A DNA stretch of 63,978 nt, filler included, from Acidimicrobiia bacterium (GTDB lineage Bacteria > Actinomycetota > Acidimicrobiia > Spongiisociales > CAZKJJ01), in assembly GCA_046759765.1 (NCBI GenBank). It is 12 parts of 12 records of this genome, joined end to end, with 100 filler letters (N's around TTAATTAATTAA, not from the genome) between each part and the next. Parts side by side here need not be neighbours in the genome. Positions count along the whole stretch, not along the records: positions 11,699 to 17,347 come from JBHICV010000150.1; 11 more parts are not named here. One strand, written 5' to 3'. How positions within the stretch are numbered: the first letter of the stretch is position 1; every line of letters starts with the position of its first letter. This document shows, piece by piece, positions 1 to 63,978 of this stretch. The notes beneath the pieces were generated by a model that did not search any database, was not told the origin of the DNA, and saw only the letters and a program-made list of their open reading frames with translations. Position numbers and translations under genes: made by a program.

Positions 1-718
1 AGCCTCGCCCGAGCCAAGGCTGCTGCGCCTTTGTGGTTCTCCCGCTGGCCGAAGGCCGACTGTGTCGCCGTGCCGATCTCCGCCGGCGCCGTCGCTTTTT
101 ACTCGGCCCCGAAGCGGGCCGGCGACCCGGGGCTGTTCTTCTTCAACGTGTCCCATCCGCAGTCGTGGACTCTGCCCTCGCTGGAGTTCACGACCTTTCA
201 CGAGTCGATCCCCGGTCATCACTTTCAACGGGCGCTGGCCGAGGAGGACCCCGACCTGCACTACATCCAGCAGAAGCTCTACATCTCAGCTTTCAACGAG
301 GGCTGGGCCCTCTACACAGAGCGGTTGTCCGATGAGATGGGCCTCTACTCGTCGGATTTGGCCCGCTTGGGAATGCTTCACGGTGACTCGCTGCGCGCGT
401 TCCGACTCGTCGTGGACACCGGCATGCACGCAAAGGGATGGAGCCGTCAGCAAGCCATCGACTACGGAGTGGCGCACACGCCTCACGATCCGCGCACGGT
501 CGCGGCAGAGATCGACCGTTATATCGGCTGGCCCGGCCAAGCACTCGGTTACATGATGGGCCGGCTCGAGATCGACCGGATCCGCGCCGATGCCGAAGCT
601 CGCCTCGGGGATGGCTTCGACATGAAGGGGTTCCACGAGGCTGTGCTCGGAGCCGGGACTATCACCCCTTGGAATCCTGGCTGAACGGGTCGACGAGTGG
701 ATCGCCTCGGTGGTCTGA
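1..718 (+). CDS. DUF885 family metallopeptidase-like protein (5' partial; +1 frameshift near 665-668)
   Basis: FHESIPGHH, EGWALYTE, RLVVDTGMH and EIDRYIGWPGQALGY motifs. Removing one C from ACCCCTT restores the C-terminus TITLGILAERVDEWIASVV*, matching the paralog at 46015-47691. Confidence 0.85.
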
Positions 719-795
719 GTTTCTTGTCAATCTGAATGCCGCCTAGCGGTATTGCGATTGACAGAAAACCCGCTTGACGCCGCTACGGTGCCGGG

Positions 796-2754
796 ATGCT
801 CACCGACTACACGAACATGACTCCCGAGCGGGCGATCGGGGTGGTTGACGAGGCGATCGTCGAGGGCGAGGCGCTCGTTGCAGCTGTCATCTCGGAAGAA
901 GGCGACCGCACTTACGAGAACACGATGGCTCCTCTTGACCGCTGCGTCATCGCCCTCACCGATGCCTACGGGGTCGGCGGTCACATGGCTCGGGTACATC
1001 CCGACGAGGCGGTTCGCGCCGCGGGCTCCGAAGCCGAGGAGAAGCAGCAGAAGTGGCTGGCCGACCTCGCCTTCAATCGTGACCTTTATCTAGCTGTCAA
1101 GGCCTATAGCGAAACGGCCGACGCTTCGGCCTTGGACGGAGAGCGACGCCGAAACCTGGATTTCTGGCTGCGTGATTTCCGGCGCGCCGGGCAAGAGTTA
1201 GGCGAAAAGGAACGTGAGCACCTCCAGCAGCAGCGGGCAGAGCTCATCGAGAAGCAGGTGGCATACGAACACAACCTCGATGAATGGGAAGACTGGATAG
1301 AGGTGACCCGTGACGAGCTTGACGGGCTGCCCGACACTTACATCGACAGGCTTGCGCCCGGCGAGGCCGAAGCTACCTACCGGGTGACCGTCGACTATCC
1401 GGAGTACTTCCCCTTCATGTTCGAGGCCAAGAACCGTGAGCTACGGAGGCAGCTTCAGTTCAAGTTCATGAATCAGGCCGCGGCGGAGAACATCCCGCTG
1501 CTCAATCAAGCCGTGGCGGTCCGCTGGGAGATGGCAAAGAGCCTCGGCTACCCGACGTTTGCCGACTACGCCATGGAGCTCAAGATGGCGGACCCGGAGG
1601 CGGTGGACGGCTTCTACGGCTCGATCATTCCCGGGCTAACCAAGAAGGCCACGGAGGAACTTGCTGCCTTGCAGGCACTGATGGATGAGGAGCTCGAAGG
1701 CGAGCAGATCATGCCCTGGGACTGGATGTACTACGACACCCTCCAGCGCAAGCGTGACTACGGCGTGGATGACAGCGAGGTCGCCGAATACTTCCCGCTA
1801 GAGGCGGTCGTGGCCGGGATGTTCGACATCTGCGGTGAGATGCTCGGAGTCGACTTTGTCGAAGTCGATGACCCGAAGGCCTGGCATCCCGATGTTTCCC
1901 TGTACGAGATCCGTGAGCGGACGAGTGGCGAGAGCATCGGCCACTATTACGCCGACCTTCACCCTCGCCCCGGCAAATATGGGCACGCCGCTTGCTGGCG
2001 ACTCCGGGCCGGTTTCCGAGACGGCGACAGCTACCGCCGTCCCGTGGCCACGGTGGCTGCCAACTTCACCAACCCCACCGAAGACTCACCCTCACTGCTG
2101 AAGCACGATGAGGCGCTCACGCTCTTCCATGAGTTCGGCCACGTAATCCACAACACACTCACCGAAGTCGAGACACCCCGATTCTCCGGTAGCCAGACCG
2201 AGCGGGACTTCGTCGAGGCCCCGTCACAGATAATGGAGAACTGGATGTGGGAGCCGGAGGTGCTGCGAAGCTTCGCCCGCCACTACGAGACAGGCGAGCC
2301 GATTCCCGAGGAATTGGTTCACAAGATGGTTGCTGCCCGGGACCAGAACTTGGCACTCAAGACACTTCGACAGGTGTTCCTAGGTCATTACGACCTCGCG
2401 CTCCACGGCGGCGAAGCACCGATGGACGCCGACGAGGCCTACTACGCCGTGGCAGGTGTTGCGCTGGTGCCTCCTCACCCGGGCGCTCATTTCGGAGCCA
2501 ACTTCGAACACATGATGAGCAACGGCTACGTGGCCGGCTACTACGGATATCTGTGGTCCAAGGTCTACGGGGACGACATGTTCTCCGTTTTCGAAGAGGA
2601 GGGAATCCTCAAACCCGAAGTCGGCATGCGATATCGCGCGGCCATCTTGGCCAAAGGGGGCACGGCTGACGGCCTGGACTTGCTCCGGGGCTTTCTCGGC
2701 CGGGAGCCGTCGTCGGAAGCGTTCCTGCGCAGGATCGGTCTGGCAGACAGCTAG
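796..2754 (+). CDS. M3 family metallopeptidase (thimet oligopeptidase / oligopeptidase A-like)
   Basis: TLFHEFGH zinc motif, DFVEAPSQIMENW, YYADLHPRPGKYGHAA, GYYGYLWS. Confidence 0.92.
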   Translation: MLTDYTNMTPERAIGVVDEAIVEGEALVAAVISEEGDRTYENTMAPLDRCVIALTDAYGVGGHMARVHPDEAVRAAGSEAEEKQQKWLADLAFNRDLYLAVKAYSETADASALDGERRRNLDFWLRDFRRAGQELGEKEREHLQQQRAELIEKQVAYEHNLDEWEDWIEVTRDELDGLPDTYIDRLAPGEAEATYRVTVDYPEYFPFMFEAKNRELRRQLQFKFMNQAAAENIPLLNQAVAVRWEMAKSLGYPTFADYAMELKMADPEAVDGFYGSIIPGLTKKATEELAALQALMDEELEGEQIMPWDWMYYDTLQRKRDYGVDDSEVAEYFPLEAVVAGMFDICGEMLGVDFVEVDDPKAWHPDVSLYEIRERTSGESIGHYYADLHPRPGKYGHAACWRLRAGFRDGDSYRRPVATVAANFTNPTEDSPSLLKHDEALTLFHEFGHVIHNTLTEVETPRFSGSQTERDFVEAPSQIMENWMWEPEVLRSFARHYETGEPIPEELVHKMVAARDQNLALKTLRQVFLGHYDLALHGGEAPMDADEAYYAVAGVALVPPHPGAHFGANFEHMMSNGYVAGYYGYLWSKVYGDDMFSVFEEEGILKPEVGMRYRAAILAKGGTADGLDLLRGFLGREPSSEAFLRRIGLADS

Positions 2755-2881
2755 AGGTCGGGCCGTCACCCGCTACCTGAACCCTCAAGGCGTGCTGACT
2801 AGTCACTTCGTGAGTTCGCAAGATCCACCTGTCGGATAGCTAATACGGAAGCGAAAATGCCGCCAGGACTAGCAAGGGGGC

Positions 2882-3097
2882 ATGCGGGTGAAGGGCGGTT
2901 CAAGAGGTCGAGAGTGGCTTCTGCGCGTATGGACCGAAATCCAACAGAGGGCAGGGGGGCAGCCGTCGGAGGGTGCGTCTCTCGCCGAGTACATGCTGCT
3001 CGTCGTCCTCATCGCCATCGTTGCCCTGATCGCTTTGCAGTTCGCCGGTGCTCAGAACTCCGAGATGTGGAGTGATATCGGGTCATCGCTCAACTGA
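2882..3097 (+). CDS. Flp/Tad type IVb pilin
   Basis: G|ASLAEY prepilin cleavage/Flp motif followed by a hydrophobic helix; exact start uncertain. Confidence 0.75.
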   Translation: MRVKGGSRGREWLLRVWTEIQQRAGGQPSEGASLAEYMLLVVLIAIVALIALQFAGAQNSEMWSDIGSSLN

Positions 3098-3105
3098 AGA
3101 CCGGC

Positions 3106-3438
3106 TTACCAGTCGATCAGGATGCACGTCTCGTCGCCGACCACCCATGCTCGATGTCCCGGCGGAATGAACAGGACGTCACCCTTCTCCGCGATGAGCT
3201 CGGTTCCGTCTTCCATCAGGTACCGGATCCGGCCTGACATCACGTACTCACGGTGTGTCAACGGACAGCTGCTGGCGCCCTCCGCGTAGGGCTTCAGGTC
3301 CTCGTCCCAACTCCATCCTGGCCCCAGCTCCGAGCGCCATACCTCCTCGTTGCCTAAATGGACCAGGAACGCCCTCCCGTGAACGAACGACATGGTCTCG
3401 TCGGCCTGGTCGAAACTGCTCTTTGTGATTCCTGTCAT
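3106..3438 (-). CDS. cupin domain protein
   Basis: PGWSW...SCPLTH..YVMSG and GDVLFIPPGHRAWVVGDE cupin motifs; ATG after GGAGG. Confidence 0.8.
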   Translation of the reverse strand: MTGITKSSFDQADETMSFVHGRAFLVHLGNEEVWRSELGPGWSWDEDLKPYAEGASSCPLTHREYVMSGRIRYLMEDGTELIAEKGDVLFIPPGHRAWVVGDETCILIDW

Positions 3439-3531
3439 GAGCCCTCCTTTTGTGATCACCGATCGCCGCTGACCCGAGCTAGCAACGCAGCTTCGGCAAG
3501 GTCGTCGTCAGTCAACAGTGACCACCTCCTT

Positions 3532-4890
3532 TTAGGGAATCGCAGCTACTGCGTAGAGCTGCCACTCGCCGGGCACGCCCTTCAGTTGATGGCTTCCTTT
3601 GGAGTCGAACTCGATGCCTGATCCGACCACCAGGTCCTTGACCGTGCTCGACACCATCACGCCGGTCTCGCGCTCAGCGTCGATCACTCGAGCCGCGATG
3701 TGGACCGCGAGCCCTCCGATATCCTCGCCGCTGAGCTCCACCTCGCCCGTATGCAGGCCGGCCCGAATCTCAATCCCTAGCTCGGGCATGGCCCGCTGTA
3801 GCTCGGCCGCGCAAGTCACGGCTCGCGTCGGACCATCAAAGGTGACCAGGAAGCCGTCGCCCCTCGTTTCGCGTTCTGTGCCCCGGTACCGGTCGAGGTA
3901 TTCCCTGGTCAACTGATCGTGGCGTCCCAGTAAATCGAGCCACTGCTGGTCGCCCATACGGGCGGCGTGGCCAGTGGAGTCCACGATGTCGGTGAACATG
4001 ACAGTGGCCAGGGTCCGGTCCGATACAGGCCGAGCTCGTACGCCTGTCAGGAATTCCTCGATCTCGTCGAGGACCGGCTCGGGGTCGGCCATCCAGAATG
4101 GGGACGTGTCGCCTCCGGGAAGCTCGACGAGCTTGGCATCCGCGATGTGCTCAGCCAGATAGCGGCTGTGTCCGGGCCGGTGATACGTGGCGTCCCGGCG
4201 GGAGATGACAAGCGTCGGGACGTTGATGTTGCCGAGTATGGAGCGCAGGTCCACTTGTGAGTACCAGCGCCAGATCATCGTTGCGACCCCAGGGGGGGTG
4301 GCGACCCGCTGGTAGTGGACCAGCCAGTCTTTGAGGTGCTCATCGTCGGCGTAGCCGGGCAATACCGCGTCGAAGAAGCTCGGCCGGTGGAGGTTGTCTT
4401 CCAGCCAGATCATTAGCCTCTCGAGGGTGACTTCCGGCATTCCGTCCGGGTAGTCATCGGCGCGCGTCCAGCGCGAGAACGCGTTGACCAGCACCAAGGC
4501 GGAGACCCGATTCGGGTAGGTGGCTGCAAAATAGAGGGCGGTGGGTCCTCCTTCGGTGTCGCCAACAAGCACCGCTTGATCGATACCCGCGGCATCAGCC
4601 ACCGAGCGTGCGTCGTCGGTCCAGTTGTCGATAGTGATGGCATCAAAGGGAACCGGATCGGAGATCCCGGTGCTGCGGTTGTCGAAGTAGGTCACGCGGG
4701 TGAAAGACGAAAGACGGTCGAAGTAGCGGGCGATGGCGGGCTGCTCCCACATCACCTCGGTATTGGAGAGAATGTCGGTGAAGAACAGCAGATCGCGCCC
4801 CCGGCCGAAGGTCTGGTAGGCAACAGATCCCTGCCCGGTGTCCGCATAGTGCGTCTCCGGTCGGTTCCGTAGCAGGCTCATCGACTGCAA
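3532..4890 (-). CDS. alpha/beta-hydrolase-fold + class III nucleotidyl cyclase fusion (LipJ/Rv1900c-like)
   Basis: N-terminal hydrolase fold (GDTEGG); C-terminal ATVMFTDIVDST, GDGFL, RAGLHTGE, DIGGLAVHIAAR, LKGVPGEW. Confidence 0.9.
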   Translation of the reverse strand: MQSMSLLRNRPETHYADTGQGSVAYQTFGRGRDLLFFTDILSNTEVMWEQPAIARYFDRLSSFTRVTYFDNRSTGISDPVPFDAITIDNWTDDARSVADAAGIDQAVLVGDTEGGPTALYFAATYPNRVSALVLVNAFSRWTRADDYPDGMPEVTLERLMIWLEDNLHRPSFFDAVLPGYADDEHLKDWLVHYQRVATPPGVATMIWRWYSQVDLRSILGNINVPTLVISRRDATYHRPGHSRYLAEHIADAKLVELPGGDTSPFWMADPEPVLDEIEEFLTGVRARPVSDRTLATVMFTDIVDSTGHAARMGDQQWLDLLGRHDQLTREYLDRYRGTERETRGDGFLVTFDGPTRAVTCAAELQRAMPELGIEIRAGLHTGEVELSGEDIGGLAVHIAARVIDAERETGVMVSSTVKDLVVGSGIEFDSKGSHQLKGVPGEWQLYAVAAIP

Positions 4891-5000
4891 ATTATCAGCC
4901 GGGCGTGGTCGCTTGCTGCCGCGGAAAACGCGCCGCCAGCACTATCGATCGATCGGTGCGTGTATTGTCCCGGGTTCCGAGCTGGAAAAGGAGGGATCAG

Positions 5001-5270
5001 GTGGCTTTCGGCATCAACACCTTCGAAGTAGAGGACTATGCCAAGTGGCGGGCGGTGTTCGACCGCGGCGACCACATACGCGAGGCCTTTGGAATACGGG
5101 AGGCCCGGGTCTTCCAGGACGCTAACGATGCGAACAAACTCACCGTCTTGGTCGAGGGGAACCAGTCCGATCTAGAGGCGTTCTACGGGTCGCAAGAGCT
5201 CAAGGAAGCGATGGCTGAGGCCGGGGCTCTGACCCCGCTCCAACCGCTGTTCGTCAATGAGGTCACGTAG
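5001..5270 (+). CDS. small dimeric alpha/beta-barrel (ABM-like) protein
   Basis: AGGAGG RBS then GTG; pattern VEDYAKWRAVFD...R...G....VFQD.ND.N and SQELKEAMAEAG. Confidence 0.6.
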   Translation: MAFGINTFEVEDYAKWRAVFDRGDHIREAFGIREARVFQDANDANKLTVLVEGNQSDLEAFYGSQELKEAMAEAGALTPLQPLFVNEVT

Positions 5271-5781
5271 AGCGCTGGGCAGCTTCGTTGACCTAAGCCT
5301 TGATCCCGCTTCGTTACCTGTCGGCCGGACGACAGTTGGGGTCTGCTTGGGAGCCCTGCTGCGTTGAGCCGAACATGATCGAGTATTGCAACGGCATACC
5401 GCGTGCGTTCCCCGCCCTGACTGGGCAGCCAGAATTGCCGGCGGCATCGTCATGATCGCAGGCGTAGCGCTGACGGCCACGATGCTCGGCGCGCTGATCG
5501 GGATCCCACTACTGCTCGGAGGTGTGGGCATGATCGCGGCTCCGCCCACGCTCCGCGGGACACCCTGCGCCCCATAGTCAAGATTTGAAGCCCGCACCTC
5601 CGTCCGCTGGAGCGGCTCTCTCAGGCTGGTGCTCTGGTCAGCGCGCCAACGCCCAAGGTGCGTATCTGTCTGCATCGAGGTGCGAGAACGTGCTTCGATC
5701 TACATGGGCACCCTCCGCTCTGACCGCTATCGAGCAGATCGGTCAATCGGTGGGTCCTCTCCGCGACCGGATTCAGCCAGG

Positions 5782-5831
5782 TGGTGGAGGTGACGGGATT
5801 TGAACCCGTGGCCTCTTCGTTGCGAACGAAG
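5782..5831 (-). tRNA. 3' fragment of tRNA-Ala(CGC), probable att-site duplicate
   Basis: Reverse complement gives anticodon arm CTTCG-TTCGCAA-CGAAG, T-arm GGTTCAAATCC and CACCTCCA-CCA end; 5' flank GGCCTGAT is not a D-arm. Confidence 0.8.
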
Positions 5832-5839
5832 ATCAGGCC

Positions 5840-5939
5840 NNNNNNNNNNNNNNNNNNNNNNNNNNNNNNNNNNNNNNNNNNNNTTAATTAATTAANNNNN
5901 NNNNNNNNNNNNNNNNNNNNNNNNNNNNNNNNNNNNNNN
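5840..5939. other. artificial contig linker (N44-TTAATTAATTAA-N44); also at 11599-11698, 17348-17447, 23072-23171, 28730-28829, 34357-34456, 39892-39991, 45364-45463, 50763-50862, 56127-56226, 61480-61579
   Basis: Identical 100-nt spacer with stops in all six frames; intervening contigs decrease in length. Confidence 0.99.
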
Positions 5940-7238
5940 CACGGCGTGAAAGGCTGCTGGGCTTCCGTCTTCACTTCGGATGCCTTGCGGCGGGCGGAAG
6001 CTACCGGCATCACGCCGGAGGAGATCGGTATGGGCGCCCTCGTTCAGCCCCAGATACAACCCGAATACGGAGGGGTCGCTTCCGTCGATTCTTCCGGAAC
6101 CGTCACCATCGCCGCCATTGCCGGACCCCCCGCCGCGATCGTGTCCGGATGGGAGCGGGGCCATGTCGCGGTCGTAGAAAGCGACGCACCGGTTCCGGCA
6201 AAGGCAGCAGGATCCGTGGGGGCGAAGCGTTTGGCCGCCGTGGCCCGCCTGTGCAGGTCAACCAAAGCCCTGATCGGCCTGGACCACATCGAGTGGGCAG
6301 AGGCCGACCGGCGGCTTTGGCTCCTGCAGGCCCAGGCAGGTTCGCCCCGGCCGTTCGCTGTCGAAGACGACGATCCCGGCCCCCGGTTTCCCGCCGACCC
6401 CGATCTCGGGTACTTGGGTCATCTTCTGGTGCGCTACCCCGGGCCAGTCGGGCAGCACGTGGTTCTCTCCTGGGCTGTTGGGTCCGGCCCCCTCCCCGAA
6501 GGCACCGACCCAGGCACCGTCGATACCAGCTGCATGCTGGTGCGGATTCATGAGTTGCAGGACCAACTCGTCGCAGAACGCTGGCCCGAATCCTCCGAGC
6601 CGGACGAGAGCGCGGACCAGCTCTTGCGCATGCTCGAGAGCGATCCACGCTCCGGCCTCGCAACACTGAGGTCTCTCCCCGGCATAGACGCCGGCAAGGC
6701 TGCCGAGCTCATCGGAAATCTTGAAGGCCTCGAGGGGACGTTGACGCAGTCGGGACGGGTCCCAGGCCCCGGCTGGCTGAGCCATCTCCGAAAGTCTGAA
6801 CTCGCTCCGGTCGTAGAAGGAACGCTCAGCTACCCCACCCGCCGAGTCGGGAGGGGACCGTGGGAGGCCCTGGTCTATCGCATCGTGACGGCGCTCGGGT
6901 CGGAGCACCGCGGCCAAAGGGCGACACCGGGATGGGGCGCCGGCCGTATCCGGCTGGTCAGAAGAGAGCAGGACGCGGATGCAATGCCGCCGAGGACGGT
7001 TATTGCCGCCGCCTTTCTTGTCAACAACCTCGCCCCGCTGCTTTGGGATGCGGCGGGCCTGATCACTTTCGGCGGCAGTCCAGGTGCCCATCTGTTCGAG
7101 GTGGCTTCATGGCTCGGGGTTCCGGCGGTATGTGGGATCGACATCGCGGGCGGCTCGCGCCATGTGGCGCCCCGGATCCACGGACGGCTGGGAGCCGTGA
7201 ACGGCGGGGCCGGTAGCTTCTCCGTCCTCGATACCTAG
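5940..7238 (+). CDS. PEP-utilizing-enzyme family protein (end of ATP-grasp domain + central domain + phospho-His swivel domain), 5' partial
   Basis: VKGCWASVF, MGALVQPQI..EYGGVA, IEWA....LWLLQA (PEP-synthase N-domain); GLITFGGSPGAHLFEVASWLGVPAV swivel motif. Confidence 0.78.
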   Translation, partial: HGVKGCWASVFTSDALRRAEATGITPEEIGMGALVQPQIQPEYGGVASVDSSGTVTIAAIAGPPAAIVSGWERGHVAVVESDAPVPAKAAGSVGAKRLAAVARLCRSTKALIGLDHIEWAEADRRLWLLQAQAGSPRPFAVEDDDPGPRFPADPDLGYLGHLLVRYPGPVGQHVVLSWAVGSGPLPEGTDPGTVDTSCMLVRIHELQDQLVAERWPESSEPDESADQLLRMLESDPRSGLATLRSLPGIDAGKAAELIGNLEGLEGTLTQSGRVPGPGWLSHLRKSELAPVVEGTLSYPTRRVGRGPWEALVYRIVTALGSEHRGQRATPGWGAGRIRLVRREQDADAMPPRTVIAAAFLVNNLAPLLWDAAGLITFGGSPGAHLFEVASWLGVPAVCGIDIAGGSRHVAPRIHGRLGAVNGGAGSFSVLDT

Positions 7239-7245
7239 CTGGTCC

Positions 7246-7767
7246 TCAAGAGCTCGACAACAGACGCAAAACGTCCACCGCTTCGGTGAAGTCCGGGAGA
7301 ACCGACGCATCCTCGGTTTGCCACCGATAACGAACCGTTCCCTCCCGGTCGATCACGAAGACCGATCGCTTGGCAAGGCCCTTATGGTCCTTCCATATGT
7401 CGTATCGGGCTCCATAAGCGGCCGCTACCCCCCCGTCCCAGTCTGAGAGCAGGGGAAAGTCGACGCCGAGAGATCGAGCGAACGCCTGCTGGGAGAAGGT
7501 GGCCGTAACCGCCACGGCGACGGGCTGCGCCCCCAGGTCTCGGATATCTGCCGTCCGGCGTCCCAACTGGGACAGCTCGCTCGTTCAATAGTCGCCGAAG
7601 TCGAAGACATAGAAGACAAGCAGCACCGGACCCTTCGTGAGCAGCTCGCCAAGATCCATTGATTCCTCGAACGTCCGCCTCAGGGTGAAGGAAGGCGAAG
7701 TGTCTCCGACCTTCGGGCGTGAGGGGGCTGCTCGAAACCGTCCGCCATTTGCCACCGTGTCCGTCAC
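7246..7767 (-). CDS. selenocysteine-containing peroxiredoxin (AhpC/TSA, AhpE-like), Sec encoded by TGA at 7585-7587
   Basis: ORFs 7585-7767 and 7246-7566 are in frame across one TGA at the peroxidatic position (VFYVFDFGDY-U-TSEL); downstream FPLLSD and KRSVFVIDREGTVRY motifs; no Cys in the protein; SECIS-like hairpin follows. Confidence 0.88.
7558..7576 (-). promoter_or_regulatory. putative bacterial SECIS element
   Basis: mRNA UGA-ACGAGCGA-GC(U)GUCCC-AGUU-GGGAC-GC: bulged U, 5-bp upper stem, loop G 18 nt after UGA. Confidence 0.78.
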
Positions 7768-7818
7768 CGTCGTCGACAGTCACCGAGCGTAGTGGGCGGG
7801 GCCTGACGCCCGTGAGGT

Positions 7819-8832
7819 ATGTTCCTCGTCGTGGCGGGCATCACCGTAGACATTCACAGCCATGTCGTGTTCCCGGAGGCGGCCGACATGGTGGCGGGAT
7901 TGATGGAGCCCGAAGACGATCCCTTCACTTTCTATGGAGGCGAGAAGAGCAATTCATACAACGCCGAGCACTTCCGACGGCTCCTGCCGAAGATGGTCGG
8001 TCCCGACGAACGACTACTCGACATGGATCGGATGGGGATCCAGATCGACGCGCTCTCCATCGGACCGTCCCAGTACTACTACTGGACTGAGCCGTCGCTA
8101 GGGGCCGAGCTGGCCGAACTACAGAACGACGGCATGGCCGGCATGGTGGCTGCCCATCCCCACCGGTTCGTAGGAATGGCGACCCTGCCGATGCAAGACG
8201 TCGACCGAGCCGTGGCCGAGCTCGAGAGAGTCATCTCCCAGCACGGCTTTCCAGGTGTCTCCATCAACACGAACGTCAACGGCAAGGACTACGACCACCC
8301 CGACTTCTTGCCCTTCTTTGCCAAAGCGCAAGAGCTCGACATAACCATCGTGCTGCATCCAAACGGGTTCTCGGGAGGTGAGCGTTTATCCGACTACTAC
8401 CTGATCAATGTGATCGGCAATCCCCTCGACTCGACCGTGGCAGTGAGCCGGCTCGTGTTCGGTGGCGTCCTGGAGCGGTTTGGCGACCTGAAGATCGTTG
8501 TGGTTCACGGAGGCGGCTACCTCCCCTTCTACTCCGACCGCATGGATCATGCCTTCGAGGTGCGCCCGGAATGCAGAGAGGCAATCAGCGCCAAACCAAG
8601 CGAGTATCTACGCCGGCTCTACTTCGACACCATGGTTTTTGGCGACACCAGCCTCGGGTATCTGGTGAGCCGCTACGGAGCAGACCACGTACTCCTGGGC
8701 ACCGACTACCCCTACGACATGGGCGAGACCGACCCGATCGGTCTGGTGAAGCGCGTCCCGGGACTATCCCCCACCGACGTAGACATGATCAAGGGCGGAA
8801 ACGCGGCGCGGCTGCTCCGGTTGAAGGACTAG
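7819..8832 (+). CDS. amidohydrolase_2 family protein (ACMSD/decarboxylase-like)
   Basis: VDIHSH, ATLPMQD, VLHP, HGGGYLP, LYFDT, GTDYPYDM. Confidence 0.9.
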   Translation: MFLVVAGITVDIHSHVVFPEAADMVAGLMEPEDDPFTFYGGEKSNSYNAEHFRRLLPKMVGPDERLLDMDRMGIQIDALSIGPSQYYYWTEPSLGAELAELQNDGMAGMVAAHPHRFVGMATLPMQDVDRAVAELERVISQHGFPGVSINTNVNGKDYDHPDFLPFFAKAQELDITIVLHPNGFSGGERLSDYYLINVIGNPLDSTVAVSRLVFGGVLERFGDLKIVVVHGGGYLPFYSDRMDHAFEVRPECREAISAKPSEYLRRLYFDTMVFGDTSLGYLVSRYGADHVLLGTDYPYDMGETDPIGLVKRVPGLSPTDVDMIKGGNAARLLRLKD

Positions 8833-9709
8833 CGCTCGACCTCCGCGCGTCGCTCGAGCAACACGTGCAACGCAGCCGCATCCATCTCGCCGAGCCCGGC
8901 GGATACGGCCTCCTCGTATACAGGGTGCGCCGCGTCCAGCAAGGGCGTGGGCACGTCGAGACTCCGAGCAAACTCGGAGACGACTCCCAGATCCTTGATG
9001 AACATCGCCAGCTTGGCCGCGGGCGGGTCGTAGATTCCGGACACCATCATCGGGCCCCTGATCTCGAGGACACGTGAGCTACCCACCCCGGCCGACAGGG
9101 CCTGGAGGATTGCCTCGGCGTCCAGTCCGGCCTTGGTTCCGAGAACAAAGGCTTCGGCCGTAGCCAGGTTGTGCACCGAGACGAGCAAGTTGGCGAGGAA
9201 CTTCATGCGAGAGCCGTTGCCGAAAGCTCCAAGATCGAATGTCTCGGTCCCCAGGATTCCGAAGATCGGACCGACGCTCTCGAGGGCGTCAGGCGGGCCA
9301 CTGGCGTAGATCACGACCTCGCCCGTCGTGGCCTGGAGGCCCGTGCCACTCACCGGTGCATCTATCACGGCCACGCCCTTTGGCTCGAGGGTGTCCCGGA
9401 CGCCCTCCTTGGTTGCGAGCGCCAGCGTGCTCATCTCGATCAAAACCGTCCCCGGCGGCGCTTCGGCAGCAAGTCCCTCCTCACCGCTCACCGCTTGCTC
9501 GAGCGCGATTGCCGACGGCAGGGCGGTTATCACTACATCTGACCGCGCAGCGACGGCCCCGGACGACTCGACCGCGACCCCACCTGCTTCCTCGAACAGC
9601 TTCGCCTGGCCGGCTGCGACGTCGTACCCGACTACCTCCAGCCCGGCACGGAGCAGATTCTCGGCGTACGCACTGCCCATGATTCCCGGCCGATCACTCC
9701 AACGTTCAT
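8829..9709 (-). pseudogene. NAD(P)-dependent 3-hydroxyisobutyrate/6-phosphogluconate-type dehydrogenase, 1-nt deletion in the GxGxMG motif
   Basis: ATG AAC GTT GGA GTG ATC GGC C[.]G GGA ATC ATG gives MNVGVIGLGIMG only if one base is added near 9688; DAPVSG and MKFLAN motifs intact; could be an assembly error. Confidence 0.75.
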
Positions 9710-9722
9710 CACGTAACTCCGA

Positions 9723-10502
9723 TCAGTCGTCGAGGAAGGTGCGGATCACTTCAACAAGCGCTCCCGGTTGTTGTAGCTGAGGGCAGTGGCCGCAGTCCTC
9801 CAGGGTGACTTGGGATGCGCTGCGGATCCCGTTGGCCAGGTCGGCTGCCATGTCAGGCGGCGTCGTTTCGTCATCAGCGCCCACCACGACCAGCGTCGGG
9901 TTATCGATCTTCGGCAGGTAAGGCCGCAGATCCATCGCCGCCAGCGCCCGGCAGGCGGCCGCGAAAGCACGGGGGTCGACGGTCAAGAGCACCCGTCGCC
10001 TCTCCTCGACCACCGACGGGGTCTGCTCGACGTAGTGAGTTGGAAAGATCCGCCGAACAGCCGTGTTGACGACGGCTTCCATTCCCTCTTCTTCGACCAT
10101 TCGGCTCATGGTGTGAAACGCCTCGGATCGTTGGGGGGAGAATACGGCTCCGCAGTTGGTGGCAATCAAGCGATCGAAGAGAGGGCCGTGCCGGAAAGCC
10201 AGCGCGACGGCTACGAACCCACCGAGGCCGTTTCCCAGCACCGCTCCGTCGGGACCCAGTTCGAGTGTTTCCAGGACTCCGGCAACCCAGTCCGCAAGAT
10301 CCTCGATGCTTGGGTCGTCGAGAACAGAGCTCTTGCCGAATCCAGGCAAGGACACACGACAAACGGTGTGTCGAGGAGTCAGACCTGGAAGAATCAGGTC
10401 GAAGGCCGCGGGATCGGTCAGCAAAGAGTGAATCAGCAGGAGCGGTGGACCCTTTCCCTGGATCTCGACCTCGACAAGTCGGCCGTCGAATATCAGCTCC
10501 AA
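9723..10502 (-). CDS. alpha/beta hydrolase (3-oxoadipate enol-lactonase-like)
   Basis: LLLIHSL, SLPGFG, GNGLGG elbow without the usual Ser, PTLVVVGADD, CGHCPQLQQP. Confidence 0.8.
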   Translation of the reverse strand: MELIFDGRLVEVEIQGKGPPLLLIHSLLTDPAAFDLILPGLTPRHTVCRVSLPGFGKSSVLDDPSIEDLADWVAGVLETLELGPDGAVLGNGLGGFVAVALAFRHGPLFDRLIATNCGAVFSPQRSEAFHTMSRMVEEEGMEAVVNTAVRRIFPTHYVEQTPSVVEERRRVLLTVDPRAFAAACRALAAMDLRPYLPKIDNPTLVVVGADDETTPPDMAADLANGIRSASQVTLEDCGHCPQLQQPGALVEVIRTFLDD

Positions 10503-10526
10503 GGGCGGGTCACTTTCCCTGTGCCA

Positions 10527-10901
10527 TCAATCCGGTTCGGCACCCAGCGTCGCCATGAACGAGGCTTTGTAGTCGGGGGTGCGGCCCATGTAGCCGTAGG
10601 TGAGGCGTGCCCAAACGGCAATCGCGTCGCGAGCCGCCAGCAGATCCTCCGTGGTGTAGCTCGGCATGAAGAAGGGGTGAATAGTGATTCCATGGCGGTC
10701 CTCGGCGAGCATGACGTCGCGAAGGGTCGGATCATGCAGGACGTCGTAGGCGGGCGATCGAGCGGGCAGCGTTCCGCAAAGCCGGATGCGTCGTCACGTC
10801 CTCTACACGCTCGCCGTCGATCCACACCTCACGGCCGTCCCGAAGGGATGCGAGGTAGGACCCCCTGTCAGCACCTTGCGGGATACGGTCGTCTCTGTCA
10901 T
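10527..10901 (-). pseudogene. truncated, doubly frameshifted 4-hydroxyphenylacetate 3-hydroxylase (HpaB/PvcC family) N-terminus
   Basis: [37 protein letters not shown] and WARLTYGYMGRTPDYKASF lie in different frames; only ~120 codons of a ~500-aa family remain. Confidence 0.85.
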
Positions 10902-10996
10902 CACTCCACCTCCACAGAACGAAACTAACTACTCGAGGCAAGTCCGGCCTCGGGCGCCAGGGAGAGCTCGTGCTTCTGTGGTGATGCCCGGCTCGC

Positions 10997-11598
10997 TTAC
11001 TGCACCGCCAGGCGCCCGCCGTCGACAGGCAGGTTGACCCCGGTCACGTAGGAAGCGGCGGGCGAGGCCAGAAAGGCAACCACCTCCCCAATCTCGGAAG
11101 GTTGTCCGAGCCGGCCGGCCGGAATGGCGGCCAGCGTCCGCTCCTCCACCTCTGCGGGTGTCCTGTTCGTGGCCTCCGCCAGGCTGCTCATGAAGGCTCG
11201 TAGTCGCTCGGTTTCGATCGAGCCGGGCAGGATGTTGTTGACCGTGATCCCGTGTGGAGCCAGCTCCGCCGCCAATGTCTTGCCCCATTGGGCTACGGCT
11301 CCACGAACCGTGTTCGAAACCCCCAGGTTGGGAATCGGGGTGATAACCGAGCTGGAGATGATGTTTACGATTCGGGCGTAACCCTCCTCCATCATTCCGG
11401 GCAGCAGGGTCTGAACCAGCCCCTGGTTGGCAAGGAGGTGGAGTTCGAACCCGGCCGCGAACGACTCCGGCTCCGCCTCATAGGCAGGTCCGGGAGGGGG
11501 CCCGCCCGTGTTGTTCACGAGCACCACGATGGGACCCCGGGCCTCGATCTCTTTGGCCACCTTCTCGCGCAGAGATCGCCAGTCGGAGAAGTCGACCG
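10997..11598 (-). CDS. SDR family oxidoreductase, 3' part (5' part is at 17106-17347)
   Basis: [38 protein letters not shown]. Confidence 0.9.
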
Positions 11599-11698
11599 NN
11601 NNNNNNNNNNNNNNNNNNNNNNNNNNNNNNNNNNNNNNNNNNTTAATTAATTAANNNNNNNNNNNNNNNNNNNNNNNNNNNNNNNNNNNNNNNNNNNN

Positions 11699-11845
11699 AA
11701 CATCGTGATCGAGACGTATGCCGATCTTCCGGATTCCATGGTTCAACAGTTGCCGAACATCAAGCTGATGCTGTACGGGTTGCTTCTGGTGCTGGTAATC
11801 ATGTTCAGGCCCCTGGGGATCCTGGGTCAGCCGAAGCGCGGCTAG
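11699..11845 (+). CDS. branched-chain amino acid ABC permease (LivM-like), C-terminal fragment
   Basis: KLMLYGLLLVLVIMFRPLGILG C-terminal motif; upstream of two ABC ATPases. Confidence 0.75.
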   Translation, partial: NIVIETYADLPDSMVQQLPNIKLMLYGLLLVLVIMFRPLGILGQPKRG

Positions 11846-11849
11846 CACG

Positions 11850-12656
11850 ATGGATAGCTCCACTCACCCGAAGGAGAGTCAGGGCCCGGGCTCGAGGGAC
11901 GAGAAGATTCGCCTCACGAACGTCTCCAAGAGCTTCGGCGGCCGGAAGGTCGTCGACATCGAGCGCCTTGACCTGGGACGGCATGGGATCGAGGGGCTCA
12001 TCGGCCCGAATGGGGCGGGCAAGACAACGCTGATGAACCTCATCACCCACCAGCTGCGGGCGGACAGCGGGGAGGTGATCTACTCGCCGAACCACCAAGG
12101 GACCAGCCTCACACAAAAGAAACCGGACGAGATCGCACGGCTGGGCATCGTCAAGTCCAATCAGATCATCCAGGACTTCGAGAGTCTCACGATCAAGGAC
12201 TCGATGCTTTTGGCAAACTGCCCGCCCCGCTACGAGCGGTTCTACAGGATCTTCAGCGAGGGACAGTTGCGAGAGGAGTCCGCGGATGAGCTGGCGGAGT
12301 ATCTGGAGTATTTCCACTTCCAAGATGCGAGTTCCTATGCCCTCTCAGCCGGAGAGAAGAAGCTGTTGGACATCATCCGCTGTCTGCTACTCAAGCCACG
12401 GTTCCTGCTCTTGGACGAACCGACGGCCGGCTTGCCTGAGGATCAGACCAACTTGATGATGGAGTTGATGGCCAAAAAGACGAAAGAGGAGGACATATCC
12501 ATCTTGATCGTTGAGCACGACCTCGATCTCATCTGGGAAGTGTGCGAGTTCGTGCACTTCATGGCCGAGGGTGAGATCTTGCTCCAGGGATCTCCGACGG
12601 ATATACGCGGCAACCGCACGCTGGCCGAAAAGTACCTGGGGTCGAGCCATGTTTGA
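11850..12656 (+). CDS. branched-chain amino acid ABC ATP-binding protein (LivG-like)
   Basis: GLIGPNGAGKTT, LSAGE, LLLDEPTAG, VEHD. Confidence 0.9.
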   Translation: MDSSTHPKESQGPGSRDEKIRLTNVSKSFGGRKVVDIERLDLGRHGIEGLIGPNGAGKTTLMNLITHQLRADSGEVIYSPNHQGTSLTQKKPDEIARLGIVKSNQIIQDFESLTIKDSMLLANCPPRYERFYRIFSEGQLREESADELAEYLEYFHFQDASSYALSAGEKKLLDIIRCLLLKPRFLLLDEPTAGLPEDQTNLMMELMAKKTKEEDISILIVEHDLDLIWEVCEFVHFMAEGEILLQGSPTDIRGNRTLAEKYLGSSHV

Positions 12657-13341
12657 GGCCCGGGCCGTCGAGAGCGGGTATGGCGGTGTGACTGTGCTCA
12701 AGGGCCTCGATTTCTCGGTTGGGGAGGAGGTGTTCGCCGTCTTGGGAGCGAACGGAGCAGGAAAGAGCACCCTCATGAAGACGATTGCTCGGATCCTGCC
12801 CCTGAAGGCGGGTGAGATGCACTTCAAAGGAAGAGATGTCTCCGATGTCGCTCCGTACGAGTTGGCCCGATCGGGAATGGCCTACGTGCCGCAGGAGGAG
12901 AGCATCTTCCCTGAGCTGACCGTCGGTGAGAACCTTTCGATCGGGGCTCTGATGGGGTCGCGTCGCAAACAGGAGCGGATGGACGAAACCTTTGAGCTCT
13001 TCCCCGACCTGGTCGAACGCGTCAACCAGCAGGCGGGTACTCTCAGCGGCGGAGAGGCGCAGATGCTGGCGGTCGCGCGGGCATTGATGCAGGATCCCGA
13101 GCTGTTACTTCTGGACGAGCCAACGGCCGGCCTGGCACCCAAGTACGTAGACGGTCTGTTCAGCAGGATCAAGGACATCCATCAAAGCCGAGGGGTAAAC
13201 ATCGTGCTGAGCGAGCAGAACGCGGCGAAGACGCTCGCCGTTGCCGACCGGGTAATGGTGCTCAGCCTGGGCCGGATCTTTCTCATCGAAGCCACCGAGA
13301 ACGTGGATATGGAGGCACTAAAGGAGGGATACCGGATATAG
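12649..13341 (+). CDS. branched-chain amino acid ABC ATP-binding protein (LivF-like)
   Basis: GANGAGKST, AGTLSGGE, LLLLDEPTAGLAP, EQNA. Confidence 0.9.
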   Translation: MFEARAVESGYGGVTVLKGLDFSVGEEVFAVLGANGAGKSTLMKTIARILPLKAGEMHFKGRDVSDVAPYELARSGMAYVPQEESIFPELTVGENLSIGALMGSRRKQERMDETFELFPDLVERVNQQAGTLSGGEAQMLAVARALMQDPELLLLDEPTAGLAPKYVDGLFSRIKDIHQSRGVNIVLSEQNAAKTLAVADRVMVLSLGRIFLIEATENVDMEALKEGYRI

Positions 13342-13483
13342 GAACCACGCGGCAGAAAGAACAAGACCCTGACTAGCCTTTGCAGACGGCCGCCGCTTTC
13401 CAGGCGGTGCCAAGGAGGAGCAAGATACGGCAAATCTACTGAGAATTCGGAACACAAAGCACAGGCGAACTGAGGGAGGCTAG

Positions 13484-14764
13484 ATGACCATGAGAAGAAG
13501 ATGGCTAGGCGGCATCGGCATGCTCCTAGCTCTTGCACTCGTCGCCGCCGCCTGCGGCGAGGACGAAGGTGCAGCCTTACCGGACGAAATAGTCGTCGGT
13601 CACCTGTCCTATCACACCGGTGACTTCGGTGTTGTCGGACCCTGGTTCGATGCTTCGACCGACTTTGCGATCGCACTCATCAATGAGGATCCTCCGCTGG
13701 GGATTCCGCTGAGGGCTATCCACCAGGACATCGGGACGATTGGGGAGGCTGCGGCGGCTCAGAAGCTCCTCGAGCAGGACGGCACCACCGTGCTGCTAAA
13801 CCCGGCCCATAACTACGGGGCCTACCGGGACTTCATGCTCGATTGGCAAGCCGAGAACAACCTGCCGCTGATGCCGTCCGTGCATGGCGGTTCGATTTCA
13901 TCCGACATCGGCGGTATCGCAAGCGAGCCGATAATGCGAGGCGCTCCGATGGACACGGCCCAGGCGACAGCTGCCCTGATTGTGGCCAGGGACCAGGGGG
14001 CGCAGGCCATCGCCTTGATGGCCACCGAGGTCGAGGGCAGCCAGCTGCAGATGGATTCGGCGACTCAGGTCGCGGTGGACATGGGTTTGAACGTCGTGCT
14101 CGAGCTCAACGTCCCGCCCGACCAAGCTTCGTATCGCGCCGAGATCGAACGGATCGGGGACTCCGGGGCCGACTGGTTGCTGTTCTTCAGCCAGGCTCCC
14201 ACCGGGGGCACGGTCGTCAAGCAAGCGGCCGAGGCGGGTCTGTCGTTGAACATCATTGGTACCAGTGAATGGACCGGCGGCGAGTTCCCCGAAGGGGCGA
14301 CGATGGAAGCCATCAACCAGCATCGGACTGTGTGGGTCTCGGCGTTCAGCCCGGTGGACAGTCCGGCCTGGACGTTCTACGAGCCGAAGTGGACGGCACA
14401 ATACGCCGGCGTCGTGGATCAGCCGGCCGAGAACTCCTACACGATTCAGTACTACGACGTGATCAACGTGACAGCGTTGGCCATCGAGAAGGCAGGATCG
14501 CTGGACGCCAATCTCTGGATACCGGCCATGCGAGAAGTCGCCATGGCGCCCGGAACCGTTTGCTACAGCTACGGCGAGTGCGTAACGCACGTACGGGCGG
14601 GTACCGACATCGACTACTTCGGAGTGACCGGAGATATGAACTACACCGATACGGGTGTGGTCACCGGTGCCTTCGCCATGTGGGAATGGCAGGACGAAGC
14701 AACGTTGAACAAGGTGCTCGACGTCGACGGTGACGAGGTCCTCAGCCTCGACATCTACGGCTGA
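13484..14764 (+). CDS. ABC substrate-binding lipoprotein (periplasmic binding protein type 1)
   Basis: LVAAAC lipobox; C-terminal DIDYFGVTGDMNY; operon context. Confidence 0.85.
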   Translation: MTMRRRWLGGIGMLLALALVAAACGEDEGAALPDEIVVGHLSYHTGDFGVVGPWFDASTDFAIALINEDPPLGIPLRAIHQDIGTIGEAAAAQKLLEQDGTTVLLNPAHNYGAYRDFMLDWQAENNLPLMPSVHGGSISSDIGGIASEPIMRGAPMDTAQATAALIVARDQGAQAIALMATEVEGSQLQMDSATQVAVDMGLNVVLELNVPPDQASYRAEIERIGDSGADWLLFFSQAPTGGTVVKQAAEAGLSLNIIGTSEWTGGEFPEGATMEAINQHRTVWVSAFSPVDSPAWTFYEPKWTAQYAGVVDQPAENSYTIQYYDVINVTALAIEKAGSLDANLWIPAMREVAMAPGTVCYSYGECVTHVRAGTDIDYFGVTGDMNYTDTGVVTGAFAMWEWQDEATLNKVLDVDGDEVLSLDIYG

Positions 14765-14784
14765 GAGAGACTGAGCAGACGAAA

Positions 14785-14810
14785 GAAGCGGCGCCTCCGG
14801 GCGCCGCTTC
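14785..14810 (+). terminator. GC-rich hairpin after the binding-protein gene
   Basis: GAAGCGGCGCC-TCCG-GGCGCCGCTTC perfect 11-bp stem. Confidence 0.6.
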
Positions 14811-14868
14811 CCTTACGATCGTCATTTCCAGGCAATAGAGAAGTTCGACCAGATCTGGATTCCGAAAT

Positions 14869-16995
14869 GTGACCTACGTCTACTCCTTTGGCGATCCGCA
14901 CAGACTTCCACGATCGGAAGCGAGGGCGGTCATCGGCGGCAAGGCGGCCAACATCGCGGCGATGGTGGAGTTGGGTCTGCCGGTGCCACCGGGCTTCACT
15001 GTCGGCACTTCTGCGTGTCGGGCGTATCTCGCTGATGGCTGGCCGGAGGGTCTGGACGACGAGATACGGCACCACCTCGGCCGTCTGGAACAAGCAGTCG
15101 GTCGAGGGTTTGGCGACCCGAGGGATCCGCTGCTCGTGAGCGTGCGGTCGGGCGCCGCGGTCTCGATGCCCGGGATGATGGACACGATTCTCAACCTCGG
15201 GCTCAATGACGCCACCACAGAAGGGCTGGTCGCGGTGTCCGGAGATCGACCGTTTGCTGACGCATGCCGCCAAAGGTTCGAGGAGGTGTATAGGGAAGTC
15301 GTGGGCGTTGCCGTGCCTGACGACCCCTGGCAACAGCTGCGGGATGCAATCGAAGCGGTCTTCCGCTCCTGGAACAGCGATCGGGCGCGCGCTTACCGGG
15401 TTCGTGAGGCTATCCCGGACGACCTTGGAACGGCGGTCACTATCCAGGCCATGGTGTTTGGGAACCGAGGTGAAGACTCGGCCACCGGTGTTCTCTTCAC
15501 TCGCAACCCCGCCACCGGCCAGCCAACCCACTACGGGGACATCATGTTCCGCGCTCAGGGAGACGATGTGGTCGCCGGTACCCATCGGACGGAGCCGCTT
15601 TCCGTCCTCGATGAGCGGATGCCTGAGGTCGCCGAAGAGCTCCGGCGTTATGCCGATGCGCTCGAGCCCTTCTTCACCGACGTCTGTGACATCGAGTTCA
15701 CGATCGAGCGGGGCCGGCTGTGGATGCTCCAAGTGCGGATTGGCAAGCGGAGCCCCCAGGCCGCCCTACGGATTGCGGTCGAGATGGCCGAAGACGAAAG
15801 CTTTCCATTGTCACGGGCCGAGGCCGTCGAGCGGGTTGCGCCACTTCTCGCCGATCCTCCGACAACGACGGGCAACCGAAGCGGTGATGCGCAGGTCGTG
15901 GCAACTGGACTGCCTGCGTCGCCGGGCGTGGCATCAGGCGAGATTGTTACCAGGCCCGATGACGCGGTGGTGCAGGCGGAGGCCGGAAAGAGCGTGATTC
16001 TCGTCCGCTCGGAGACCTCCCCGGAGGACGTCCACGGGATGGCCAGGGCGGCGGGCATCCTGACTGCGACCGGTGGTCTCACCAGCCACGCGGCGGTGGT
16101 CGCCAGGGGGTGGGGCATACCGGCAGTGGTTGGGGCGCAGGGGGTGCGCGTGGACGACGGAACGGTCTCGATCGGCGACCTCGCATTTGTGGCTGGGGAC
16201 ATCATCTCGATCGACGGCGGCAACGGCGAAGTCTTTGCCGGCGAGATCGCTAGCACCGCCACGGTCGTCCCGGAGGCGGAGATCCTCCTATCTTGGGCCC
16301 GCGAGCTGGGAATCGAGATCCAAGGTTCAAAGGACATCAGCGTGCCAGACCACAAGAAGATCACCGAGGCCGGCGAGCTCAGTGTCGACAGCCTTGTTCG
16401 AATCCTGCTCATCAAGGGCTTCGCCACCGCGGATCAGATCGCCGCCGCCCTCGGGACGACTCCAGACGAGGCGAGCTCCGTTCTGGATCGACTGGCCGCC
16501 GACGGGTTGGCGGAGCTGACCGGGGGCATGTTTCGGTTGACGCCCGATGGAAGAGCACTGGCTGACGAGATGATTGCGGCTGACCGTGCACAGTGGGGCA
16601 CGGAACAGGCCGAGGAGGCGCTCGATGCCTTCGTTGCAATCGATCAGCGGGTCAAGCAAGTGGTTACGGCTTGGCAGATGCGCGAGGTGGACGGCGAACA
16701 GGTACTCAACGACCATTCTGACCCGGACTACGACTCCTCGGTACTGGCTGACGTTGGCGCTGTCCATACCGAGGCCGTGGCGTGGCTCCGACCGCTAACG
16801 AGCAAACTTTCCCGACTTGATGACTATTTGACCCGGCTGGACAGGGCCGCGGAGCTAGCTCGACAGGGCGATCATGTCTACATCGCCTCACCTACAGTCG
16901 ACAGTTACCACAGCATCTGGTTCGAGCTCCACGAGGATCTGATTGTCCTCGCCGGACGAACCCGGGAGGACGAGGCCGCAGCCGGACGGGCCTGA
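14869..16995 (+). CDS. pyruvate phosphate dikinase-like protein lacking the pyruvate-binding barrel, fused to a winged-helix + helical domain
   Basis: GGKAAN, VPPGF, SVRSGAAVSMPGMMDTILNLGLN, QAMVFGN, GGLTSHAAVVARG; last ~200 aa unrelated to PPDK (wHTH-like segment, DSYHSIWFELHEDL). Confidence 0.88.
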   Translation: MTYVYSFGDPHRLPRSEARAVIGGKAANIAAMVELGLPVPPGFTVGTSACRAYLADGWPEGLDDEIRHHLGRLEQAVGRGFGDPRDPLLVSVRSGAAVSMPGMMDTILNLGLNDATTEGLVAVSGDRPFADACRQRFEEVYREVVGVAVPDDPWQQLRDAIEAVFRSWNSDRARAYRVREAIPDDLGTAVTIQAMVFGNRGEDSATGVLFTRNPATGQPTHYGDIMFRAQGDDVVAGTHRTEPLSVLDERMPEVAEELRRYADALEPFFTDVCDIEFTIERGRLWMLQVRIGKRSPQAALRIAVEMAEDESFPLSRAEAVERVAPLLADPPTTTGNRSGDAQVVATGLPASPGVASGEIVTRPDDAVVQAEAGKSVILVRSETSPEDVHGMARAAGILTATGGLTSHAAVVARGWGIPAVVGAQGVRVDDGTVSIGDLAFVAGDIISIDGGNGEVFAGEIASTATVVPEAEILLSWARELGIEIQGSKDISVPDHKKITEAGELSVDSLVRILLIKGFATADQIAAALGTTPDEASSVLDRLAADGLAELTGGMFRLTPDGRALADEMIAADRAQWGTEQAEEALDAFVAIDQRVKQVVTAWQMREVDGEQVLNDHSDPDYDSSVLADVGAVHTEAVAWLRPLTSKLSRLDDYLTRLDRAAELARQGDHVYIASPTVDSYHSIWFELHEDLIVLAGRTREDEAAAGRA

Positions 16996-17105
16996 GCGCC
17001 GCGCCACTACCTCACACTGCCGGAACCCGACTTCGGTCCTCGAGAGCAAGGTACTGCCGGCATGTCCGAGCGTAAGCTCGTGGTCCGCCGATCAGGAGGA
17101 TCACT

Positions 17106-17347
17106 GTGGCCTTAGCGCTCGAAGGCAAGCGAGCGTTGGTGGGGGGCAGCTCCCGTGGCATCGGTTTCGGGTGTGCGGAGGCGCTCGCCGCCGCCGGGGC
17201 GGAAGTCATCGTGACTAGCCGCGACGCAGATGCTCTGGAGGGGGCTCGCGCTTCGCTGCTGGCACCCCTGGGACAAGACCACCGCGCCATTGCGGTCGAC
17301 TTCTCCGACTGGCGATCTCTGCGCGAGAAGGTGGCCAAAGAGATCGA
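17106..17347 (+). CDS. SDR family oxidoreductase, 5' part
   Basis: ALVGGSSRGIG; last 55 bp identical to the reverse complement of 11544-11598. Confidence 0.9.
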
Positions 17348-17447
17348 NNNNNNNNNNNNNNNNNNNNNNNNNNNNNNNNNNNNNNNNNNNNTTAATTAAT
17401 TAANNNNNNNNNNNNNNNNNNNNNNNNNNNNNNNNNNNNNNNNNNNN

Positions 17448-17525
17448 AGGAGAGAGGCGTCGTTGACCGCGCAAAGTGCAGGTCACGCCGTACTCGTTCT
17501 CCATCCCGAAGATCCGACGTTCCAT
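17448..17525 (-). CDS. pafA: Pup--protein ligase, N-terminal fragment
   Basis: [26 protein letters not shown] matches the PafA N-terminus; downstream of prcBA. Confidence 0.85.
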
Positions 17526-17623
17526 GACAACAAGCGTACCCACCGCCTCGGTCAACGCACATGACTCCCGGCTTGGGGCAGAATGCATCCAACGGAAAGT
17601 ACCGGCCGCCAGGAGTCATTAGA

Positions 17624-17980
17624 GTGTCCGAGCTTCGCCCCAGCTTCGTGCTGTTGGGCCGGATGGGAGACCCGGCCACCGCCCGCGTCGCCGCGGCCCG
17701 CCTCGACGCCGAGGGGATAGAGGTGCGAGTCCACGGCGAGGCGCTGGGGCCTTATCCGGTGACGGTCGGCCAGATGGCCGTGACCGAGCTATGGGTACGG
17801 GATGCTCAGCTGGAGGACGCCCGTCGCCTCATGCTCGAATTCGAGATCGACACGTTGGAGCCGTCCGCAGGGCCCGTCCCGCAGGGCTCGCTGCGGTGGC
17901 TGCGCTTCAGAGTCCTGGCGCTCGCGGTGCTCCTGATCCTCACCGCGCTGGTGGCACGGGCTCTGCTCCGAGTCTTTTGA
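17624..17980 (+). CDS. DUF2007-like putative signal-transducing protein with C-terminal TM helix
   Basis: A..AAARLDAEGIEVRV...ELWVRDAQLEDARRL pattern. Confidence 0.6.
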   Translation: MSELRPSFVLLGRMGDPATARVAAARLDAEGIEVRVHGEALGPYPVTVGQMAVTELWVRDAQLEDARRLMLEFEIDTLEPSAGPVPQGSLRWLRFRVLALAVLLILTALVARALLRVF

Positions 17981-18024
17981 CTGTCTAGCCGACCAGACGC
18001 CGCCAGGACCTTCGGGATGCTGTA

Positions 18025-18705
18025 CTAACCGCGCGCGGCGGCGATCTCGTCGGCCGGCAGCCTGCGGAACGCCCTCCGTCCCAGCGTGCGGTCCACAACG
18101 GCGGCCTCCCAGCCGTCGGGTGCGATCTCGCCGCTATCGAGGGCTTCAAACGAGGCCGTGCTCCAGGCGATGGCCTGCTGGAGGGGAGCATCGTCCTGGT
18201 AGCGCTCCTCGAGCAGGCGGACCAGGTCGTCGGACTGGCCGCCGATGGCGCAGAAGCGGCGCTCGTCGTACAGGGTCCCGTCGTAGGTGACACGGAACAG
18301 CCGATTTCCTTCCGACTCCAGCCCCACCTCGGAGACCAGGATCTCGATCTCGTACGGCTTCACCTCTTGGGTGAAGATATGGCCGAGCGTCTGGGAGTAG
18401 GCATTAGCGAGGCCCTTGGCGGTCACGTCGCTCCGGGCGTAGGCGTAGCCCTTGAGGTCGGCGTGCCTGATGCCGGCCACTCGCAGCGTCTCGAACTCGT
18501 TGTACTTGCCGACCCCGGCGTAGGCGATCCGGTCATAGATCTCGCTGATCTTTTGGAGGGCCCCGCTCGGGTTCTCGCCCACCAGCAGCACGCCGTCCCT
18601 GTACTCGACGGCGACGATGGAGCGTCCCCGGGCGATGCCCTTGCGGGCATACTCCGCCCGATCTTTCATCAGCTGCTCCGGGGGGACGTAGAAGGGCAGG
18701 GTCAC
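18025..18705 (-). CDS. prcA: proteasome alpha subunit
   Basis: PFYVPPEQLMKDRAEYARKGIARGRS, KISEIYDRI. Confidence 0.95.
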   Translation of the reverse strand: MTLPFYVPPEQLMKDRAEYARKGIARGRSIVAVEYRDGVLLVGENPSGALQKISEIYDRIAYAGVGKYNEFETLRVAGIRHADLKGYAYARSDVTAKGLANAYSQTLGHIFTQEVKPYEIEILVSEVGLESEGNRLFRVTYDGTLYDERRFCAIGGQSDDLVRLLEERYQDDAPLQQAIAWSTASFEALDSGEIAPDGWEAAVVDRTLGRRAFRRLPADEIAAARG

Positions 18706-19502
18706 GCCGTCTCCCCCAGAACCGACCGAGCCAGCTCGGCGACGCGCTCCTCGGAAATCTCTCGATACCCGTCACCCGAGACGGTTGCCACGTTGGGAAA
18801 GATCTCGCGGCGAAGATCGGGGCCTCCGGTCGATGTGTCCTCCTCGGCGGCGACCACCAGCGCCTCCAGGGCCAGCCGCAGCCCGTCCTCGACACTGAGA
18901 CCGGGGCGGAAGGCGCTGCGAAGGTGTGACTTGGCCTCCCGGCCCCCCGATCCGGCGGCGGCGAAGTCCTGTTCCTCGTAACGGCCACCGACGACGTCGA
19001 AGCTGTACAGCCGGCCGACGGCCTCCCTCTCGTCGTAGCCACAGAACAGCGGCACCACGCCCAGCCCCTGGAATGCCATCGGTAGCTGTCGCCGCACCAT
19101 CGCGGCGAGGTGGTTGGCCTTGCCGTCGAGGCTGAGCCGGGCGCCCTCCAGCTTCTCGTAATGCTCCAGCTCGGTTTGGAACAGGCGAATCAGCTCCAGC
19201 GCTACTCCCGCGGTTCCAGAGATGGCGACCGCCGAGAAGTTGTCTGCCGGAAAGACCTTCTGGACTCGACGGTGTGCCACGAGGTGCCCCTCGGTGGCTT
19301 GGCGGTCGCCGACCATCGCCACACCGTCCTCGTATCGCACGGCGAGGACAGTGGTTCCCTCCAGCGTTCCGAGTTGGGTGGTGTCGCCTTGCGGTATCTC
19401 CCAGCGCGGTTCCAGTTGGCTGGTGCGCAGCAGTGCTACGAAGCTGGAGGCTGGGGTGACCGGGTCCGCGGGCAGCCCGTCGGGCAACCGGTCTGTGTTC
19501 AC
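18702..19502 (-). CDS. prcB: proteasome beta subunit
   Basis: Propeptide then G|TTVLA (catalytic Thr1), GDRQATEG, ELEHYEKLEG, GSG. Confidence 0.95.
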   Translation of the reverse strand: MNTDRLPDGLPADPVTPASSFVALLRTSQLEPRWEIPQGDTTQLGTLEGTTVLAVRYEDGVAMVGDRQATEGHLVAHRRVQKVFPADNFSAVAISGTAGVALELIRLFQTELEHYEKLEGARLSLDGKANHLAAMVRRQLPMAFQGLGVVPLFCGYDEREAVGRLYSFDVVGGRYEEQDFAAAGSGGREAKSHLRSAFRPGLSVEDGLRLALEALVVAAEEDTSTGGPDLRREIFPNVATVSGDGYREISEERVAELARSVLGETA

Positions 19503-19693
19503 TCCCCGCCCTTTTGCACGTAGTTCTTGACGAACTCCTCTGCGTTCTCCTCGAGGACCGTGTCGATCTCTTCGAGGAGATCGTCGATGCGCTCGGTCAG
19601 CTCCTCACCCAACTCAGACGGGGCTTCCTCCGCGGCTTCGGCGTCCGACTCAGTCTTGTCCGGCTGGGTCTGCCTCCGCTCCTTCTCGGCCAT
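19499..19693 (-). CDS. pup: prokaryotic ubiquitin-like protein Pup
   Basis: DDLLEEIDTVLEENAEEFVKNYVQKGGE; AGGAGG RBS. Confidence 0.97.
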   Translation of the reverse strand: MAEKERRQTQPDKTESDAEAAEEAPSELGEELTERIDDLLEEIDTVLEENAEEFVKNYVQKGGE

Positions 19694-21170
19694 GCTCACC
19701 TCCTAGCGCTTCCACCAGGTCGGCGGCCTCCGGGGACCTGTCCAGTAGGTCGCCGACGCGCTCCTTGTCGCCCCGCAACGGCTCCATCATAGGCACCCGC
19801 TTCAGCGCCTCTTCTCCGACGTCGAAGACGAGTGAATCCCAGTTGGCCGCCACCAAGGCCTCGGCATACCGAGCGACGCATTCGCCCCTGAAGTAGGCCC
19901 TGGTGCGGTCCGGAGGCGATCCGACCGCCGTCCCCACCTCCTCGTCGGTGAACAGCCGCTGCATGCGTCCGGAACGAACCAGGCGGTGGTAAAGACCCCG
20001 CTCGGGATCGACGTCGTGATACTGGAGGTCCAACAGCCGCAGCTTGGTGTCATCCCAGTCGAGGCCGTCCCGCTCCCGGTATCCGAGCAGCAGCCGGTAC
20101 TTGGCCACCCAGTCGAGGCGGTCGGCGGTGCGCATGGGGTCCTGCTCCAGGTCGTGTAGCACTTGCTCCCAGGTGTCGAGCACCGATGAGTACACCGGTT
20201 CGATCTCCGCCACCTCGGCGTACTTCCTCGCCCATTCGAAGTACTGCCATTGAAGGTTGAGGGCGGTCGCCGTGCTTCCGTCGGATAGGCGCAGCACATG
20301 CTGTAACTCGGGATCGTGGCTGACCTGCCACACCGAGTCGACCGGGTTCTCCAGCATGATCGGCTCCGGAAGCGCTCCATCCTCCAGTGCCGCCAGGATC
20401 AGCGCCGCCGACCCCAGCTTGAGGAAGGTCTGGATCTCCGACAGAGTGGCGTCGCCGATGATGACGTGGAGCCGCCGGTACTTGCCCGGTTCGGCGTGGG
20501 GTTCATCCCGGGTGTTGATGATGGGCCGCTTGAGCGTGGTCTCCAACCCGACCTCTTCTTCGAAGAAGTCAGCCCGCTGCGTGATCTGGTAGTTCGCTTG
20601 GGGCCGCCCGTTCTCTGATCCGAGCTTGCCCGACCCGGTGAAGATCTGCCGGCTCACCAGGAAGGCGGTGAAGTGGTGCACCACGTCACCGAACGGCAGC
20701 TCCCGGGCCAGCAGGTAGTTCTCGTGGCACCCGTACGAGTTCCCCTTGCCATCGCTGTTGTTCTTGTGGATGAGCAAGCGCTCTCCTGGACCGAGCAGCT
20801 CCTGTGCGGAGCGGACCGCTCGAGCCAGTACCACTTCTCCGGCCTTGTCGAAGAGGACTGCTTCGAGTGGATCGAAGCACTCCGGCGTCGAGTACTCGGG
20901 GTGGGCGTGGTCGACGTAAAGGCGGGCACCGTTGGTGAGCACGACGTTGACCAGGCCGGTCTCGAAATCCGTCGCCGGGGCTCCCTCAAACCCGAAGCCG
21001 CGGGCGTCGCGTCCGGGGGATTCCTCTTCGTATGACCACTGGATTCGGGCGCGCCCTCCCGCGTAGGAGTTGATGACCATGCTCGACGAGAGCACCGGGT
21101 TGAAGTCGGGCTGGTTTTGGACCGTGATGCCGTATTCGGTCTCGGTCCCGAGGACCTTATGCAGCGCCAT
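19650..21170 (-). CDS. dop: depupylase/deamidase Dop
   Basis: GTETEYGI, LTNGARLYVDHAHPEYSTPE, KNNSDGKGNSYGCHENYL, ETTLKRPIINTRDEPHA. Confidence 0.95.
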   Translation of the reverse strand: MALHKVLGTETEYGITVQNQPDFNPVLSSSMVINSYAGGRARIQWSYEEESPGRDARGFGFEGAPATDFETGLVNVVLTNGARLYVDHAHPEYSTPECFDPLEAVLFDKAGEVVLARAVRSAQELLGPGERLLIHKNNSDGKGNSYGCHENYLLARELPFGDVVHHFTAFLVSRQIFTGSGKLGSENGRPQANYQITQRADFFEEEVGLETTLKRPIINTRDEPHAEPGKYRRLHVIIGDATLSEIQTFLKLGSAALILAALEDGALPEPIMLENPVDSVWQVSHDPELQHVLRLSDGSTATALNLQWQYFEWARKYAEVAEIEPVYSSVLDTWEQVLHDLEQDPMRTADRLDWVAKYRLLLGYRERDGLDWDDTKLRLLDLQYHDVDPERGLYHRLVRSGRMQRLFTDEEVGTAVGSPPDRTRAYFRGECVARYAEALVAANWDSLVFDVGEEALKRVPMMEPLRGDKERVGDLLDRSPEAADLVEALGGEHGREGAEADPAGQD

Positions 21171-21176
21171 CAGGGC

Positions 21177-22898
21177 TCACAGGTACTGGCCGGTGGTGAT
21201 GGCTTCGATGCTTCGGCTTTCTCCGTCTCCTGCGAGCAGGGTGCGAACGTAGATGATCCGCTCGCCCTTCTTTCCGGAGATGCGGGCCCAGTCGTCTGGG
21301 TTGGTGGTGTTGGGGAGATCTTCGTGCTCTCGAAACTCCTGGGCGATGGCGTCAAGGAGGTCGTTGGTACGCACCCCGGGGGGCCCGTCGCTGATCTCCC
21401 GCTTGATCGCCTCTTTCTTGGCGCGTCGGACGATGTTCTCCATCATCGCCCCGCTGGAGAAGTCTCTGAAGTGGAGGATGTCCTTGTCTCCGTTGGAGTA
21501 GGTGACCTCCAGGAAGCGGTTCTTCTCATCGGTCGAGTACATCTGCTCGACCACCCGATCGATCATGTTGTTGACCAGAGCCTGCCGATCGCCGCCGAAT
21601 CGGGTCAGTTCCTCCTCGGCCAGGGGGATGGTCGGCACCAAGTAGATGGCGAAGACCTCCCGGGCCGCGTCGAGGTCGGGGCGCTCGATCTTTATCTTCA
21701 CGTCCAGCCGGCCGGGTCGCAGGATGGCCGGGTCGATGAGGTCCTCGCGGTTGGAGGCCCCGATCACGATCACGTTCTTGAGGGTCTCAACGCCGTCCAG
21801 TTCGGAGAGGAGTTGGGGAACGATGGTCGATTCGACGTCCGACGAGATCCCACTGCCCCGGGTGCGGAAGAGCGAATCCATCTCGTCGAAGAACACGATG
21901 ACGGGCACCCCCTCATCGGACTTCTCCTTGGCCCGGGCAAAGATGAGGCGGATCTGGCGCTCAGTTTCGCCAACATACTTGTTCAGCAGCTCCGGACCCT
22001 TGATGTTGAGGAAGTAGGACCGCGAATCCTCGTCACCGGTCTTGGCCGCCACCGCCCGGGCGAGGCTGTTGGCAACCGCCTTGGCGATCAGCGTCTTGCC
22101 GCACCCCGGCGGCCCGTAGAGCAGCACACCCTTGGGGGCGGCGAGGTCGTACTCATCGAACAGCACTTTGTGCAGATAAGGCAGTTCCACCGCGTCGCGG
22201 ATCGACTCGATCTGAGCACTGAGCCCCCCGATGTCGCTGTACTCGATGTCGGGGACCTCTTCCAGCACCAGCTCTTCGACCTCGGGCCGTACCAACCGCT
22301 CGAACGTCATGCCAGTGCGAGGGTCGATCCGCACTTGGTCCCCAATGCGGAGGAACTGGTCCTCCATCGGGCCGGCGAGCTCTACGACCCGTTCCTCGTC
22401 GGCCCGTCCGAGCACGATGATGCGGCGGTCGCCGAGGATCTCCTTGATGGTGACGACTTCTCCGGTCGGTTCGAAGTTGCGGACGTCGATGACGTTGAAG
22501 GCCTCGTTGAGCAGCACCTCCTGGCCTCGTTCCAGCTGCTTGACCTCGATGGTTGGCTCGACGTTGACCCGGAGCTTGCGGCCAGAGGTGAATACGTCCA
22601 CCGTGCCGTCGGGATTGAGGTCCATGACGATCCCGAAGGGGTTGGGGGGCGAAGTGAGTTTCTCGACCTCGTCGCGCAGCACCGCGAGCTGCTCGCGGGT
22701 CTCTTCCAGGACAGCGGAGAGCTTCTCGTTTTGGGCGCCGGCCTGGGCGAGACGGCCCCTGGCCTCGAGCAGCCGCTCCTCCAGCACCCGTACCCTCCTG
22801 GGAGCATCCTGCAGCCGTCGGCGCAGGATGGCGATCTCCTCCTCGAGCATCTTGACCGTATTCCGAAGCTCAGTCGCCTCTCGGTCGAAATCTTCCAA
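21177..22898 (-). CDS. arc: proteasome-associated AAA ATPase ARC/Mpa
   Basis: Coiled coil, [26 protein letters not shown]-terminal GQYL; TTG start inferred from RBS. Confidence 0.95.
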
Positions 22899-23171
22899 CT
22901 CCGGCCCCTCGCTCGTCTCAGCCTCTATATCGACACAATATTGCCCGTCCTTTCGGAGTATAAGACCGTTGCGGACTTGGGCCGTGCAACCCGGTAGCTT
23001 GTGACAACCGGCCTCTTGGCTACAATCCCGCAAAGGCGCTCCGAGGAACCCGAGGACCCATGAAGGTTTGGNNNNNNNNNNNNNNNNNNNNNNNNNNNNN
23101 NNNNNNNNNNNNNNNTTAATTAATTAANNNNNNNNNNNNNNNNNNNNNNNNNNNNNNNNNNNNNNNNNNNN

Positions 23172-23740
23172 TCTGGTGGCTGGCAGGGAGCTTCTGGGTG
23201 TGTGGCGTGACCACTGCCGGGCTGATCGACCCGCACTTCATTCCCCACGCCGAGGACTTGGAGATCGACCGAGTGACCGCGGCGATGGCCGTCGGCGTGC
23301 TCGGCACCGTGAACCTGCTGGCAGCCTTGGCGTCGGGCGTGCTGTCCGACCGGTGGGGGTACGAGCGGGTACTGGGGTGGATCTACATGGGCCGCGCGGT
23401 GGCGCTCATCTTCCTGCTGTTTGTCCGCGATGCGACGATGCTCTTCGTCTTCACCGTCGCGTTCGGCATCGTCTACTTCTCCACCGTTCCGCCCACGATG
23501 GCGCTTTCCACGACGCTCTTTGGCCGGCGCTCCGGTGGGACCGTGGTCGGCCTGGTCGCCCTGAGCCACCAGATCGGCTCGGCGATGGGCTCCTACGGCG
23601 GGGGCTTGATCCACGACGCGACGGGAAGCTACGCGCTTTTCTTCCTGAGCGGAGCGCTTCTCTGCGTCCCGGCGGGAGGCATGAGCTGGGCAATCTCCCA
23701 GGTGCCGGCGGCCGCCCGCGCCGAGCGATCGCCCGCTTAA
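23172..23740 (+). CDS. MFS transporter, 5' partial
   Basis: FWVCG, GVLSDRWG, STVPPT, SHQIGSA, GGLIHDATGSY. Confidence 0.85.
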
Positions 23741-23791
23741 CCTGAAAGTGTAGGTTGCCGCGTCCGACCGGGTCCGACGGTCTCTCTCGGC

Positions 23792-24730
23792 TCAGCGAGG
23801 TAACACCTCGAGATAGATGAGCGTGGTCTCTCCTTGCCCGTGCGAGTGGCTCTGCCCATGGCTCGAGCCAGCTCCATGCACGCCCGAGCGATGCAGGGTA
23901 ATCGGGAAACGACCCGTCGCATGGGCCTTGAACGTGAAACTCGTGGGTGCACCGGGTGTGACGACGGTCTCGACGTCATAGCCGTGAAGGTGGAGCTTCG
24001 CCCGCTGATCCGTGCTCCAGCGGATCTCCACGCGCTCCCCCCGGTGAACACGAATCACCTCTTTCTGATCCGCGAGTTTGTGCTGCGTGATCGAGAGATG
24101 AAACACGCGATCCGCGTCGGGGCCACTCCTGTCTGCTCCCGGGTTTGGCTGGGCGGGCCGTGACTGATCTTCGTGCGTCGGGCCGCCGGCATGCACGGGA
24201 TGATGCTCGGATTTCAAACTCATCAGGTACGCCACGAGGTCGATGAGCTGTGTGACGGTGAGCGTGTCGTTGTAGTCAGGCATGCGAGAGAGGCCATCGG
24301 CCTCTGTATATCCTTCGCCGAGCACGACGACCGCACTCGGGTTCAGGATGGTCTCGGCGAAATATTCCGGCGGGTGATGGGTGCCCATTCCTGTGAGATC
24401 GGGTCCCACGTCGCCGACATCACGCTCGTGGGCGGGAAACTGTTCGCCGGCGACGGCGTGGCACGTGTAGCACTTCATGGCGATGTAGACCTCGCGGCCC
24501 GTCTCCGCGTCTCCGTCGGGGAGGCTGAACTCCCATCCTGGTGGCACACCGCCGTGTTTGTGCAGCTCCTCCATGTTCATCCGGAACGGCGGTTTCGCGA
24601 GGTCGTCAGCGTCGGCGGCCTGAATACGGTCGTCATTCGTGATCTTCCGGTCGTGCGGGCCGCCTACGACTGAGGCCGTCAGGCCCAGAGCGAGGGTGAG
24701 TCCGGCGCCGACCAGTTTCCAGGTAGTCAT
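23792..24730 (-). CDS. secreted c-type cytochrome fused to a His-rich cupredoxin-like domain
   Basis: Signal peptide, CYTCH heme motif, GPDLT, SRMPDY; C-terminal VHRGERVEIRW..LHLHGYD..GRFPITLH; GAGGAGG RBS. Confidence 0.8.
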   Translation of the reverse strand: MTTWKLVGAGLTLALGLTASVVGGPHDRKITNDDRIQAADADDLAKPPFRMNMEELHKHGGVPPGWEFSLPDGDAETGREVYIAMKCYTCHAVAGEQFPAHERDVGDVGPDLTGMGTHHPPEYFAETILNPSAVVVLGEGYTEADGLSRMPDYNDTLTVTQLIDLVAYLMSLKSEHHPVHAGGPTHEDQSRPAQPNPGADRSGPDADRVFHLSITQHKLADQKEVIRVHRGERVEIRWSTDQRAKLHLHGYDVETVVTPGAPTSFTFKAHATGRFPITLHRSGVHGAGSSHGQSHSHGQGETTLIYLEVLPR

Positions 24731-24819
24731 GAGAGAGCCTCCTCGATGAGCTTTCATCTGATCTGGGACACGTCGAACGGGGAGGTGTCTCAGGTCAGGG
24801 CACTCTAAAGGGTGATCGC

Positions 24820-25134
24820 TTATGCGGAGGATGAAGCCTGGGGGGGCGCGCGCGGGTGGGTGCCAGTAGGGGGCAGAGAGACGAGGGAAGCTGCCGGGAG
24901 GGTCGGACGAACGTTTTCGGCCGCTGTGGGTGAGATGAGGGCGGGTGTATCGGACCGAAGCTCTGGTGTCTGCTGGCCGAGGGTCCGATACGAGCAGTCG
25001 GGATGGGTCTCGCTAGTGTCGACGAGGTGGTGGACCAAATGTGGTGGAAGCGCGATGAGATAGGCGCCGAAGAGAGCTGCCGTCAGGCTACCTAGAACGA
25101 GTCGGCGGGGCCGATGCAGCGCCAACCTGTCCAT
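24820..25134 (-). CDS. DUF2946-like leader protein ending in a RAPP motif
   Basis: N-terminal TM, PHLVHH, single Cys, Pro-rich linker, HPRAPPQ near the C-terminus; TATAAT 6 nt upstream of ATG. Confidence 0.65.
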   Translation of the reverse strand: MDRLALHRPRRLVLGSLTAALFGAYLIALPPHLVHHLVDTSETHPDCSYRTLGQQTPELRSDTPALISPTAAENVRPTLPAASLVSLPPTGTHPRAPPQASSSA

Positions 25135-25555
25135 AAATTTATTATATGCGGATGTCAGGAGGGATCCTAACTTTGGTCTGACCGACCGCGGGCAAGAAAC
25201 GTCGACACGACGCAGTGACACGTAGGTCCCGGCCACTTGCGAGAAGAGCGCGTCGGACGTATTCGGATACGATCCACTTCTCGATGAACGAGTCGGAGGA
25301 GCCAGCGGTCGTGCTCGTCGTGATGCTCAAGGAGCGCTGAGTAGCGGATCTGGCGCCATGCGTTCGGAGCGCCCGGTCCTTGACACTCTGTTGACTGGGG
25401 CCTAGACTTCGACTGAGCCTCCAATTCAGTCCCTCTGACCTCCAGGGAGGGATTCATGCCTCTGGATCGCTCTCGAGATATCCCTTCGATACCCTCGTTG
25501 ATCCTCGGCGACCGGCCATCGGTCCGTGGTCCGCAGACCGGAGGGGGGCAACGCA

Positions 25556-26785
25556 ATGAGTTTTAACAAAGTGTTTCTCGGGGGCGCGGTCATCTTGGCG
25601 CTCGTGCTCGGTTTGGTGTTGGTGGCTACGGGAGAGGCTCAGCGACCCATTCGAATCGGCGGCTCTCTTTCCCAGACGGGAGCCTACGCGCTCCTCGGGC
25701 AAACCCAGTACCGGGGCGTCCAGCTGTGCGTCAGGCAGGCGAACATGAAGGGTGGGCTCCTCGGACGGGCAATCGACCTGATCGTGGAGGACGACCGGTC
25801 CCAGGCCGCCACAGCCGTGCAGATCTACGAACGCCTCATCACCGAGGACAAAGTGGACGCGGTCATTGGTCCCTACTCCTCGACCATCACGGAGGCTGTG
25901 GCGAACGTAACCGAGAAGCACCGGATGCCCATGGTGGCGTCCGGAGCCGCCAGCAGCTCGATCTTCAAGAAGGGACGCAGGTTTGTCTTCATGGTGCTCT
26001 CGCCCACTGACGTGTATTTCGAAGGACTCCTTGATCTCGCGGCCCAACGCGGGCTCAAAACGATTGCGCTGGTCTATCAAGACACGCTCTTCCCTCGGTC
26101 GACGGTCCAGGGCGGACAGCAGCTCGCGAGAAAGCGTGGCCTCCAGCCCGTCTTGGTCGAGGCGTACGCGAAGGGAACGACCGACTTCTCCGCCGTTCTG
26201 AGGAAGGTGCGCGCCGCTAGCCCGGACGTCCTCGCCGCAGCAACATATTTTAACGACGCCGTGGCCATCACTCGTCTACTGAAGAAGCTCAACATCAATC
26301 CGAAAATGTACGGCGCAACGGTCGGTGTGCATTTGCCGAGGTTCCACGAAGTCCTCAGGCGGAGTGCGGAGTTCGTTTACGGGGCGACGCAATGGGAGAA
26401 GGAGCTTGTCACGCTGCGCGCTGGTGGCCTCGTCCCGATTGGCCGTGAATACCCGGGCGCTCGAGAGTTCGTCGAGGCATACCGAAAGGAGTTTCCGGGG
26501 GCCCACTTCTCCCACCTGACGGCGGCAAGCTATGCCGGCTGTCAGATCCTCCTGGAGGCGATGCGGCGCGCCGGCTCGCCGGAGGGCAGCGAGGTAAGAG
26601 AAGCGATCTTGAAGATGGATCTGAACACCGTGTATGGCGCCTTCAGGGTGAACCAGGAAGGGCTCCAGGTGGCTCACAAGATGATGTGGTTCCAGTGGCA
26701 GGACGGCAAGAAGGTCATCGTCTGGCCTCGAGAGCTGACCCCAAGAGAACCACGCTTCCCGACGCCTCCGTGGCACCAGCGCTGA
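25556..26785 (+). CDS. branched-chain amino acid ABC substrate-binding protein
   Basis: IRIGGSLSQTG, GGLLGR, GPYSS, QWQDGKKVIVWP; non-lipoprotein signal peptide. Confidence 0.85.
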   Translation: MSFNKVFLGGAVILALVLGLVLVATGEAQRPIRIGGSLSQTGAYALLGQTQYRGVQLCVRQANMKGGLLGRAIDLIVEDDRSQAATAVQIYERLITEDKVDAVIGPYSSTITEAVANVTEKHRMPMVASGAASSSIFKKGRRFVFMVLSPTDVYFEGLLDLAAQRGLKTIALVYQDTLFPRSTVQGGQQLARKRGLQPVLVEAYAKGTTDFSAVLRKVRAASPDVLAAATYFNDAVAITRLLKKLNINPKMYGATVGVHLPRFHEVLRRSAEFVYGATQWEKELVTLRAGGLVPIGREYPGAREFVEAYRKEFPGAHFSHLTAASYAGCQILLEAMRRAGSPEGSEVREAILKMDLNTVYGAFRVNQEGLQVAHKMMWFQWQDGKKVIVWPRELTPREPRFPTPPWHQR

Positions 26786-26837
26786 CATGTCGACCCTCAG
26801 GACCTCTGTGGATGGGACCATCTAGAGCGCTGGGAGG

Positions 26838-27809
26838 ATGGTGATCATCGCTCGGTCGTGCGTGAGTCTGCTCCTTTTCGCTCTCGTCGCGTCCCCAGTT
26901 GGGGCCCAGCAAGTGCGTGGCGTCTACCGGGTCGGGGTTCTCAACCAGGCGTGGGCTCCAAATCATCCAGCGGCCGACGGACTCAAGGCAGGGCTCAGGG
27001 AACTCGGGTTCGAGGAGAACAAGAATGTAACCTTCGACATCCGTTTCACTGAGGGGAATCCAGAGCTGACTCGTGCTGCGGCCGCTGCACTCGTGCAGGC
27101 GGGGGTTGACGTCATCTTCACGAGCAATGAGTCCGCGACGCAAGCGGCCGGCGCCGCCACCCAGGAGATTCCCATCGTCTTCACCATGGTAGGTGATCCC
27201 GTGGCCGCCGGCATCGTCGCTCAGGTTGCCCGTCCGGGGGGGAACCTCACTGGGGTCTCGAGCCTGCACACGGAGCTCGTGCCCAAGCGACTGGAGGTCC
27301 TGAAGACGCTTGTGCCCACCCTCCGCCGGGTGTGGGCTATCTATTTTGCCGGCGATCCCTCGTCGGTGGCGGCCGTGCGTGAGGCCCAAGAGGCTGCCCC
27401 GTCTCTGAAGTTAGAGCTCGTGGCGCGGCCGGTGCGTACGCCGAAAGAAGTTGCCCACGCTCTTGAGGCGCTCCGCCCCGGCGACGGTCTCCTGCCTCCA
27501 CCCCTGGCCATCCTGGATATCCCCGCTCAGATTCTCGAGGCATCGCTCTCGGCCCGAATTCCGGCGGTCTTTCCATCCGCGTTCTGGGTCAAGTACGGCG
27601 GCCTCCTGTCGTATGGATCCGACTACTACGCTGAGGGCTACCAGGCGTCGCGGCTCGTCGCAAAGATTCTTCGTGGAGCGCGGCCTCAGGATCTGCCCGT
27701 GGAGGGCGCAAACAGGATCGAGCTTGCCGTGAATATCAAATCGGCAAGGCGCTTGGGGCTGAGAGTCCCTCGAGGGCTCCTCATACGGGCGGACAAGGTC
27801 ATAGAGTGA
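26838..27809 (+). CDS. ABC transporter substrate-binding protein (ABC_sub_bind family)
   Basis: IPIVF...DPVAAG...ARPGGNLTG, GGLLSYG, KILRGARPQDLPVE, LLIRADKVIE. Confidence 0.9.
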   Translation: MVIIARSCVSLLLFALVASPVGAQQVRGVYRVGVLNQAWAPNHPAADGLKAGLRELGFEENKNVTFDIRFTEGNPELTRAAAAALVQAGVDVIFTSNESATQAAGAATQEIPIVFTMVGDPVAAGIVAQVARPGGNLTGVSSLHTELVPKRLEVLKTLVPTLRRVWAIYFAGDPSSVAAVREAQEAAPSLKLELVARPVRTPKEVAHALEALRPGDGLLPPPLAILDIPAQILEASLSARIPAVFPSAFWVKYGGLLSYGSDYYAEGYQASRLVAKILRGARPQDLPVEGANRIELAVNIKSARRLGLRVPRGLLIRADKVIE

Positions 27810-27998
27810 CCGTTCCAAATTGACCTCCACGTAACGACTCAGCGCCGTGCGGCGCCACCATGCCGGAATTACCGGACGTCGAGGGCTTAGCGCCTCGGCG
27901 GCCGTCCCGGCATGCCAGTGAAGAACACCGGGTGGTGGTAGTATGGACTCCAAAGCATCGGTCCGAACGCGCGTTCGCTGCGACCAAGGAGGAAGACA

Positions 27999-28729
27999 AT
28001 GGGGACGGCGGTGGAAGGCCTGGATCGTGTCGTTGAGTCGATGCGGCGCCCGATCCAGCAGTACGCGGAGGAGGTGCGCACCCTGGCGGGCGACAACGCG
28101 CTGGCGGTGACGCTCTTTGGCGCGATCGCGGCGGGTTCGTTCGACCGGGCGCGGCATACGGTTCGAAACGTCCTCGTGCTTCGGTCGGTAGACCTGGAGA
28201 TGCTCCGACGGCTGGCGAAGGACGGCACGAAGCTCGGGAAAGCGCGAATCGCAGCACCGCTGGTGATGACGCCGACGTACATCAAGGCCTCGCTGGACAC
28301 CTTCCCGCTGGAACTGATCGAGATCCATCAGTGCCACATTACCCTCTTTGGCCATGATCATTTCGAGACACTCTCGTTTCACGATGCGCATGTCCGGCTT
28401 CAATGCGAACGGGAACTCAAAACCATCCTGATCGAGATGCGTCAGGGATTGTTAGCCGCGGCGGGGCGCGAGAAGCTCTTCGCGGCGATGGAGGCCGATG
28501 TCGCGGAACGCCTGGTCCGAACGCTTCGCGGTCTGTTATGGCTAAAGGGCCAGAAGGATGCGAAGCCATCCGCTCACGTGATATCTGAAGTCGAAACCAT
28601 CATTGAACGAACATTACCGGGTGTCCGAGACGCGCTTGAGGTCTCGGGACCCCACGGATGGGACCAGTTTCAAACCCTGTACAAGGATGTCGAGACCGTG
28701 GTGGAGGTCTGCCAGGGAGCTGGCATCTC
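27999..28729 (+). CDS. degenerate nucleotidyltransferase-fold protein, 3' partial
   Basis: VTLFGAIAAGSF, SLDTFPLELIEI, RLQCERELK. Confidence 0.55.
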
Positions 28730-28829
28730 NNNNNNNNNNNNNNNNNNNNNNNNNNNNNNNNNNNNNNNNNNNNTTAATTAATTAANNNNNNNNNNNNNNN
28801 NNNNNNNNNNNNNNNNNNNNNNNNNNNNN

Positions 28830-29345
28830 ATCGAACGGACTCGGGCACGCACTGGACCGGGCGGAGCAGCAGGGCTAAGTTTCGTCGCCGATGCCGCCGG
28901 GACCTGGACCCTTTCGCTCGAAATGCACCTAAGCGACAGGTATGACCGCGTTTATTCGCTGCAGATCTCCGCGACGGCCGCTCCTCCGCCAACCCAGGGG
29001 CCACCGGACATCGACCTCCAGATCCTCCTGCCGCAGCAAATCCTGAATCAGGGTCAGGCCGCGTTCGAAGGTGATCAATTCACCGTGACCGTCGTGTCTT
29101 CCAACCAGGGCACCGGTCCGGCCAATGGCGTGTCCGTTACGTTGACCACCTCAGGGCCAGGCGAAGCACGTCTTAAGAGTCCAGCAACGGTCTTCTTGGG
29201 GGATCTTGCCCCGGGTCAGGGAAGTACGAATTCCTGGACGGTTGAAGCGAAAAAGGGACCCGGGATCACCCTGACATTCACCGCCCAAGAAACTGACGGC
29301 ACGGTCGTCGGCCAGAACAGCGTCTCTTTGGCCGTCTTTAAGTAA
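28830..29345 (+). CDS. secreted protein C-terminus with CARDB/Ig-like domain, 5' partial
   Basis: Pro-rich linker then FTVTVVSSNQGTGPANGV...GDLAPGQ..SWTV. Confidence 0.6.
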   Translation: MERTRARTGPGGAAGLSFVADAAGTWTLSLEMHLSDRYDRVYSLQISATAAPPPTQGPPDIDLQILLPQQILNQGQAAFEGDQFTVTVVSSNQGTGPANGVSVTLTTSGPGEARLKSPATVFLGDLAPGQGSTNSWTVEAKKGPGITLTFTAQETDGTVVGQNSVSLAVFK

Positions 29346-29446
29346 TGAACCTGGGCTGTCGCGGTGCTGCATCGGGGTCAGTGCCCGTTGGTAGTGGGGA
29401 GCCCCGAAAATTCCGGGCTCACCGCCCACAGCGTCGGGACGCTACG

Positions 29447-32400
29447 ATGATGAAGCTTGCCGCCAGGGTGTTCCTGCCCATTCTCTTCCTCACCCTCGGT
29501 GTGCCCCAGATAGCTGAGGCCATCACGATCGGGAGGGCCGAGCTCAAAGGGAACCAGCTACGAGTCGAAGGCAGTAACGCCCTGAACAACGCGACCATTT
29601 TTGTCGACGGGGTTGCCCGTGGCAGCGCCGACAACCGAGGCGACTACCGCATCGAGTTCAGTCCCTACTTCTCGGACGACTGCGTGGTGGAGGTGAGCGA
29701 CGGCACGGGCACTGCCTCGCGCTCGGTGCAGAACTGCACGCCCACCGCCCCCCCGAACAACCCGCCAGCCGCGAACGCCGGACTCGATCAGCTCGGCATC
29801 GTAGACGCGGGCAACAATGGCGAGCTCGTGCAGTTGGACGGCAGTGCCAGCAGCGATCCCGACGGCTTCATCGCGAGCTTCGAGTGGTTCGAGGGTGGCG
29901 TGCTCATCGCCACGGGCGCAACGCCACAGGTCGTGCTCGCCGTCGGCAACCACGTCATCGAGCTGGTGGTCACCGACGACCAGGGCGCCACGGGCAATGA
30001 CTTTGTCACCGTCGAGATCCTCCCCGACGGGCCGCCGCCGAACCAAGCGCCAACGGCTGTCGCCGGTCCCGACCAGCAGGTGACCGACGCGGATAACACC
30101 GGATTCGAAACCGTCGCCCTGGACGGCAGCGGCAGCTCGGATCCTGACGGAACGATCGTGAACTTCGAGTGGCGCGAAGGCGCAACGATTCTGGCCACGA
30201 CCGTAACCTCGTCGGTGAGCTTGGCCGTCGGCACTCACACCATCACGCTCACCGTCATCGATGACCAAGGCGCGACGGGCAGCGACACCGTGGTCGTGAC
30301 CGTGGACCCGCCACCTCCGCCCCCGCCGCCGTCTAGTGCTGGAACCCCGAGCTTCGCCCTCTTCGTGCGGCTGGCAGGCACCGGCCAGGACCGACCCTTC
30401 CAGGGGCGCACCATCGGAGCGAGCCCGAATTCCCCGGTCTTCTTCGTCTTCGACTGGAACGACGGTACCTCGACCCGCAACCCGGATACGGGCTTCTGGA
30501 CCACCGACGGCACGGGCAGAGCCGTGTCCAACACCGTGCACCACACCTGGACCACCCTAGGCATCTTCACCGTCACCCTGACGGTCTTCGACGGAAGCGG
30601 TACGAACTCCGCCGCGGTCACAACGGACGTGGAGGTCGTCGTCAACCAGACGCCGGTGGCAGATGCCGGACCTGATCAAACCGTGCGGGTCTTCGGCACC
30701 GATACCGGGCGTTTCGTGACCGTGGACGGCAGCGGAAGCTTCGACCCGGACGGCCCGGCCCTGGGGGACATTCTGAACTTCATCTGGACCGAGGGAGCCA
30801 CGACTCTCAGCACGAACGCGAGCTTTTCGCGCTTTTTCGCCATTGGCACTCATCTCATCGACCTGGAGGTGCGGGACGGTTTGGGCGGCTCCGCGACCGA
30901 CCAGACGGTGGTCACCGTGCTTGGGCCCAACGATCCAGGTCCGCCTGTCGCTTCCGCCACGGCGAGCGCTGCCTTCATCACCGAGCTGGACGAGGTCACG
31001 CTCGACGGCAGCGGAAGCTTCGACCCGGACGGCGGCCTGCTCACCTTCCTGTGGGAGCAGGTAGGGCTGGAGACCACCGGGGTGCCGGTGACGCTCACGG
31101 GCGCGAACACAGCCATCGCGACCTTCACGGCCCCGTCGGTGCTCAACAACGTGGAGCTGCGTTTTCGGCTCACGGTCACCGACAACGAGCTGCAGAGCGA
31201 CAGCCTCGAGCTGCCCCTCGACCTGAGCCCCTTCGTGGTGGCCCAGTCCCAGGTGATCGGCGAAGTGGACAAGGTCTGGGACCCGACCCAGGCGGGTGCC
31301 GGTGCCAGTCGCCGGCTGGGCGATACGCTTGGAATCGACCTGGCCATCGATGGTAGTTGGATGGTGGTCGGCTCGCCCGGCCCCTTCGACAGCGAGCGGC
31401 CGCGACCGGGTCAGGCCTTCTTCTATGAATCGGTCGGCGGCTCCTGGGTGGAACGCGCCGTGATCGGCTCGACGCAGCCTGCCGACTTCAACGCCTTCGG
31501 CTTCACCGTGGACCTGGCGGGTGACCTGGCCGTGGTGGGCGAGCGGCTGGGCGATGCGCCCGGGGTCCCGGACGCCGGCGTGGTCACCGTACTGAGGCGT
31601 GACGCCGCGGGCGCCTGGAACCAGGAGGCGCGGCTGACCGCGAGCAATGGCTCCAACCTGGGCTTCTTCGGCCTGGCCCTGGCCACCGACGGCAGCCGCA
31701 TCATGGCCGGCGCGCCCAAAAACCAGGGGGTTATACCCGTCGACCAGACCGGGGACGCCTACATCTACGCCCAGGACGTCGGCGGCAACTGGTTCGAGGA
31801 GGCGCGGCTGTTCGGCAGCCTGCACGAGGACGGCGACAACTTCGGCACCGCGGTCGACGTCGACGGCAACGTCGCGGTGGTCGGCGCCAAGTTCGACGAA
31901 AACGACTTCGGCGACCAGAAGGGTGCCGTCTACGTGTTCGAGTTCGACGGCTTCGGCTGGGTCGAGACCGCCCGCCTGCTGCCCAGCAATCCCGGCGCGA
32001 GCTTCTTCGGTGAGTCGGTGGCAGTCGACGGGGACACCATCGTGGTGGGCGCCACCGGTGACGACGGCGCCGGTAACCCCTACTGCGGTCCCTTCCTGTG
32101 CAACGCGGTCTACGTCTTCCAGCGCATGCTCGACGGCAGCTGGATCGAAGTCCAGAAGATCGAACGGCCCGATCCGAGCAACGCCGGGTTCGGCCATGCG
32201 GTTGACGTCGAGCAGGCCGACATCCTCATCGGCGCCCGCTTCGAGGAGGGCTTCGGACCCAAGGCCGGTGCCGCCTACCTGTATCGCTTCAACGGCGTCG
32301 GCTGGGGAGAGATCGCCAAGTACCTGCCCAGCGACGCACGCTTCGAGGACGCGACCGGCTTCGCCGTGTCCCTCAGCGGTGCCCACGCGGCGGTGGGCGC

Positions 32401-33664
32401 GCCCCAGCAGGACCCCTTCTTCCCCTGCTGCGGCGGCTTCCCCCTCGAGAACGACGAAGGCGCGGCCTATGTCTTCTCCACGGTTGTCGAGCCGCTCCTC
32501 ACGGTGCACGTGGTCGGCGAAGGCAACGCCGGGGTCGTCAGCGACCTGCCCGGCATCGACTGCGGCGCAGATTGCAGCGAGGTCTACCCGCTGGACACCG
32601 TGGTCACCCTGACGCCCCAGCCGGGCCTCGGCACCAGCTTCGTCGCCTTCACCGGCGACCCGGACTGCGCTGATGGAGTCGTGACCCTGGATGCGACCAA
32701 GAGCTGCTCGGCCGTTTTCCGCTTCACCAACCCCAACAACATCCCGCCGGTGGCGAACGCGGGGCCTGACCAGACTGTCGTGGATGCCGACGCCGACGGA
32801 GTCGAGCTCGTACAGTTAGATGGCTTAGCGAGCTTTGACCCGGACCCGGGCGGCTCTATCATCAGCTATGAGTGGGATGAGGGCCTCGTCCCGATCGCGA
32901 GTGGGCCGACGCCGCTGGTGTCCCTGCCGGTGGGCGAGCACGTGCTGCGCCTGGTTGTGACCGACAACGAAGGACTCTCCGACGCCTTCGACTCCACTGA
33001 CCAGGTCATCATCTTCGTGCTCGCGGAGCCGCCGCCACCGAACCGGCCGCCGGTAGCGGATGCGGGGCCGGACCAGAACGTCGTCGATCTTGACGGCGAC
33101 GGTGTCGAGACTGCGCTGCTCGACGCGTCGGCAAGCTTCGACCCTGACGGCGCCGCCTCGGAACTCAGCTACGAGTGGAGCGAGGGCGGCGTCGTGTTGT
33201 CCACGAGCAGGCTAGTATCTTGGCCCTTCGCGGTAGGAACTCATACCGTGACCCTCGTGGTCACCGACGCTGATGGAGACACCGGAACCGATACGCTGAT
33301 AGTTACGGTGACTGCTGGTGGGCCGGTCATCAGCCTCTCTCGAGAGGTCGTTCCGTTTCCAATCAACGTACGCAAGGGTGATGAGTTTACCTTGGAGATC
33401 ACGGTGGCCAACGCGGGGAATCAAGCGGCGAGCGGGATGACCATGCGATTCGATACCGCTCCCCCCGGTAGCGTCAGGCTTGAGAATCCGAGAAGCAACA
33501 CGCAAAACGTTCAGGTACCGGCGGGGCAGAGCCGAGTCGTATCTTGGCTGTTCAGGATCGACCAGGATGGCCCCTTCACCGCGACTCTGACGGCAACGGT
33601 CCTAGACAGCTTCGGGGCCTTCGTCGCCGACATCGTAACCGGTATCCCGGTGTTGGCGCCGTAG
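29447..33664 (+). CDS. large secreted protein with multiple PKD/Ig-like repeats, FG-GAP beta-propeller and C-terminal CARDB-like domain
   Basis: Signal peptide; repeated P.ANAGPDQ...LDGS.S.DPDG...W.EG...L.VTD modules; FG..V..DG....VGA repeats at ~31300-32480. Confidence 0.85.
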   Translation: MMKLAARVFLPILFLTLGVPQIAEAITIGRAELKGNQLRVEGSNALNNATIFVDGVARGSADNRGDYRIEFSPYFSDDCVVEVSDGTGTASRSVQNCTPTAPPNNPPAANAGLDQLGIVDAGNNGELVQLDGSASSDPDGFIASFEWFEGGVLIATGATPQVVLAVGNHVIELVVTDDQGATGNDFVTVEILPDGPPPNQAPTAVAGPDQQVTDADNTGFETVALDGSGSSDPDGTIVNFEWREGATILATTVTSSVSLAVGTHTITLTVIDDQGATGSDTVVVTVDPPPPPPPPSSAGTPSFALFVRLAGTGQDRPFQGRTIGASPNSPVFFVFDWNDGTSTRNPDTGFWTTDGTGRAVSNTVHHTWTTLGIFTVTLTVFDGSGTNSAAVTTDVEVVVNQTPVADAGPDQTVRVFGTDTGRFVTVDGSGSFDPDGPALGDILNFIWTEGATTLSTNASFSRFFAIGTHLIDLEVRDGLGGSATDQTVVTVLGPNDPGPPVASATASAAFITELDEVTLDGSGSFDPDGGLLTFLWEQVGLETTGVPVTLTGANTAIATFTAPSVLNNVELRFRLTVTDNELQSDSLELPLDLSPFVVAQSQVIGEVDKVWDPTQAGAGASRRLGDTLGIDLAIDGSWMVVGSPGPFDSERPRPGQAFFYESVGGSWVERAVIGSTQPADFNAFGFTVDLAGDLAVVGERLGDAPGVPDAGVVTVLRRDAAGAWNQEARLTASNGSNLGFFGLALATDGSRIMAGAPKNQGVIPVDQTGDAYIYAQDVGGNWFEEARLFGSLHEDGDNFGTAVDVDGNVAVVGAKFDENDFGDQKGAVYVFEFDGFGWVETARLLPSNPGASFFGESVAVDGDTIVVGATGDDGAGNPYCGPFLCNAVYVFQRMLDGSWIEVQKIERPDPSNAGFGHAVDVEQADILIGARFEEGFGPKAGAAYLYRFNGVGWGEIAKYLPSDARFEDATGFAVSLSGAHAAVGAPQQDPFFPCCGGFPLENDEGAAYVFSTVVEPLLTVHVVGEGNAGVVSDLPGIDCGADCSEVYPLDTVVTLTPQPGLGTSFVAFTGDPDCADGVVTLDATKSCSAVFRFTNPNNIPPVANAGPDQTVVDADADGVELVQLDGLASFDPDPGGSIISYEWDEGLVPIASGPTPLVSLPVGEHVLRLVVTDNEGLSDAFDSTDQVIIFVLAEPPPPNRPPVADAGPDQNVVDLDGDGVETALLDASASFDPDGAASELSYEWSEGGVVLSTSRLVSWPFAVGTHTVTLVVTDADGDTGTDTLIVTVTAGGPVISLSREVVPFPINVRKGDEFTLEITVANAGNQAASGMTMRFDTAPPGSVRLENPRSNTQNVQVPAGQSRVVSWLFRIDQDGPFTATLTATVLDSFGAFVADIVTGIPVLAP

Positions 33665-33721
33665 CAAGAAGGCTCGCTCCTGTCGCCAGGCCTACCTGAT
33701 CGACGCCAGGCGGGTCCACCA

Positions 33722-34356
33722 TCAAGGCGCTGAGGTAGCGTCCGGCTCCGAGGCCGGCGGGTCGGCAGGCGGCTCTGGGGGGGACGAAGGCGGCCGTGGA
33801 GCCTTCTCGATCGCTTTCTCGAGCTCCGGGGAGATCCGCTTCATCTCCTCGGTGATGCGGGCGGCCTCCAGAGCGGTTCCGATCACCCGCGGGGTGATCA
33901 GGATGAGGAGCTCGGTCTTCTCAACGAATTTGGTGGTGGTGCCAAAGAGCAAGCCAAGGAGAGGGATCTTTGAGAGGACCGGAATCCCGATCCTGGTAAA
34001 CTCGCGGCGCGTCTCGATGAGCCCGCCCATCACGAGCGTCTGATTGTCCACCAGGACCACAGAGGCCTCTGCCTCCCGCTTGAGGAATATGAAAGCGCCG
34101 GTTTCGTCGTCGCGGGGGCCGACCTCGTTGACCTCCTGCTTGATGTCCAGGGCCACGGTACCCTTGTCACCAATCCTGGGCGTGACGGTCAGGATAATAC
34201 CCACATCTCTGTACTCGATGTTCTGCGTGATCGTCGGGGAGATCTCTCCCTCAGGGGTGATGGGGGTCTGCTGAGCCGTCGCGATCGGAACGGAGTCCGA
34301 CACGTTGATGACGGCCTTCTTGTTCTCAGAGGTCATGATCGACGGGCTAGAAAGGA
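33722..34356 (-). CDS. gspD: type II secretion secretin, C-terminal part
   Basis: PSIMTSENKKAVINV, IEYRDVGIILTVTPRI, QTLVMGGLI, GIPVLSKIPLLGLLF, TELLILITPRVI. Confidence 0.85.
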
Positions 34357-34457
34357 NNNNNNNNNNNNNNNNNNNNNNNNNNNNNNNNNNNNNNNNNNNN
34401 TTAATTAATTAANNNNNNNNNNNNNNNNNNNNNNNNNNNNNNNNNNNNNNNNNNNNA

Positions 34458-34610
34458 CATCCGAACGACCCGAACGAGGCCTGGACAGACTTGCTCGAAA
34501 AGGGGATAGTCGCCCGCCGGGACTCGGGTCGAATCCTGTTCGACCTTCGTGCCGTGCCAGAGCGATCCGACGACAGAATCCGGGAGGCACTGACGTCGAT
34601 ATGCCCGTAG
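34458..34610 (+). CDS. selA: L-seryl-tRNA(Sec) selenium transferase, C-terminal fragment
   Basis: GIVARRDSGRILFDLRAV resembles the SelA C-terminus; overlaps the selB start. Confidence 0.75.
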   Translation, partial: HPNDPNEAWTDLLEKGIVARRDSGRILFDLRAVPERSDDRIREALTSICP

Positions 34611-36397
34611 TCGGGACTGCCGGTCACGTCGACCACGGCAAGTCGACCCTGATCCAGGCTCTCACCGGCAGGGATCCAGACCGGTGGGAAGAGGAGAAGC
34701 GGCGTGGACTGACTATCGATCTGGGCTTCGCGTGGACGACTCTCGACGGCGTAGAGGTGTCCTTCGTCGATGTGCCCGGACATGAGAGATTCATCAAGAA
34801 CATGCTCGCCGGCACGGAGGGCATGGACGTCGCGCTCCTGGTCGTTGCCGCCGATGAAGGATGGATGCCGCAGTCGGAGGAGCATCTCTCCGTCCTCGAC
34901 CTTCTTGGTATCGGACCTGGCGTGGTCGCCGTCACAAAGGCCGATCGGGTCGACGCGGAGCACCTCCAGCTGGTGATCCTCGAGCTGGAGGACCAACTAG
35001 AAGGGACTTCGATGGCCGGCGCGCCGATGGTCGTCACCTCCGTGCCCGACGGGACCGGCATCTCGGATCTGCAGGAGGCACTGTCGAAAGCAATCACTGA
35101 GCTGCCAAGCGCTTCTCTGATGGATAGACCCAGGCTCTGGATCGATCGGGCCTTCACGATCCCAGGGGCTGGAACGGTCGTGACCGGAACCCTGACCGAG
35201 GGCAACCTCGAGGTCGGCGACCTCGTCGAGCTTCTTCCGACCCGCAGGCAGGCGAGGATCCGATCACTCCAAAGCCACGAGCAGGACAGGCTCAAGGTGG
35301 AAGGACATAGCCGCGTGGCCGCCAACCTTGCCGGTGTCGATCGGGAGAACGTCCAGAGAGGGATGCTCCTCGCCCCGCCCGGTCACTGGACAATGAGCCG
35401 GAGGATCACCGCCAGCCTTCGTACAGTACGAACTCTGGGCGATCCCCTGACCGCGAAGGGTGCCTACCACCTACACATGGGAACGGGTGCCTGGCCCGTG
35501 AGGTTACGACTGTTGGAAGCCTCCGAGCTGAAGGGAACAGGCTTCGGACTGCTGGAGGCAGATGCTGAGGTGCCCTTTGCCGTCGGTGACCGGTTCATTC
35601 TGCGTGAGGTCGGGCGCAAGGCCGTAGTGGCGGGCGGGCGCGTTCTCGATCCGGAAGCACCCGCGCGGGCGCGGCTGGCCCGGGCCTCACTCAAGAGGCT
35701 GGAAGGCATCTTGGATGTCTCCCCAGATGAACAGGCGACCATGCTGCTCGAAGTGCGTGGCCGGGCCGGACTCAAGGCCTTGTCAGCCCAGACCCGAGGC
35801 GGCCGTCCCCACGCGGCCGCGTTGGCGGCAGACGAAGCCCTGTCGCCAGCGGTATTGAGCACGCTGCGGTCGACCGCGCTCGATCTTGTGAATGAGTTCC
35901 ACCGGGACAATCCGCTACGCCCGGGAGTCCCCAAGGCCAGCCTGGCCAGCGGATTGGGCGTGACCTTGAGCGTACTGGACGCCCTGATTGCAGAGACGCC
36001 AGAGCTGACGGACGAGGGCGCCGCCGTGGCTGCCCGAGGTTTCGACAGTGCTCTAACGCCGGATGGGGAAGCGGCTTGGAAGAGAGTCACCGAGGAGCTC
36101 CGCGCGGCGGGACTCTCGGTTCCTCGGGCTTCGGAACTGTCTGCCGAAGACGATCTTCTCCACGCGATGGTGCGGAAAGGACATTTAGTGGCCGTTTCGG
36201 AGGAGTTGCTTTATCTGCCAGAGCAGCTGGATGACCTGCGCGCCTCCTTGAATGACTTGTCGGAGCCATTCACAGTGGCACAGTTCCGTGACGCTTTCTC
36301 GATCTCACGGAAATACGCGGTGCCGCTGCTCGAGTGGTTGGACTCCGAAGGGGTGACGCAGCGCCGAGGTGACCTGCGGTCGCTCAAGCCGTCCTGA
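34601..36397 (+). CDS. selB: selenocysteine-specific elongation factor
   Basis: GTAGHVDHGKS, EEKRRGLTIDLGF, DVPGHERFIKNM, C-terminal ISRKYAVPLLEWLD..G.T.R.GD.R. Confidence 0.95.
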   Translation: MPVVGTAGHVDHGKSTLIQALTGRDPDRWEEEKRRGLTIDLGFAWTTLDGVEVSFVDVPGHERFIKNMLAGTEGMDVALLVVAADEGWMPQSEEHLSVLDLLGIGPGVVAVTKADRVDAEHLQLVILELEDQLEGTSMAGAPMVVTSVPDGTGISDLQEALSKAITELPSASLMDRPRLWIDRAFTIPGAGTVVTGTLTEGNLEVGDLVELLPTRRQARIRSLQSHEQDRLKVEGHSRVAANLAGVDRENVQRGMLLAPPGHWTMSRRITASLRTVRTLGDPLTAKGAYHLHMGTGAWPVRLRLLEASELKGTGFGLLEADAEVPFAVGDRFILREVGRKAVVAGGRVLDPEAPARARLARASLKRLEGILDVSPDEQATMLLEVRGRAGLKALSAQTRGGRPHAAALAADEALSPAVLSTLRSTALDLVNEFHRDNPLRPGVPKASLASGLGVTLSVLDALIAETPELTDEGAAVAARGFDSALTPDGEAAWKRVTEELRAAGLSVPRASELSAEDDLLHAMVRKGHLVAVSEELLYLPEQLDDLRASLNDLSEPFTVAQFRDAFSISRKYAVPLLEWLDSEGVTQRRGDLRSLKPS

Positions 36398-36641
36398 GCG
36401 TAGCCTCGCGTCGCTCGACCTCGGTCATACCGCCCCAAATCCCGTAAGGCTCCCGAATGGTCAAGGCGTATTCGAGACACGGACTTTGGGAGGGACACAC
36501 CTGGCAGATGGCTTTGGCACGCGCCTCACGGCGCTCGCGGTCTTCCTTGCGTTCAAAGGTGGAGGGAGGAAAGAAGAGATGGGAGTGGTTGCCTCGGCAT
36601 AGCGCGCGCATTTGCCACGCCTCGTCGGACGGAGACGCCAC
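36384..36641 (-). CDS. WhiB family Fe-S transcription factor
   Basis: WQ.RALC...FFPP...AKAICQVCP...CLEYAL...EPYGIWGG. Confidence 0.92.
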   Translation of the reverse strand: MASPSDEAWQMRALCRGNHSHLFFPPSTFERKEDRERREARAKAICQVCPSQSPCLEYALTIREPYGIWGGMTEVERREATLRTA

Positions 36642-36720
36642 CGAGAACCTCCTCGCCCACCTGCAGCGACGAAACTAAACACGGAGGACTTGCTTCGCCA
36701 GGAAAAATCTGGAACGAGGT

Positions 36721-37992
36721 TTAAGAATCTTTTCGCGGAGGGGCATCCACCAGCAGATGGGTCCCATTTACTCCGGTCACGACGAGATCGTCGCCCCTCG
36801 ACAGCCCCGCCTCGCGGTGAGAGGCGGCTTGCCAGCGAGCCCCGTCGACCTCGGCGGTACCGTCTCCCTCGACAAAGTCGCTGGCCGCGATGCCCGCTCT
36901 TCCGATCAGATGAGACCTGCCGATGGTCGGAGTCGAAAGGCGGGCCCGCGTAACGGCAGGCAAGGCGATGATGAAGAAGAAGGCCACTGCCGAGACGGAC
37001 AGCAGAGTGATCCACCCGGTTGGCTCGAACTGGGGAGAGGCTCTCGTGAGTCCGACGCCGCCGATCAACAGAAGGGCAGAACCGACGAACGTTCCCCACC
37101 CGATCCTCGCGTTGCGCTGGAACTGAGCCAGGTAAGCCGCCAGGCCCGCTAATGCCGCCAGCAGCGCCCACCAGTTGAGGGGGAGATTCGCCAGGCCGTA
37201 GGAAGCGAGCACCAAAGCGACCGCCGCCACTCCGGCCGCCACGCCGGGCCCGAGCGCGTAGAACTCGAATGCGGCGACCGACAGCCCCATCACCAAGAGG
37301 AAGAACGCCGCGTCGGGACTGAGGCCGATCCGAAGCACGCGCACCCCTAGACCCGGTTCGAGAAAGCGCGTCTCGACCGGGTGGAGCACCGTGTCGCCCT
37401 CTTCGTTCGTGGTCTCGGTGACTGTGGCCAACGTCACCTGTTCCCCGCGCACGGCTACCTGGAGGCCGTCGAGCGCGGCAACGAATTGGGGAAGGGCAGG
37501 CTCCACGAAATCGATGAAGCCCGCAATCGGCTGCTCGACAACAACCTCGTCATCATGGAGATCGGAAGGACCCACTGGCCGGCGAGCGTCTTCGCTACCT
37601 GCCACCGCCGGTGAGAGGTAACCGACGCGAACTCCAGGAGCAGCGGCTCCAATAGGCGCAGCCGCCAACATCTGGCCGCTGCCGCCGAAGGCTTGGGCCG
37701 GGGCATCGCCGACCCATACCGCCACTGGTAGTGGTGGGTCGGACAGCAGATCCAGGAGCTGGTAGACGTCGGTCGACGTGGACCCGGATGAGTCGAGCTC
37801 GAGGATCACGAGTTGGGCTCCCGCCGCCTTCTGGTCGTTAATTGCGTCGGATACGAACCGGACCAGGGTCTGGTCCGCGAGCCCGTTGACCTTGACAATC
37901 ACCACATGGCCGGCTGGCTGCGCTTCCGCTTGCCCACTCAGGGCAAAGGCGAGCACGCAGATGACCGGGATCAGGCGACGCAGGGATCGCAC
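36721..37992 (-). CDS. NfeD-like membrane protein (ClpP-like domain, TM region, OB fold)
   Basis: LVILELDSSG, PVAVWV, LPLNW, G.AEVDGARWQA; start uncertain. Confidence 0.75.
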   Translation of the reverse strand: MRSLRRLIPVICVLAFALSGQAEAQPAGHVVIVKVNGLADQTLVRFVSDAINDQKAAGAQLVILELDSSGSTSTDVYQLLDLLSDPPLPVAVWVGDAPAQAFGGSGQMLAAAPIGAAAPGVRVGYLSPAVAGSEDARRPVGPSDLHDDEVVVEQPIAGFIDFVEPALPQFVAALDGLQVAVRGEQVTLATVTETTNEEGDTVLHPVETRFLEPGLGVRVLRIGLSPDAAFFLLVMGLSVAAFEFYALGPGVAAGVAAVALVLASYGLANLPLNWWALLAALAGLAAYLAQFQRNARIGWGTFVGSALLLIGGVGLTRASPQFEPTGWITLLSVSAVAFFFIIALPAVTRARLSTPTIGRSHLIGRAGIAASDFVEGDGTAEVDGARWQAASHREAGLSRGDDLVVTGVNGTHLLVDAPPRKDS

Positions 37993-38058
37993 CGACCGAA
38001 TGCTAGAAGTGAAGGTAACGGTGGAGGCTGGCGACCCACGACCGGGTACAGTCAGAGG

Positions 38059-38439
38059 ATGCGGAAGCTGCTCCTGGTGGCGGACGCCTCCTGGGTGCAA
38101 AATCTCGTTCGAGCTGCCGTGCCCTCATCCATCGAAGTGGAAGAGCTGAACGATCCGAGGCAAGTCGTCGATCGATTCCGTGAGGTCGAGCCCGACGCGG
38201 TGATCGTCGACCTTCAGATCGGGAGCATGGGCGGAATGGCGGTCACAAGAGCTATCAAGAGTGCCGCTTTCACCGACCTTTCCATGGACGTGCCAATAGT
38301 CATGCTGCTGGATCGGACCGCCGACGCTTTTCTGGCTCGGCGAGCCGGGGCCGACTCCTGGCTGGTGAAACCGGTCGCACCCGCGGACCTGCGCTCGGCG
38401 CTCGGTATCGAGACCACCGCTGTGGAGGGCTCGTCTTGA
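38059..38439 (+). CDS. single-domain response regulator receiver protein
   Basis: LLVAD, PDAVIVDLQIGSMGG, GADSWLVKP. Confidence 0.8.
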   Translation: MRKLLLVADASWVQNLVRAAVPSSIEVEELNDPRQVVDRFREVEPDAVIVDLQIGSMGGMAVTRAIKSAAFTDLSMDVPIVMLLDRTADAFLARRAGADSWLVKPVAPADLRSALGIETTAVEGSS

Positions 38440-38440
38440 C

Positions 38441-38515
38441 CCTCCCGCTTGTCCTCCCCCTAACCCCCTCCCGCATTGCGGGAGGGGGAAGCTGCGTAGC
38501 AGCGGAGGAGGGAGG
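38441..38515. repeat. REP-like multi-hairpin element
   Basis: CCCCCTCCCGCA-T-TGCGGGAGGGGG and GCTGC-GTA-GCAGC hairpins, enclosed by CCTCCC/GGGAGG and TCCTCC/GGAGGA pairings. Confidence 0.6.
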
Positions 38516-38530
38516 CGGCCGAGCCGTCCT

Positions 38531-39805
38531 ATGACCGAACTTCAGCTCGGACTGCTAATCGTCTTGGGTGTCTGCATCCTGGCGTCGGGGTTCTTTTCCG
38601 GATCGGAAACAGCTCTAGTCGCCGTACCGCGCGAGCGTGTCCACCTGGGGGCCGGAGCGAGCCGACGGGGTCGACGGCTGGCAGAACTGACCGCCGACCC
38701 GGAACGAATGCTCGGCACACTGCTCCTGGCCAATAACTTCGTGAACATCCTGGCGGCGGCGGCTGCAACGACTCTGGCGATTCAGCTCATCGGCGAACCG
38801 TGGGGGCCCTGGGTTGCCACCATCGCCATCACCTCCCTGATCCTGGTCATCGGCGAGATCACTCCCAAAACGCTGGCAGCCAGGCATCCCGAGGCCTTCG
38901 CTTTAGTGGTCGCTACCCCTATCTACTGGCTGAGCAGGGTGATTCATCCCGTTGCTCAGATCTTCATCTTTATCAGCAGAGGACTACTGCGCCTGCTCGG
39001 GGTTACTCATCGAGGTGGGCCGGTAATCACGGAAGAGGACATCACGGCCCTCGCGGCCCTGGGCGAGCTCATGGGAGAGATCGATACTGAGGAGCGTCAG
39101 ATAATCGAATCGCTATTCGATCTGGCCGACCGGCCCGTTCGAGATGTGATGACCCCTCATGTAGACGTCGTTTCGCTCGACACACCCCTGACCGAGACGG
39201 ATATTCGGCGTGTGGTCGCAGAGACCGGGCATTCACGCTTTCCGATCCGGCGGAGGGGGACCAGTCTCGATGAGGTGGCCGGCGTCCTCTACATCAAGGA
39301 CGTTCTCTCCTCGCCGGACGAGCTGCGACCCGCCCGGATCCGCGAGTTGGCCCGCCAGCCAGTCTTCGTGCCCGAGAGCACCCCGATCCTCAAGCTCCTC
39401 CAGGACATGAGAACGCGGCGCTTCGGTTTTGGGATCGTCGTTGACGAGCACGGAGGTGTCGAAGGCATCGTCACAATCAAGGACCTCATGTCCGAGCTAG
39501 TCGGAGACATCCAGGACGAGTACGACCCAGGCGTACCGACGTCGATAGCAGCAGGAGACGGGACTTGGATCGCGGACGGCCGGCTGCCGGTTGACGAGCT
39601 GGCCGAACAGGTAGGGGTGGCCTTCCCTGAAGGGCCATATTCGACCGTAGGAGGGATGTTCCTGGCGGCCGCGGGTCACATACCGGAGGAGGGCCAAACC
39701 GTAGAGCTCGATGGTGTCGCGATAACGGTGCTCCGTATGGAAGGTAGGAGAATCGATCGGGTTCGCGTGGAGGTAGCCGGAGAGCAAGATCCGGACCCGA
39801 GGTAG
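38531..39805 (+). CDS. CNNM/hemolysin family protein (DUF21-CBS-CBS-CorC)
   Basis: SGFFSGSETAL, GEITPKTLA, VMTP, GHSRFP, VVDEHGG, TVGG. Confidence 0.92.
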   Translation: MTELQLGLLIVLGVCILASGFFSGSETALVAVPRERVHLGAGASRRGRRLAELTADPERMLGTLLLANNFVNILAAAAATTLAIQLIGEPWGPWVATIAITSLILVIGEITPKTLAARHPEAFALVVATPIYWLSRVIHPVAQIFIFISRGLLRLLGVTHRGGPVITEEDITALAALGELMGEIDTEERQIIESLFDLADRPVRDVMTPHVDVVSLDTPLTETDIRRVVAETGHSRFPIRRRGTSLDEVAGVLYIKDVLSSPDELRPARIRELARQPVFVPESTPILKLLQDMRTRRFGFGIVVDEHGGVEGIVTIKDLMSELVGDIQDEYDPGVPTSIAAGDGTWIADGRLPVDELAEQVGVAFPEGPYSTVGGMFLAAAGHIPEEGQTVELDGVAITVLRMEGRRIDRVRVEVAGEQDPDPR

Positions 39806-39816
39806 GATCCGCAACA

Positions 39817-39890
39817 CGGGACGTGGCGCAGTTTGGTAGCGCGCATCGTTCGGGACGATGAGGTCGCCGGTTCAAATCCGGCCGTCCCGA
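39817..39890 (+). tRNA. tRNA-Pro(CGG)
   Basis: CGGGACG acceptor, CATCG-TTCGGGA-CGATG anticodon arm, GGTTCAAATCC. Confidence 0.95.
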
Positions 39891-39991
39891 CNNNNNNNNN
39901 NNNNNNNNNNNNNNNNNNNNNNNNNNNNNNNNNNNTTAATTAATTAANNNNNNNNNNNNNNNNNNNNNNNNNNNNNNNNNNNNNNNNNNNN

Positions 39992-41507
39992 GCCACACCT
40001 GCTCCCACATGTGCTTCTGTAGGTCGTCGTAGACCTGCGCCCGCTGGCCCGGATCGACGGTCGCTTGGCCCTGCTCGATCAGCCCCTGGAGCGTCTCGTC
40101 TCCGAACCACCAGGCGAACCGCGACGAGTACACCTGGGAGGCCGCGTCCGGATCGCCGCTAGTGGCCCAGCTCAGGTGATAGATCGCTCCCGTTCCTGTC
40201 TCGCTGAACACGTCGTCGATCACCGCCCCCACGTCCCCGGTGACGATCTTCGGCTTGAGGCCCACCGACTGCATCTGAGCCACTGCGGCCTCAGTCACCT
40301 CTAGCGACCGGGGCTGAAAGCCCACCGGCACCTGAATCTCGAACTCCGGTCCGCCGTCGGTGATCCCCCCGGCCGTCAGCTCCTCCTCGACCTTGGCCTG
40401 GTCGAAACGGTACAGCGGCTCTTGGGCCGCATAGTGGAGAGTGTTGGAAGGAAGAAGGCTCCGCGCCACCGCACTCTTTCCCAGCACCAGGCTGTCGACC
40501 AAGGGTTCCCGGTCGAACGACCAGTTCACCGCCCGACGAAAGTTGACGTTCTCGTCCCAGATCGGCAAACGGCCGGGACGTACGTAGAAGTTGACGCTCT
40601 CGATCGCCGTGAACGATTTCACCTCCACGTCCGCCTCATCGGCCAGGATGGGTAGGTGCTGCGGTGGCACCCGGTCGAGAACCTCGGCCTGCCCGGCCAG
40701 GAAGCCGTCCAAACGGGTCTGGGGGTCCTGAATGAATTCCCAGATCAGCGTTTTGATCTTGGGCGGATCCCGCCAGTAGTCGAGATTCGCCTCCATCGTC
40801 TTGACATCGACGGTGTCCTCGACGAGTCGAAAGGTGCCGGTGCCGTTGGGCTGCGCAACGGCTGGTGCCGCGAGCCACTCGGCCGACAGGATGGGCGTCC
40901 ACCACAGCTGGACGATGATGGGGGCGAACGGCTTCTCGGTGCTGATGCGAGCGGTGAGTTTGTCGACCACCTCCACTTGAGCCGGCAACCACAACAACGA
41001 GTACGCGCTGCGGTCGGGATCTGAGGCGAATTCCACCGAGGCCTTGACGTCTTCCGCCGTGAACTCCTGGCCGTCGTGGAACGTCACGCCCTCGCGCAGG
41101 TCGAACTCCCAAGTGAGTTCGTCGATCTGCCGCCAGTCGGTGGCCAACACGGGCTGGGGATCGCCCGGCCAATTCGGGAAGTCCACCAGCGAGTCGTACA
41201 CCTGCCGTTCCAATCGGATTTGGCTCAGCGCCGTCGACGCGTACGGTGACCAGTCGGCCCAGAAGTTCTCTGCGTTGAGGAACCGCACCGTGCCCGTGGG
41301 CTGGGCCACAGCCGGAGCGGTGGTTGTGACCGGTTCGGGCGGCGGCGCAGTGGTTGCGGGAGGTGCAGCTGGCGTAGTGACAACCTCCGTCGGCGCACAC
41401 GCCGCCAATAGGCCCGCCGCGCCGCCGAGTTTCAAGAACGTTCGCCGCGTCATACGGCCGGTGTATTCAATCTGCGTTGAGTCTTTGCCTTGCTCCCGAT
41501 GATTCAT
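39992..41507 (-). CDS. ABC peptide/nickel (family 5) substrate-binding Tat lipoprotein, 3' partial
   Basis: TRRTFLK Tat motif, LLAAC lipobox, LREGVTFHDG..FTAEDV. Confidence 0.88.
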
Positions 41508-41663
41508 GGCCGCGCCCCTCCTCCTGTGAGCTCGCCCCCGTTTTAGGTGATGAAACGGTTACTTCATTGGGCCACTCTGTTGTAGCAGTGGGCCAGAGGG
41601 GTGTCAACGGGCCGCCCGAGGCGTTAGGGACTACATGGTCCGCCGCCTGGAGGCGGGGTCTTA

Positions 41664-42704
41664 TCACAACGATGGAATGAATTCCTCGAAGCTGAGCCTG
41701 TGATCCTCGGTAGCGCCGCGTGGATGCAGCATCACGACTCGGTGATCGAAGTCGAATAGTGCGGAGCACAGTGTTAGTAATGGGTCGCCGCCAGTTGCAT
41801 CGCGCCAGATGCCCATCGCTGGATCCGAAAAAGCACGGAGGGCTTCATCGCGGTTGCTGGGTTCATCGAGTGAGTTCAGTTTCTCGAGCCGCGGCAAGCT
41901 CTGCTCGTCGATTACCTGCTGCTCAGTCAGAGCGAGGAAGTGGTTGGTGTGGGCGTATCGGTGAGCCACCGCCCCGGCCGAGATACCGCTGGGTCCCACT
42001 TCGACTGTGAGAAGCTGCCGCTCCTGAGCGGATCCCACCATATAGGTGTATCCACCCGCAACCGGCACCTGCCCAGCCCAATCAACGAATTCGGCCAGCG
42101 ACGTGGCTCCGGCAAGGCGCCTTGCTAAGAACTGCCTCCCCACACCGGCACCTGGATTCGCGACCGGTATGTGATCGATGCCGCAAGCGATGCCCGAGCC
42201 GTTCAGCCAGAACGTCATGGTCGCCATCATGCCGGGGTACCAGTAGGTCGTGACGGGAAGGTCTCCGTCAATGTGCAGGGTGAGAAGCGGACAATCACCC
42301 TCGTGGACTGGATCAGCGTCCTCGTTGTGAACCAGGAGCAATCTCGTCTGGCTACGAAGCCCAAGATCGCTACAGCCATTGTTCTCGTAGCCAAGATCGC
42401 CCCGGATATTCAGCCATAGCAGCTCGTTGGCAGGTACGTCGGCTCCCTCAGCCATGGCCTCCAGCTCGGAGACCGGCCCTGGGAACATTCGTCTTGTCGT
42501 TTCCAGGACGGTTGCGAGGTGCGGAGACTTCCGCATCCTTGTTGCACGCTTCCGTTCGCTAGCCCCCGCTAGGAATGCCGTGATGACATCTCCGAACGTT
42601 TCGCCGAGATGGCGGAAGACTTGCCTTCGTGGCCCTCTCAGTGTCAACCAGGCCAGCGGCCCAAGAGAGGTTTCGGAGATCTCTAGGTCAGAGACCCTGC
42701 TCAC
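41664..42704 (-). CDS. C45 family autoproteolytic acyltransferase/hydrolase (Ntn)
   Basis: G|CSD nucleophile, HNED, LNGSGI, HTNHF. Confidence 0.8.
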   Translation of the reverse strand: MSRVSDLEISETSLGPLAWLTLRGPRRQVFRHLGETFGDVITAFLAGASERKRATRMRKSPHLATVLETTRRMFPGPVSELEAMAEGADVPANELLWLNIRGDLGYENNGCSDLGLRSQTRLLLVHNEDADPVHEGDCPLLTLHIDGDLPVTTYWYPGMMATMTFWLNGSGIACGIDHIPVANPGAGVGRQFLARRLAGATSLAEFVDWAGQVPVAGGYTYMVGSAQERQLLTVEVGPSGISAGAVAHRYAHTNHFLALTEQQVIDEQSLPRLEKLNSLDEPSNRDEALRAFSDPAMGIWRDATGGDPLLTLCSALFDFDHRVVMLHPRGATEDHRLSFEEFIPSL

Positions 42705-43434
42705 GCTGTTCCTTGTAAGCGGCCAGGGTCTTCTTGTCTGGGGGGTAGGTACCCGGCAGTGGAGAGCCCTGCTCTATCTTCTCCAGCAGGAATCCTTCTA
42801 GCTCCTCCTCAGCGACTGCGCCCTCTGCGATCAACGGAGCCATCAGACGGGGTATTGCGACGACCCCTTCCGGGTCGCCGACGAGTATGTCTCCGGGAAA
42901 CACGGAAACACCGCCACAACCTATGGGTAGCTGGAAATCCACTGCATGATGGATGGTCAGGCTCAGCGGCGCGGCCCCCCCGGCGCAGAAGACCGGGAAG
43001 TCCATCTTGGCGATCAGGGGTGAGTCGCGGACCGAACCATCGGTGACGACCGCCGCAGCGCCACGTCTCATGATCCTTGTAACCAGCATATTTCCGAGAG
43101 CCCCGGCCTCAGTTTGGCCGCGACAATCAACCACGAGTACCTGTCCATTGCTGAGGCTCTCGATAGCTCGGCGCTGAGGATGCTCTGGATTCGCAAAGCC
43201 CTCGACAACATCGAGGTCCTCGCGGGCGGGTATGTATCGCAGCGTGAACGCCTCGCCCACGAATCGAGCGGCGGAAGGGTTGAGAGGGCGGACTCCGTTG
43301 AGAAAGGTGTTCCGGAGGCCGCGAGCGAAGAGCTCGGCTGTGAGGGTGGCCGTGCTCGCCCTGCTCAAGAGCTCCAAGATTTGCGGACCTACCGGCTCAA
43401 CCCCCAAAACGACCCCTCTCAGGCTTCCGGACAT
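42688..43434 (-). CDS. RraA/HMG-aldolase family protein
   Basis: STATL, GEAFTLRYIPARED, VTDGSVRD, GGVSVFPGDILVGD.EGVVAIP. Confidence 0.88.
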   Translation of the reverse strand: MSGSLRGVVLGVEPVGPQILELLSRASTATLTAELFARGLRNTFLNGVRPLNPSAARFVGEAFTLRYIPAREDLDVVEGFANPEHPQRRAIESLSNGQVLVVDCRGQTEAGALGNMLVTRIMRRGAAAVVTDGSVRDSPLIAKMDFPVFCAGGAAPLSLTIHHAVDFQLPIGCGGVSVFPGDILVGDPEGVVAIPRLMAPLIAEGAVAEEELEGFLLEKIEQGSPLPGTYPPDKKTLAAYKEQREQGL

Positions 43435-43564
43435 ATAGCAATCCCTGGCAGCGGCCGTCAACCGATGTCAACATGGAGGACGAGTACCGACTATCACGGG
43501 CAGTGCAGTAGCCGTGGCTGTCGGCGGAGCCGCTGGCCCGGCTCAGTCGGTGAGGGGAGACAAT

Positions 43565-44389
43565 GTGACAACCATCCGAATTGGAGCCGCTCAAGTCCCA
43601 CCCACCTCGAAGCTGGACAAGAACCTGACCAAGACCATCGAATACATGGAAAAGGCTGCCGCCGCGGGCGTGGAGATTCTCTGTTTCCCCGAGGCCCATA
43701 TACCCGGCTATCGGGCCGGCATCCTGGATCCAGACGCGCCGTGCGACGATGTCGGGTTGGCTCGAGCCGCGGCACAGGTCTCTGCCATCTGTCGGGAGCT
43801 CTCGATCGGCGTCGTTCTTGGTACAGAAACCCCCAATCCCGGCGGCAGGCCGTTCAACAGCGCGATCGTCATGGATCAACGAGGCGACACGATATCCGTG
43901 CACCACAAGTCGAAGCTCACGCCCAACGATGCTCTCGCTTACGCAGCCGGCTCAAGGCCCACGATGTTCACCTTTCGCGACATACCCATGGGCGTGGTGA
44001 TCTGTTTCGAAGCCTTCCGATTCCCCGAGACGACTCGGGAGCTGGCGAAGGGCGGCGCCGCGGTCGTCTTCCACCCGCAGTTCAACCACGTCATGCCCAG
44101 AATGGAGTGGAAGCTACCCGTCCATGAGGCCCTACTCGTGACTCGCGCGGCCGAAAATACGCTCTACGTTGTATCCGCCAATATGAGCCATCCCCGCAAC
44201 AATTGCCGATCATTGGTCATTGCGCCCGACGGGTTGATCCAAGAGGCTTCGGTCCTCGGTGAAGAGATGCTGGTGGTCGCCGATCTTGACCCAAGGCTTT
44301 CGACCCATGCGTTTCTTAACGACGATCTGAGTCTGATGGCAAAGGCTTTGGCTGAACTCGAAGTTGACCCAGCTCGGACGTGGGGATAG
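43565..44389 (+). CDS. carbon-nitrogen hydrolase (nitrilase family)
   Basis: E-K-C triad: FPE, HHKSKL, ICFE; RAAEN. Confidence 0.9.
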   Translation: MTTIRIGAAQVPPTSKLDKNLTKTIEYMEKAAAAGVEILCFPEAHIPGYRAGILDPDAPCDDVGLARAAAQVSAICRELSIGVVLGTETPNPGGRPFNSAIVMDQRGDTISVHHKSKLTPNDALAYAAGSRPTMFTFRDIPMGVVICFEAFRFPETTRELAKGGAAVVFHPQFNHVMPRMEWKLPVHEALLVTRAAENTLYVVSANMSHPRNNCRSLVIAPDGLIQEASVLGEEMLVVADLDPRLSTHAFLNDDLSLMAKALAELEVDPARTWG

Positions 44390-44403
44390 CGCCCGGGTGA
44401 CCT

Positions 44404-44796
44404 CTATTGCGCGTTTCCGGGCAGCAGAGCCACCATCTCGATCTCTACCAGCAGATCTGGACGCACGAGTCGAGCACCTACCGTCGAACGGGCTGGCCGG
44501 TCACTAGGGAAATACCGGCGATAGACCTCGTTCATGGCGGCGAAGTCCTCTACTTCGGCCAGGTAGACGTTGACCTTGACCACGTGCTCCAATTTGGTGC
44601 CCGCCGCTTCCAGGACCTCCCTCAGGTTCTCCAAAGCTTGTTCGGTCTGAGCCTGGATGCCCGCGGGTGCCTCACCGGTTTCGGGCACGAACCCGGCGTG
44701 CCCTGAGGTGTAGATGAAGTCTCCCCTGGCATAGACCGCCGATGAATATGGCAGATCGGCAGCTTCGTCTCCGAGGTTCACGACACGTCGCTGCAT
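44404..44796 (-). CDS. RidA/YjgF family protein
   Basis: PYSSAV, YTSG, FAAMNEVYRRYF...PARSTV, VEIEMVA. Confidence 0.9.
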   Translation of the reverse strand: MQRRVVNLGDEAADLPYSSAVYARGDFIYTSGHAGFVPETGEAPAGIQAQTEQALENLREVLEAAGTKLEHVVKVNVYLAEVEDFAAMNEVYRRYFPSDRPARSTVGARLVRPDLLVEIEMVALLPGNAQ

Positions 44797-44800
44797 TTCT

Positions 44801-45363
44801 CTACCTTTCCTGATGGGTGAACAGAGGCTCATCCGCTCGCCAGCTAACGGGTTCGCCCCACCTCTCCGCGAAGGCGACTTCATGTGCCGGTCGGCGCGCG
44901 GCAACGGCCCACCGCCCGTTCGGGTAGCCCACCGACACCGCCGCGCTGTTGACCCAACCGCGGTCGGGTGGAACTCCAAGAAGCTCGGCGACCTCTGCCT
45001 GCTTCCATTCGCCAAGGATCGTCGTGAGCGTCGTGCCAAGGCCCTGAGCCCGGGCAGCCAACATCAGGCTCCAAACCGCTGGAAAGATCGACGCTCCGGT
45101 CGGATCGTTTCGCGAGAAGGCAAGGATCCACAGTGGGACCTCGACAAAGTTCCTGGCCAGCCACTCTGCCGAGTCCAGAACCCGTAACGCCTGGTCATCG
45201 CCGGCGGCTTGTGCCCGCTCACGCCGCCCCGGGTGGACCCTGGTCTGAATGGTCTCCCAGGCCTCCCAGTACAGCCCACCGAGCCGCCGCTTCAACTCCG
45301 GATCCGTCACGGCGATGAACCGCCAGCTCTGTGCGTTTCCTCCCGAGGGACTGCGAATGGCCG
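44801..45363 (-). CDS. nitroreductase family protein, 5' partial
   Basis: SPSGGNAQSWRFIAV, GASIFPAVWSLMLAARAQGLGT, VGYP. Confidence 0.85.
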
Positions 45364-45463
45364 NNNNNNNNNNNNNNNNNNNNNNNNNNNNNNNNNNNNN
45401 NNNNNNNTTAATTAATTAANNNNNNNNNNNNNNNNNNNNNNNNNNNNNNNNNNNNNNNNNNNN

Positions 45464-45769
45464 CGACACATCCCATCCGACTGCCACTAGGCCGGGGCCT
45501 CCGGAGGTCACGCTCTGCATGATCTGATCCTCCTCCCCAGCAAAGACCGCCTCGTCGTGGGGGACCCGGGACCAAACAATCGAGGAAACAGGAGCGGTGG
45601 TGGTTGTCGCGAGGGTTGTGGTGGTCGCGGTGGTGGCTTCCGTCACTTCAGTGGTCGTATCAGTCGCCGTCGTGGGCGTGCTGGTTGTGGTTTCGGAGGC
45701 ATCGCCGTCCCCGCCCGCGCACGCGCTCGCCGCCAGCGCCACAGCAACGACCAACGCTCGGAGCTTCAT
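45464..45769 (-). CDS. Thr-rich lipoprotein, 3' partial
   Basis: LAASAC lipobox, poly-Thr linker, WSRV...GGPGLVAVG repeat start. Confidence 0.7.
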
Positions 45770-46014
45770 TGCTTCAGCCTATGCGAAGGCCAGCGTCCTA
45801 TCGGCTGAGACGCGAGGGCTCCCAACCGGTCGCGGAGACGACGAGTCTTGGATCGCTAGAACTCCGAAGAAGGCTGGTCTCGATGGCTCATCGCAGTGTG
45901 GGCAGGATTGACCCTTGTATCGGCTGTGCCTCAGGGTGACCCAGAACCGCAAGCGGAGGCATAAAGGTGTCAGACCCGCGAGAATCGCCCGAACCACGGA
46001 TTGGGGGCCAACCG

Positions 46015-47691
46015 ATGAACGAGCAGCTGCAGCAGCTGTCGACCGAGTACTGGGACACGCTGATGGAGGCATTTCCTTCCTCAGCGACGCTGCTGGGAGA
46101 CCATCGGTTCGACGACCAGATCGAAGACTTCTCCAACGAAAACCTGCAGTCGCTCGCAGACCGACTGGCGTCGATCAAGACAACAGCCGAGGCGATAGAT
46201 GAGTCCGGACTGAGTACCACCGAAAAAGTGAGCCGCTCGATGATGCTGTGGGGGTGTCGCTCGTTTCAGGAGCAATTCGAGCTCGGAGTAATCGAGCTCC
46301 AGAGCGACCAGATGAACGGACCGCACGCTTCCTACCTCACCCTGCTTCCCAACCTGAATCTCCCGGACCCCGAGCACGCCGACGCAATACTCAGCCGTTT
46401 TGAGAAGTTCGACATTCCTCTCGAGACGGCGGCGGATCGTTTTCGAGACGGGCTCGCCAAAGGTAGAACGCCCGCTCGAATCAATATCGAGCGGAGCCTC
46501 CATCAGCTCGACGGCTACCTGGCGAAGTCGCTCGACAACGATCCGTTTGTAAATCTCCAAGGACCGGCCGACTGGGGCGGGGAAAGCGAATGGAGAGACC
46601 GGTTGCGAGACATCGTCGCCACCAATATCCGTCCTGCGTTTGAGCGTTACCGCACGGCCCTTGCCGACGAGCTTCTCCCGGTCGGCCGCCCGAACGACCA
46701 AGCGGGTCTCCGATGGATCAAGGATGGTGAGGAGCTGTACGCAGTCCTGGCGCGCTACTACACAACCTCCGAGCTAACGCCAGCGGAGCTGCACCGGATC
46801 GGTCGGGACGTCATCGAGAATCAACTCCCCGGGGAGTACGCGACCATCAGCGAACGTGCCCTCGGCATCTCCGATCTTCCGGAGCTCCTCGAGAAGCTAC
46901 GCAGCGATCTGACGTTGCGCTTCTCGACCGGTGACGAGATGCTCGAGGTAGCGACCAATTCGCTCACGCGCGCGACCGCCGCCATGGATAGCTGGTTCGG
47001 GAGGCTTCCCCAGGCGGAGTGCCAGATCGAGGTAGTGCCCGATCACATTGCGGCCGATGTCCCTCGTGCCTATTACTTCCCGCCCGCCGATGACGGGTCA
47101 CGGCCCGGCACCCACTTTGTCAACCTCCATGATCCCGAGGACTGCAATCGATACGACGCCGAGGCGGTGGCGTTCCACGAATCGATCCCGGGTCATCATC
47201 TACAGATCGCCATCGGCTCGGAGCTGGAGAACGTTCCCGTCTTCCAACGCCATGCGCTGGCCGGCGCCTTTGTTGAGGGATGGGGCCTTTACTCGGAGCG
47301 GCTGGCCGATGAGATGGGGCTCTACTCGAGTGATCTCGACCGGATCGGCATGTTGTCCGGCGACTCCTGGCGCTGCGGACGCTTGGTCGTTGACACCGGA
47401 ATCCACACGATGGGCTGGTCTCGTCAGGAAGCGATCGACTACCTCACGGCCAACAGCGCCGTCTCAGTTTCAGACATCGAGGTGGAGGTCGACCGCTACA
47501 TCGGCATTCCTGGACAAGCCCTCTCCTACAAGACAGGGGAGCGAGAGATATGGCGCCTTCGGCGCGAAGCCGAGAGCCAACTCGGAGATCGATTCGACAT
47601 CCAGGCATTCCATGATGTCGTTCTGGGCCACGGCTCCGTGAGTCTCGATCTCCTTGCTGACTTGGTGGAGGAGTGGGTCGCGGCCCAGTGA
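46015..47691 (+). CDS. DUF885 family protein
   Basis: AT.LGDHRFDD, AYYFPP..DGSRPG, FHESIPGHHLQ, EGWGLYSE, EVDRY..PGQALSY. Confidence 0.92.
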   Translation: MNEQLQQLSTEYWDTLMEAFPSSATLLGDHRFDDQIEDFSNENLQSLADRLASIKTTAEAIDESGLSTTEKVSRSMMLWGCRSFQEQFELGVIELQSDQMNGPHASYLTLLPNLNLPDPEHADAILSRFEKFDIPLETAADRFRDGLAKGRTPARINIERSLHQLDGYLAKSLDNDPFVNLQGPADWGGESEWRDRLRDIVATNIRPAFERYRTALADELLPVGRPNDQAGLRWIKDGEELYAVLARYYTTSELTPAELHRIGRDVIENQLPGEYATISERALGISDLPELLEKLRSDLTLRFSTGDEMLEVATNSLTRATAAMDSWFGRLPQAECQIEVVPDHIAADVPRAYYFPPADDGSRPGTHFVNLHDPEDCNRYDAEAVAFHESIPGHHLQIAIGSELENVPVFQRHALAGAFVEGWGLYSERLADEMGLYSSDLDRIGMLSGDSWRCGRLVVDTGIHTMGWSRQEAIDYLTANSAVSVSDIEVEVDRYIGIPGQALSYKTGEREIWRLRREAESQLGDRFDIQAFHDVVLGHGSVSLDLLADLVEEWVAAQ

Positions 47692-47741
47692 CGGGCGCCG
47701 AGGAACTACAGCTAATGGTCTCTTGTCGCCGATGAAGGCGT

Positions 47742-48308
47742 ATGGCCTCCTGCCGCCCGGTCGCGCATCTAGCCGGGCTCGTCGCCTTCCTGCTCGTGCT
47801 GGCGGCATGCAAGTCGGCAGGGGCTACCAGTAACGGCGAGCCTCAGGATGTGCTGAGAGCCAGCGCCTCATCCGCATCGACGCCTCCACCGCCGTCCGTG
47901 AGCACCACCGCCACGTCCCTAGCGACCACCAGCACCACAACCACCACAACCACGACCTCCACGACCACGACGACCACCACAACTACCAGCACCACTACGA
48001 CAACCACCACGACAACGACAACCACAACCGTCCCTCCCACAACCACCCAGGCCCCGAAAACCGTGACGGTGGAAATCAGCGACCTCAGCTTCGAGCCGCC
48101 AAGCATCACCATCACGGTGGGCGACAGTGTCCGCTGGAAGAACGGAGGCATCATCCAGCACACCGCCACGGGCTCCTTCTGGGACACCGGAGCGATCGAC
48201 AGTGGCGCCAGCTCGAGCTCGGTGACCTTTAGCGCGGCCGGCGAATTCGGCTACGTCTGCAGCTTCCACTCGGGTCAGACCGGCACGATCGTCGTTCAGA
48301 ACCCCTGA
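47742..48308 (+). CDS. lipoprotein with poly-Thr stalk and plastocyanin-type cupredoxin domain
   Basis: LAAC lipobox; ~40 Thr codons; FEPPSITITVGDSVRW.N..QHT, YVCSFHSGQTG. Confidence 0.85.
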   Translation: MASCRPVAHLAGLVAFLLVLAACKSAGATSNGEPQDVLRASASSASTPPPPSVSTTATSLATTSTTTTTTTTSTTTTTTTTTSTTTTTTTTTTTTTVPPTTTQAPKTVTVEISDLSFEPPSITITVGDSVRWKNGGIIQHTATGSFWDTGAIDSGASSSSVTFSAAGEFGYVCSFHSGQTGTIVVQNP

Positions 48309-48338
48309 GGTGGACTCGCCGGTAGGGTCGGAGGGCTC

Positions 48339-49423
<1,085 letters not shown>

Positions 49424-49486
49424 TAGCCCCGAGCGAAGCCCGGCGCAGCTTCAGTCAACCAGACTCGGCGCCGGCCCGGAGAATGT

Positions 49487-49936
49487 TCAATGGTCCCGGA
49501 CGAACGCGGCGTAGATCCCCATGACCTCGTCATGCCCCATCGCATACCCATCGGCCAGCTCCGGGACACCTGCGTCTTCGAAGCCCCAGTGCCTAAGTGT
49601 GACAAGGGTGCCCTCGCCCTGAGGCGCAAAGGCCAACTCGATGGTGGTCTCACCCTCCCAGTCCGGTGCCTGCCACGTATACACGAGCCGGCTCGGCGGC
49701 TCATACGTAACGATCCTGCCGATGTCGTAGGTAGAGCCGTCCGCGAAGATCTCGTAGTAGCGACCATTCTCCTGGGCCTCAAAGAGAATGTGGTCGGGTT
49801 CCTGGTCGGGGCCCGCAAAGGTATAGCGGAATTCTGCTCCTTGCCATGGCCACCACCGGTCGATCTCTTCCACGTAGATCTTGAACGCGACCTCAGGGGA
49901 GGCCTCAACACTGATCGTTCTCTCAACTACCTTCAT
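49487..49936 (-). CDS. SRPBCC/AHSA1 family protein
   Basis: IDRWWP, YEPPSRLVYTW, GTLVTLRHWGF. Confidence 0.85.
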   Translation of the reverse strand: MKVVERTISVEASPEVAFKIYVEEIDRWWPWQGAEFRYTFAGPDQEPDHILFEAQENGRYYEIFADGSTYDIGRIVTYEPPSRLVYTWQAPDWEGETTIELAFAPQGEGTLVTLRHWGFEDAGVPELADGYAMGHDEVMGIYAAFVRDH

Positions 49937-49944
49937 GGTCTCTC

Positions 49945-50346
49945 CTATCTCCGTGCTTCGGCGTGTCGCTTGAAGGCGAGCAGGGCTTCGTCCCACATAC
50001 GCCCGACTTCCTCCAGCCAGTCCCGCACCTCTTCCAAGGTCCCTTCTGACAGTCGATACATGCGTCGCCGACCCTGTGACTCGACCTCAACGAGTTGGGC
50101 GTCGCGCAGCACCCGCAGGTGGCGCGATACGGCGGGCCGCGAGATCTCGAACGGGCGAGCCAGGGACCCTGCCGACTGAGGGCCCGATGCCAGGGTCTCG
50201 ACGAGTTTCCTCCGTGTCGGGTCGGCGAGAGCCTCCAGCGCACGATCGAGTGCCATCCTCATCGCGTCGAGTAACCCAGTCTGGGGGATCCGGGTGGTGG
50301 AGTCGCGATGGACCCTGATGGCGTGCACCGCGCTGAGCTCATACAT
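49945..50346 (-). CDS. ArsR/SmtB family transcriptional regulator
   Basis: ALADPTRR, ISRPAVSRHLRVLRDAQLV, GRRRMYRL; start may be further downstream. Confidence 0.88.
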   Translation of the reverse strand: MYELSAVHAIRVHRDSTTRIPQTGLLDAMRMALDRALEALADPTRRKLVETLASGPQSAGSLARPFEISRPAVSRHLRVLRDAQLVEVESQGRRRMYRLSEGTLEEVRDWLEEVGRMWDEALLAFKRHAEARR

Positions 50347-50363
50347 GAAGTCACCTCCAAAGC

Positions 50364-50414
50364 GTAACACATTTGTTACACATAATATGTAACCGGTTCG
50401 TTACATATTGTCAA
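50364..50414 (-). promoter_or_regulatory. tandem palindromic operators and -35 box of the arsR-SRPBCC operon
   Basis: GTAAC-N6-GTTAC at 50364-50379; AATATGTAAC-N6-GTTACATATT at 50384-50409; TTGACA on the minus strand at 50409-50414. Confidence 0.7.
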
Positions 50415-50463
50415 GCGCGATTCGCTCGTACACTGACGGCTGCGTTGCGCCCGGCAGCGCTTC

Positions 50464-50554
50464 GGAGGGATCGCATAGTCTGGCCTAGTGCGCGGCACTC
50501 GAAATGCCGTAGGGGGCTGCCGCCTCCTCGTGGGTTCGAATCCCACTCCCTCCG
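50464..50554 (+). tRNA. tRNA-Ser(CGA)
   Basis: GGAGGGA acceptor, CGGCA-CTCGAAA-TGCCG, long variable arm, GGTTCGAATCC. Confidence 0.93.
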
Positions 50555-50579
50555 CGAGGAAATGGCCCTTGGCCGGTTT

Positions 50580-50656
50580 CAGTTCTCAGTAATCAGTTTT
50601 CAGTTTTCAGTTCGACCCACCGTCCGTGTCACTGACCACTAACTACTGAAGACTGA
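50580..50656. repeat. inverted heptamer tandem-repeat hairpin
   Basis: 5x CAGTwnn (50580-50614) facing 4x nnACTrA (50629-50656). Confidence 0.75.
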
Positions 50657-50679
50657 CGCCTCAGCGGTACGCTGGCCGT

Positions 50680-50762
50680 GGAGGGATGGCCGAGCGGACG
50701 AAGGCGGCAGTCTTGAAAACTGCTGGGCTCCATTCGGGGTCTCGTGGGTTCGAATCCCACTC
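50680..50762 (+). tRNA. tRNA-Ser(TGA), 3' end cut by contig break
   Basis: GCAGT-CTTGAAA-ACTGC anticodon arm, long variable arm, GGTTCGAATCC. Confidence 0.93.
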
Positions 50763-51127
50763 NNNNNNNNNNNNNNNNNNNNNNNNNNNNNNNNNNNNNN
50801 NNNNNNTTAATTAATTAANNNNNNNNNNNNNNNNNNNNNNNNNNNNNNNNNNNNNNNNNNNNCCTACTTCACCTACCTGAAGTAGCTGTCTGAGAGCCGA
50901 GCATGTTGTCGGTCATGGGCGGGTCGCGACTGAGTTCCGGCCAGAGTTTGGCGGTGCATATTGCCGGATCCTTAGAGCTCGCCGGGGTCGGTTAGACGGC
51001 CGAGGTTGAGTGATCTGTACCAGTCGATCAGTTAGCGGTTGTTGGAACTGCTGAATCCCGCGCATGCGTGTGCACACGGTGGCCCAACCCCGCTAGCGTC
51101 CCGAACGCTGATAGTGAAAGGAGAGTC

Positions 51128-51466
51128 ATGCCTGCCATCGGCTTCGTAGTGCCCATCCTTCCGGGAAAGCTGGAGGAGCACCGCCATCTCGACGAGGAAC
51201 TGATGAGCACTCGCCGTGAGGAGTATCAGGAGTCACGCAAAAGGCTCGGCGTCCACCGGGAGATGTCGTGGCATCAGGAAACGCCCGATGGGACGGTTGC
51301 GGTCGTCTACATCGAGGCCGATGATCCTGGCGCGGCGATGGCCGGGATGGGGTCGTCGGAGGAGCCGTTCGACCGCTGGTTCCGGGAGCGGATCAGCGAC
51401 ATCCACGGGCTCGACCTCACCCAGCCACCCCCGCCGCTGGTCCAGAGCCTCGACGCCAGCTTCTAG
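51128..51466 (+). CDS. conserved hypothetical dimeric alpha/beta-barrel-type protein
   Basis: PILPGK...SR.RLGV.RE..W.QETPDG..AVVYIEADD...FDRWFR....IHG.DL. Confidence 0.6.
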   Translation: MPAIGFVVPILPGKLEEHRHLDEELMSTRREEYQESRKRLGVHREMSWHQETPDGTVAVVYIEADDPGAAMAGMGSSEEPFDRWFRERISDIHGLDLTQPPPPLVQSLDASF

Positions 51467-51610
51467 CCGCGCGAAGGCGGACGGATGCCGAGGGAGGAGG
51501 CGAACATCGTCATGGGGCGGCCGACACAGCCCGCACCGATCACCCGCTACGAGCGATAACACCCGCTCGTCGAAGAGCGCCGAACACCCACACATCGAGC
51601 GGCCGCCGAT

Positions 51611-51640
51611 ACCCGCCCATATCGGCACAGATGCGCTACC
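51611..51640. repeat. 30-bp direct repeat, copy 1
   Basis: ACCCGCCCATATCGGCACAGATGCGCTACC; 29/30 identical to 52630-52659. Confidence 0.85.
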
Positions 51641-51784
51641 GAAACTGTGATGATCGAGGCTGTGACGCCCTCGTCTCTTTTCTTGGTGGCGCTTGTCAGC
51701 GAGACAACGGGCCAGCGACCTCTTATGGTCGTGTGGGTGGGCAACGAGAGTGTCGGTTGGCCCACTAGAGGGGAGGCGACGACC

Positions 51785-52567
51785 ATGCGAACGCTGATTG
51801 CCACGGTGGCGGCGACTGCATTGGTGCTGGCTGCTTGTACCCAGCCGCCCAACGTTGTTGTGGAACCTGCTGATGTGGCTGTGCAGTCACCCGACCTTGT
51901 TGTGGAGTCGGCAGAAGCCCCGAGCGGGATCTCGGTGTCGGGTCAGGGGGTAATTGCTGGGGTGCCGGACACGCTGACCGTGAATGTCGGTGTCTCTCTG
52001 ATACGGGGCACCGTGGGCGAGGCTGTCGCCGACGCCGCTGAGGTGACGGATGGAGTGATCAGCGCCTTGCTAGGTCAGGGGGTCGCTGAGGAGGACATAC
52101 GCACTGCCGAGTTCTCAATCTTCCCGGAGTTCGCCTTTTTCTTCGAAGAGGAACGGGGGAGGGAGAGCCAGGAGCTAATCGGCTACCGGGTGGAAAACCG
52201 GCTGTCGGTCAAGATCAGAGAGCTGGAGCGGGCCGGACAGATCATCGACTCGGCCGTCGCTGCCGGGGGCGACGAGACGATCGTCTCTGGGGTGTTTTTC
52301 AGTCTGGAAGACAACCAAGAGCTGCTGGAAGAAGCTAGGGCCGCGGCCTGGTCTGACGCTCAGTCGAAGGCCAATCAGCTGGCTGTTCTGGCCGGAGTTG
52401 AACTGGGTGAAGTCACCGCAGTTAGAGAGTTCTTGCAGACCTTCCCACAGGAGTTCGGCTTTGGGGGTCTCCAGTCGTTCGCGGCTGCTGAGTTCGCGAC
52501 TCCCATCCAGCCCGGTCAGCTCGACGTCAGCGTGATACTGGAAGTGGAGTTCGGCATAGGAGGCTGA
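51785..52567 (+). CDS. SIMPL (DUF541) domain lipoprotein
   Basis: LAAC lipobox; ISVSGQG...PD, GYRVEN.LSVKIR, AR.AA..DA..KA.QLA..AGV.LG, PIQPGQ. Confidence 0.88.
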   Translation: MRTLIATVAATALVLAACTQPPNVVVEPADVAVQSPDLVVESAEAPSGISVSGQGVIAGVPDTLTVNVGVSLIRGTVGEAVADAAEVTDGVISALLGQGVAEEDIRTAEFSIFPEFAFFFEEERGRESQELIGYRVENRLSVKIRELERAGQIIDSAVAAGGDETIVSGVFFSLEDNQELLEEARAAAWSDAQSKANQLAVLAGVELGEVTAVREFLQTFPQEFGFGGLQSFAAAEFATPIQPGQLDVSVILEVEFGIGG

Positions 52568-52629
52568 CAGGGAAGGCCCTGCGGAGAACCGGCGCTTGCC
52601 GAAGGACCGACGCGCCACACCCAGGACCA

Positions 52630-52659
52630 ACCCGCCCATATCGGCACATATGCGCTACC
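52630..52659. repeat. 30-bp direct repeat, copy 2
   Basis: ACCCGCCCATATCGGCACATATGCGCTACC. Confidence 0.85.
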
Positions 52660-52684
52660 TCGAGAGCGCAGGGTTGCCTGAGCT

Positions 52685-55234
52685 TCAGTGGTATGCGATT
52701 GCTTCGAGCACGTTGAGGTTGGCGGCTCGACGCGCCGGCAAGATCGCGGCAACCACGCCGAGCATCCCGATAGCGAGGACTCCAACGACGAGCCACAGCC
52801 AGGGGATGACGAATTGGCTGAAGCCCTCATCGCGCAACGCGAGCAACAAGGCCCACGCAAGGAAGACCCCCACAGCGATGCCGAGCACAGCACCAAAAGC
52901 CGCAATGACTCCCGACTCGAGTCGAATCATTCGCCGCACCCCTCGCCGGGTCAGGCCTACGGCCCGCAGCAGCCCTATCTCGCGCGTCCGCTCGTAGATC
53001 GAGAGTGTGATTGTGTTCGCAACGCCGATGAGGGCTATCACTAAGGCCATAGCCAACAGCGCGAAGACGAAGCCGAGAATCTGGAACATCTGCGCCTCTA
53101 GGTCGGATTTGAGCTCCTCCTGGTCGGATACCTTGACCGTGGGGTATTGCTCAGCAATCGGATCGATGGCGGCTTTGCCCTCGTCCAGGGTCACTTCATT
53201 GGCCAATTTGATGTAGACCTCGGAGTCCAGCTGCTCGGCGTAGTTCTCCTCATACGCTTCGAGCGAGATGAAGAAGCCGGTGTAGCCGGGCGATTCGTAA
53301 AGTCCTTGCAGCTCCAGCGTCTTGACCCCGGTCTGGAGAAACTCAAAGTCCACAGGCTGACCGAGCTGCCAGCCGTTCTGCTCGGCCGTGGAGAAGTCGA
53401 CAGCAAACCCCGTTGTGCCGAAGCCGCCTGTTTCTCCCTCGATGCGTTCGAATACGACGAGGTTCGTGAATGACTCGTCGCCTCCGGCGATGAAGGCGAA
53501 GTTGCTGTCGACCCTGGCGACATTCTGACGCAGCCTCCCGACCTCGGTCACTTCGGGCAAAGTCTCCACCTCGTCGGCAAAGACCGTGGGCATGCCCTGT
53601 CCGCTGAATATGTTCTGCGGCTGGGCGATCAAGTCGGCTTGCACGCCCGTATCGAATACTTCGTCGATCGTTCCCTGGATAGATGCCGTAAAGACCGCCG
53701 CGAGGGCCATGAGCGCGACTCCGATCATTAGAGCGGCGGCAGTGGCTGCTGTCCTACGGGGGCTGCGAACAGAGTTCTCTTGGGCGAGCTTGCCGCTGAT
53801 GTTCGATACCCTCACAAATGGGTAGGCCAGCCATCTCGCCAGGTAAGGGGCTGCGAGCGGGCTCAACGTAGTGACGCCGAGCACGGTCAGAAGAGCCGCC
53901 AACCCCACGGTTGCGATCACCGGCTGGCCCGGCAGCGCTATGTCGGCGAACAGGGCCCCGAAGAGCAACCCAATCCCCAAGACGAGAAGCCCTGCGCCCC
54001 AGACGGCGCGCCTCGTCAGCGATCGGCGTCGCTTAGGCGCGGCATCCGGACGCATTGCCTCGACCGGAGCCACACGGCTGGCCTTACGCGCGGGGATGAA
54101 TGCCGAAATCAAGGTAACGATCGTTCCAACGAGAATCGCGACGAAAACGGTTCGAGGGGAGAGTTGCAGCGAGGTCGACGGTAGAGCCAAGCCCACGGCT
54201 TCCAGCATCAACCTCAGGCCAACTGCGAGGAGCAGACCTAAGCCAACCCCGATCACGGACGCGGCTAATCCAACGATCAGCGACTCGACCAGGACCATTC
54301 TGGTCACCTGGCGACCGGTGGCGCCCAACGCCCGGAGCAGTGCGAGCTCCTGGGTGCGCTGAACCACGATGACCCGGAAAGTGTTGTAGATGATGAACGT
54401 CGACACGAACAACGCAACGAACGCAAACACCTGCAGGAAGATGGTCAGGAAACCCAGCTGCTCGTTGATTTGACGGGCCTGCTCCTCGGCCGCGGTCTGG
54501 CCCGACGTGACTTCGACTCCGGCGGGAACAACCCCCTGGACCTCGACAATGACCTGATCGACGTCTGCATCGGCTGTGACAGTCGCCTGGACACTGTTGA
54601 CCTCGCCGTCGGCGTTGAGGAAGGATTGGGCGGTCGTGGTCTCGAACAGCGCAAAGGTCGCTCCTCCGATGCTCGACTCGCCACCGAACCCGGCTACCCC
54701 TACGAGTGTGAACTGGCGCCGTTCGTCGGAAGACAGAACTACCAGTGTGTCACCGAGCGCCAAGCCCTCCCGGTCGAATGTGTCGCCGTCGACTGCGACA
54801 TGACTCGGGCCGGTAGGTCGAACGCCCTCGATGATTCTGTAGCCGGTGTCGGCCTGCACGTCGGGCCAGTTGGCCCCGATGCTCGGGGAGGTACCCGAGC
54901 TCGCTTGCTCGCCGTCGGGGCCAATGATCACGGCGAAACCGGCGACAGATCCCCAGGCTTCGTCGATACCGTCTACTGCCTGAACGTCAGCAACTAGCGT
55001 CTCTGACATCCGCACAACATCGCCACCGATGGTGAGCGCCGGATCGAACTCCGGCTGAACGTTGATGTCCACCCCAGCGAACGCGTTGGCGAACAGGTTC
55101 TCGAACGCCTTGGTCGTGGTATCACCGTATATGAACGTTCCGGCGATGAAAGCAACACCGAACGTGATCGACACGAATGTGTTGAACAGCCGCCGCTTGT
55201 TGGCGAGGACCGTCTTCCAGGTCGTTCGGAACAC
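52685..55234 (-). CDS. ABC transporter permease (duplicated FtsX/MacB type)
   Basis: IYNTF...QRTQELALLRALGA; ANTITLSIYERTREIGLLRAVG; PARRAA. Confidence 0.92.
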   Translation of the reverse strand: MFRTTWKTVLANKRRLFNTFVSITFGVAFIAGTFIYGDTTTKAFENLFANAFAGVDINVQPEFDPALTIGGDVVRMSETLVADVQAVDGIDEAWGSVAGFAVIIGPDGEQASSGTSPSIGANWPDVQADTGYRIIEGVRPTGPSHVAVDGDTFDREGLALGDTLVVLSSDERRQFTLVGVAGFGGESSIGGATFALFETTTAQSFLNADGEVNSVQATVTADADVDQVIVEVQGVVPAGVEVTSGQTAAEEQARQINEQLGFLTIFLQVFAFVALFVSTFIIYNTFRVIVVQRTQELALLRALGATGRQVTRMVLVESLIVGLAASVIGVGLGLLLAVGLRLMLEAVGLALPSTSLQLSPRTVFVAILVGTIVTLISAFIPARKASRVAPVEAMRPDAAPKRRRSLTRRAVWGAGLLVLGIGLLFGALFADIALPGQPVIATVGLAALLTVLGVTTLSPLAAPYLARWLAYPFVRVSNISGKLAQENSVRSPRRTAATAAALMIGVALMALAAVFTASIQGTIDEVFDTGVQADLIAQPQNIFSGQGMPTVFADEVETLPEVTEVGRLRQNVARVDSNFAFIAGGDESFTNLVVFERIEGETGGFGTTGFAVDFSTAEQNGWQLGQPVDFEFLQTGVKTLELQGLYESPGYTGFFISLEAYEENYAEQLDSEVYIKLANEVTLDEGKAAIDPIAEQYPTVKVSDQEELKSDLEAQMFQILGFVFALLAMALVIALIGVANTITLSIYERTREIGLLRAVGLTRRGVRRMIRLESGVIAAFGAVLGIAVGVFLAWALLLALRDEGFSQFVIPWLWLVVGVLAIGMLGVVAAILPARRAANLNVLEAIAYH

Positions 55235-55238
55235 AGGG

Positions 55239-55991
55239 TCAGTCCCCGAGCTGCTTCATGCGATCCAAAACCCGGTCTGCTGTCGGATCGAACATCTCGT
55301 CCACGATCGAGCCGTCCTCTAAGAAGACGATTCGATCTGCAAAGCTGGCCATCATGGGATCGTGCGTGACCATCACGATGGTCTGACCGAAATCCGTTAC
55401 GGCGTGGCGCATAAACTCGAGCAGCTCCGCGCTCGCCTTCGAGTCGAGGTTGCCGCTCGGCTCGTCGGCGAAAACGATCTCGGGACGCGACGCCAGCGCA
55501 CGAGCAGCGGCGACTCTCTGCTGCTGGCCGCCCGATAGCTCCCTAGGACTGTGACTCAGCCGGTCCGCGAGCCCAACCGTGGCAACGACCTCGTCCACCC
55601 ACGCTTGATCGGGCGAGGTTCCTGCGATCAGCTGAGGGAGCAGGATGTTCTCCTGGGCGGTGAGCGTCGGGATCAGGTTGTAGGCCTGGAAGACGAAGCC
55701 CACCTGATCCCTGCGTAGAACCGTCAGCTCCCGATCCGATAGACCGGAAAGGTTCTGGCCACCGATGTACACCTCTCCCTCGGTGAGGGTGTCGAGTCCG
55801 GCCAAGCAGTGCAGCAAGGTCGACTTGCCTGAACCGCTGGGACCCATGATGGCGCTGAACTCGCCAGAATCGAACCCCTCGGTCACTTGATTGAGGGCCG
55901 TGACCTGGGCGGTGCCCTGGCCGTATATTTTGGTGCCGTTCTCGATCCGAGCAGCAGCAGACCCGTTGGCTGTTCGAGAATCGTCTGTCAT
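55239..55991 (-). CDS. ABC transporter ATP-binding protein (LolD/MacB type)
   Basis: GPSGSGKST, LSGGQQQRV, FADEPSGNLD, MVTHD. Confidence 0.93.
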   Translation of the reverse strand: MTDDSRTANGSAAARIENGTKIYGQGTAQVTALNQVTEGFDSGEFSAIMGPSGSGKSTLLHCLAGLDTLTEGEVYIGGQNLSGLSDRELTVLRRDQVGFVFQAYNLIPTLTAQENILLPQLIAGTSPDQAWVDEVVATVGLADRLSHSPRELSGGQQQRVAAARALASRPEIVFADEPSGNLDSKASAELLEFMRHAVTDFGQTIVMVTHDPMMASFADRIVFLEDGSIVDEMFDPTADRVLDRMKQLGD

Positions 55992-56226
55992 AACGGCCCC
56001 TTAGATCGAGCGAAGGCTCAGCATCAAAATCTGGCCCCGTTGGGCGAGCCATATTATCGATCTGCGTCGCCGACCCGCCCATAACGGCATCCATGAGGGA
56101 GTGGGGTTTGTCAAGGGCGCGGCGGTNNNNNNNNNNNNNNNNNNNNNNNNNNNNNNNNNNNNNNNNNNNNTTAATTAATTAANNNNNNNNNNNNNNNNNN
56201 NNNNNNNNNNNNNNNNNNNNNNNNNN

Positions 56227-56751
56227 GTTACGGACTCCGATCTTGCCGAAGGCCTGTCGTTCCGGAATGTCGGCAGGCAGCAAGGCGGCGACAATTACTT
56301 CACCCGGAGCAGCCGAGTTCTGTTTCGGGCCGACCATGAACTCGGAGAAGGGGACCCGGCGACGGTTGCTGGGGGCAGAAGCCAGCTCCACCTCGGCGTC
56401 GAGCGCCGACAGGAAGGGCAGGACATCGCCTGCCGGGCTGCACGTGCCGAGATTCCCGCCGATCGTTCCCGCGTTGCGGATCTGAGGCGAACCGACCGTG
56501 CGTGACAGCTCGGCCAGCGCTCGAATGGGGCCCCGCTCCATTCGTCTATAAGTCACCCCCGCACCGATGCGGGCGTCTTCCCAGAAGGCCAGCTCCTCGA
56601 TCCTCCTCAGGGCGATCATGTGCGAGGGTCGCAGCTGGGAGAAGTTGACCTCGACCATCAGGTCCGTCCCACCGGCGAGCAGCGTCGCGTCGGGATCGTC
56701 GGCATAGAGGTCGAGCGCGTGGTCGAGTGTGGTCGGGAGGTCGGTCCGCAT
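56227..56751 (-). CDS. xanthine dehydrogenase family FAD-binding subunit, 3' partial
   Basis: LAGGTDLMV, VGSPQIRNAGTIGGNLGTCSPAGD. Confidence 0.9.
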
Positions 56752-56783
56752 CGCCGAAGAAACTAGCGCCAGCCCTTGTTCGA

Positions 56784-58154
56784 TTAACTCACGAGCTTCC
56801 GAGCCAGCCGGTTGTGCTGCTCCACAATTGCGGGAACATCGACCGTGGTGACCCGGCCGCCGACCACGATCCGCTGTCCCCCTACGTAGGAGAGGTCGAC
56901 GTTGACCGGCGCCGCCAGCAGAACCGCGGCGACCGGATCGTGCCCGGCGCCTGCGTACTCGACTCGGTTCAGATCTACGGCCACGAAGTCGCAGGCTTTG
57001 CCGACCTCGAGTGAGCCCAGGTCGGTTCGGGCGAGTATGGACGCTCCACCCCGAGTGGCCATTTCCAGCACTTCCCGCGCCGAGATCATCGCCTCCTTCC
57101 TGTCCGCGGGTACGGGCGCTTCTGAGAGTCGCGCCGACAGAAGAGCCTGACGGGCTTCGCCCAGTAGATGGCTGCCGTCGTTCGACGCCGAGCCGTCGAC
57201 CCCGAGGCCCACCGGGATACCGGAGGACAGGAACGAGGTCAAAGGTGCAATGCCCGAGCCAAGCCGCATGTTCGAGGTGGGACAATGCGCCACGCCGGTC
57301 CCCGTGGCTGCCATCTTTCCCACGTCCTGGTCGCTGACGTGGACTGCGTGAGCGAACCACACGTCCTTTCCGAGCCACCCGCGCGATTCGGCATAGTCAA
57401 CGGGCCGGTAGCCGAAGTGCTCCAGGCTGAAGGCCTCTTCGTCGACCGTCTCGGCAAGGTGCGTGTGGAGTCGAACCCCACGATCCCGGGCCAGAGCGGC
57501 GGATTCGCTCATCAGCTCTGGAGTGACCGTAAAAGGCGAGCAGGGAGCTACCACTATGCAGGTCATCGAGCCTGCCCGGGGATCGTGGTAGTCGTCGATG
57601 AGGCGAGCGGTGTCGGCGAGAATCGCATCCTGGTCCTCGACCACCGAGTCGGGTGGCAGGCCGCCATCGCTCTCCCCGAGACTCATCGAGCCGCGCGACC
57701 CGTGGAAGCGAAGACCTATCTCCGAGGCCGCTTCGAGCTGGTCGTCAAGCCTCGAGGTGTTCGGAAACAGATACTGGTGGTCGAAAGCCGTGGTGCACCC
57801 CGAGCGCGCCAGCTCGATCAAACCGAGCTTCGTCGCTACCCGTACCGCTTCCGGCGTCAGCCGCGCCCAGATCGGATATAGAGCCCTCAGCCACGGAAAC
57901 AGGGACACGTCCTGCGCCGCAGGGACGGCCCGGGTGAGGGTCTGATACAGGTGGTGGTGAGTGTTGATAAGACCCGGGAGCACGAGATGGTCTCGTACGT
58001 CCAGGACTTCATCGGCATCGGCCGGAAGCTCATCCGTTCGCCCGATCGCAGTGATCCATCCGTCCTCGGCGTAGAGCCCTCCGCCGGCGATCTCGCGCCG
58101 CTGATCGTCCATCGTCACTAGCACCGTCGCGTTCCGGAGCAGAAGAGACGCCAT
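56784..58154 (-). CDS. 8-oxoguanine deaminase-like amidohydrolase
   Basis: PGLINTHHHLYQTLTRA, RGSMSLGESDGGLPPD, APCSPF, HTHLAET, GLGVDGSASND. Confidence 0.88.
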   Translation of the reverse strand: MASLLLRNATVLVTMDDQRREIAGGGLYAEDGWITAIGRTDELPADADEVLDVRDHLVLPGLINTHHHLYQTLTRAVPAAQDVSLFPWLRALYPIWARLTPEAVRVATKLGLIELARSGCTTAFDHQYLFPNTSRLDDQLEAASEIGLRFHGSRGSMSLGESDGGLPPDSVVEDQDAILADTARLIDDYHDPRAGSMTCIVVAPCSPFTVTPELMSESAALARDRGVRLHTHLAETVDEEAFSLEHFGYRPVDYAESRGWLGKDVWFAHAVHVSDQDVGKMAATGTGVAHCPTSNMRLGSGIAPLTSFLSSGIPVGLGVDGSASNDGSHLLGEARQALLSARLSEAPVPADRKEAMISAREVLEMATRGGASILARTDLGSLEVGKACDFVAVDLNRVEYAGAGHDPVAAVLLAAPVNVDLSYVGGQRIVVGGRVTTVDVPAIVEQHNRLARKLVS

Positions 58155-58208
58155 GGGCTCACGCTAGACGCGAGACCTAGGCTTGCCGCCGCGCCTCGAG
58201 GAGACCAG

Positions 58209-59540
58209 ATGCCTGCCGACCGCGACGATCTGCTCGCCCATCTAGATAGAGCCAACCGCACCTTGGCCCACTCGTACCCTGGCGACAGCGGGGGCCGCCA
58301 ACCCATCCACACCGTTTACGGGGGCGCCGACCTCTTCCGGCCGGACACCGCCCGCCGATTGGGCGACCTGGCGTTGAAGGCGGCGGCCGACCATGCGCCG
58401 GATCCGGAGACGCTCGCCGAAGCCGTGGACATAGCGGTGGAGGCAGCGGAAAGGGTCTACAGCAGGGTGATCGACAAGCTCCAGTCCGAACCAGTCGAGG
58501 ACTTTCGGCTGGACTTCGAGGACGGGTACGGAAACCGACCCGACGAAGAGGAAGACGGCCACGCACGATCAGCGGCTCGTGCGGTGGCGGAGGGCCTCGA
58601 CGCCGTGACTTTGCCCCCCTTCATCGGCATCCGCGTGAAGCCCCTGTCGGCCGAGCTCGCCTCCCGATCATTGAGGACACTCGAGCTCTTCCTGGAGGAA
58701 TTAGTGGAACGCACCGACGGTGCGCTTCCCGCCAACTTCGTCGTCACGCTGCCCAAAGTAGGAGCTCCAGACCAGGTTTCGGTCTTCTCGGAGTTCATTA
58801 GCCGTTTAGAGGGGTCGGCGGGCATCCCGGTCGGGACGGTTCCGATCGAGATCATGATCGAGACCACCCAGTCGATCTTCGATGCACAAGGGCGAGTCAA
58901 CGTCCGCCGACTCGTCGACGCCGGCGAAGGCCGGGTCAAGGCCGCCCACTTCGGGACATACGACTACACGGCCGCCTGCAACATCACTGCGGCCTACCAG
59001 CACATGACCCATCCTGCGTGCGACTTCGCCAAACACGTGATGCAGGTCTCGCTGGCCGGCACGGGAGTGTGGATGTCGGACGGGTCGACGAACGTGCTAC
59101 CCGTTCCCATCCATCGGACCGAGCCACTGACCGAAAGCCAAATGGCGGAGAACCGTACAACCATCCACTCGGCCTGGCGTCTTCACTTCTCTCACATTCA
59201 GCATTCCCTCGTCCATGGCTTCTACCAGGGATGGGATCTCCACCCTGCGCAGCTCGTGACGAGGTACGCGGCGGTATTCGACTTCTTCCTGGGCGGACTC
59301 GAGGCGGCTTCGGAGCGGCTGCGAAACTTCGTCGACCAGGCCGCACAGGCAACTCTCGTCGGCGAGGTGTTCGACGACGCAGCCACCGGGCAGGGACTGC
59401 TCAACTACTTCCTCCGTGCCGTCAACTCCGGTGCGATCTCAGAGGAGCAAGCGGCGCAACAGTCGAGTCTCAGCATCGAAGAACTCCGAAGCAGGTCTTT
59501 TGTAGGGATCCTCGAAAAGAGATCCTCCGGTTCCCACTGA
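58209..59540 (+). CDS. HpcH/HpaI aldolase-citrate lyase superfamily protein (DUF6986-like)
   Basis: RQPIHTVYGGA, EDFRLDFEDGYG, TLPKV, HFGTYDYTA, SDGSTNVLP, YQGWDLHPAQL. Confidence 0.75.
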   Translation: MPADRDDLLAHLDRANRTLAHSYPGDSGGRQPIHTVYGGADLFRPDTARRLGDLALKAAADHAPDPETLAEAVDIAVEAAERVYSRVIDKLQSEPVEDFRLDFEDGYGNRPDEEEDGHARSAARAVAEGLDAVTLPPFIGIRVKPLSAELASRSLRTLELFLEELVERTDGALPANFVVTLPKVGAPDQVSVFSEFISRLEGSAGIPVGTVPIEIMIETTQSIFDAQGRVNVRRLVDAGEGRVKAAHFGTYDYTAACNITAAYQHMTHPACDFAKHVMQVSLAGTGVWMSDGSTNVLPVPIHRTEPLTESQMAENRTTIHSAWRLHFSHIQHSLVHGFYQGWDLHPAQLVTRYAAVFDFFLGGLEAASERLRNFVDQAAQATLVGEVFDDAATGQGLLNYFLRAVNSGAISEEQAAQQSSLSIEELRSRSFVGILEKRSSGSH

Positions 59541-59600
59541 TCGAGGTGCAGTCGCGATCCGACCCTCGACAGTCATAATGACCGTGCCTGGAGGAGCCTG

Positions 59601-61037
59601 ATGAAGCTGATCGTCGTGGGTGCGGGCGGTATCACGAGAGACCTGCTGCGTGGCCTCAGCGAGATCTGGGACGTAACCGTCGTCGATAGTGACTCGGACC
59701 GCTTGGCCGTGGCAGCCGAAGTCAGAGAAGTGGAAACCGTCCTCGGCGACGGCTCCAGCCGAGTTGTCCTTGAGAAGGCCGGACTCACTTCGGCAGACGC
59801 CCTCGTAGCGGCGACCAACGACGATGCGGTGAATCTCGAAGCCTCGAAACTGGCGCTCCAGTCAAACCTGCTGCGGGTTGTGTCTGTGGCCGCGGACCCT
59901 GAGCGGCTGCCCGACTATCTGGAGCTCGATGTTCAGGCCCTGTCGCCGGACCGTCTTACGGCCCGTCGAATCGAAATCGGACTGGAGCCACGTCGGGTGA
60001 CCTCGGCTCCGTTCGCGGCCGGCATGGCCGAGGCGATCGAGTTTCGCGTTGCGGAGGACGCAACAGTGCGCGGCAGACGCCTCAGTGATCTTCATTCGGA
60101 GTCTTGGCTTATCGCCGCGGTCCTGAGAGACGGAAACTTGATCATCCCGCACGGCGACACCGTCCTCGAGACGGGGGACCTGGTGACAGTCGTGGGCGCG
60201 ACAGCCGACTATCCGGGAATCGTGCGAGTCTTTACCGCCGGGGAGGCCACCTTTCCCACCGAGTTCGGAAAGCAGGTCGCAGTTCCCCTCGAGACCGAGT
60301 CAGATCTGTACGGGCCGGTCTCAGAGGCCATCGCGATGACGCGAAGCAGCGCAGCTGAGGCGCTCCTGATCGTCCATTCGGAGCCTCGATCTGACGAGGA
60401 GCAAGCCGAGCTCGACCTGCTCATCGATACCACCGGGGATATGGCGGAGGGCATCGAGCTGCTCAACCGATCGGTAGCCGGATCGCCGATGCGGGTCTTC
60501 GCAGAGAGCGGGGCTCGAGAGGGCGTCGGACTCTTGGTGACTAGAAGCCCCAGGAGCGGAGGTCTCCTCGGCCGTTACCGGGTGGCGCGTTTGATTAGAC
60601 GTCTGGCCGCTACCGGTTTGCCCGCTCTCGTTTCACGCGGCTCTCACCCTTATGAGAGGGTTGTGGTTCCTGCGCGCGACGACGCGCCGGGCCGAGCGGC
60701 TGCGCGAGCGGGAATCGATCTGACGGCGTACATCCAATCGTCCCTCCTGGCGATCGCCGTGATCCCACCGGCTTTCGTTACGGGTTCCGCCGCCAAGGAC
60801 GAAGCCGAGCGGGCCGTGGGGCTGATCCGGGAAGAAGCCGCGGTCCAGGGGGCGCGGGTGCAGCAGCAGCTACGGGAGGGCAACCCCGTGCGGGAGATTC
60901 TTGCCTCGCTGAATGAACACGACCTCTTGATCCTGGGCCTAGGAGACGCCTCGCCCACCTTCCTCACTCCCGGGACAACGGGTCACCTTCTGGCAAGGGC
61001 ACCAGTGTCGGTGCTGCTGGTGCCAGGGGCGAGCTGA
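59601..61037 (+). CDS. TrkA_N/TrkA_C (RCK) domains fused to universal-stress-protein domains
   Basis: IVVGAGG, GDGSS, ATNDDAVN, IPHGDTVLETGD; C-terminal EGNPVREIL..DLLILG..GTTGHLL.RAPVSVLLV. Confidence 0.8.
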   Translation: MKLIVVGAGGITRDLLRGLSEIWDVTVVDSDSDRLAVAAEVREVETVLGDGSSRVVLEKAGLTSADALVAATNDDAVNLEASKLALQSNLLRVVSVAADPERLPDYLELDVQALSPDRLTARRIEIGLEPRRVTSAPFAAGMAEAIEFRVAEDATVRGRRLSDLHSESWLIAAVLRDGNLIIPHGDTVLETGDLVTVVGATADYPGIVRVFTAGEATFPTEFGKQVAVPLETESDLYGPVSEAIAMTRSSAAEALLIVHSEPRSDEEQAELDLLIDTTGDMAEGIELLNRSVAGSPMRVFAESGAREGVGLLVTRSPRSGGLLGRYRVARLIRRLAATGLPALVSRGSHPYERVVVPARDDAPGRAAARAGIDLTAYIQSSLLAIAVIPPAFVTGSAAKDEAERAVGLIREEAAVQGARVQQQLREGNPVREILASLNEHDLLILGLGDASPTFLTPGTTGHLLARAPVSVLLVPGAS

Positions 61038-61479
61038 TGGAACAAACGGCAACGACCCTCATCCTCATTGCCACTGCTGCTTTCCTGCTCCCACTGGTCG
61101 CCGGTCGAATCAAGGTTCCCGCCGTGGTGCTGGAGATCCTCTTCGGGATCCTGATCGGCCCGGTTGCCGGCATCGTCTCAGAGACCGAGCTGATCAACCA
61201 GCTAGGGGAGCTTGGCTTTTTCCTCCTGATGTTCTTGTCCGGGTTCGAGTTGGATCTTGCTCTGCTGGAACGTCAAGGCGCTCGGCAGATCGTCATAGCT
61301 CTAGTTGTTTTCGGCCTGACGATCATCGGCTCCTTCCTGGTGGTGCAGTCTTTGGGCCACACGGTGTTCATGGTTTTCGTCTTGGCCACAACATCGGTGG
61401 GCCTGGTGGTGCCGACTCTGAGAGCCACCAGACGAATCGCCACGACTCTGGGGCAGGCAATTCTGATCAGTGCCCTCGT
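61037..61479 (+). CDS. cation:proton antiporter (CPA2), 3' partial
   Basis: PAVVLEILFGILIGP, LMFLSGFELD, TTSVGLVVPTL. Confidence 0.85.
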
Positions 61480-61579
61480 NNNNNNNNNNNNNNNNNNNNN
61501 NNNNNNNNNNNNNNNNNNNNNNNTTAATTAATTAANNNNNNNNNNNNNNNNNNNNNNNNNNNNNNNNNNNNNNNNNNNN

Positions 61580-61726
61580 TGCCACTTCAAATCGCAATTC
61601 ATGGAGGAGAACCTGTTCATCGACGCACCGAAGGCGGAGAACGGCGTGCTGAAGGTCCCTGCCCGGCCGGGGTTCGGCCTCGAGGTCAACCGTGACTTCC
61701 TCAAGGACAGCAGAGTAAATATCTAG
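61580..61726 (+). CDS. mandelate racemase/enolase superfamily, C-terminal fragment
   Basis: ENGVLKVPARPGFGLEVN. Confidence 0.7.
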   Translation, partial: CHFKSQFMEENLFIDAPKAENGVLKVPARPGFGLEVNRDFLKDSRVNI

Positions 61727-61825
61727 AACGCCTCTGGTCAGATTGAATCGCCTATCGTGCGACAGCGGGTGGCCCTGGCCGCAGAACGAATAAGCGTGGC
61801 CGGGCGAAGCAAAACAGTCCAGCGT

Positions 61826-63106
61826 TCAGTTGCGAGCGATCGATGGCAACCATGTCGAAAGCTCGGGGATCGCCATCAGAACCAGCAGAAAGCCGACAAT
61901 CGCAAAAAAGAAAGGCATGTTGGCCTTCAATATCTGCACCTGGTCGCACATGGCGATGCGGCCTGTGATGATGAGGGCGATGGCCAGCGGCGGCGTGAGC
62001 TGACCGATCACGACCGCGATCACCATAAGAACTCCGAAATGTACCAAGTCGATCTGAAAGAGTAGCAACGTCGGCAGGATCACGGGCACCAGCACGGGAA
62101 TGAGGGGATCCAGGAACATGCCCGCGATAACGGCGAGAAAGATTAGCGCCAGAAGCCGGAAATACGTGCTGTCGACGACAATAATACTATCGATCACGGA
62201 TGCGAGGAGTTGTGGGACGTGGGCGCTGGCCAGGCTGGACCCGAGCGCGAAACTGAGGCTGACGATCAGCAGCAGCTCGCCGGTGAGCTGTACGGCATTG
62301 ACGAAGACTCGATAGAGACTCCGTAACTTCAACGATCGGTAGGCAAATACCGAGATGAAGATAGAGTAGGCCACGCCAAAGGCGCCGGCCTCGGTTGGGG
62401 TAAACACACCGAGAACGAGGCCGCCAACAATGATCGCCGGCATGCCAAAAGCGAGCGCGGCACGCTTGCCGCTGATCCAGATGTCGCAGAGCACGAGCAT
62501 CCCGTGCCGCGGCCAGCCGCGACGTCCCGCGATAAACGCGACCAAGACCATAAAGGTCAGACCAAGCAAAATGCCGGGTATCAGGCCGGCGAGGAACAAC
62601 GCCCCTAGCGAAGTCCCGGTGATCGCGGAGTAAAGGATCATCGGGGAGCTGGGCGGAATCAGCGGCCCAATTCCCGAGGATGAGGCGCTAACAGCGGCAG
62701 CGATCGGCGCGGGATATTTCTCTCGCTTCATGGCCGGGATGAGAATGGAACCACTGCCAGCGAGATCAGCGGTCGAGGATCCAATCATGCCGCCGAAGAA
62801 CATGCTGGTCAGCACGTTGACATGAGCGAGACCGCCTTGCAGCCAACCCACCAAGGCTCGCGCAAACTCGAACAATCGCCCCGAAATGCCGCCAGCGTTC
62901 ATGGTCACACCCGCGAGTACGAAAAGCGGCAAGGCGATAAGCGTGAATGTGCTCATCCCCGCGACCATTGTCTGCGGGAGTACGAGGGGCCATTGGCCGG
63001 CAAAGAGGAAGTTGAGTGCGACCGCGAGGATCATGGCGACGATCATCGGCGCGCCGATCGCGAGCAGGCCGAGCAGAAGAGCGATTGAGATTAGCGCGCC
63101 AGCCAT
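61826..63106 (-). CDS. dctM: TRAP transporter large permease
   Basis: ALPLFVLAG, GGLAHVNV, GPLIPPS, FTPTEA, GQLTPP. Confidence 0.92.
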   Translation of the reverse strand: MAGALISIALLLGLLAIGAPMIVAMILAVALNFLFAGQWPLVLPQTMVAGMSTFTLIALPLFVLAGVTMNAGGISGRLFEFARALVGWLQGGLAHVNVLTSMFFGGMIGSSTADLAGSGSILIPAMKREKYPAPIAAAVSASSSGIGPLIPPSSPMILYSAITGTSLGALFLAGLIPGILLGLTFMVLVAFIAGRRGWPRHGMLVLCDIWISGKRAALAFGMPAIIVGGLVLGVFTPTEAGAFGVAYSIFISVFAYRSLKLRSLYRVFVNAVQLTGELLLIVSLSFALGSSLASAHVPQLLASVIDSIIVVDSTYFRLLALIFLAVIAGMFLDPLIPVLVPVILPTLLLFQIDLVHFGVLMVIAVVIGQLTPPLAIALIITGRIAMCDQVQILKANMPFFFAIVGFLLVLMAIPELSTWLPSIARN

Positions 63107-63140
63107 CCCCCTGTTCCCGTCATACGGTGATGGCCACGCT

Positions 63141-63719
63141 TTAGCGCTGGGACCTGAAACTTCGCGCGAGATCGACGAGGAATGCGAGCGCGGCGCCGGT
63201 GGCGCCGATCACCATGGCCGAGGTGAACCACCCCGTCGGCAGGCGAAGATAGACCGTCGTATCGCGGCCGAAGAGGGCCACGTATTGGAAGCTGTTGATC
63301 GCCAGATAGGTAAAGGCGGCGGCTGAGAGGGCGGCCGTCAAGACCGCGGCCGCGCGCTGAAGAATCGGCGGCAGCCGGGCCAGGAAGAAGTCGATCCGGA
63401 TAACGTTGCGCCGGCGCACCGACAAGAACACGCCGCACATGGCAAGCCACGGCACCAGCGCTATCACCACCTCATCGGCCCAAATTATCGGTGTTGCGAT
63501 GGCATACCGACCAACCGCGTTGCTGAACACAAGCACGACGATCGTGGCGAGTACGGCGACGCCGATAACCTCGACCACACGATTGATCCAGCGATCGACC
63601 AGCGATGCGTTGGCATCCGGGTCGGCAAGCTCCATGCTTCGCGTCGCTTGTCCGACCTGCTCCGCGAGCTCGTCCGGCTGTGATCGTGTCGGTCTTGCAC
63701 CGTCGTTGGTTCTATCCAT
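63141..63719 (-). CDS. dctQ: TRAP transporter small permease
   Basis: Four TMs, RY...IIWADE, IRIDF. Confidence 0.85.
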   Translation of the reverse strand: MDRTNDGARPTRSQPDELAEQVGQATRSMELADPDANASLVDRWINRVVEVIGVAVLATIVVLVFSNAVGRYAIATPIIWADEVVIALVPWLAMCGVFLSVRRRNVIRIDFFLARLPPILQRAAAVLTAALSAAAFTYLAINSFQYVALFGRDTTVYLRLPTGWFTSAMVIGATGAALAFLVDLARSFRSQR

Positions 63720-63738
63720 GCACGTCTTTCCAACTGCA

Positions 63739-63765
63739 CCGGGCGGGGCGCCTGGCCCCGCCCGG
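63739..63765 (-). terminator. intergenic hairpin after dctP
   Basis: CCGGGCGGGGC-N5-GCCCCGCCCGG. Confidence 0.55.
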
Positions 63766-63773
63766 CCTCGTCT

Positions 63774-63978
63774 TTATTGTTGCGCTGCTGCAATCACCCT
63801 GTCGGCAAGTTCCCTGCCGGCGATCTCGGCGATCTGATCCCATATCGGCAGCGCCGCCGCTTGAAACGCGGCAACATCGATCTCAGTCACCTCCATGCTC
63901 TGGCCAAGCTCGCCGAGAAGGCTGGCATCCGCATCGGTTCCGAGTTGGCGCGTGAACTTTGCTGCCTCCAGAGCGGCT
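63774..63978 (-). CDS. dctP: TRAP substrate-binding protein, C-terminal fragment
   Basis: MEVTEIDVAAFQAAALPIWD; upstream of dctQM. Confidence 0.75.
   Translation of the reverse strand, partial: AALEAAKFTRQLGTDADASLLGELGQSMEVTEIDVAAFQAAALPIWDQIAEIAGRELADRVIAAAQQ

Follow-up and report, generated by a model that had tools for sequence, protein, structure and literature searches.

A selenocysteine-containing peroxiredoxin candidate with a VxxxGxxU active site and BCP/PrxQ affinity in a binned genome

The peroxiredoxin locus and the selenocysteine machinery of the genome

The DNA analyzed here (the window, 63,978 nucleotides including filler) consists of 12 contigs of a single binned genome, G000, chained by N-TTAATTAATTAA-N spacers. 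This bin is 92% complete and 2.4% contaminated, its nearest relatives carry the label Acidimicrobiia, and contigs with this DNA originate from runs in which one study sequenced hydrothermal-vent metagenomes. On contig C149 we observe two in-frame halves of a reading frame separated by a single TGA, which, when read through, give a protein of 173 residues without any Cys (Table 1; GTG 7755 is another possible start). The Pfam domain AhpC-TSA covers residues 20 to 147 and spans the TGA (E, 6.6e-25). An earlier reading of the window from sequence only had joined the same halves into a Cys-free AhpC/TSA protein, leaving the strand unstated, and had predicted that gene callers would split it. Both points hold: standard gene calls produce an N-terminal and a C-terminal piece with the catalytic residue in neither, and databases keep the two halves as separate proteins.

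The gene is preceded by a divergent amidohydrolase gene and followed by a convergent gene resembling PPDK; another PPDK-like frame lies on a different contig. A promoter search for the peroxiredoxin gene gave no match, and two weak terminator-like sites fall within its reading frame.

Table 1. Positions of the features discussed, in window coordinates unless a contig is named
Feature	Position	Strand	Remarks
N runs	5840-5939, 11599-11698 and onward		Between joined contigs
PPDK-like ORF (PPDK_N and PEP-utiliser domains)	5946-7238		Weak match; truncated at contig start
Predicted peroxiredoxin-fold selenoprotein ORF, 173 aa on read-through	7246-7767	minus	GTG 7767 to TGA 7246; contig C149
W125-x-x-H128...R134 loop	7366-7395	minus	R134, conserved catalytic Arg
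A86-V-T88	7504-7512	minus	In place of the S-x-D usual in Cys relatives
Putative SECIS upper stem-loop, UGUCCC-AGUU-GGGACG	7559-7574	minus	Loop G at 7567
In-frame TGA, codon 61, almost certainly read as Sec	7585-7587	minus	Peroxidatic column, early in helix 59-70
Motif VFDFGDYU (VxxxGxxU versus PxxxT/SxxC)	7585-7608	minus	Gly at -3 in 102/102
PPDK-like ORF (PPDK_N and PEP-utiliser domains)	14869-16995		Contig other than that of the 5946-7238 ORF
selA, 3' end	34458-34610	plus	Contig C155; remainder on C220
selB	34601-36397	plus	Contig C155; SelB domains; TIGR00475 over cut-off
selD, whose catalytic site also has TGA (AG-TGA-ACK)	G000:C108:6375-7298	minus	Hairpin downstream
tRNA-Sec (selC), 5' end	G000:C114:8223-8239		Final 17 bases of contig; gene broken by assembly gap

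The selB gene and selA fragment that had been noted at 34458-36397 are real and belong to the same bin. Their proximity to the peroxiredoxin gene within the window is meaningless, since C155 and C149 are separate contigs joined by a spacer. Because the last bases of C220 recur at the beginning of C155 (39 nt, two mismatches), selA and selB constitute one operon split in assembly. Matches to selA, selB, and selD are all over cut-off in G000, where two PF04879 matches are candidates for fdhA. Of selC and selD, which the earlier reading had proposed to look for in the same bin, selD is present, and selC is recovered only as its initial 17 nt, where a contig ends. The tRNA-Sec gene of the closest relative begins with the same 17 bases, which have no second copy in G000 and lie in a region syntenic with selC of that relative. 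Rfam, a motif scan, and nhmmer yielded no complete tRNA-Sec in G000, the best Rfam match being tRNA-Leu(TAA). As a side observation, selD of G000 is a selenoprotein gene too.

The family shows a patchy occurrence, with carriers among 14 of 61 relatives (G000 included), 2 of 81 Geodermatophilaceae genomes, and 4 of 401 genomes across the phylum; two unpublished genomes, G015 and G072, enter these denominators only. All 14 carriers among the relatives have selA and 13 have selB, the one without it being an 81% complete genome (G048). Co-occurrence of carriers with Sec machinery nevertheless has little power, because selA and selB are present in 56 and 54 of the 61 relatives, respectively.

Conservation of the stop codon and of the downstream hairpin

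Codon 61 occupies the column of the peroxidatic Cys when the protein is aligned with peroxiredoxins of the PDB. We compared 102 distinct family genes, derived from 113 loci kept at ≥50% identity and drawn from genome contigs (19), the 61 relatives, 81 Geodermatophilaceae genomes, and metagenomes (best 80 of 142). A stop codon occupies this column in every one of them, 83 times as TGA and 19 times as TAG, and sense codons are absent; a phylum-wide search added three genes, which have TGA as well. Sequences falling below 50% identity, namely, 2 haloarchaeal and 16 AhpE-like ones from the relatives and 3 AhpE-like ones from Geodermatophilaceae, were dropped, and all of these have Cys. Beyond the clade, at least 133 of 140 representatives covering the column have Cys there, counted among the best 150 profile-search matches listed. 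Homologues show TGA or TAG within the clade and Cys in most of its relatives, a pattern that the sequence-only reading had proposed to look for, and its placement of Sec at the peroxidatic position is borne out.

Database entries reflect the split of the gene. Of 759 database homologues that passed, the best 120 were listed, and 119 of these are C-terminal halves of 95 to 133 aa; 13 separate N-terminal halves ending in FDFGxx were found, 8 of which were read. Trp occupies the Sec column in a single database protein (P0004), for which we infer translation with code 4; 30 loci at 84 to 96% identity to it all have TGA. Another protein considered as a Trp read-through, P0170, was rejected as a different Cys-less protein. 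A weak test for clade members that are full length and have Cys, a region search with one candidate, gave no match, and the best full-length representatives reach approximately 43% identity to the clade. Reads with TGG or TGC had been named at the outset as evidence that would count against Sec. Contigs from runs X1 and X2, which belong to one study with X4, span the TGA and show no difference there, and a divergent X4 contig carries 13 differences that leave the TGA codon unaffected. One family gene (L120) contains a further stop two codons past the first. In another (L038:1639-2373), the frame continues for approximately 130 residues past the peroxiredoxin into what by eye is a RidA/YjgF-type domain, either as a fusion or through a lost stop.

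Stop codon and tRNA-Sec anticodon agree in all 10 other genomes checked, as TAG/CUA in four and as TGA/UCA in six. TAG genes with a named host are from Geodermatophilus and Blastococcus, and since the four TAG genomes all belong to Geodermatophilaceae they represent one switch, not four. A CUA tRNA-Sec in this bacterial family is reported in the available text of PMC5330540, which cites Mukai et al. 2016, and the peroxiredoxins described here appear as a further gene class following the recoding from UGA to UAG. Both a pseudogene and read-through as Trp or Cys are disfavored, because neither would track tRNA-Sec. Separately, in a Nocardiopsaceae bin (G064, with L060 and L065) we observe two different tRNA-Sec genes, both UCA, owing to duplication or to bin contamination.

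Downstream of the UGA, the hairpin comprises a 6-bp stem and an AGUU loop with G in second position. The loop begins 16 nt after the UGA, its G lies at 18 nt, as first described, and the folding energy is -12.7 to -15.2 kcal/mol. These values fit the bacterial SECIS model given in the available part of PMC13188914 (loop, 3 to 9 nt; stem, 4 to 16 bp; G in loop positions 1 to 2; spacing, 16 to 37 nt; MFE, ≤-7.5). Folding of the single sequence stays within chance (z of 0.39, -1.08, and 0.56 for 60, 45, and 88 nt, respectively), with a z of -2.14 only for a 31-nt piece picked afterwards, and a crude scan of G000 for TGA plus hairpin returns 28 sites, this one included, that are mostly noise. The significance of the hairpin rests on comparison, not on single-sequence folding. 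Across 86 distinct 39-nt segments, 89.3% of 516 cells are paired, and two-sided changes occur in three of the six stem pairs (18 cells). None of 500 shuffles scores as high and slid registers reach 41 to 56%, although these controls overstate the result because the structure was drawn from the same related sequences. Together with the fit to the model, this covariation substantiates the SECIS element claimed by the sequence-only reading.

Codon choice provides independent support for the SECIS. At +7, TTG encodes Leu in 28 of 28 cases, compared with 35 of 433 at other sites of these genes, and at +6 CAG encodes Gln in 30 of 30, compared with 84 of 116 at other sites; over all 102 genes, TTG is found at +7 in 100 and CAG at +6 in 102. 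A metagenome subclade (L100 to L130, L134, and L139) has Arg for Gly at +8, with the stem kept and the loop widened by two bases to AGUUGC. Several of its copies adjoin a gene for a luciferase-like monooxygenase.

Active-site residues and placement among peroxiredoxins

Pxxx(T/S)xxC/U is described as the peroxiredoxin motif in the available texts of PMC8945050 and PMC13188914. Relative to it, Val (98 genes) or Cys (4 genes) and never Pro occupies position -7 across the 102 family genes, and Thr or Ser is absent from position -3 in all of them. These counts are biased, since VFYVFDFG-type sequences were among the seeds for the contig scans. The 18 genes from other genomes that were obtained by whole-genome search (13, 2, and 3) all have the same motif. 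The replacement of Pro and Thr that had been noted in the single protein therefore extends family-wide, but the motif is not confined to the Sec form. The 133 Cys representatives are drawn from the best 150 matches listed when 1.84 billion proteins were searched with a profile; PxxxT/S is present in 85 of them, Gly at -3 in 14, and VxxxGxxC in 2. Since Gly at -3 occurs in these 14 Cys relatives, loss of the hydroxyl does not depend on selenium. Cys peroxiredoxin-like proteins with Gly for Thr/Ser (xxDFGxxC) include P0175, P0232, P0138, P0166, and others, which are unnamed or labelled peroxiredoxin or Q/BCP.

Further residues distinguish the family, as assessed in the 92 proteins that cover the region. 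A86 is found in 91 of these and Thr or Ser at position 88 in all 92, versus Ser (120 of 133) and Asp (107 of 133) at the same sites in Cys relatives; W110 also differs family-wide. W125, H128, and R134 are each invariant (92/92), and R134 is present in 101 of 102 in the wider gene set, the remaining gene not covering it. This Arg aligns with the "KR" of PDB entries 2cx3, 3hjp, and 2ywn. The acid at +3 is retained as Glu in 84 and Asp in 6 of the 92 proteins. A resolving Cys at +5 occurs in none of the 102 (Ser 87, Leu 5, Ala 4, Thr 3, Ile 3) versus 64 of the 133 Cys relatives. No Cys at all is present in 43 of the 92 proteins, and the commonest extra ones (at +54 in 24 and at -19 in 17) are not general.

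A quick IQ-TREE tree of 89 rows and 157 columns, with SH-aLRT as the only support measure and PDB sequences left aside, groups the 19 Sec rows in a single clade (100) that is separate from the 11 AhpE-like rows (95), with weak deeper links. This bears out a distinct subfamily, as had been suggested, whereas the AhpE-like identity proposed at the same time is not sustained. One of the AhpE-like rows matches Mycobacterium tuberculosis AhpE with an E of 7.7e-39, and the Sec protein does so with 5.6e-15 (phmmer). The family profile scores 114 to 119 bits against archaeal BCP/PrxQ structures versus approximately 84 for M. tuberculosis AhpE. A predicted model with a pLDDT of 93 has the peroxiredoxin fold, with a TM score of 0.84 to Bcp4 and 0.80 to AhpE, so that fold alone separates the two little. 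By profile and fold, the closest solved relatives are archaeal BCP/PrxQ proteins, with weakly supported placement in the tree. The best sequence and fold matches are 2cx3/4gqf (Aeropyrum pernix PrxQ), 3hjp (Sulfolobus Bcp4), and 2ywn. These share with the family their length and the C-terminal pattern AKRxVFVID..G.V.Y.W..D...P, but at approximately 30% identity they differ in that the family has Sec for Cys, AxT for SxD, and neither the Pro, the Thr/Ser, nor the +5 Cys.

Known Sec peroxiredoxins are likewise distinct from this clade. Those with PxxxTxxU are established (available part of PMC13188914), and PrxU of Eubacterium acidaminophilum (PF00578, TxxU; NF040737) resembles the family in its peroxiredoxin fold, peroxidatic Sec, and SECIS within the coding region. 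It differs in having PxxxTxxU rather than VxxxGxxU, and its model spans 233 positions versus approximately 160 to 175 aa. The G000 protein scores 45 bits with NF040737 against a cut-off of 270, 25 bits with NF045827 (Prx-SUH, CxxU) against 298, and 26 bits with a SelL-related model against 120, and the best E values among 37 members are 2.5e-16 for NF040737 and 6.9e-10 for NF045827. The Prx-like UxxC/UxxU, UxxS (cd02970), and Prx-SUH proteins in Table 1 of PMC13188914 have the same thioredoxin/peroxiredoxin fold with Sec but other Sec motifs. A GxxU peroxiredoxin is absent from that table, a 2026 inventory of 119 families to which the clade would add a subfamily, and our literature search for a bacterial GxxU selenoprotein peroxiredoxin found no description of it among the entries listed. 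Sec peroxiredoxins, bacterial SECIS elements, and UAG recoding are already in print, and this is not a new kind of system.

Proposed function and alternative explanations

The gene almost certainly encodes a Sec-containing protein of the peroxiredoxin fold, judging from its conservation and context, and insertion of Sec at the UGA is close to certain. The claim of a selenoprotein made from the window itself is thereby sustained by stop codon conservation, the SECIS, and Sec machinery in the same bin. Our preferred reading, to which we assign a probability of roughly two in three, is a one-selenium peroxiredoxin of a distinct lineage related to BCP/PrxQ that likely reduces hydroperoxides; given Sec, peroxidase activity is probably its main job. 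SelB bound to the hairpin just 3' of the UGA would insert Sec61, which on the first turn of the active-site helix would act as a selenolate with no Thr/Ser hydroxyl to assist it. Sec is already ionized at neutral pH. The selenolate would attack ROOH, oriented by Arg134, in a pocket that the family-specific T88, W125, and H128 may reshape, and an outside thiol would recycle the resulting selenenic acid. Thioredoxin is the likelier reductant than mycothiol, because three thioredoxins are over cut-off in G000 and mshA, mshC, and GlrX_actino are not. Direct reduction of 1-Cys BCP by Trx is described in the available text of PMC8945050. The enzyme would have an accessory role beside the ordinary AhpE-like and BCP proteins of G000, often in catabolic oxidoreductase clusters.

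Peroxiredoxin speed is ascribed to a Cys/Thr/Arg triad, and the share of Thr is debated in the literature available to us. For yeast Tsa1, the accessible part of PMC5024103 calls T44A "quite active" at 1000-fold under wild type and T44V nearly dead, and names Arg as the indispensable residue. The available parts of PMC13188914 and PMC7231847 term the hydroxyl residue crucial or essential, the latter presenting Thr as proton acceptor and citing a case in which only Ser could substitute. Considering these statements and the near loss of activity in T44V, the predicted peroxidase activity could be weak. A natural family with conserved Gly and Sec offers a direct test of whether selenium replaces the hydroxyl. 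More speculatively, a selenium-only lineage (no Cys form among 102 genes) may have dropped Pro and Thr/Ser and formed a new pocket from Sec, Arg134, and the invariant Trp-x-x-His loop, achieving fast catalysis along another route or with another substrate. The lineage may have been kept so strictly that in Geodermatophilaceae its codon switched to UAG along with the tRNA; we regard this scenario as tentative and on balance doubtful.

Alternatively, the protein could be a true selenoprotein whose main task is no longer peroxide scavenging. It might instead sense redox state, or reduce either a small metabolite or a partner enzyme of the catabolic clusters around it. Two of the three motif residues ahead of the catalytic one are gone, positions 86, 88, 110, 125, and 128 have changed, and G000 already possesses AhpE-like and BCP proteins. 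The neighbors at the 30 loci scanned vary and are mostly catabolic, with recurrent Gfo/Idh/MocA oxidoreductases, amidohydrolases, HbpS-like proteins, a cyclase, FAA hydrolase, and the luciferase-like monooxygenase. Yet no one neighbor is common to most loci, and neither a fixed neighbor nor a reductase partner is conserved beside the gene among these 30. The catalytic Arg and the +3 acid are kept and the predicted fold is that of an intact peroxiredoxin, and we consider such a non-scavenging role the most serious competitor, though an unlikely one.

Far less probable is a Sec-bearing AhpE orthologue recycled by mycothiol and mycoredoxin. It would agree with the single catalytic residue and the actinobacterial hosts, which the family shares with AhpE of M. 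tuberculosis (Rv2238c) along with the fold, and with the TM score and phmmer match given above. This reading conflicts with the separation from the 11 AhpE-like rows, the different motif, a profile score 30 to 35 bits higher for archaeal BCP/PrxQ, and the failure of the mycothiol genes to pass cut-off in a 92% complete bin. Least credible of all is that the stop is genuine or is read as Trp or Cys, so that the locus would comprise two short proteins or a pseudogene, or the organism would use another genetic code. The separate database entries for both halves, the Trp of P0004, and a hairpin that alone is not significant might be taken to favor it. However, all 102 genes have the stop at the catalytic column and conserve both halves, TAG appears exactly where tRNA-Sec has CUA, the hairpin covaries, and the same genes often end in TGA as their normal stop.

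An AhpC with Sec-TAG was described in Blastococcus saxobsidens DD2 in 2017 (available part of PMC5330540). As far as text and legend allow comparison, it is similar to the present family in its AhpC-type domain, UAG-coded Sec in Geodermatophilaceae, and bSECIS, and it may be either this family or a second, Prx-like UxxC family with TAG and the motif LRGDW-U-PYC (L191, L192, L193, L195, and L196), which is 26% identical to the protein studied here. The text supplements of PMC5330540 that were searched gave no match to this family. In 10 Geodermatophilaceae genomes, chosen as known carriers or as rich in AhpC matches, the LRGDW-U-PYC family occurs in five and the family described here in three. 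BSepDB covers Geodermatophilus africanus and Acidimicrobiia genomes, according to the available part of PMC13326102, and family members may be entered there with a generic name. We also observe a second candidate selenoprotein in G000 itself (G000:C14:28428-28892, minus strand), a Prx-like FLRGDW-TGA-PYC (UxxC) protein with the motif of L191 to L193, L195, and L196. Finally, a TlpA/ResA-like gene (L194:387) has TAG replacing the Trp before CxxC (NFWAS-stop-CVPC), which is probably a nonsense change and not Sec.

Follow-up and report, generated by a model that had tools for sequence, protein, structure and literature searches.

A PPDK-derived phosphohistidine module fused to an Rv1126c-like domain, a candidate second docking site

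In canonical pyruvate phosphate dikinase (PPDK), the phosphohistidine of the swivel domain swings to a TIM barrel that binds PEP/pyruvate, and this barrel is also the dimerization domain of the enzyme. In enzyme I of the PTS, the swivel His domain hands its phosphate to a small partner, HPr. The ATP-grasp and swivel domains are common to RPH, HpeHI, PpsAB, and PPDK, and what is exchanged among these enzymes is the second substrate domain (PMC12167813).

A truncated PPDK-like His kinase is already known. VadK (Rv1127c), described in 2025-26 as a His kinase of non-canonical type required for propionate/cholesterol metabolism and virulence in Mycobacterium tuberculosis, is ATP/Mg-dependent and autophosphorylates on His422; the H422A mutant is inactive (PMC13400623, EMBO Rep 2026). 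Co-expression of Rv1126c raises the solubility of VadK, and it takes a 2 M NaCl wash to strip off Rv1126c, without which VadK still autophosphorylates. In that paper, Rv1126c is named solely as a solubility-improving partner, removed ahead of the VadK assay, and the authors, who propose that VadK~P regulates PrpC/PrpD directly, assign it no role. By their RNA-seq, the methylcitrate genes are not under transcriptional control by VadK, and Rv1126c has a log2FC of -0.59 in the vadK mutant; the supplements hold RNA-seq only and no Rv1126c interaction data. The paper also cites 13C flux work in which PPDK flux was absent in M. tuberculosis.

Domain content of the fused gene

The gene described here lies in a window of 63,978 nucleotides, the whole stretch of DNA analyzed, in which 12 MAG contigs of an Acidimicrobiia bacterium are concatenated with 100-nt spacers (N...TTAATTAATTAA...N) between them. 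Because the window joins separate contigs, only positions 11699-17347, a 5,649-nt contig that contains the ORF entirely, are genuine gene context.

14869..16995, plus strand: whole ORF, 708 aa plus stop, with ATP-grasp domain, His swivel, linker, winged helix, and helical domain (translation, Pfam, NCBIfam, structure model).
14869..15873, plus strand: PPDK-type nucleotide-binding (ATP-grasp) domain, residues 1-335 (PF01326, E 4.3e-45; 1kbl alignment; Foldseek match to 1kbl, E 1.2e-42).
15874..16320, plus strand: phosphohistidine swivel (central) domain and linker helices, residues 336-484, with PF00391 at 374-453 (Pfam, PDB alignment, model).
16087..16089, plus strand: codon of His407 in GGLTSHAAVVARGW, which aligns with the PPDK catalytic His455 and corresponds to VadK His422 (alignment; PMC13400623).
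16321..16380, plus strand: flexible linker, residues 485-504, with pLDDT <50 for 486-502 (structure model).
16381..16542, plus strand: winged helix-turn-helix subdomain of three helices and a beta hairpin, residues 505-558, with an acidic helix at the recognition position (model, profile and fold search, charge analysis).
16543..16992, plus strand: helical subdomain with no assigned family, residues 559-708, with invariant W602, Q603, H681, W684, and R699 and a conserved tail GR.R..E..AGRA (alignment, model).
16900..16941, plus strand: DSYHSIWFELHEDL signature, residues 678-691 (degenerate DNA pattern, which retrieved at least 120 genome loci).
11599..11698, no strand: artificial spacer at the left end of the gene-bearing 5,649-nt contig (spacer sequence).
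17348..17447, no strand: artificial spacer at the right end of the gene-bearing contig (spacer sequence).

The ORF begins with GTG, and its N terminus agrees with the consensus of 51 homologues. It contains every peptide string quoted in the preliminary description (GGLTSHAAVVARG, LLIKGFATADQIAAALG, FRLTPDG, VTAWQMR, NDHSDPDYD, and DSYHSIWFELHEDL), the first of which includes His407 (codon nt 16087-16089). Two readings of the surrounding pieces were rejected: a pair of SDR gene fragments considered as an inversion are two contig ends, and the window ORF at 5946-7238, considered as the recurrent ~600-aa swivel protein found near Chloroflexota fused genes, showed 29% identity by BLAST, in the swivel part only. 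The 18 ORFs scanned (window pieces 2-5) gave no prpC/prpD-type Pfam match, and no methylcitrate-cycle genes were seen on the gene's own contig, which is only 5.6 kb long in an incomplete genome.

The kinase half is of the dikinase type. Both PPDK_N (PF01326) and PEP-utilizers (PF00391, E 6.6e-23) are matched, Foldseek with the full model returns PPDK-type and ATP-grasp structures only, and this half is 41% identical to the PPDK of Clostridium symbiosum (PDB 1kbl/1dik), whose nucleotide-binding and central domains it resembles with a TM of 0.59 over 525 columns. K25, R290, T405, and H407 correspond in the 1kbl alignment to K22, R337, T453, and H455, all conserved in the query (equivalences counted by hand from the alignment, with chain numbering +1; the names K22A, R337A, and T453A are those of PDB titles), and the swivel His lies in a GGxTSHAA-type motif, as in canonical PPDK. 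Unlike in that enzyme, however, the N-terminal domain is ~45 residues short (query 134 = PPDK 179), and an unrelated winged-helix and helical domain stands in place of the TIM barrel: the PDB PPDK alignments span residues 4-487 only, and the 708-aa ORF has no Pfam match to a PEP/pyruvate-binding C-terminal domain. TIGR01828 (canonical PPDK, EC 2.7.9.1) scores 545.5 bits, below its cutoff of 843.45, and NCBIfam NF004531 (Rv1127c type) scores 513.1 bits over residues 17-504, above its cutoff of 456; the M. colombiense kinase reaches 921.6 bits on the latter. The preliminary description, which had reported an ATP-grasp domain and a swivel His with no TIM barrel and had doubted the "ppdK" label, was right on both counts. 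The label is functionally wrong because the barrel is missing and TIGR01828 falls below its cutoff.

Both halves have counterparts in adjacent Mycobacterium genes (M. colombiense, M. alsense, M. uberis, and others), the kinase half being 43-47% identical to them and the C-domain 33-40% (E 1e-27 to 1e-34). The order in Mycobacterium is kinase and then partner, with which the fusion is collinear, and which we take to be the setting of Rv1127c and Rv1126c in M. tuberculosis as well. The peptides that the rv1127c primers in PMC13400623 would encode are present in those mycobacterial kinases. The proposed identity as an Rv1127c + Rv1126c fusion is thus upheld in its collinearity and homology to adjacent gene pairs, with the link running through Mycobacterium species other than M. 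tuberculosis (in a search seeded with the M. colombiense partner, the matches listed were M. avium-complex relatives only, M. tuberculosis being absent from them). As in VadK and Rv1126c, which stick to each other (PMC13400623), an ATP-grasp domain and His swivel of the NF004531 type, with no TIM barrel, go together with a domain homologous to the product of the next gene after the kinase in Mycobacterium species. In contrast to that pair, the query is one polypeptide, has a PPDK-like swivel motif (SHAAVVARGW versus the mycobacterial SHAAVVSREL), and belongs to a separate, fully fused clade. At the level of sequence, the domain content, the intact catalytic residues, the missing barrel, and the homology to the mycobacterial pair are established.

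The system had been called uncharacterized, which no longer applies to the kinase half, Rv1127c having been published as VadK (PMC13400623). For the C-domain, residues 505-708, no Pfam or NCBIfam family is matched above threshold. Its 204 residues are predicted with high confidence (pLDDT 96.7) as the expected winged helix followed by a helical part, and a PDB fold search with the C-domain alone gives 0 matches at E <= 1e-3. Below threshold, Foldseek likens residues 505-575 to the DNA-binding domains of IdeR, AspA, MntR, and MarR (72-81 columns, rmsd 1.4-2.9 Å, E ~0.02), and a profile search relates the winged helix to an iron-dependent repressor (E 8e-5). The suggested comparison with MarR holds for the fold but not for the family: Pfam MarR/MarR_2 give the query 16-18 bits against a cutoff of 27, and among 69 C-domain members, MarR_2 matches 7 and MarR 4, all below cutoff, with no Pfam HTH family reaching its cutoff in any. 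The query also differs from MarR/DtxR-type regulators in its acidic recognition helix and in its remaining domain, which is unmatched. Judged by sequence, the helix at the recognition position (532-544) carries a median net charge of -2, Lys/Arg never exceeding 20% at any of its positions; for the helical part, the median is -8. In the ESM Atlas, the C-domain falls in unnamed or "MarR-like" clusters only, and the helical part alone finds nothing. Kinship with GntR/FCD regulators, raised by weak Foldseek rows, was rejected (hhalign against 14 FCD regulators, 14.6% probability over 46 columns, HTH only), no tool backed a DinB-like or MntR-like metal site, and neither NCBIfam nor fold matches revealed a rifampin-binding-like second substrate domain in the C-domain. 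Because the helical subdomain is without structural precedent, its catalytic or ligand site is not inferable by homology. H681 is invariant in 69/69 diverse C-domains and in 43/43 swivel/C-domain pairs, and the DSYH..WFELHE motif is present in 111 of 150 representatives.

Distribution and gene order

Clustering at 50% identity gives at least 1,843 representatives that contain the C-domain. Its members come from records bearing the labels Actinomycetota, Chloroflexota, Methylomirabilota, and Pseudomonadota. Public records name homologues "pyruvate, phosphate dikinase" and the mycobacterial stand-alone members "MarR family transcriptional regulator." The fused layout appears in 689 protein clusters and on long contigs, one of them 2.37 Mb in length (locus L016). 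Among the 120 long homologues in the matches listed, PF00391 is present in 120/120 and PF01326 in 116/120; PF00391 is likewise present in all 11 long representatives scanned, 3 of which are without PPDK_N.

We classified 80 genome loci, with counts corrected by hand (the pattern scan gave at least 120 loci, M. tuberculosis not being among those listed). The fusion is present in 28, as 25 intact and 3 frameshifted copies. Where the two genes are adjacent, the kinase comes first at 14 loci and the C-domain first at 13; at 5 the kinase is merely nearby. Acidithrix ferrooxidans (L025) and Novosphingobium rosa (L030) are examples of organisms with natural split pairs. Three Arthrobacter loci pair the C-domain with a lone swivel ORF of 119-155 aa, recognized as PF00391 by Pfam in L048 and L062, where the same-strand neighbors scanned include no ATP-grasp, and by a custom HMM and the common His motif in L079. 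At 7 of the 80, most of which adjoin dapA and rnj in Acidimicrobiia, the C-domain gene is flanked on each side by at least 2.5 kb free of kinase and swivel genes, and the C-domain may therefore act alone or with a distant partner. These solitary copies notwithstanding, gene order shows the C-domain to be coupled in the genome to a swivel domain. The notion that the two proteins act as one unit is thus sustained by their fusion, by their occurrence as split genes in both orders, and by their predicted docking. Contexts vary by clade, and the locus comparison yielded no conserved metabolic neighbor hinting at a substrate.

In the C-domain tree, the query falls in a separate, wholly fused clade of 19 rows (SH-aLRT 100), mainly Chloroflexota with a single row each from Acidimicrobiia and Methylomirabilota. 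Over the whole tree, the "fused" label has to change 5 times, but well-supported branches force just 1 of these changes, so it is not established that the fusion arose more than once.

In its modularity, the family resembles rifampin phosphotransferase, HpeHI, PpsAB, and CreHI (PMC12167813; see also PMC4844700), in which a cassette of ATP-grasp and swivel His is likewise joined to an exchangeable second domain, sometimes as two proteins. The analogy is not exact. In the RPH/HpeHI type, the rifampin-binding fold, to which the query C-domain has no detectable similarity, is N-terminal to the swivel, and the split falls after the ATP-grasp domain, whereas in the query family it falls after the swivel.

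Predicted docking and the role of the C-domain

Complex prediction for the swivel (residues 336-484) and the C-domain (501-708) gave ipSAE values of 0.80, 0.80, and 0.79, versus 0.02 for the best of 3 controls; the runs share at least 95% of their contacts, with partner pLDDT of 89-90. Of 157 solved complexes, 116 attain the ipSAE mark, as do 2 of 215 pairs that were mismatched, rates that are only rough here because we supplied our own alignment; no similar complex has been solved, the C-domain having no PDB match. The predicted interface comprises residues 401-402, 404-407, 409-411, and 413-415 of the swivel and residues 515-518, 596-597, 599-600, 603-604, 673-676, 681-682, 685-686, 699-700, and 708 of the C-domain. 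The His407 loop is modelled on an invariant patch (K596, T600, Q603, H681, F685, and R699), with F685 against His407 and H681 one helical turn from F685; the His407 loop is predicted to reach H681, F685, and E686 of the DSYH/ELHE residues, the contact that the preliminary description had proposed to check. Among the invariant residues, Q603, H681, and R699 lie within the interface, with W602 and W684 on its flanks; K516 and G517, the residues conserved in the winged helix itself, also fall within it. At the predicted contact 414-674, examined in 43 pairs, residue 674 is Arg/Lys in 17 of the 19 with Glu414 and in 0 of the 23 with Gly414, a covariation that tracks two large clades and may therefore reflect just one or two evolutionary events. 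The docking geometry expresses model confidence, and a tethered domain could simply park on the His loop.

We propose that the protein is a three-module descendant of the dikinases in which the C-domain has taken the place of the TIM barrel, serving as the second site for docking and phosphate acceptance, a reading whose chances we judge to be about even. First, the ATP-grasp domain would phosphorylate His407 with ATP, as shown experimentally for the homologue VadK. Second, the swivel would dock its His407 loop on the fused Rv1126c-like domain instead of on a TIM barrel, in a putative pocket built of the family-invariant K516/G517, K596, T600, Q603, H681, F685/E686, R699, and the C-terminal tail. 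Third, because the loop is predicted to dock at this pocket, the C-domain would supply the enzyme's second site, at which the phosphoryl group is handed on. We infer both this transfer and the identity of the acceptor, which would most likely be a ligand in the C-domain pocket, by analogy with other ATP-grasp and swivel enzymes, and next His681 itself. Finally, the winged helix would be part of the docking surface and not a DNA reader. DNA binding by it seems unlikely because the helix at the recognition position is acidic, and with K516 and G517 in the predicted interface, the DNA-binding output offered in the preliminary description as one alternative is weakened. The published account of VadK, in which PrpC/PrpD are proposed as direct targets of VadK~P and Rv1126c has no role (PMC13400623), runs counter to a second site on this domain.

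It is possible, though we are doubtful, that the system is instead a His-to-His phosphorelay, in which His407~P passes its phosphate to His681 and the phosphorylated C-domain serves as a signal, through its winged helix on DNA or on target enzymes. The invariance of H681 (69/69 C-domains and all 43 pairs) and its modelled place one helical turn from the F685 that faces His407 are consistent with such a relay, and enzyme I and HPr provide a precedent for transfer from swivel His to protein His. Enzyme I has a homologous swivel His domain, recovered here as weak matches in profile and PDB searches, but it is charged by PEP via a TIM barrel and not by ATP, and HPr is of unrelated fold. A regulatory output is suggested by the likeness of the winged helix to the DNA-binding domains of IdeR, MntR, and MarR (rmsd 1.4-2.9 Å; profile E 8e-5) and by the "MarR family transcriptional regulator" label of the mycobacterial members, but is opposed by the charge of the recognition-position helix (median -2, Lys/Arg at most 20% per position) and of the helical part (-8), by the lack of any Pfam HTH family at cutoff in 69 members, and by RNA-seq in which VadK does not control the methylcitrate genes transcriptionally (PMC13400623). 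Phosphorylated Rv1126c has also not been reported, and the authors of that paper took Rv1126c off before the assay. Such a relay, if true, would join two-component systems and the PTS as a third kind in bacteria.

A non-catalytic C-domain, which only stabilizes, dimerizes, or auto-inhibits the kinase by covering its His loop and passes no phosphate, is in our estimate unlikely, and we think the same of the version in which it is a structural stand-in for the lost TIM barrel. Such a subunit would account for the solubility that Rv1126c confers on VadK, for the autophosphorylation of VadK alone (PMC13400623), and for a predicted interface that masks a catalytic loop that must be free for the ATP site; it would, however, leave unexplained a near-universal polar signature (DSYH..WFELHE in 111/150; invariant H681, Q603, and R699) and the pairing of the domain with lone swivel domains and non-PPDK swivel proteins. 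That the gene encodes an ordinary pyruvate phosphate dikinase, as the names of homologues and 41% identity to the C. symbiosum enzyme would have it, or is an assembly chimera, a concern raised earlier, is very improbable given the lack of a PEP/pyruvate domain, a TIGR01828 score of 545 bits against 843, the absence of PPDK flux in the 13C work on M. tuberculosis (cited in PMC13400623), and the recurrence of the fused layout in 689 protein clusters, on long contigs (L016, 2.37 Mb), and as 25 intact and 3 frameshifted copies among 80 loci.

Implications for VadK and the dikinase family

If the C-domain is a second docking and acceptor site, the modular dikinase family gains a new second domain. 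The fused gene suggests that a small, unstudied neighbor protein is the docking place of the kinase's phosphate-carrying arm, and the fused form, together with the separate-gene, reversed-order, and lone-swivel arrangements of other phyla, supports the view that this neighbor is the cognate partner of the kinase. Two widespread labels are also flagged as mis-annotations: fused proteins are recorded as "pyruvate, phosphate dikinase" and stand-alone members as "MarR family regulator." More speculatively, and with less than even confidence by a good measure, the Rv1126c-like domain might be a new phospho-acceptor module that, with PPDK-derived or other swivel-His donors, forms a third widespread class of bacterial His phosphotransfer beside two-component systems and the PTS, its invariant His681 pocket being the missing output step of VadK. 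The gene arrangements and the docking model, which sets the catalytic His against invariant partner residues, combine into a concrete hypothesis, testable by mutation, for where the phosphate of VadK goes.

The fused gene and its PPDK-derived half

The ORF lies entirely within piece 3 of the joined contigs (11699-17347, 5,649 nt), and all of the strings quoted in the preliminary description were found in its translation.

14869-16995, +, ORF encoding the fused protein; GTG start, 708 residues
16087-16089, +, codon of His407, the swivel catalytic His, within GGLTSHAAVVARGW
17106-17347, +, and 10997-11598, -, short-chain dehydrogenase halves at two contig ends

The 12 contigs descend in length from 5839 to 2399 nt and are separated by 100-nt N spacers with a central TTAATTAATTAA, across which gene adjacency is meaningless.

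5840-5939, 11599-11698, 17348-17447, 23072-23171, 28730-28829, 34357-34456, first six spacers
39892-39991, 45364-45463, 50763-50862, 56127-56226, 61480-61579, last five spacers

At their right ends, pieces 2 and 3 overlap exactly over 55 nt in reverse complement, probably by an assembler k-mer. Merged at this overlap, they contain a single short-chain dehydrogenase ORF of 262 aa, and therefore piece 2, reversed, comes after piece 3 in the genome. Upstream, the fused gene is preceded by two ABC ATPases and a Peripla_BP_6 binding protein, and the dehydrogenase lies downstream, followed on reversed piece 2 by a 380-aa family-less ORF, a 3-hydroxyisobutyrate-dehydrogenase-like gene and an amidohydrolase. 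Among the matches listed, the nearest named homologues are from Acidimicrobiia. Another contig carries a Pup-proteasome cluster (17561-23033, genes 18025-23033) with two proteasome subunits, a Pup-ligase family protein, an Mpa/ARC-type AAA ATPase and a DUF2007 protein, which fits an actinobacterial MAG.

In Pfam, the protein matches PPDK_N (E 4.3e-45) and, at residues 374-453, the PEP-utilizers mobile domain (E 6.6e-23), with no match to the PEP/pyruvate-binding domain. Solved PPDKs align to residues 4-487 only, so the pyruvate-binding TIM barrel is missing, as had been noted. By alignment to 1kbl, K25, R290, T405 and H407 correspond to K22, R337, T453 and H455 of PPDK (counted by hand with chain numbering +1, mutant names being taken from PDB titles). 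The protein falls short of TIGR01828, the full PPDK equivalog (545 bits versus a cut-off of 843), and passes NF004531 (513 bits versus 456), a 534-position model likewise named "pyruvate, phosphate dikinase." Because the Mycobacterium colombiense kinase scores 921.6 bits against NF004531 from end to end, the latter is effectively a model of truncated VadK-type enzymes.

A second ORF in the window (5946-7238, +; 430 aa, truncated where its contig begins) matches PPDK_N and PEP-utilizers weakly and has PEP-synthase/RPH-like matches in NCBIfam, and is thus a second, different swivel-His enzyme of the same genome. It is not a member of the ~600-aa family found near fused genes elsewhere.

The C-domain and its predicted docking

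The C-domain (residues 505-708) is predicted to fold as a winged helix, made of three helices and a hairpin, that leads into long helices and another hairpin (pLDDT 96.7, pTM 0.90, from a 69-sequence alignment). The wHTH-like segment noted earlier is borne out as a predicted fold, and not as membership of a Pfam family. Against the PDB, the family profile matches winged-helix parts alone, those of MarR, MntR and iron-dependent repressors (E 8e-5 for the last). Foldseek returned nothing at E <= 1e-3, and its good superpositions, to IdeR, AspA and MarR-type winged helices, span only 72-81 columns. None of the 69 members reached a Pfam cut-off, the weak matches all being to HTH families; NCBIfam gave no match, and ESM Atlas matches were only to unnamed or "MarR-like" clusters. 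A suspected likeness to GntR/FCD was rejected (hhalign probability 14.6%).

Across the family, W602, Q603, H681, W684 and R699 are invariant, and near-invariant positions include K516-G517, N614-D615-H616, D678-S679, F685-E686 and H688. The invariant residues, including those of the winged helix, are explained by a predicted docking surface. When the swivel (336-484) and C-domain (501-708) were predicted as a complex, ipSAE values were 0.80, 0.80 and 0.79, versus 0.02 for the best of three controls; the runs shared at least 95% of contacts, with partner pLDDT of 89-90. Of solved complexes, 116 of 157 reach the ipSAE mark, as do 2 of 215 mismatches; these counts are only rough here because a custom alignment was used. 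As no related complex has been solved, the pass does not reflect a known structure, and the docking remains the model's confidence.

On the swivel side, the predicted interface comprises the catalytic loop (401-402, 404-407, 409-411 and 413-415) and, on the C-domain side, K516-G517, K596, T600, Q603, 673-676, H681, F685-E686, R699 and the C-terminus. His407 is placed against F685, and V410 against H681, Q603, T600 and K596. In data outside the predictor input, swivel residue 414 covaries with C-domain residue 674 (43 pairs: Gly-Ser 20, Glu-Arg 15, Glu-Lys 2, Gly-His 2 and four others once each), a pattern that splits along two large clades and may stem from few events in evolution.

Distribution and the mycobacterial pair

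A C-domain profile search gave 1,843 representatives at E <= 1e-3 (of 1.84 billion). Among the 150 listed, 93 are of at most 260 aa, 27 are of at least 600 aa, and 111 carry the DSYH..WFELHE signature. There are 689 C-domain-containing clusters of 389-1239 aa; among the 120 listed, most are of 700-745 aa, with PF00391 in all 120 and PF01326 in 116. These clusters and the intact fusions at 25 of 80 loci show that the fusion is not an assembly chimera. Split forms occur alongside fused ones, in either gene order.

Arrangements at 80 loci with flanks, corrected by hand
Intact fusions: 25 (including L037, its 5' part in other frames)
Frameshifted fusions: 3 (L007, L033, L052)
Adjacent, kinase then C-domain: 14
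Adjacent, C-domain then kinase: 13
Kinase elsewhere within the flank: 5
Arthrobacter lone swivel ORF (119-155 aa, His motif) then C-domain: 3
C-domain without partner within at least 2.5 kb on each side: 7
Other arrangements: 2 (L073, L080)
Contig edge, undecidable: 8

At locus L073, the C-domain precedes a 684-aa protein with a C-terminal swivel domain; at L080, a small swivel protein is followed by a fusion of the C-domain with an unknown protein of the 518-aa type. Three of the long representatives, which resemble RPH/PRK08296-type proteins, join a non-PPDK N-terminus to a swivel domain and C-domain. The swivel His domain is the common denominator of the fused, split, lone-swivel and non-PPDK arrangements. 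One representative, P0331 (1049 aa), has two PEP-utilizers domains ahead of the C-domain. The fused genes of L007, L033, L037 and L052 (uncultured Chloroflexia MAGs) lie in at least two frames, through sequencing errors or as pseudogenes.

A 73-sequence C-domain tree puts the window protein in a clade of 19 rows, all of them fused (SH-aLRT 100), together with 16 rows from Chloroflexota and one each from Acidimicrobiia and Methylomirabilota. The fused forms of Nocardia and Alphaproteobacteria branch outside this clade, but a single origin of fusion is compatible with all strongly supported branches.

Gene neighborhoods vary between clades and indicate no substrate.

9072-10069 (L048) and 8997-10072 (L062 and L079, turned, match on +), Arthrobacter swivel-only ORF of 119-155 aa with TETGGMLSHAAIVAREF directly before the C-domain gene
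9458-10102 (L009; also L002, L008, L020, L027, L029, L046, L074), stand-alone C-domain gene of Acidimicrobiia/Microthrixaceae just upstream of dapA and RNase J
2758-13778 (L025; also L013, L026, L030, L040, L049, L055, L070), C-domain before kinase
6035-10096 (L058), 1353-aa ORF, longer by ~640 residues at the N-terminus, which may simply come from calling the ORF start too far upstream

In Arthrobacter, the swivel ORFs of both L048 and L062 were confirmed to carry PF00391, and the same-strand neighbors scanned at these two loci included no ATP-grasp gene. Flanks of the C-domain genes beside dapA and RNase J hold no kinase or swivel gene; in L009, the sole such locus scanned in full, dapB and SURF1 precede the C-domain gene. 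These C-domains and the Arthrobacter copies form a separate basal clade. A cluster that recurs in Chloroflexota (e.g. L006, L016, L038, L045 and L058) has the fused gene after a PRK08296/RPH-like protein of ~600 aa with a C-terminal swivel domain, a GntR/FCD regulator and a three-subunit molybdenum hydroxylase (FAD_binding_5, Fer2_2, MoCoBD), and before a metallo-beta-lactamase-fold gene and a dehydrogenase. C-domain-before-kinase loci carry variable subsets of a small swivel protein, the 518-aa unknown protein, an acyl-CoA synthetase, a thiolase and a Y_phosphatase3 phosphatase; Acidithrix (L025) has all five plus biotin carboxylase subunits on one strand, a layout that, by analogy, recalls kinase-carboxylase-phosphatase catabolic pathways. 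In Nocardia (L003, L004, L075, L077), a Y_phosphatase3 gene starts 17-88 nt past the signature-motif start, and thus near or overlapping the fused-gene stop.

The proposed equivalence to Rv1127c plus Rv1126c was examined through other Mycobacterium species, M. tuberculosis being absent from the at least 120 genome loci and the relatives listed for the M. colombiense partner being of the M. avium complex. In M. colombiense, M. alsense, M. uberis, Mycolicibacterium porcinum and several Mycobacterium MAGs, the gene immediately after a truncated PPDK-like gene encodes a C-domain (~201-204 aa in the best-supported reading). The window protein is collinear with both products, at 43-47% identity to the kinases and 33-40% to the C-domains (E 1e-27 to 1e-34). 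Neighbors of the pairs (DoxX, a WS/DGAT-like gene, alpha/beta hydrolases, a 6PGD-like gene and G6PD) agree with what we take to be the Rv1121-Rv1128c gene order. Of the peptides implied by the rv1127c primers in PMC13400623, GAASHAAVVSREL is present in the kinases of L023 and L041, and AVFASWNSP in those of L031 and L056, among others. Because the pairs are collinear and adjacent, with matching primer peptides and neighbors, the fusion claim is supported at the family level.

Possible roles of the C-domain

PMC13400623 (EMBO Rep 2026; preprint 10.1101/2025.10.30.685616) renames Rv1127c VadK and reports ATP/Mg-dependent autophosphorylation on His422, abolished by H422A, restraint of methylcitrate-cycle flux without transcriptional control, and pulldown of PrpC and PrpD. 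There, Rv1126c figures only in Methods, as an "operonic partner" that raises solubility when co-expressed and takes a 2 M NaCl wash to separate; the supplements add only a slight fall of Rv1126c mRNA in the mutant. In that text "fused" is absent, and "fusion" occurs solely within an instrument name. Literature searches on Rv1126c/Rv1127c, VadK/PPDK and swivel dikinases turned up neither the fused form nor a function for the Rv1126c-like partner.

The predicted docking, the invariant residues at the interface and the 414/674 covariation lead us to read the C-domain as a replacement for the TIM barrel, where it would serve as second station of the swinging phospho-His. As to the fate of the phosphate there, we infer that a bound ligand would be the favored acceptor because of family precedent: in PMC12167813, dikinases keep the ATP-grasp and swivel and vary the second substrate domain, and components may be split. 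Several observations count against the second-station reading. First, VadK autophosphorylates without its partner and, second, its authors' model needs none (both from PMC13400623). Third, the C-domain is partner-less in 7 of 80 loci. Finally, the clade-dependent neighborhoods name no substrate.

A His-His relay from His407 to His681 is a less likely alternative, favored by the invariant His681, which adjoins His407 in the predicted complex. A purely structural or auto-inhibitory C-domain is a third option. DNA binding is least likely, as acidic residues prevail in the helix that would read DNA (median charge -2, Lys/Arg at most 20% at every position); the helical part has a median charge of -8. 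The preliminary description is confirmed as an observation, and its interpretation is upheld in part: the fusion is supported at the family level, and a DNA-binding output is weakened.

With a second station for the phospho-His as the favored reading, the fused form makes the output of VadK testable in specific terms.
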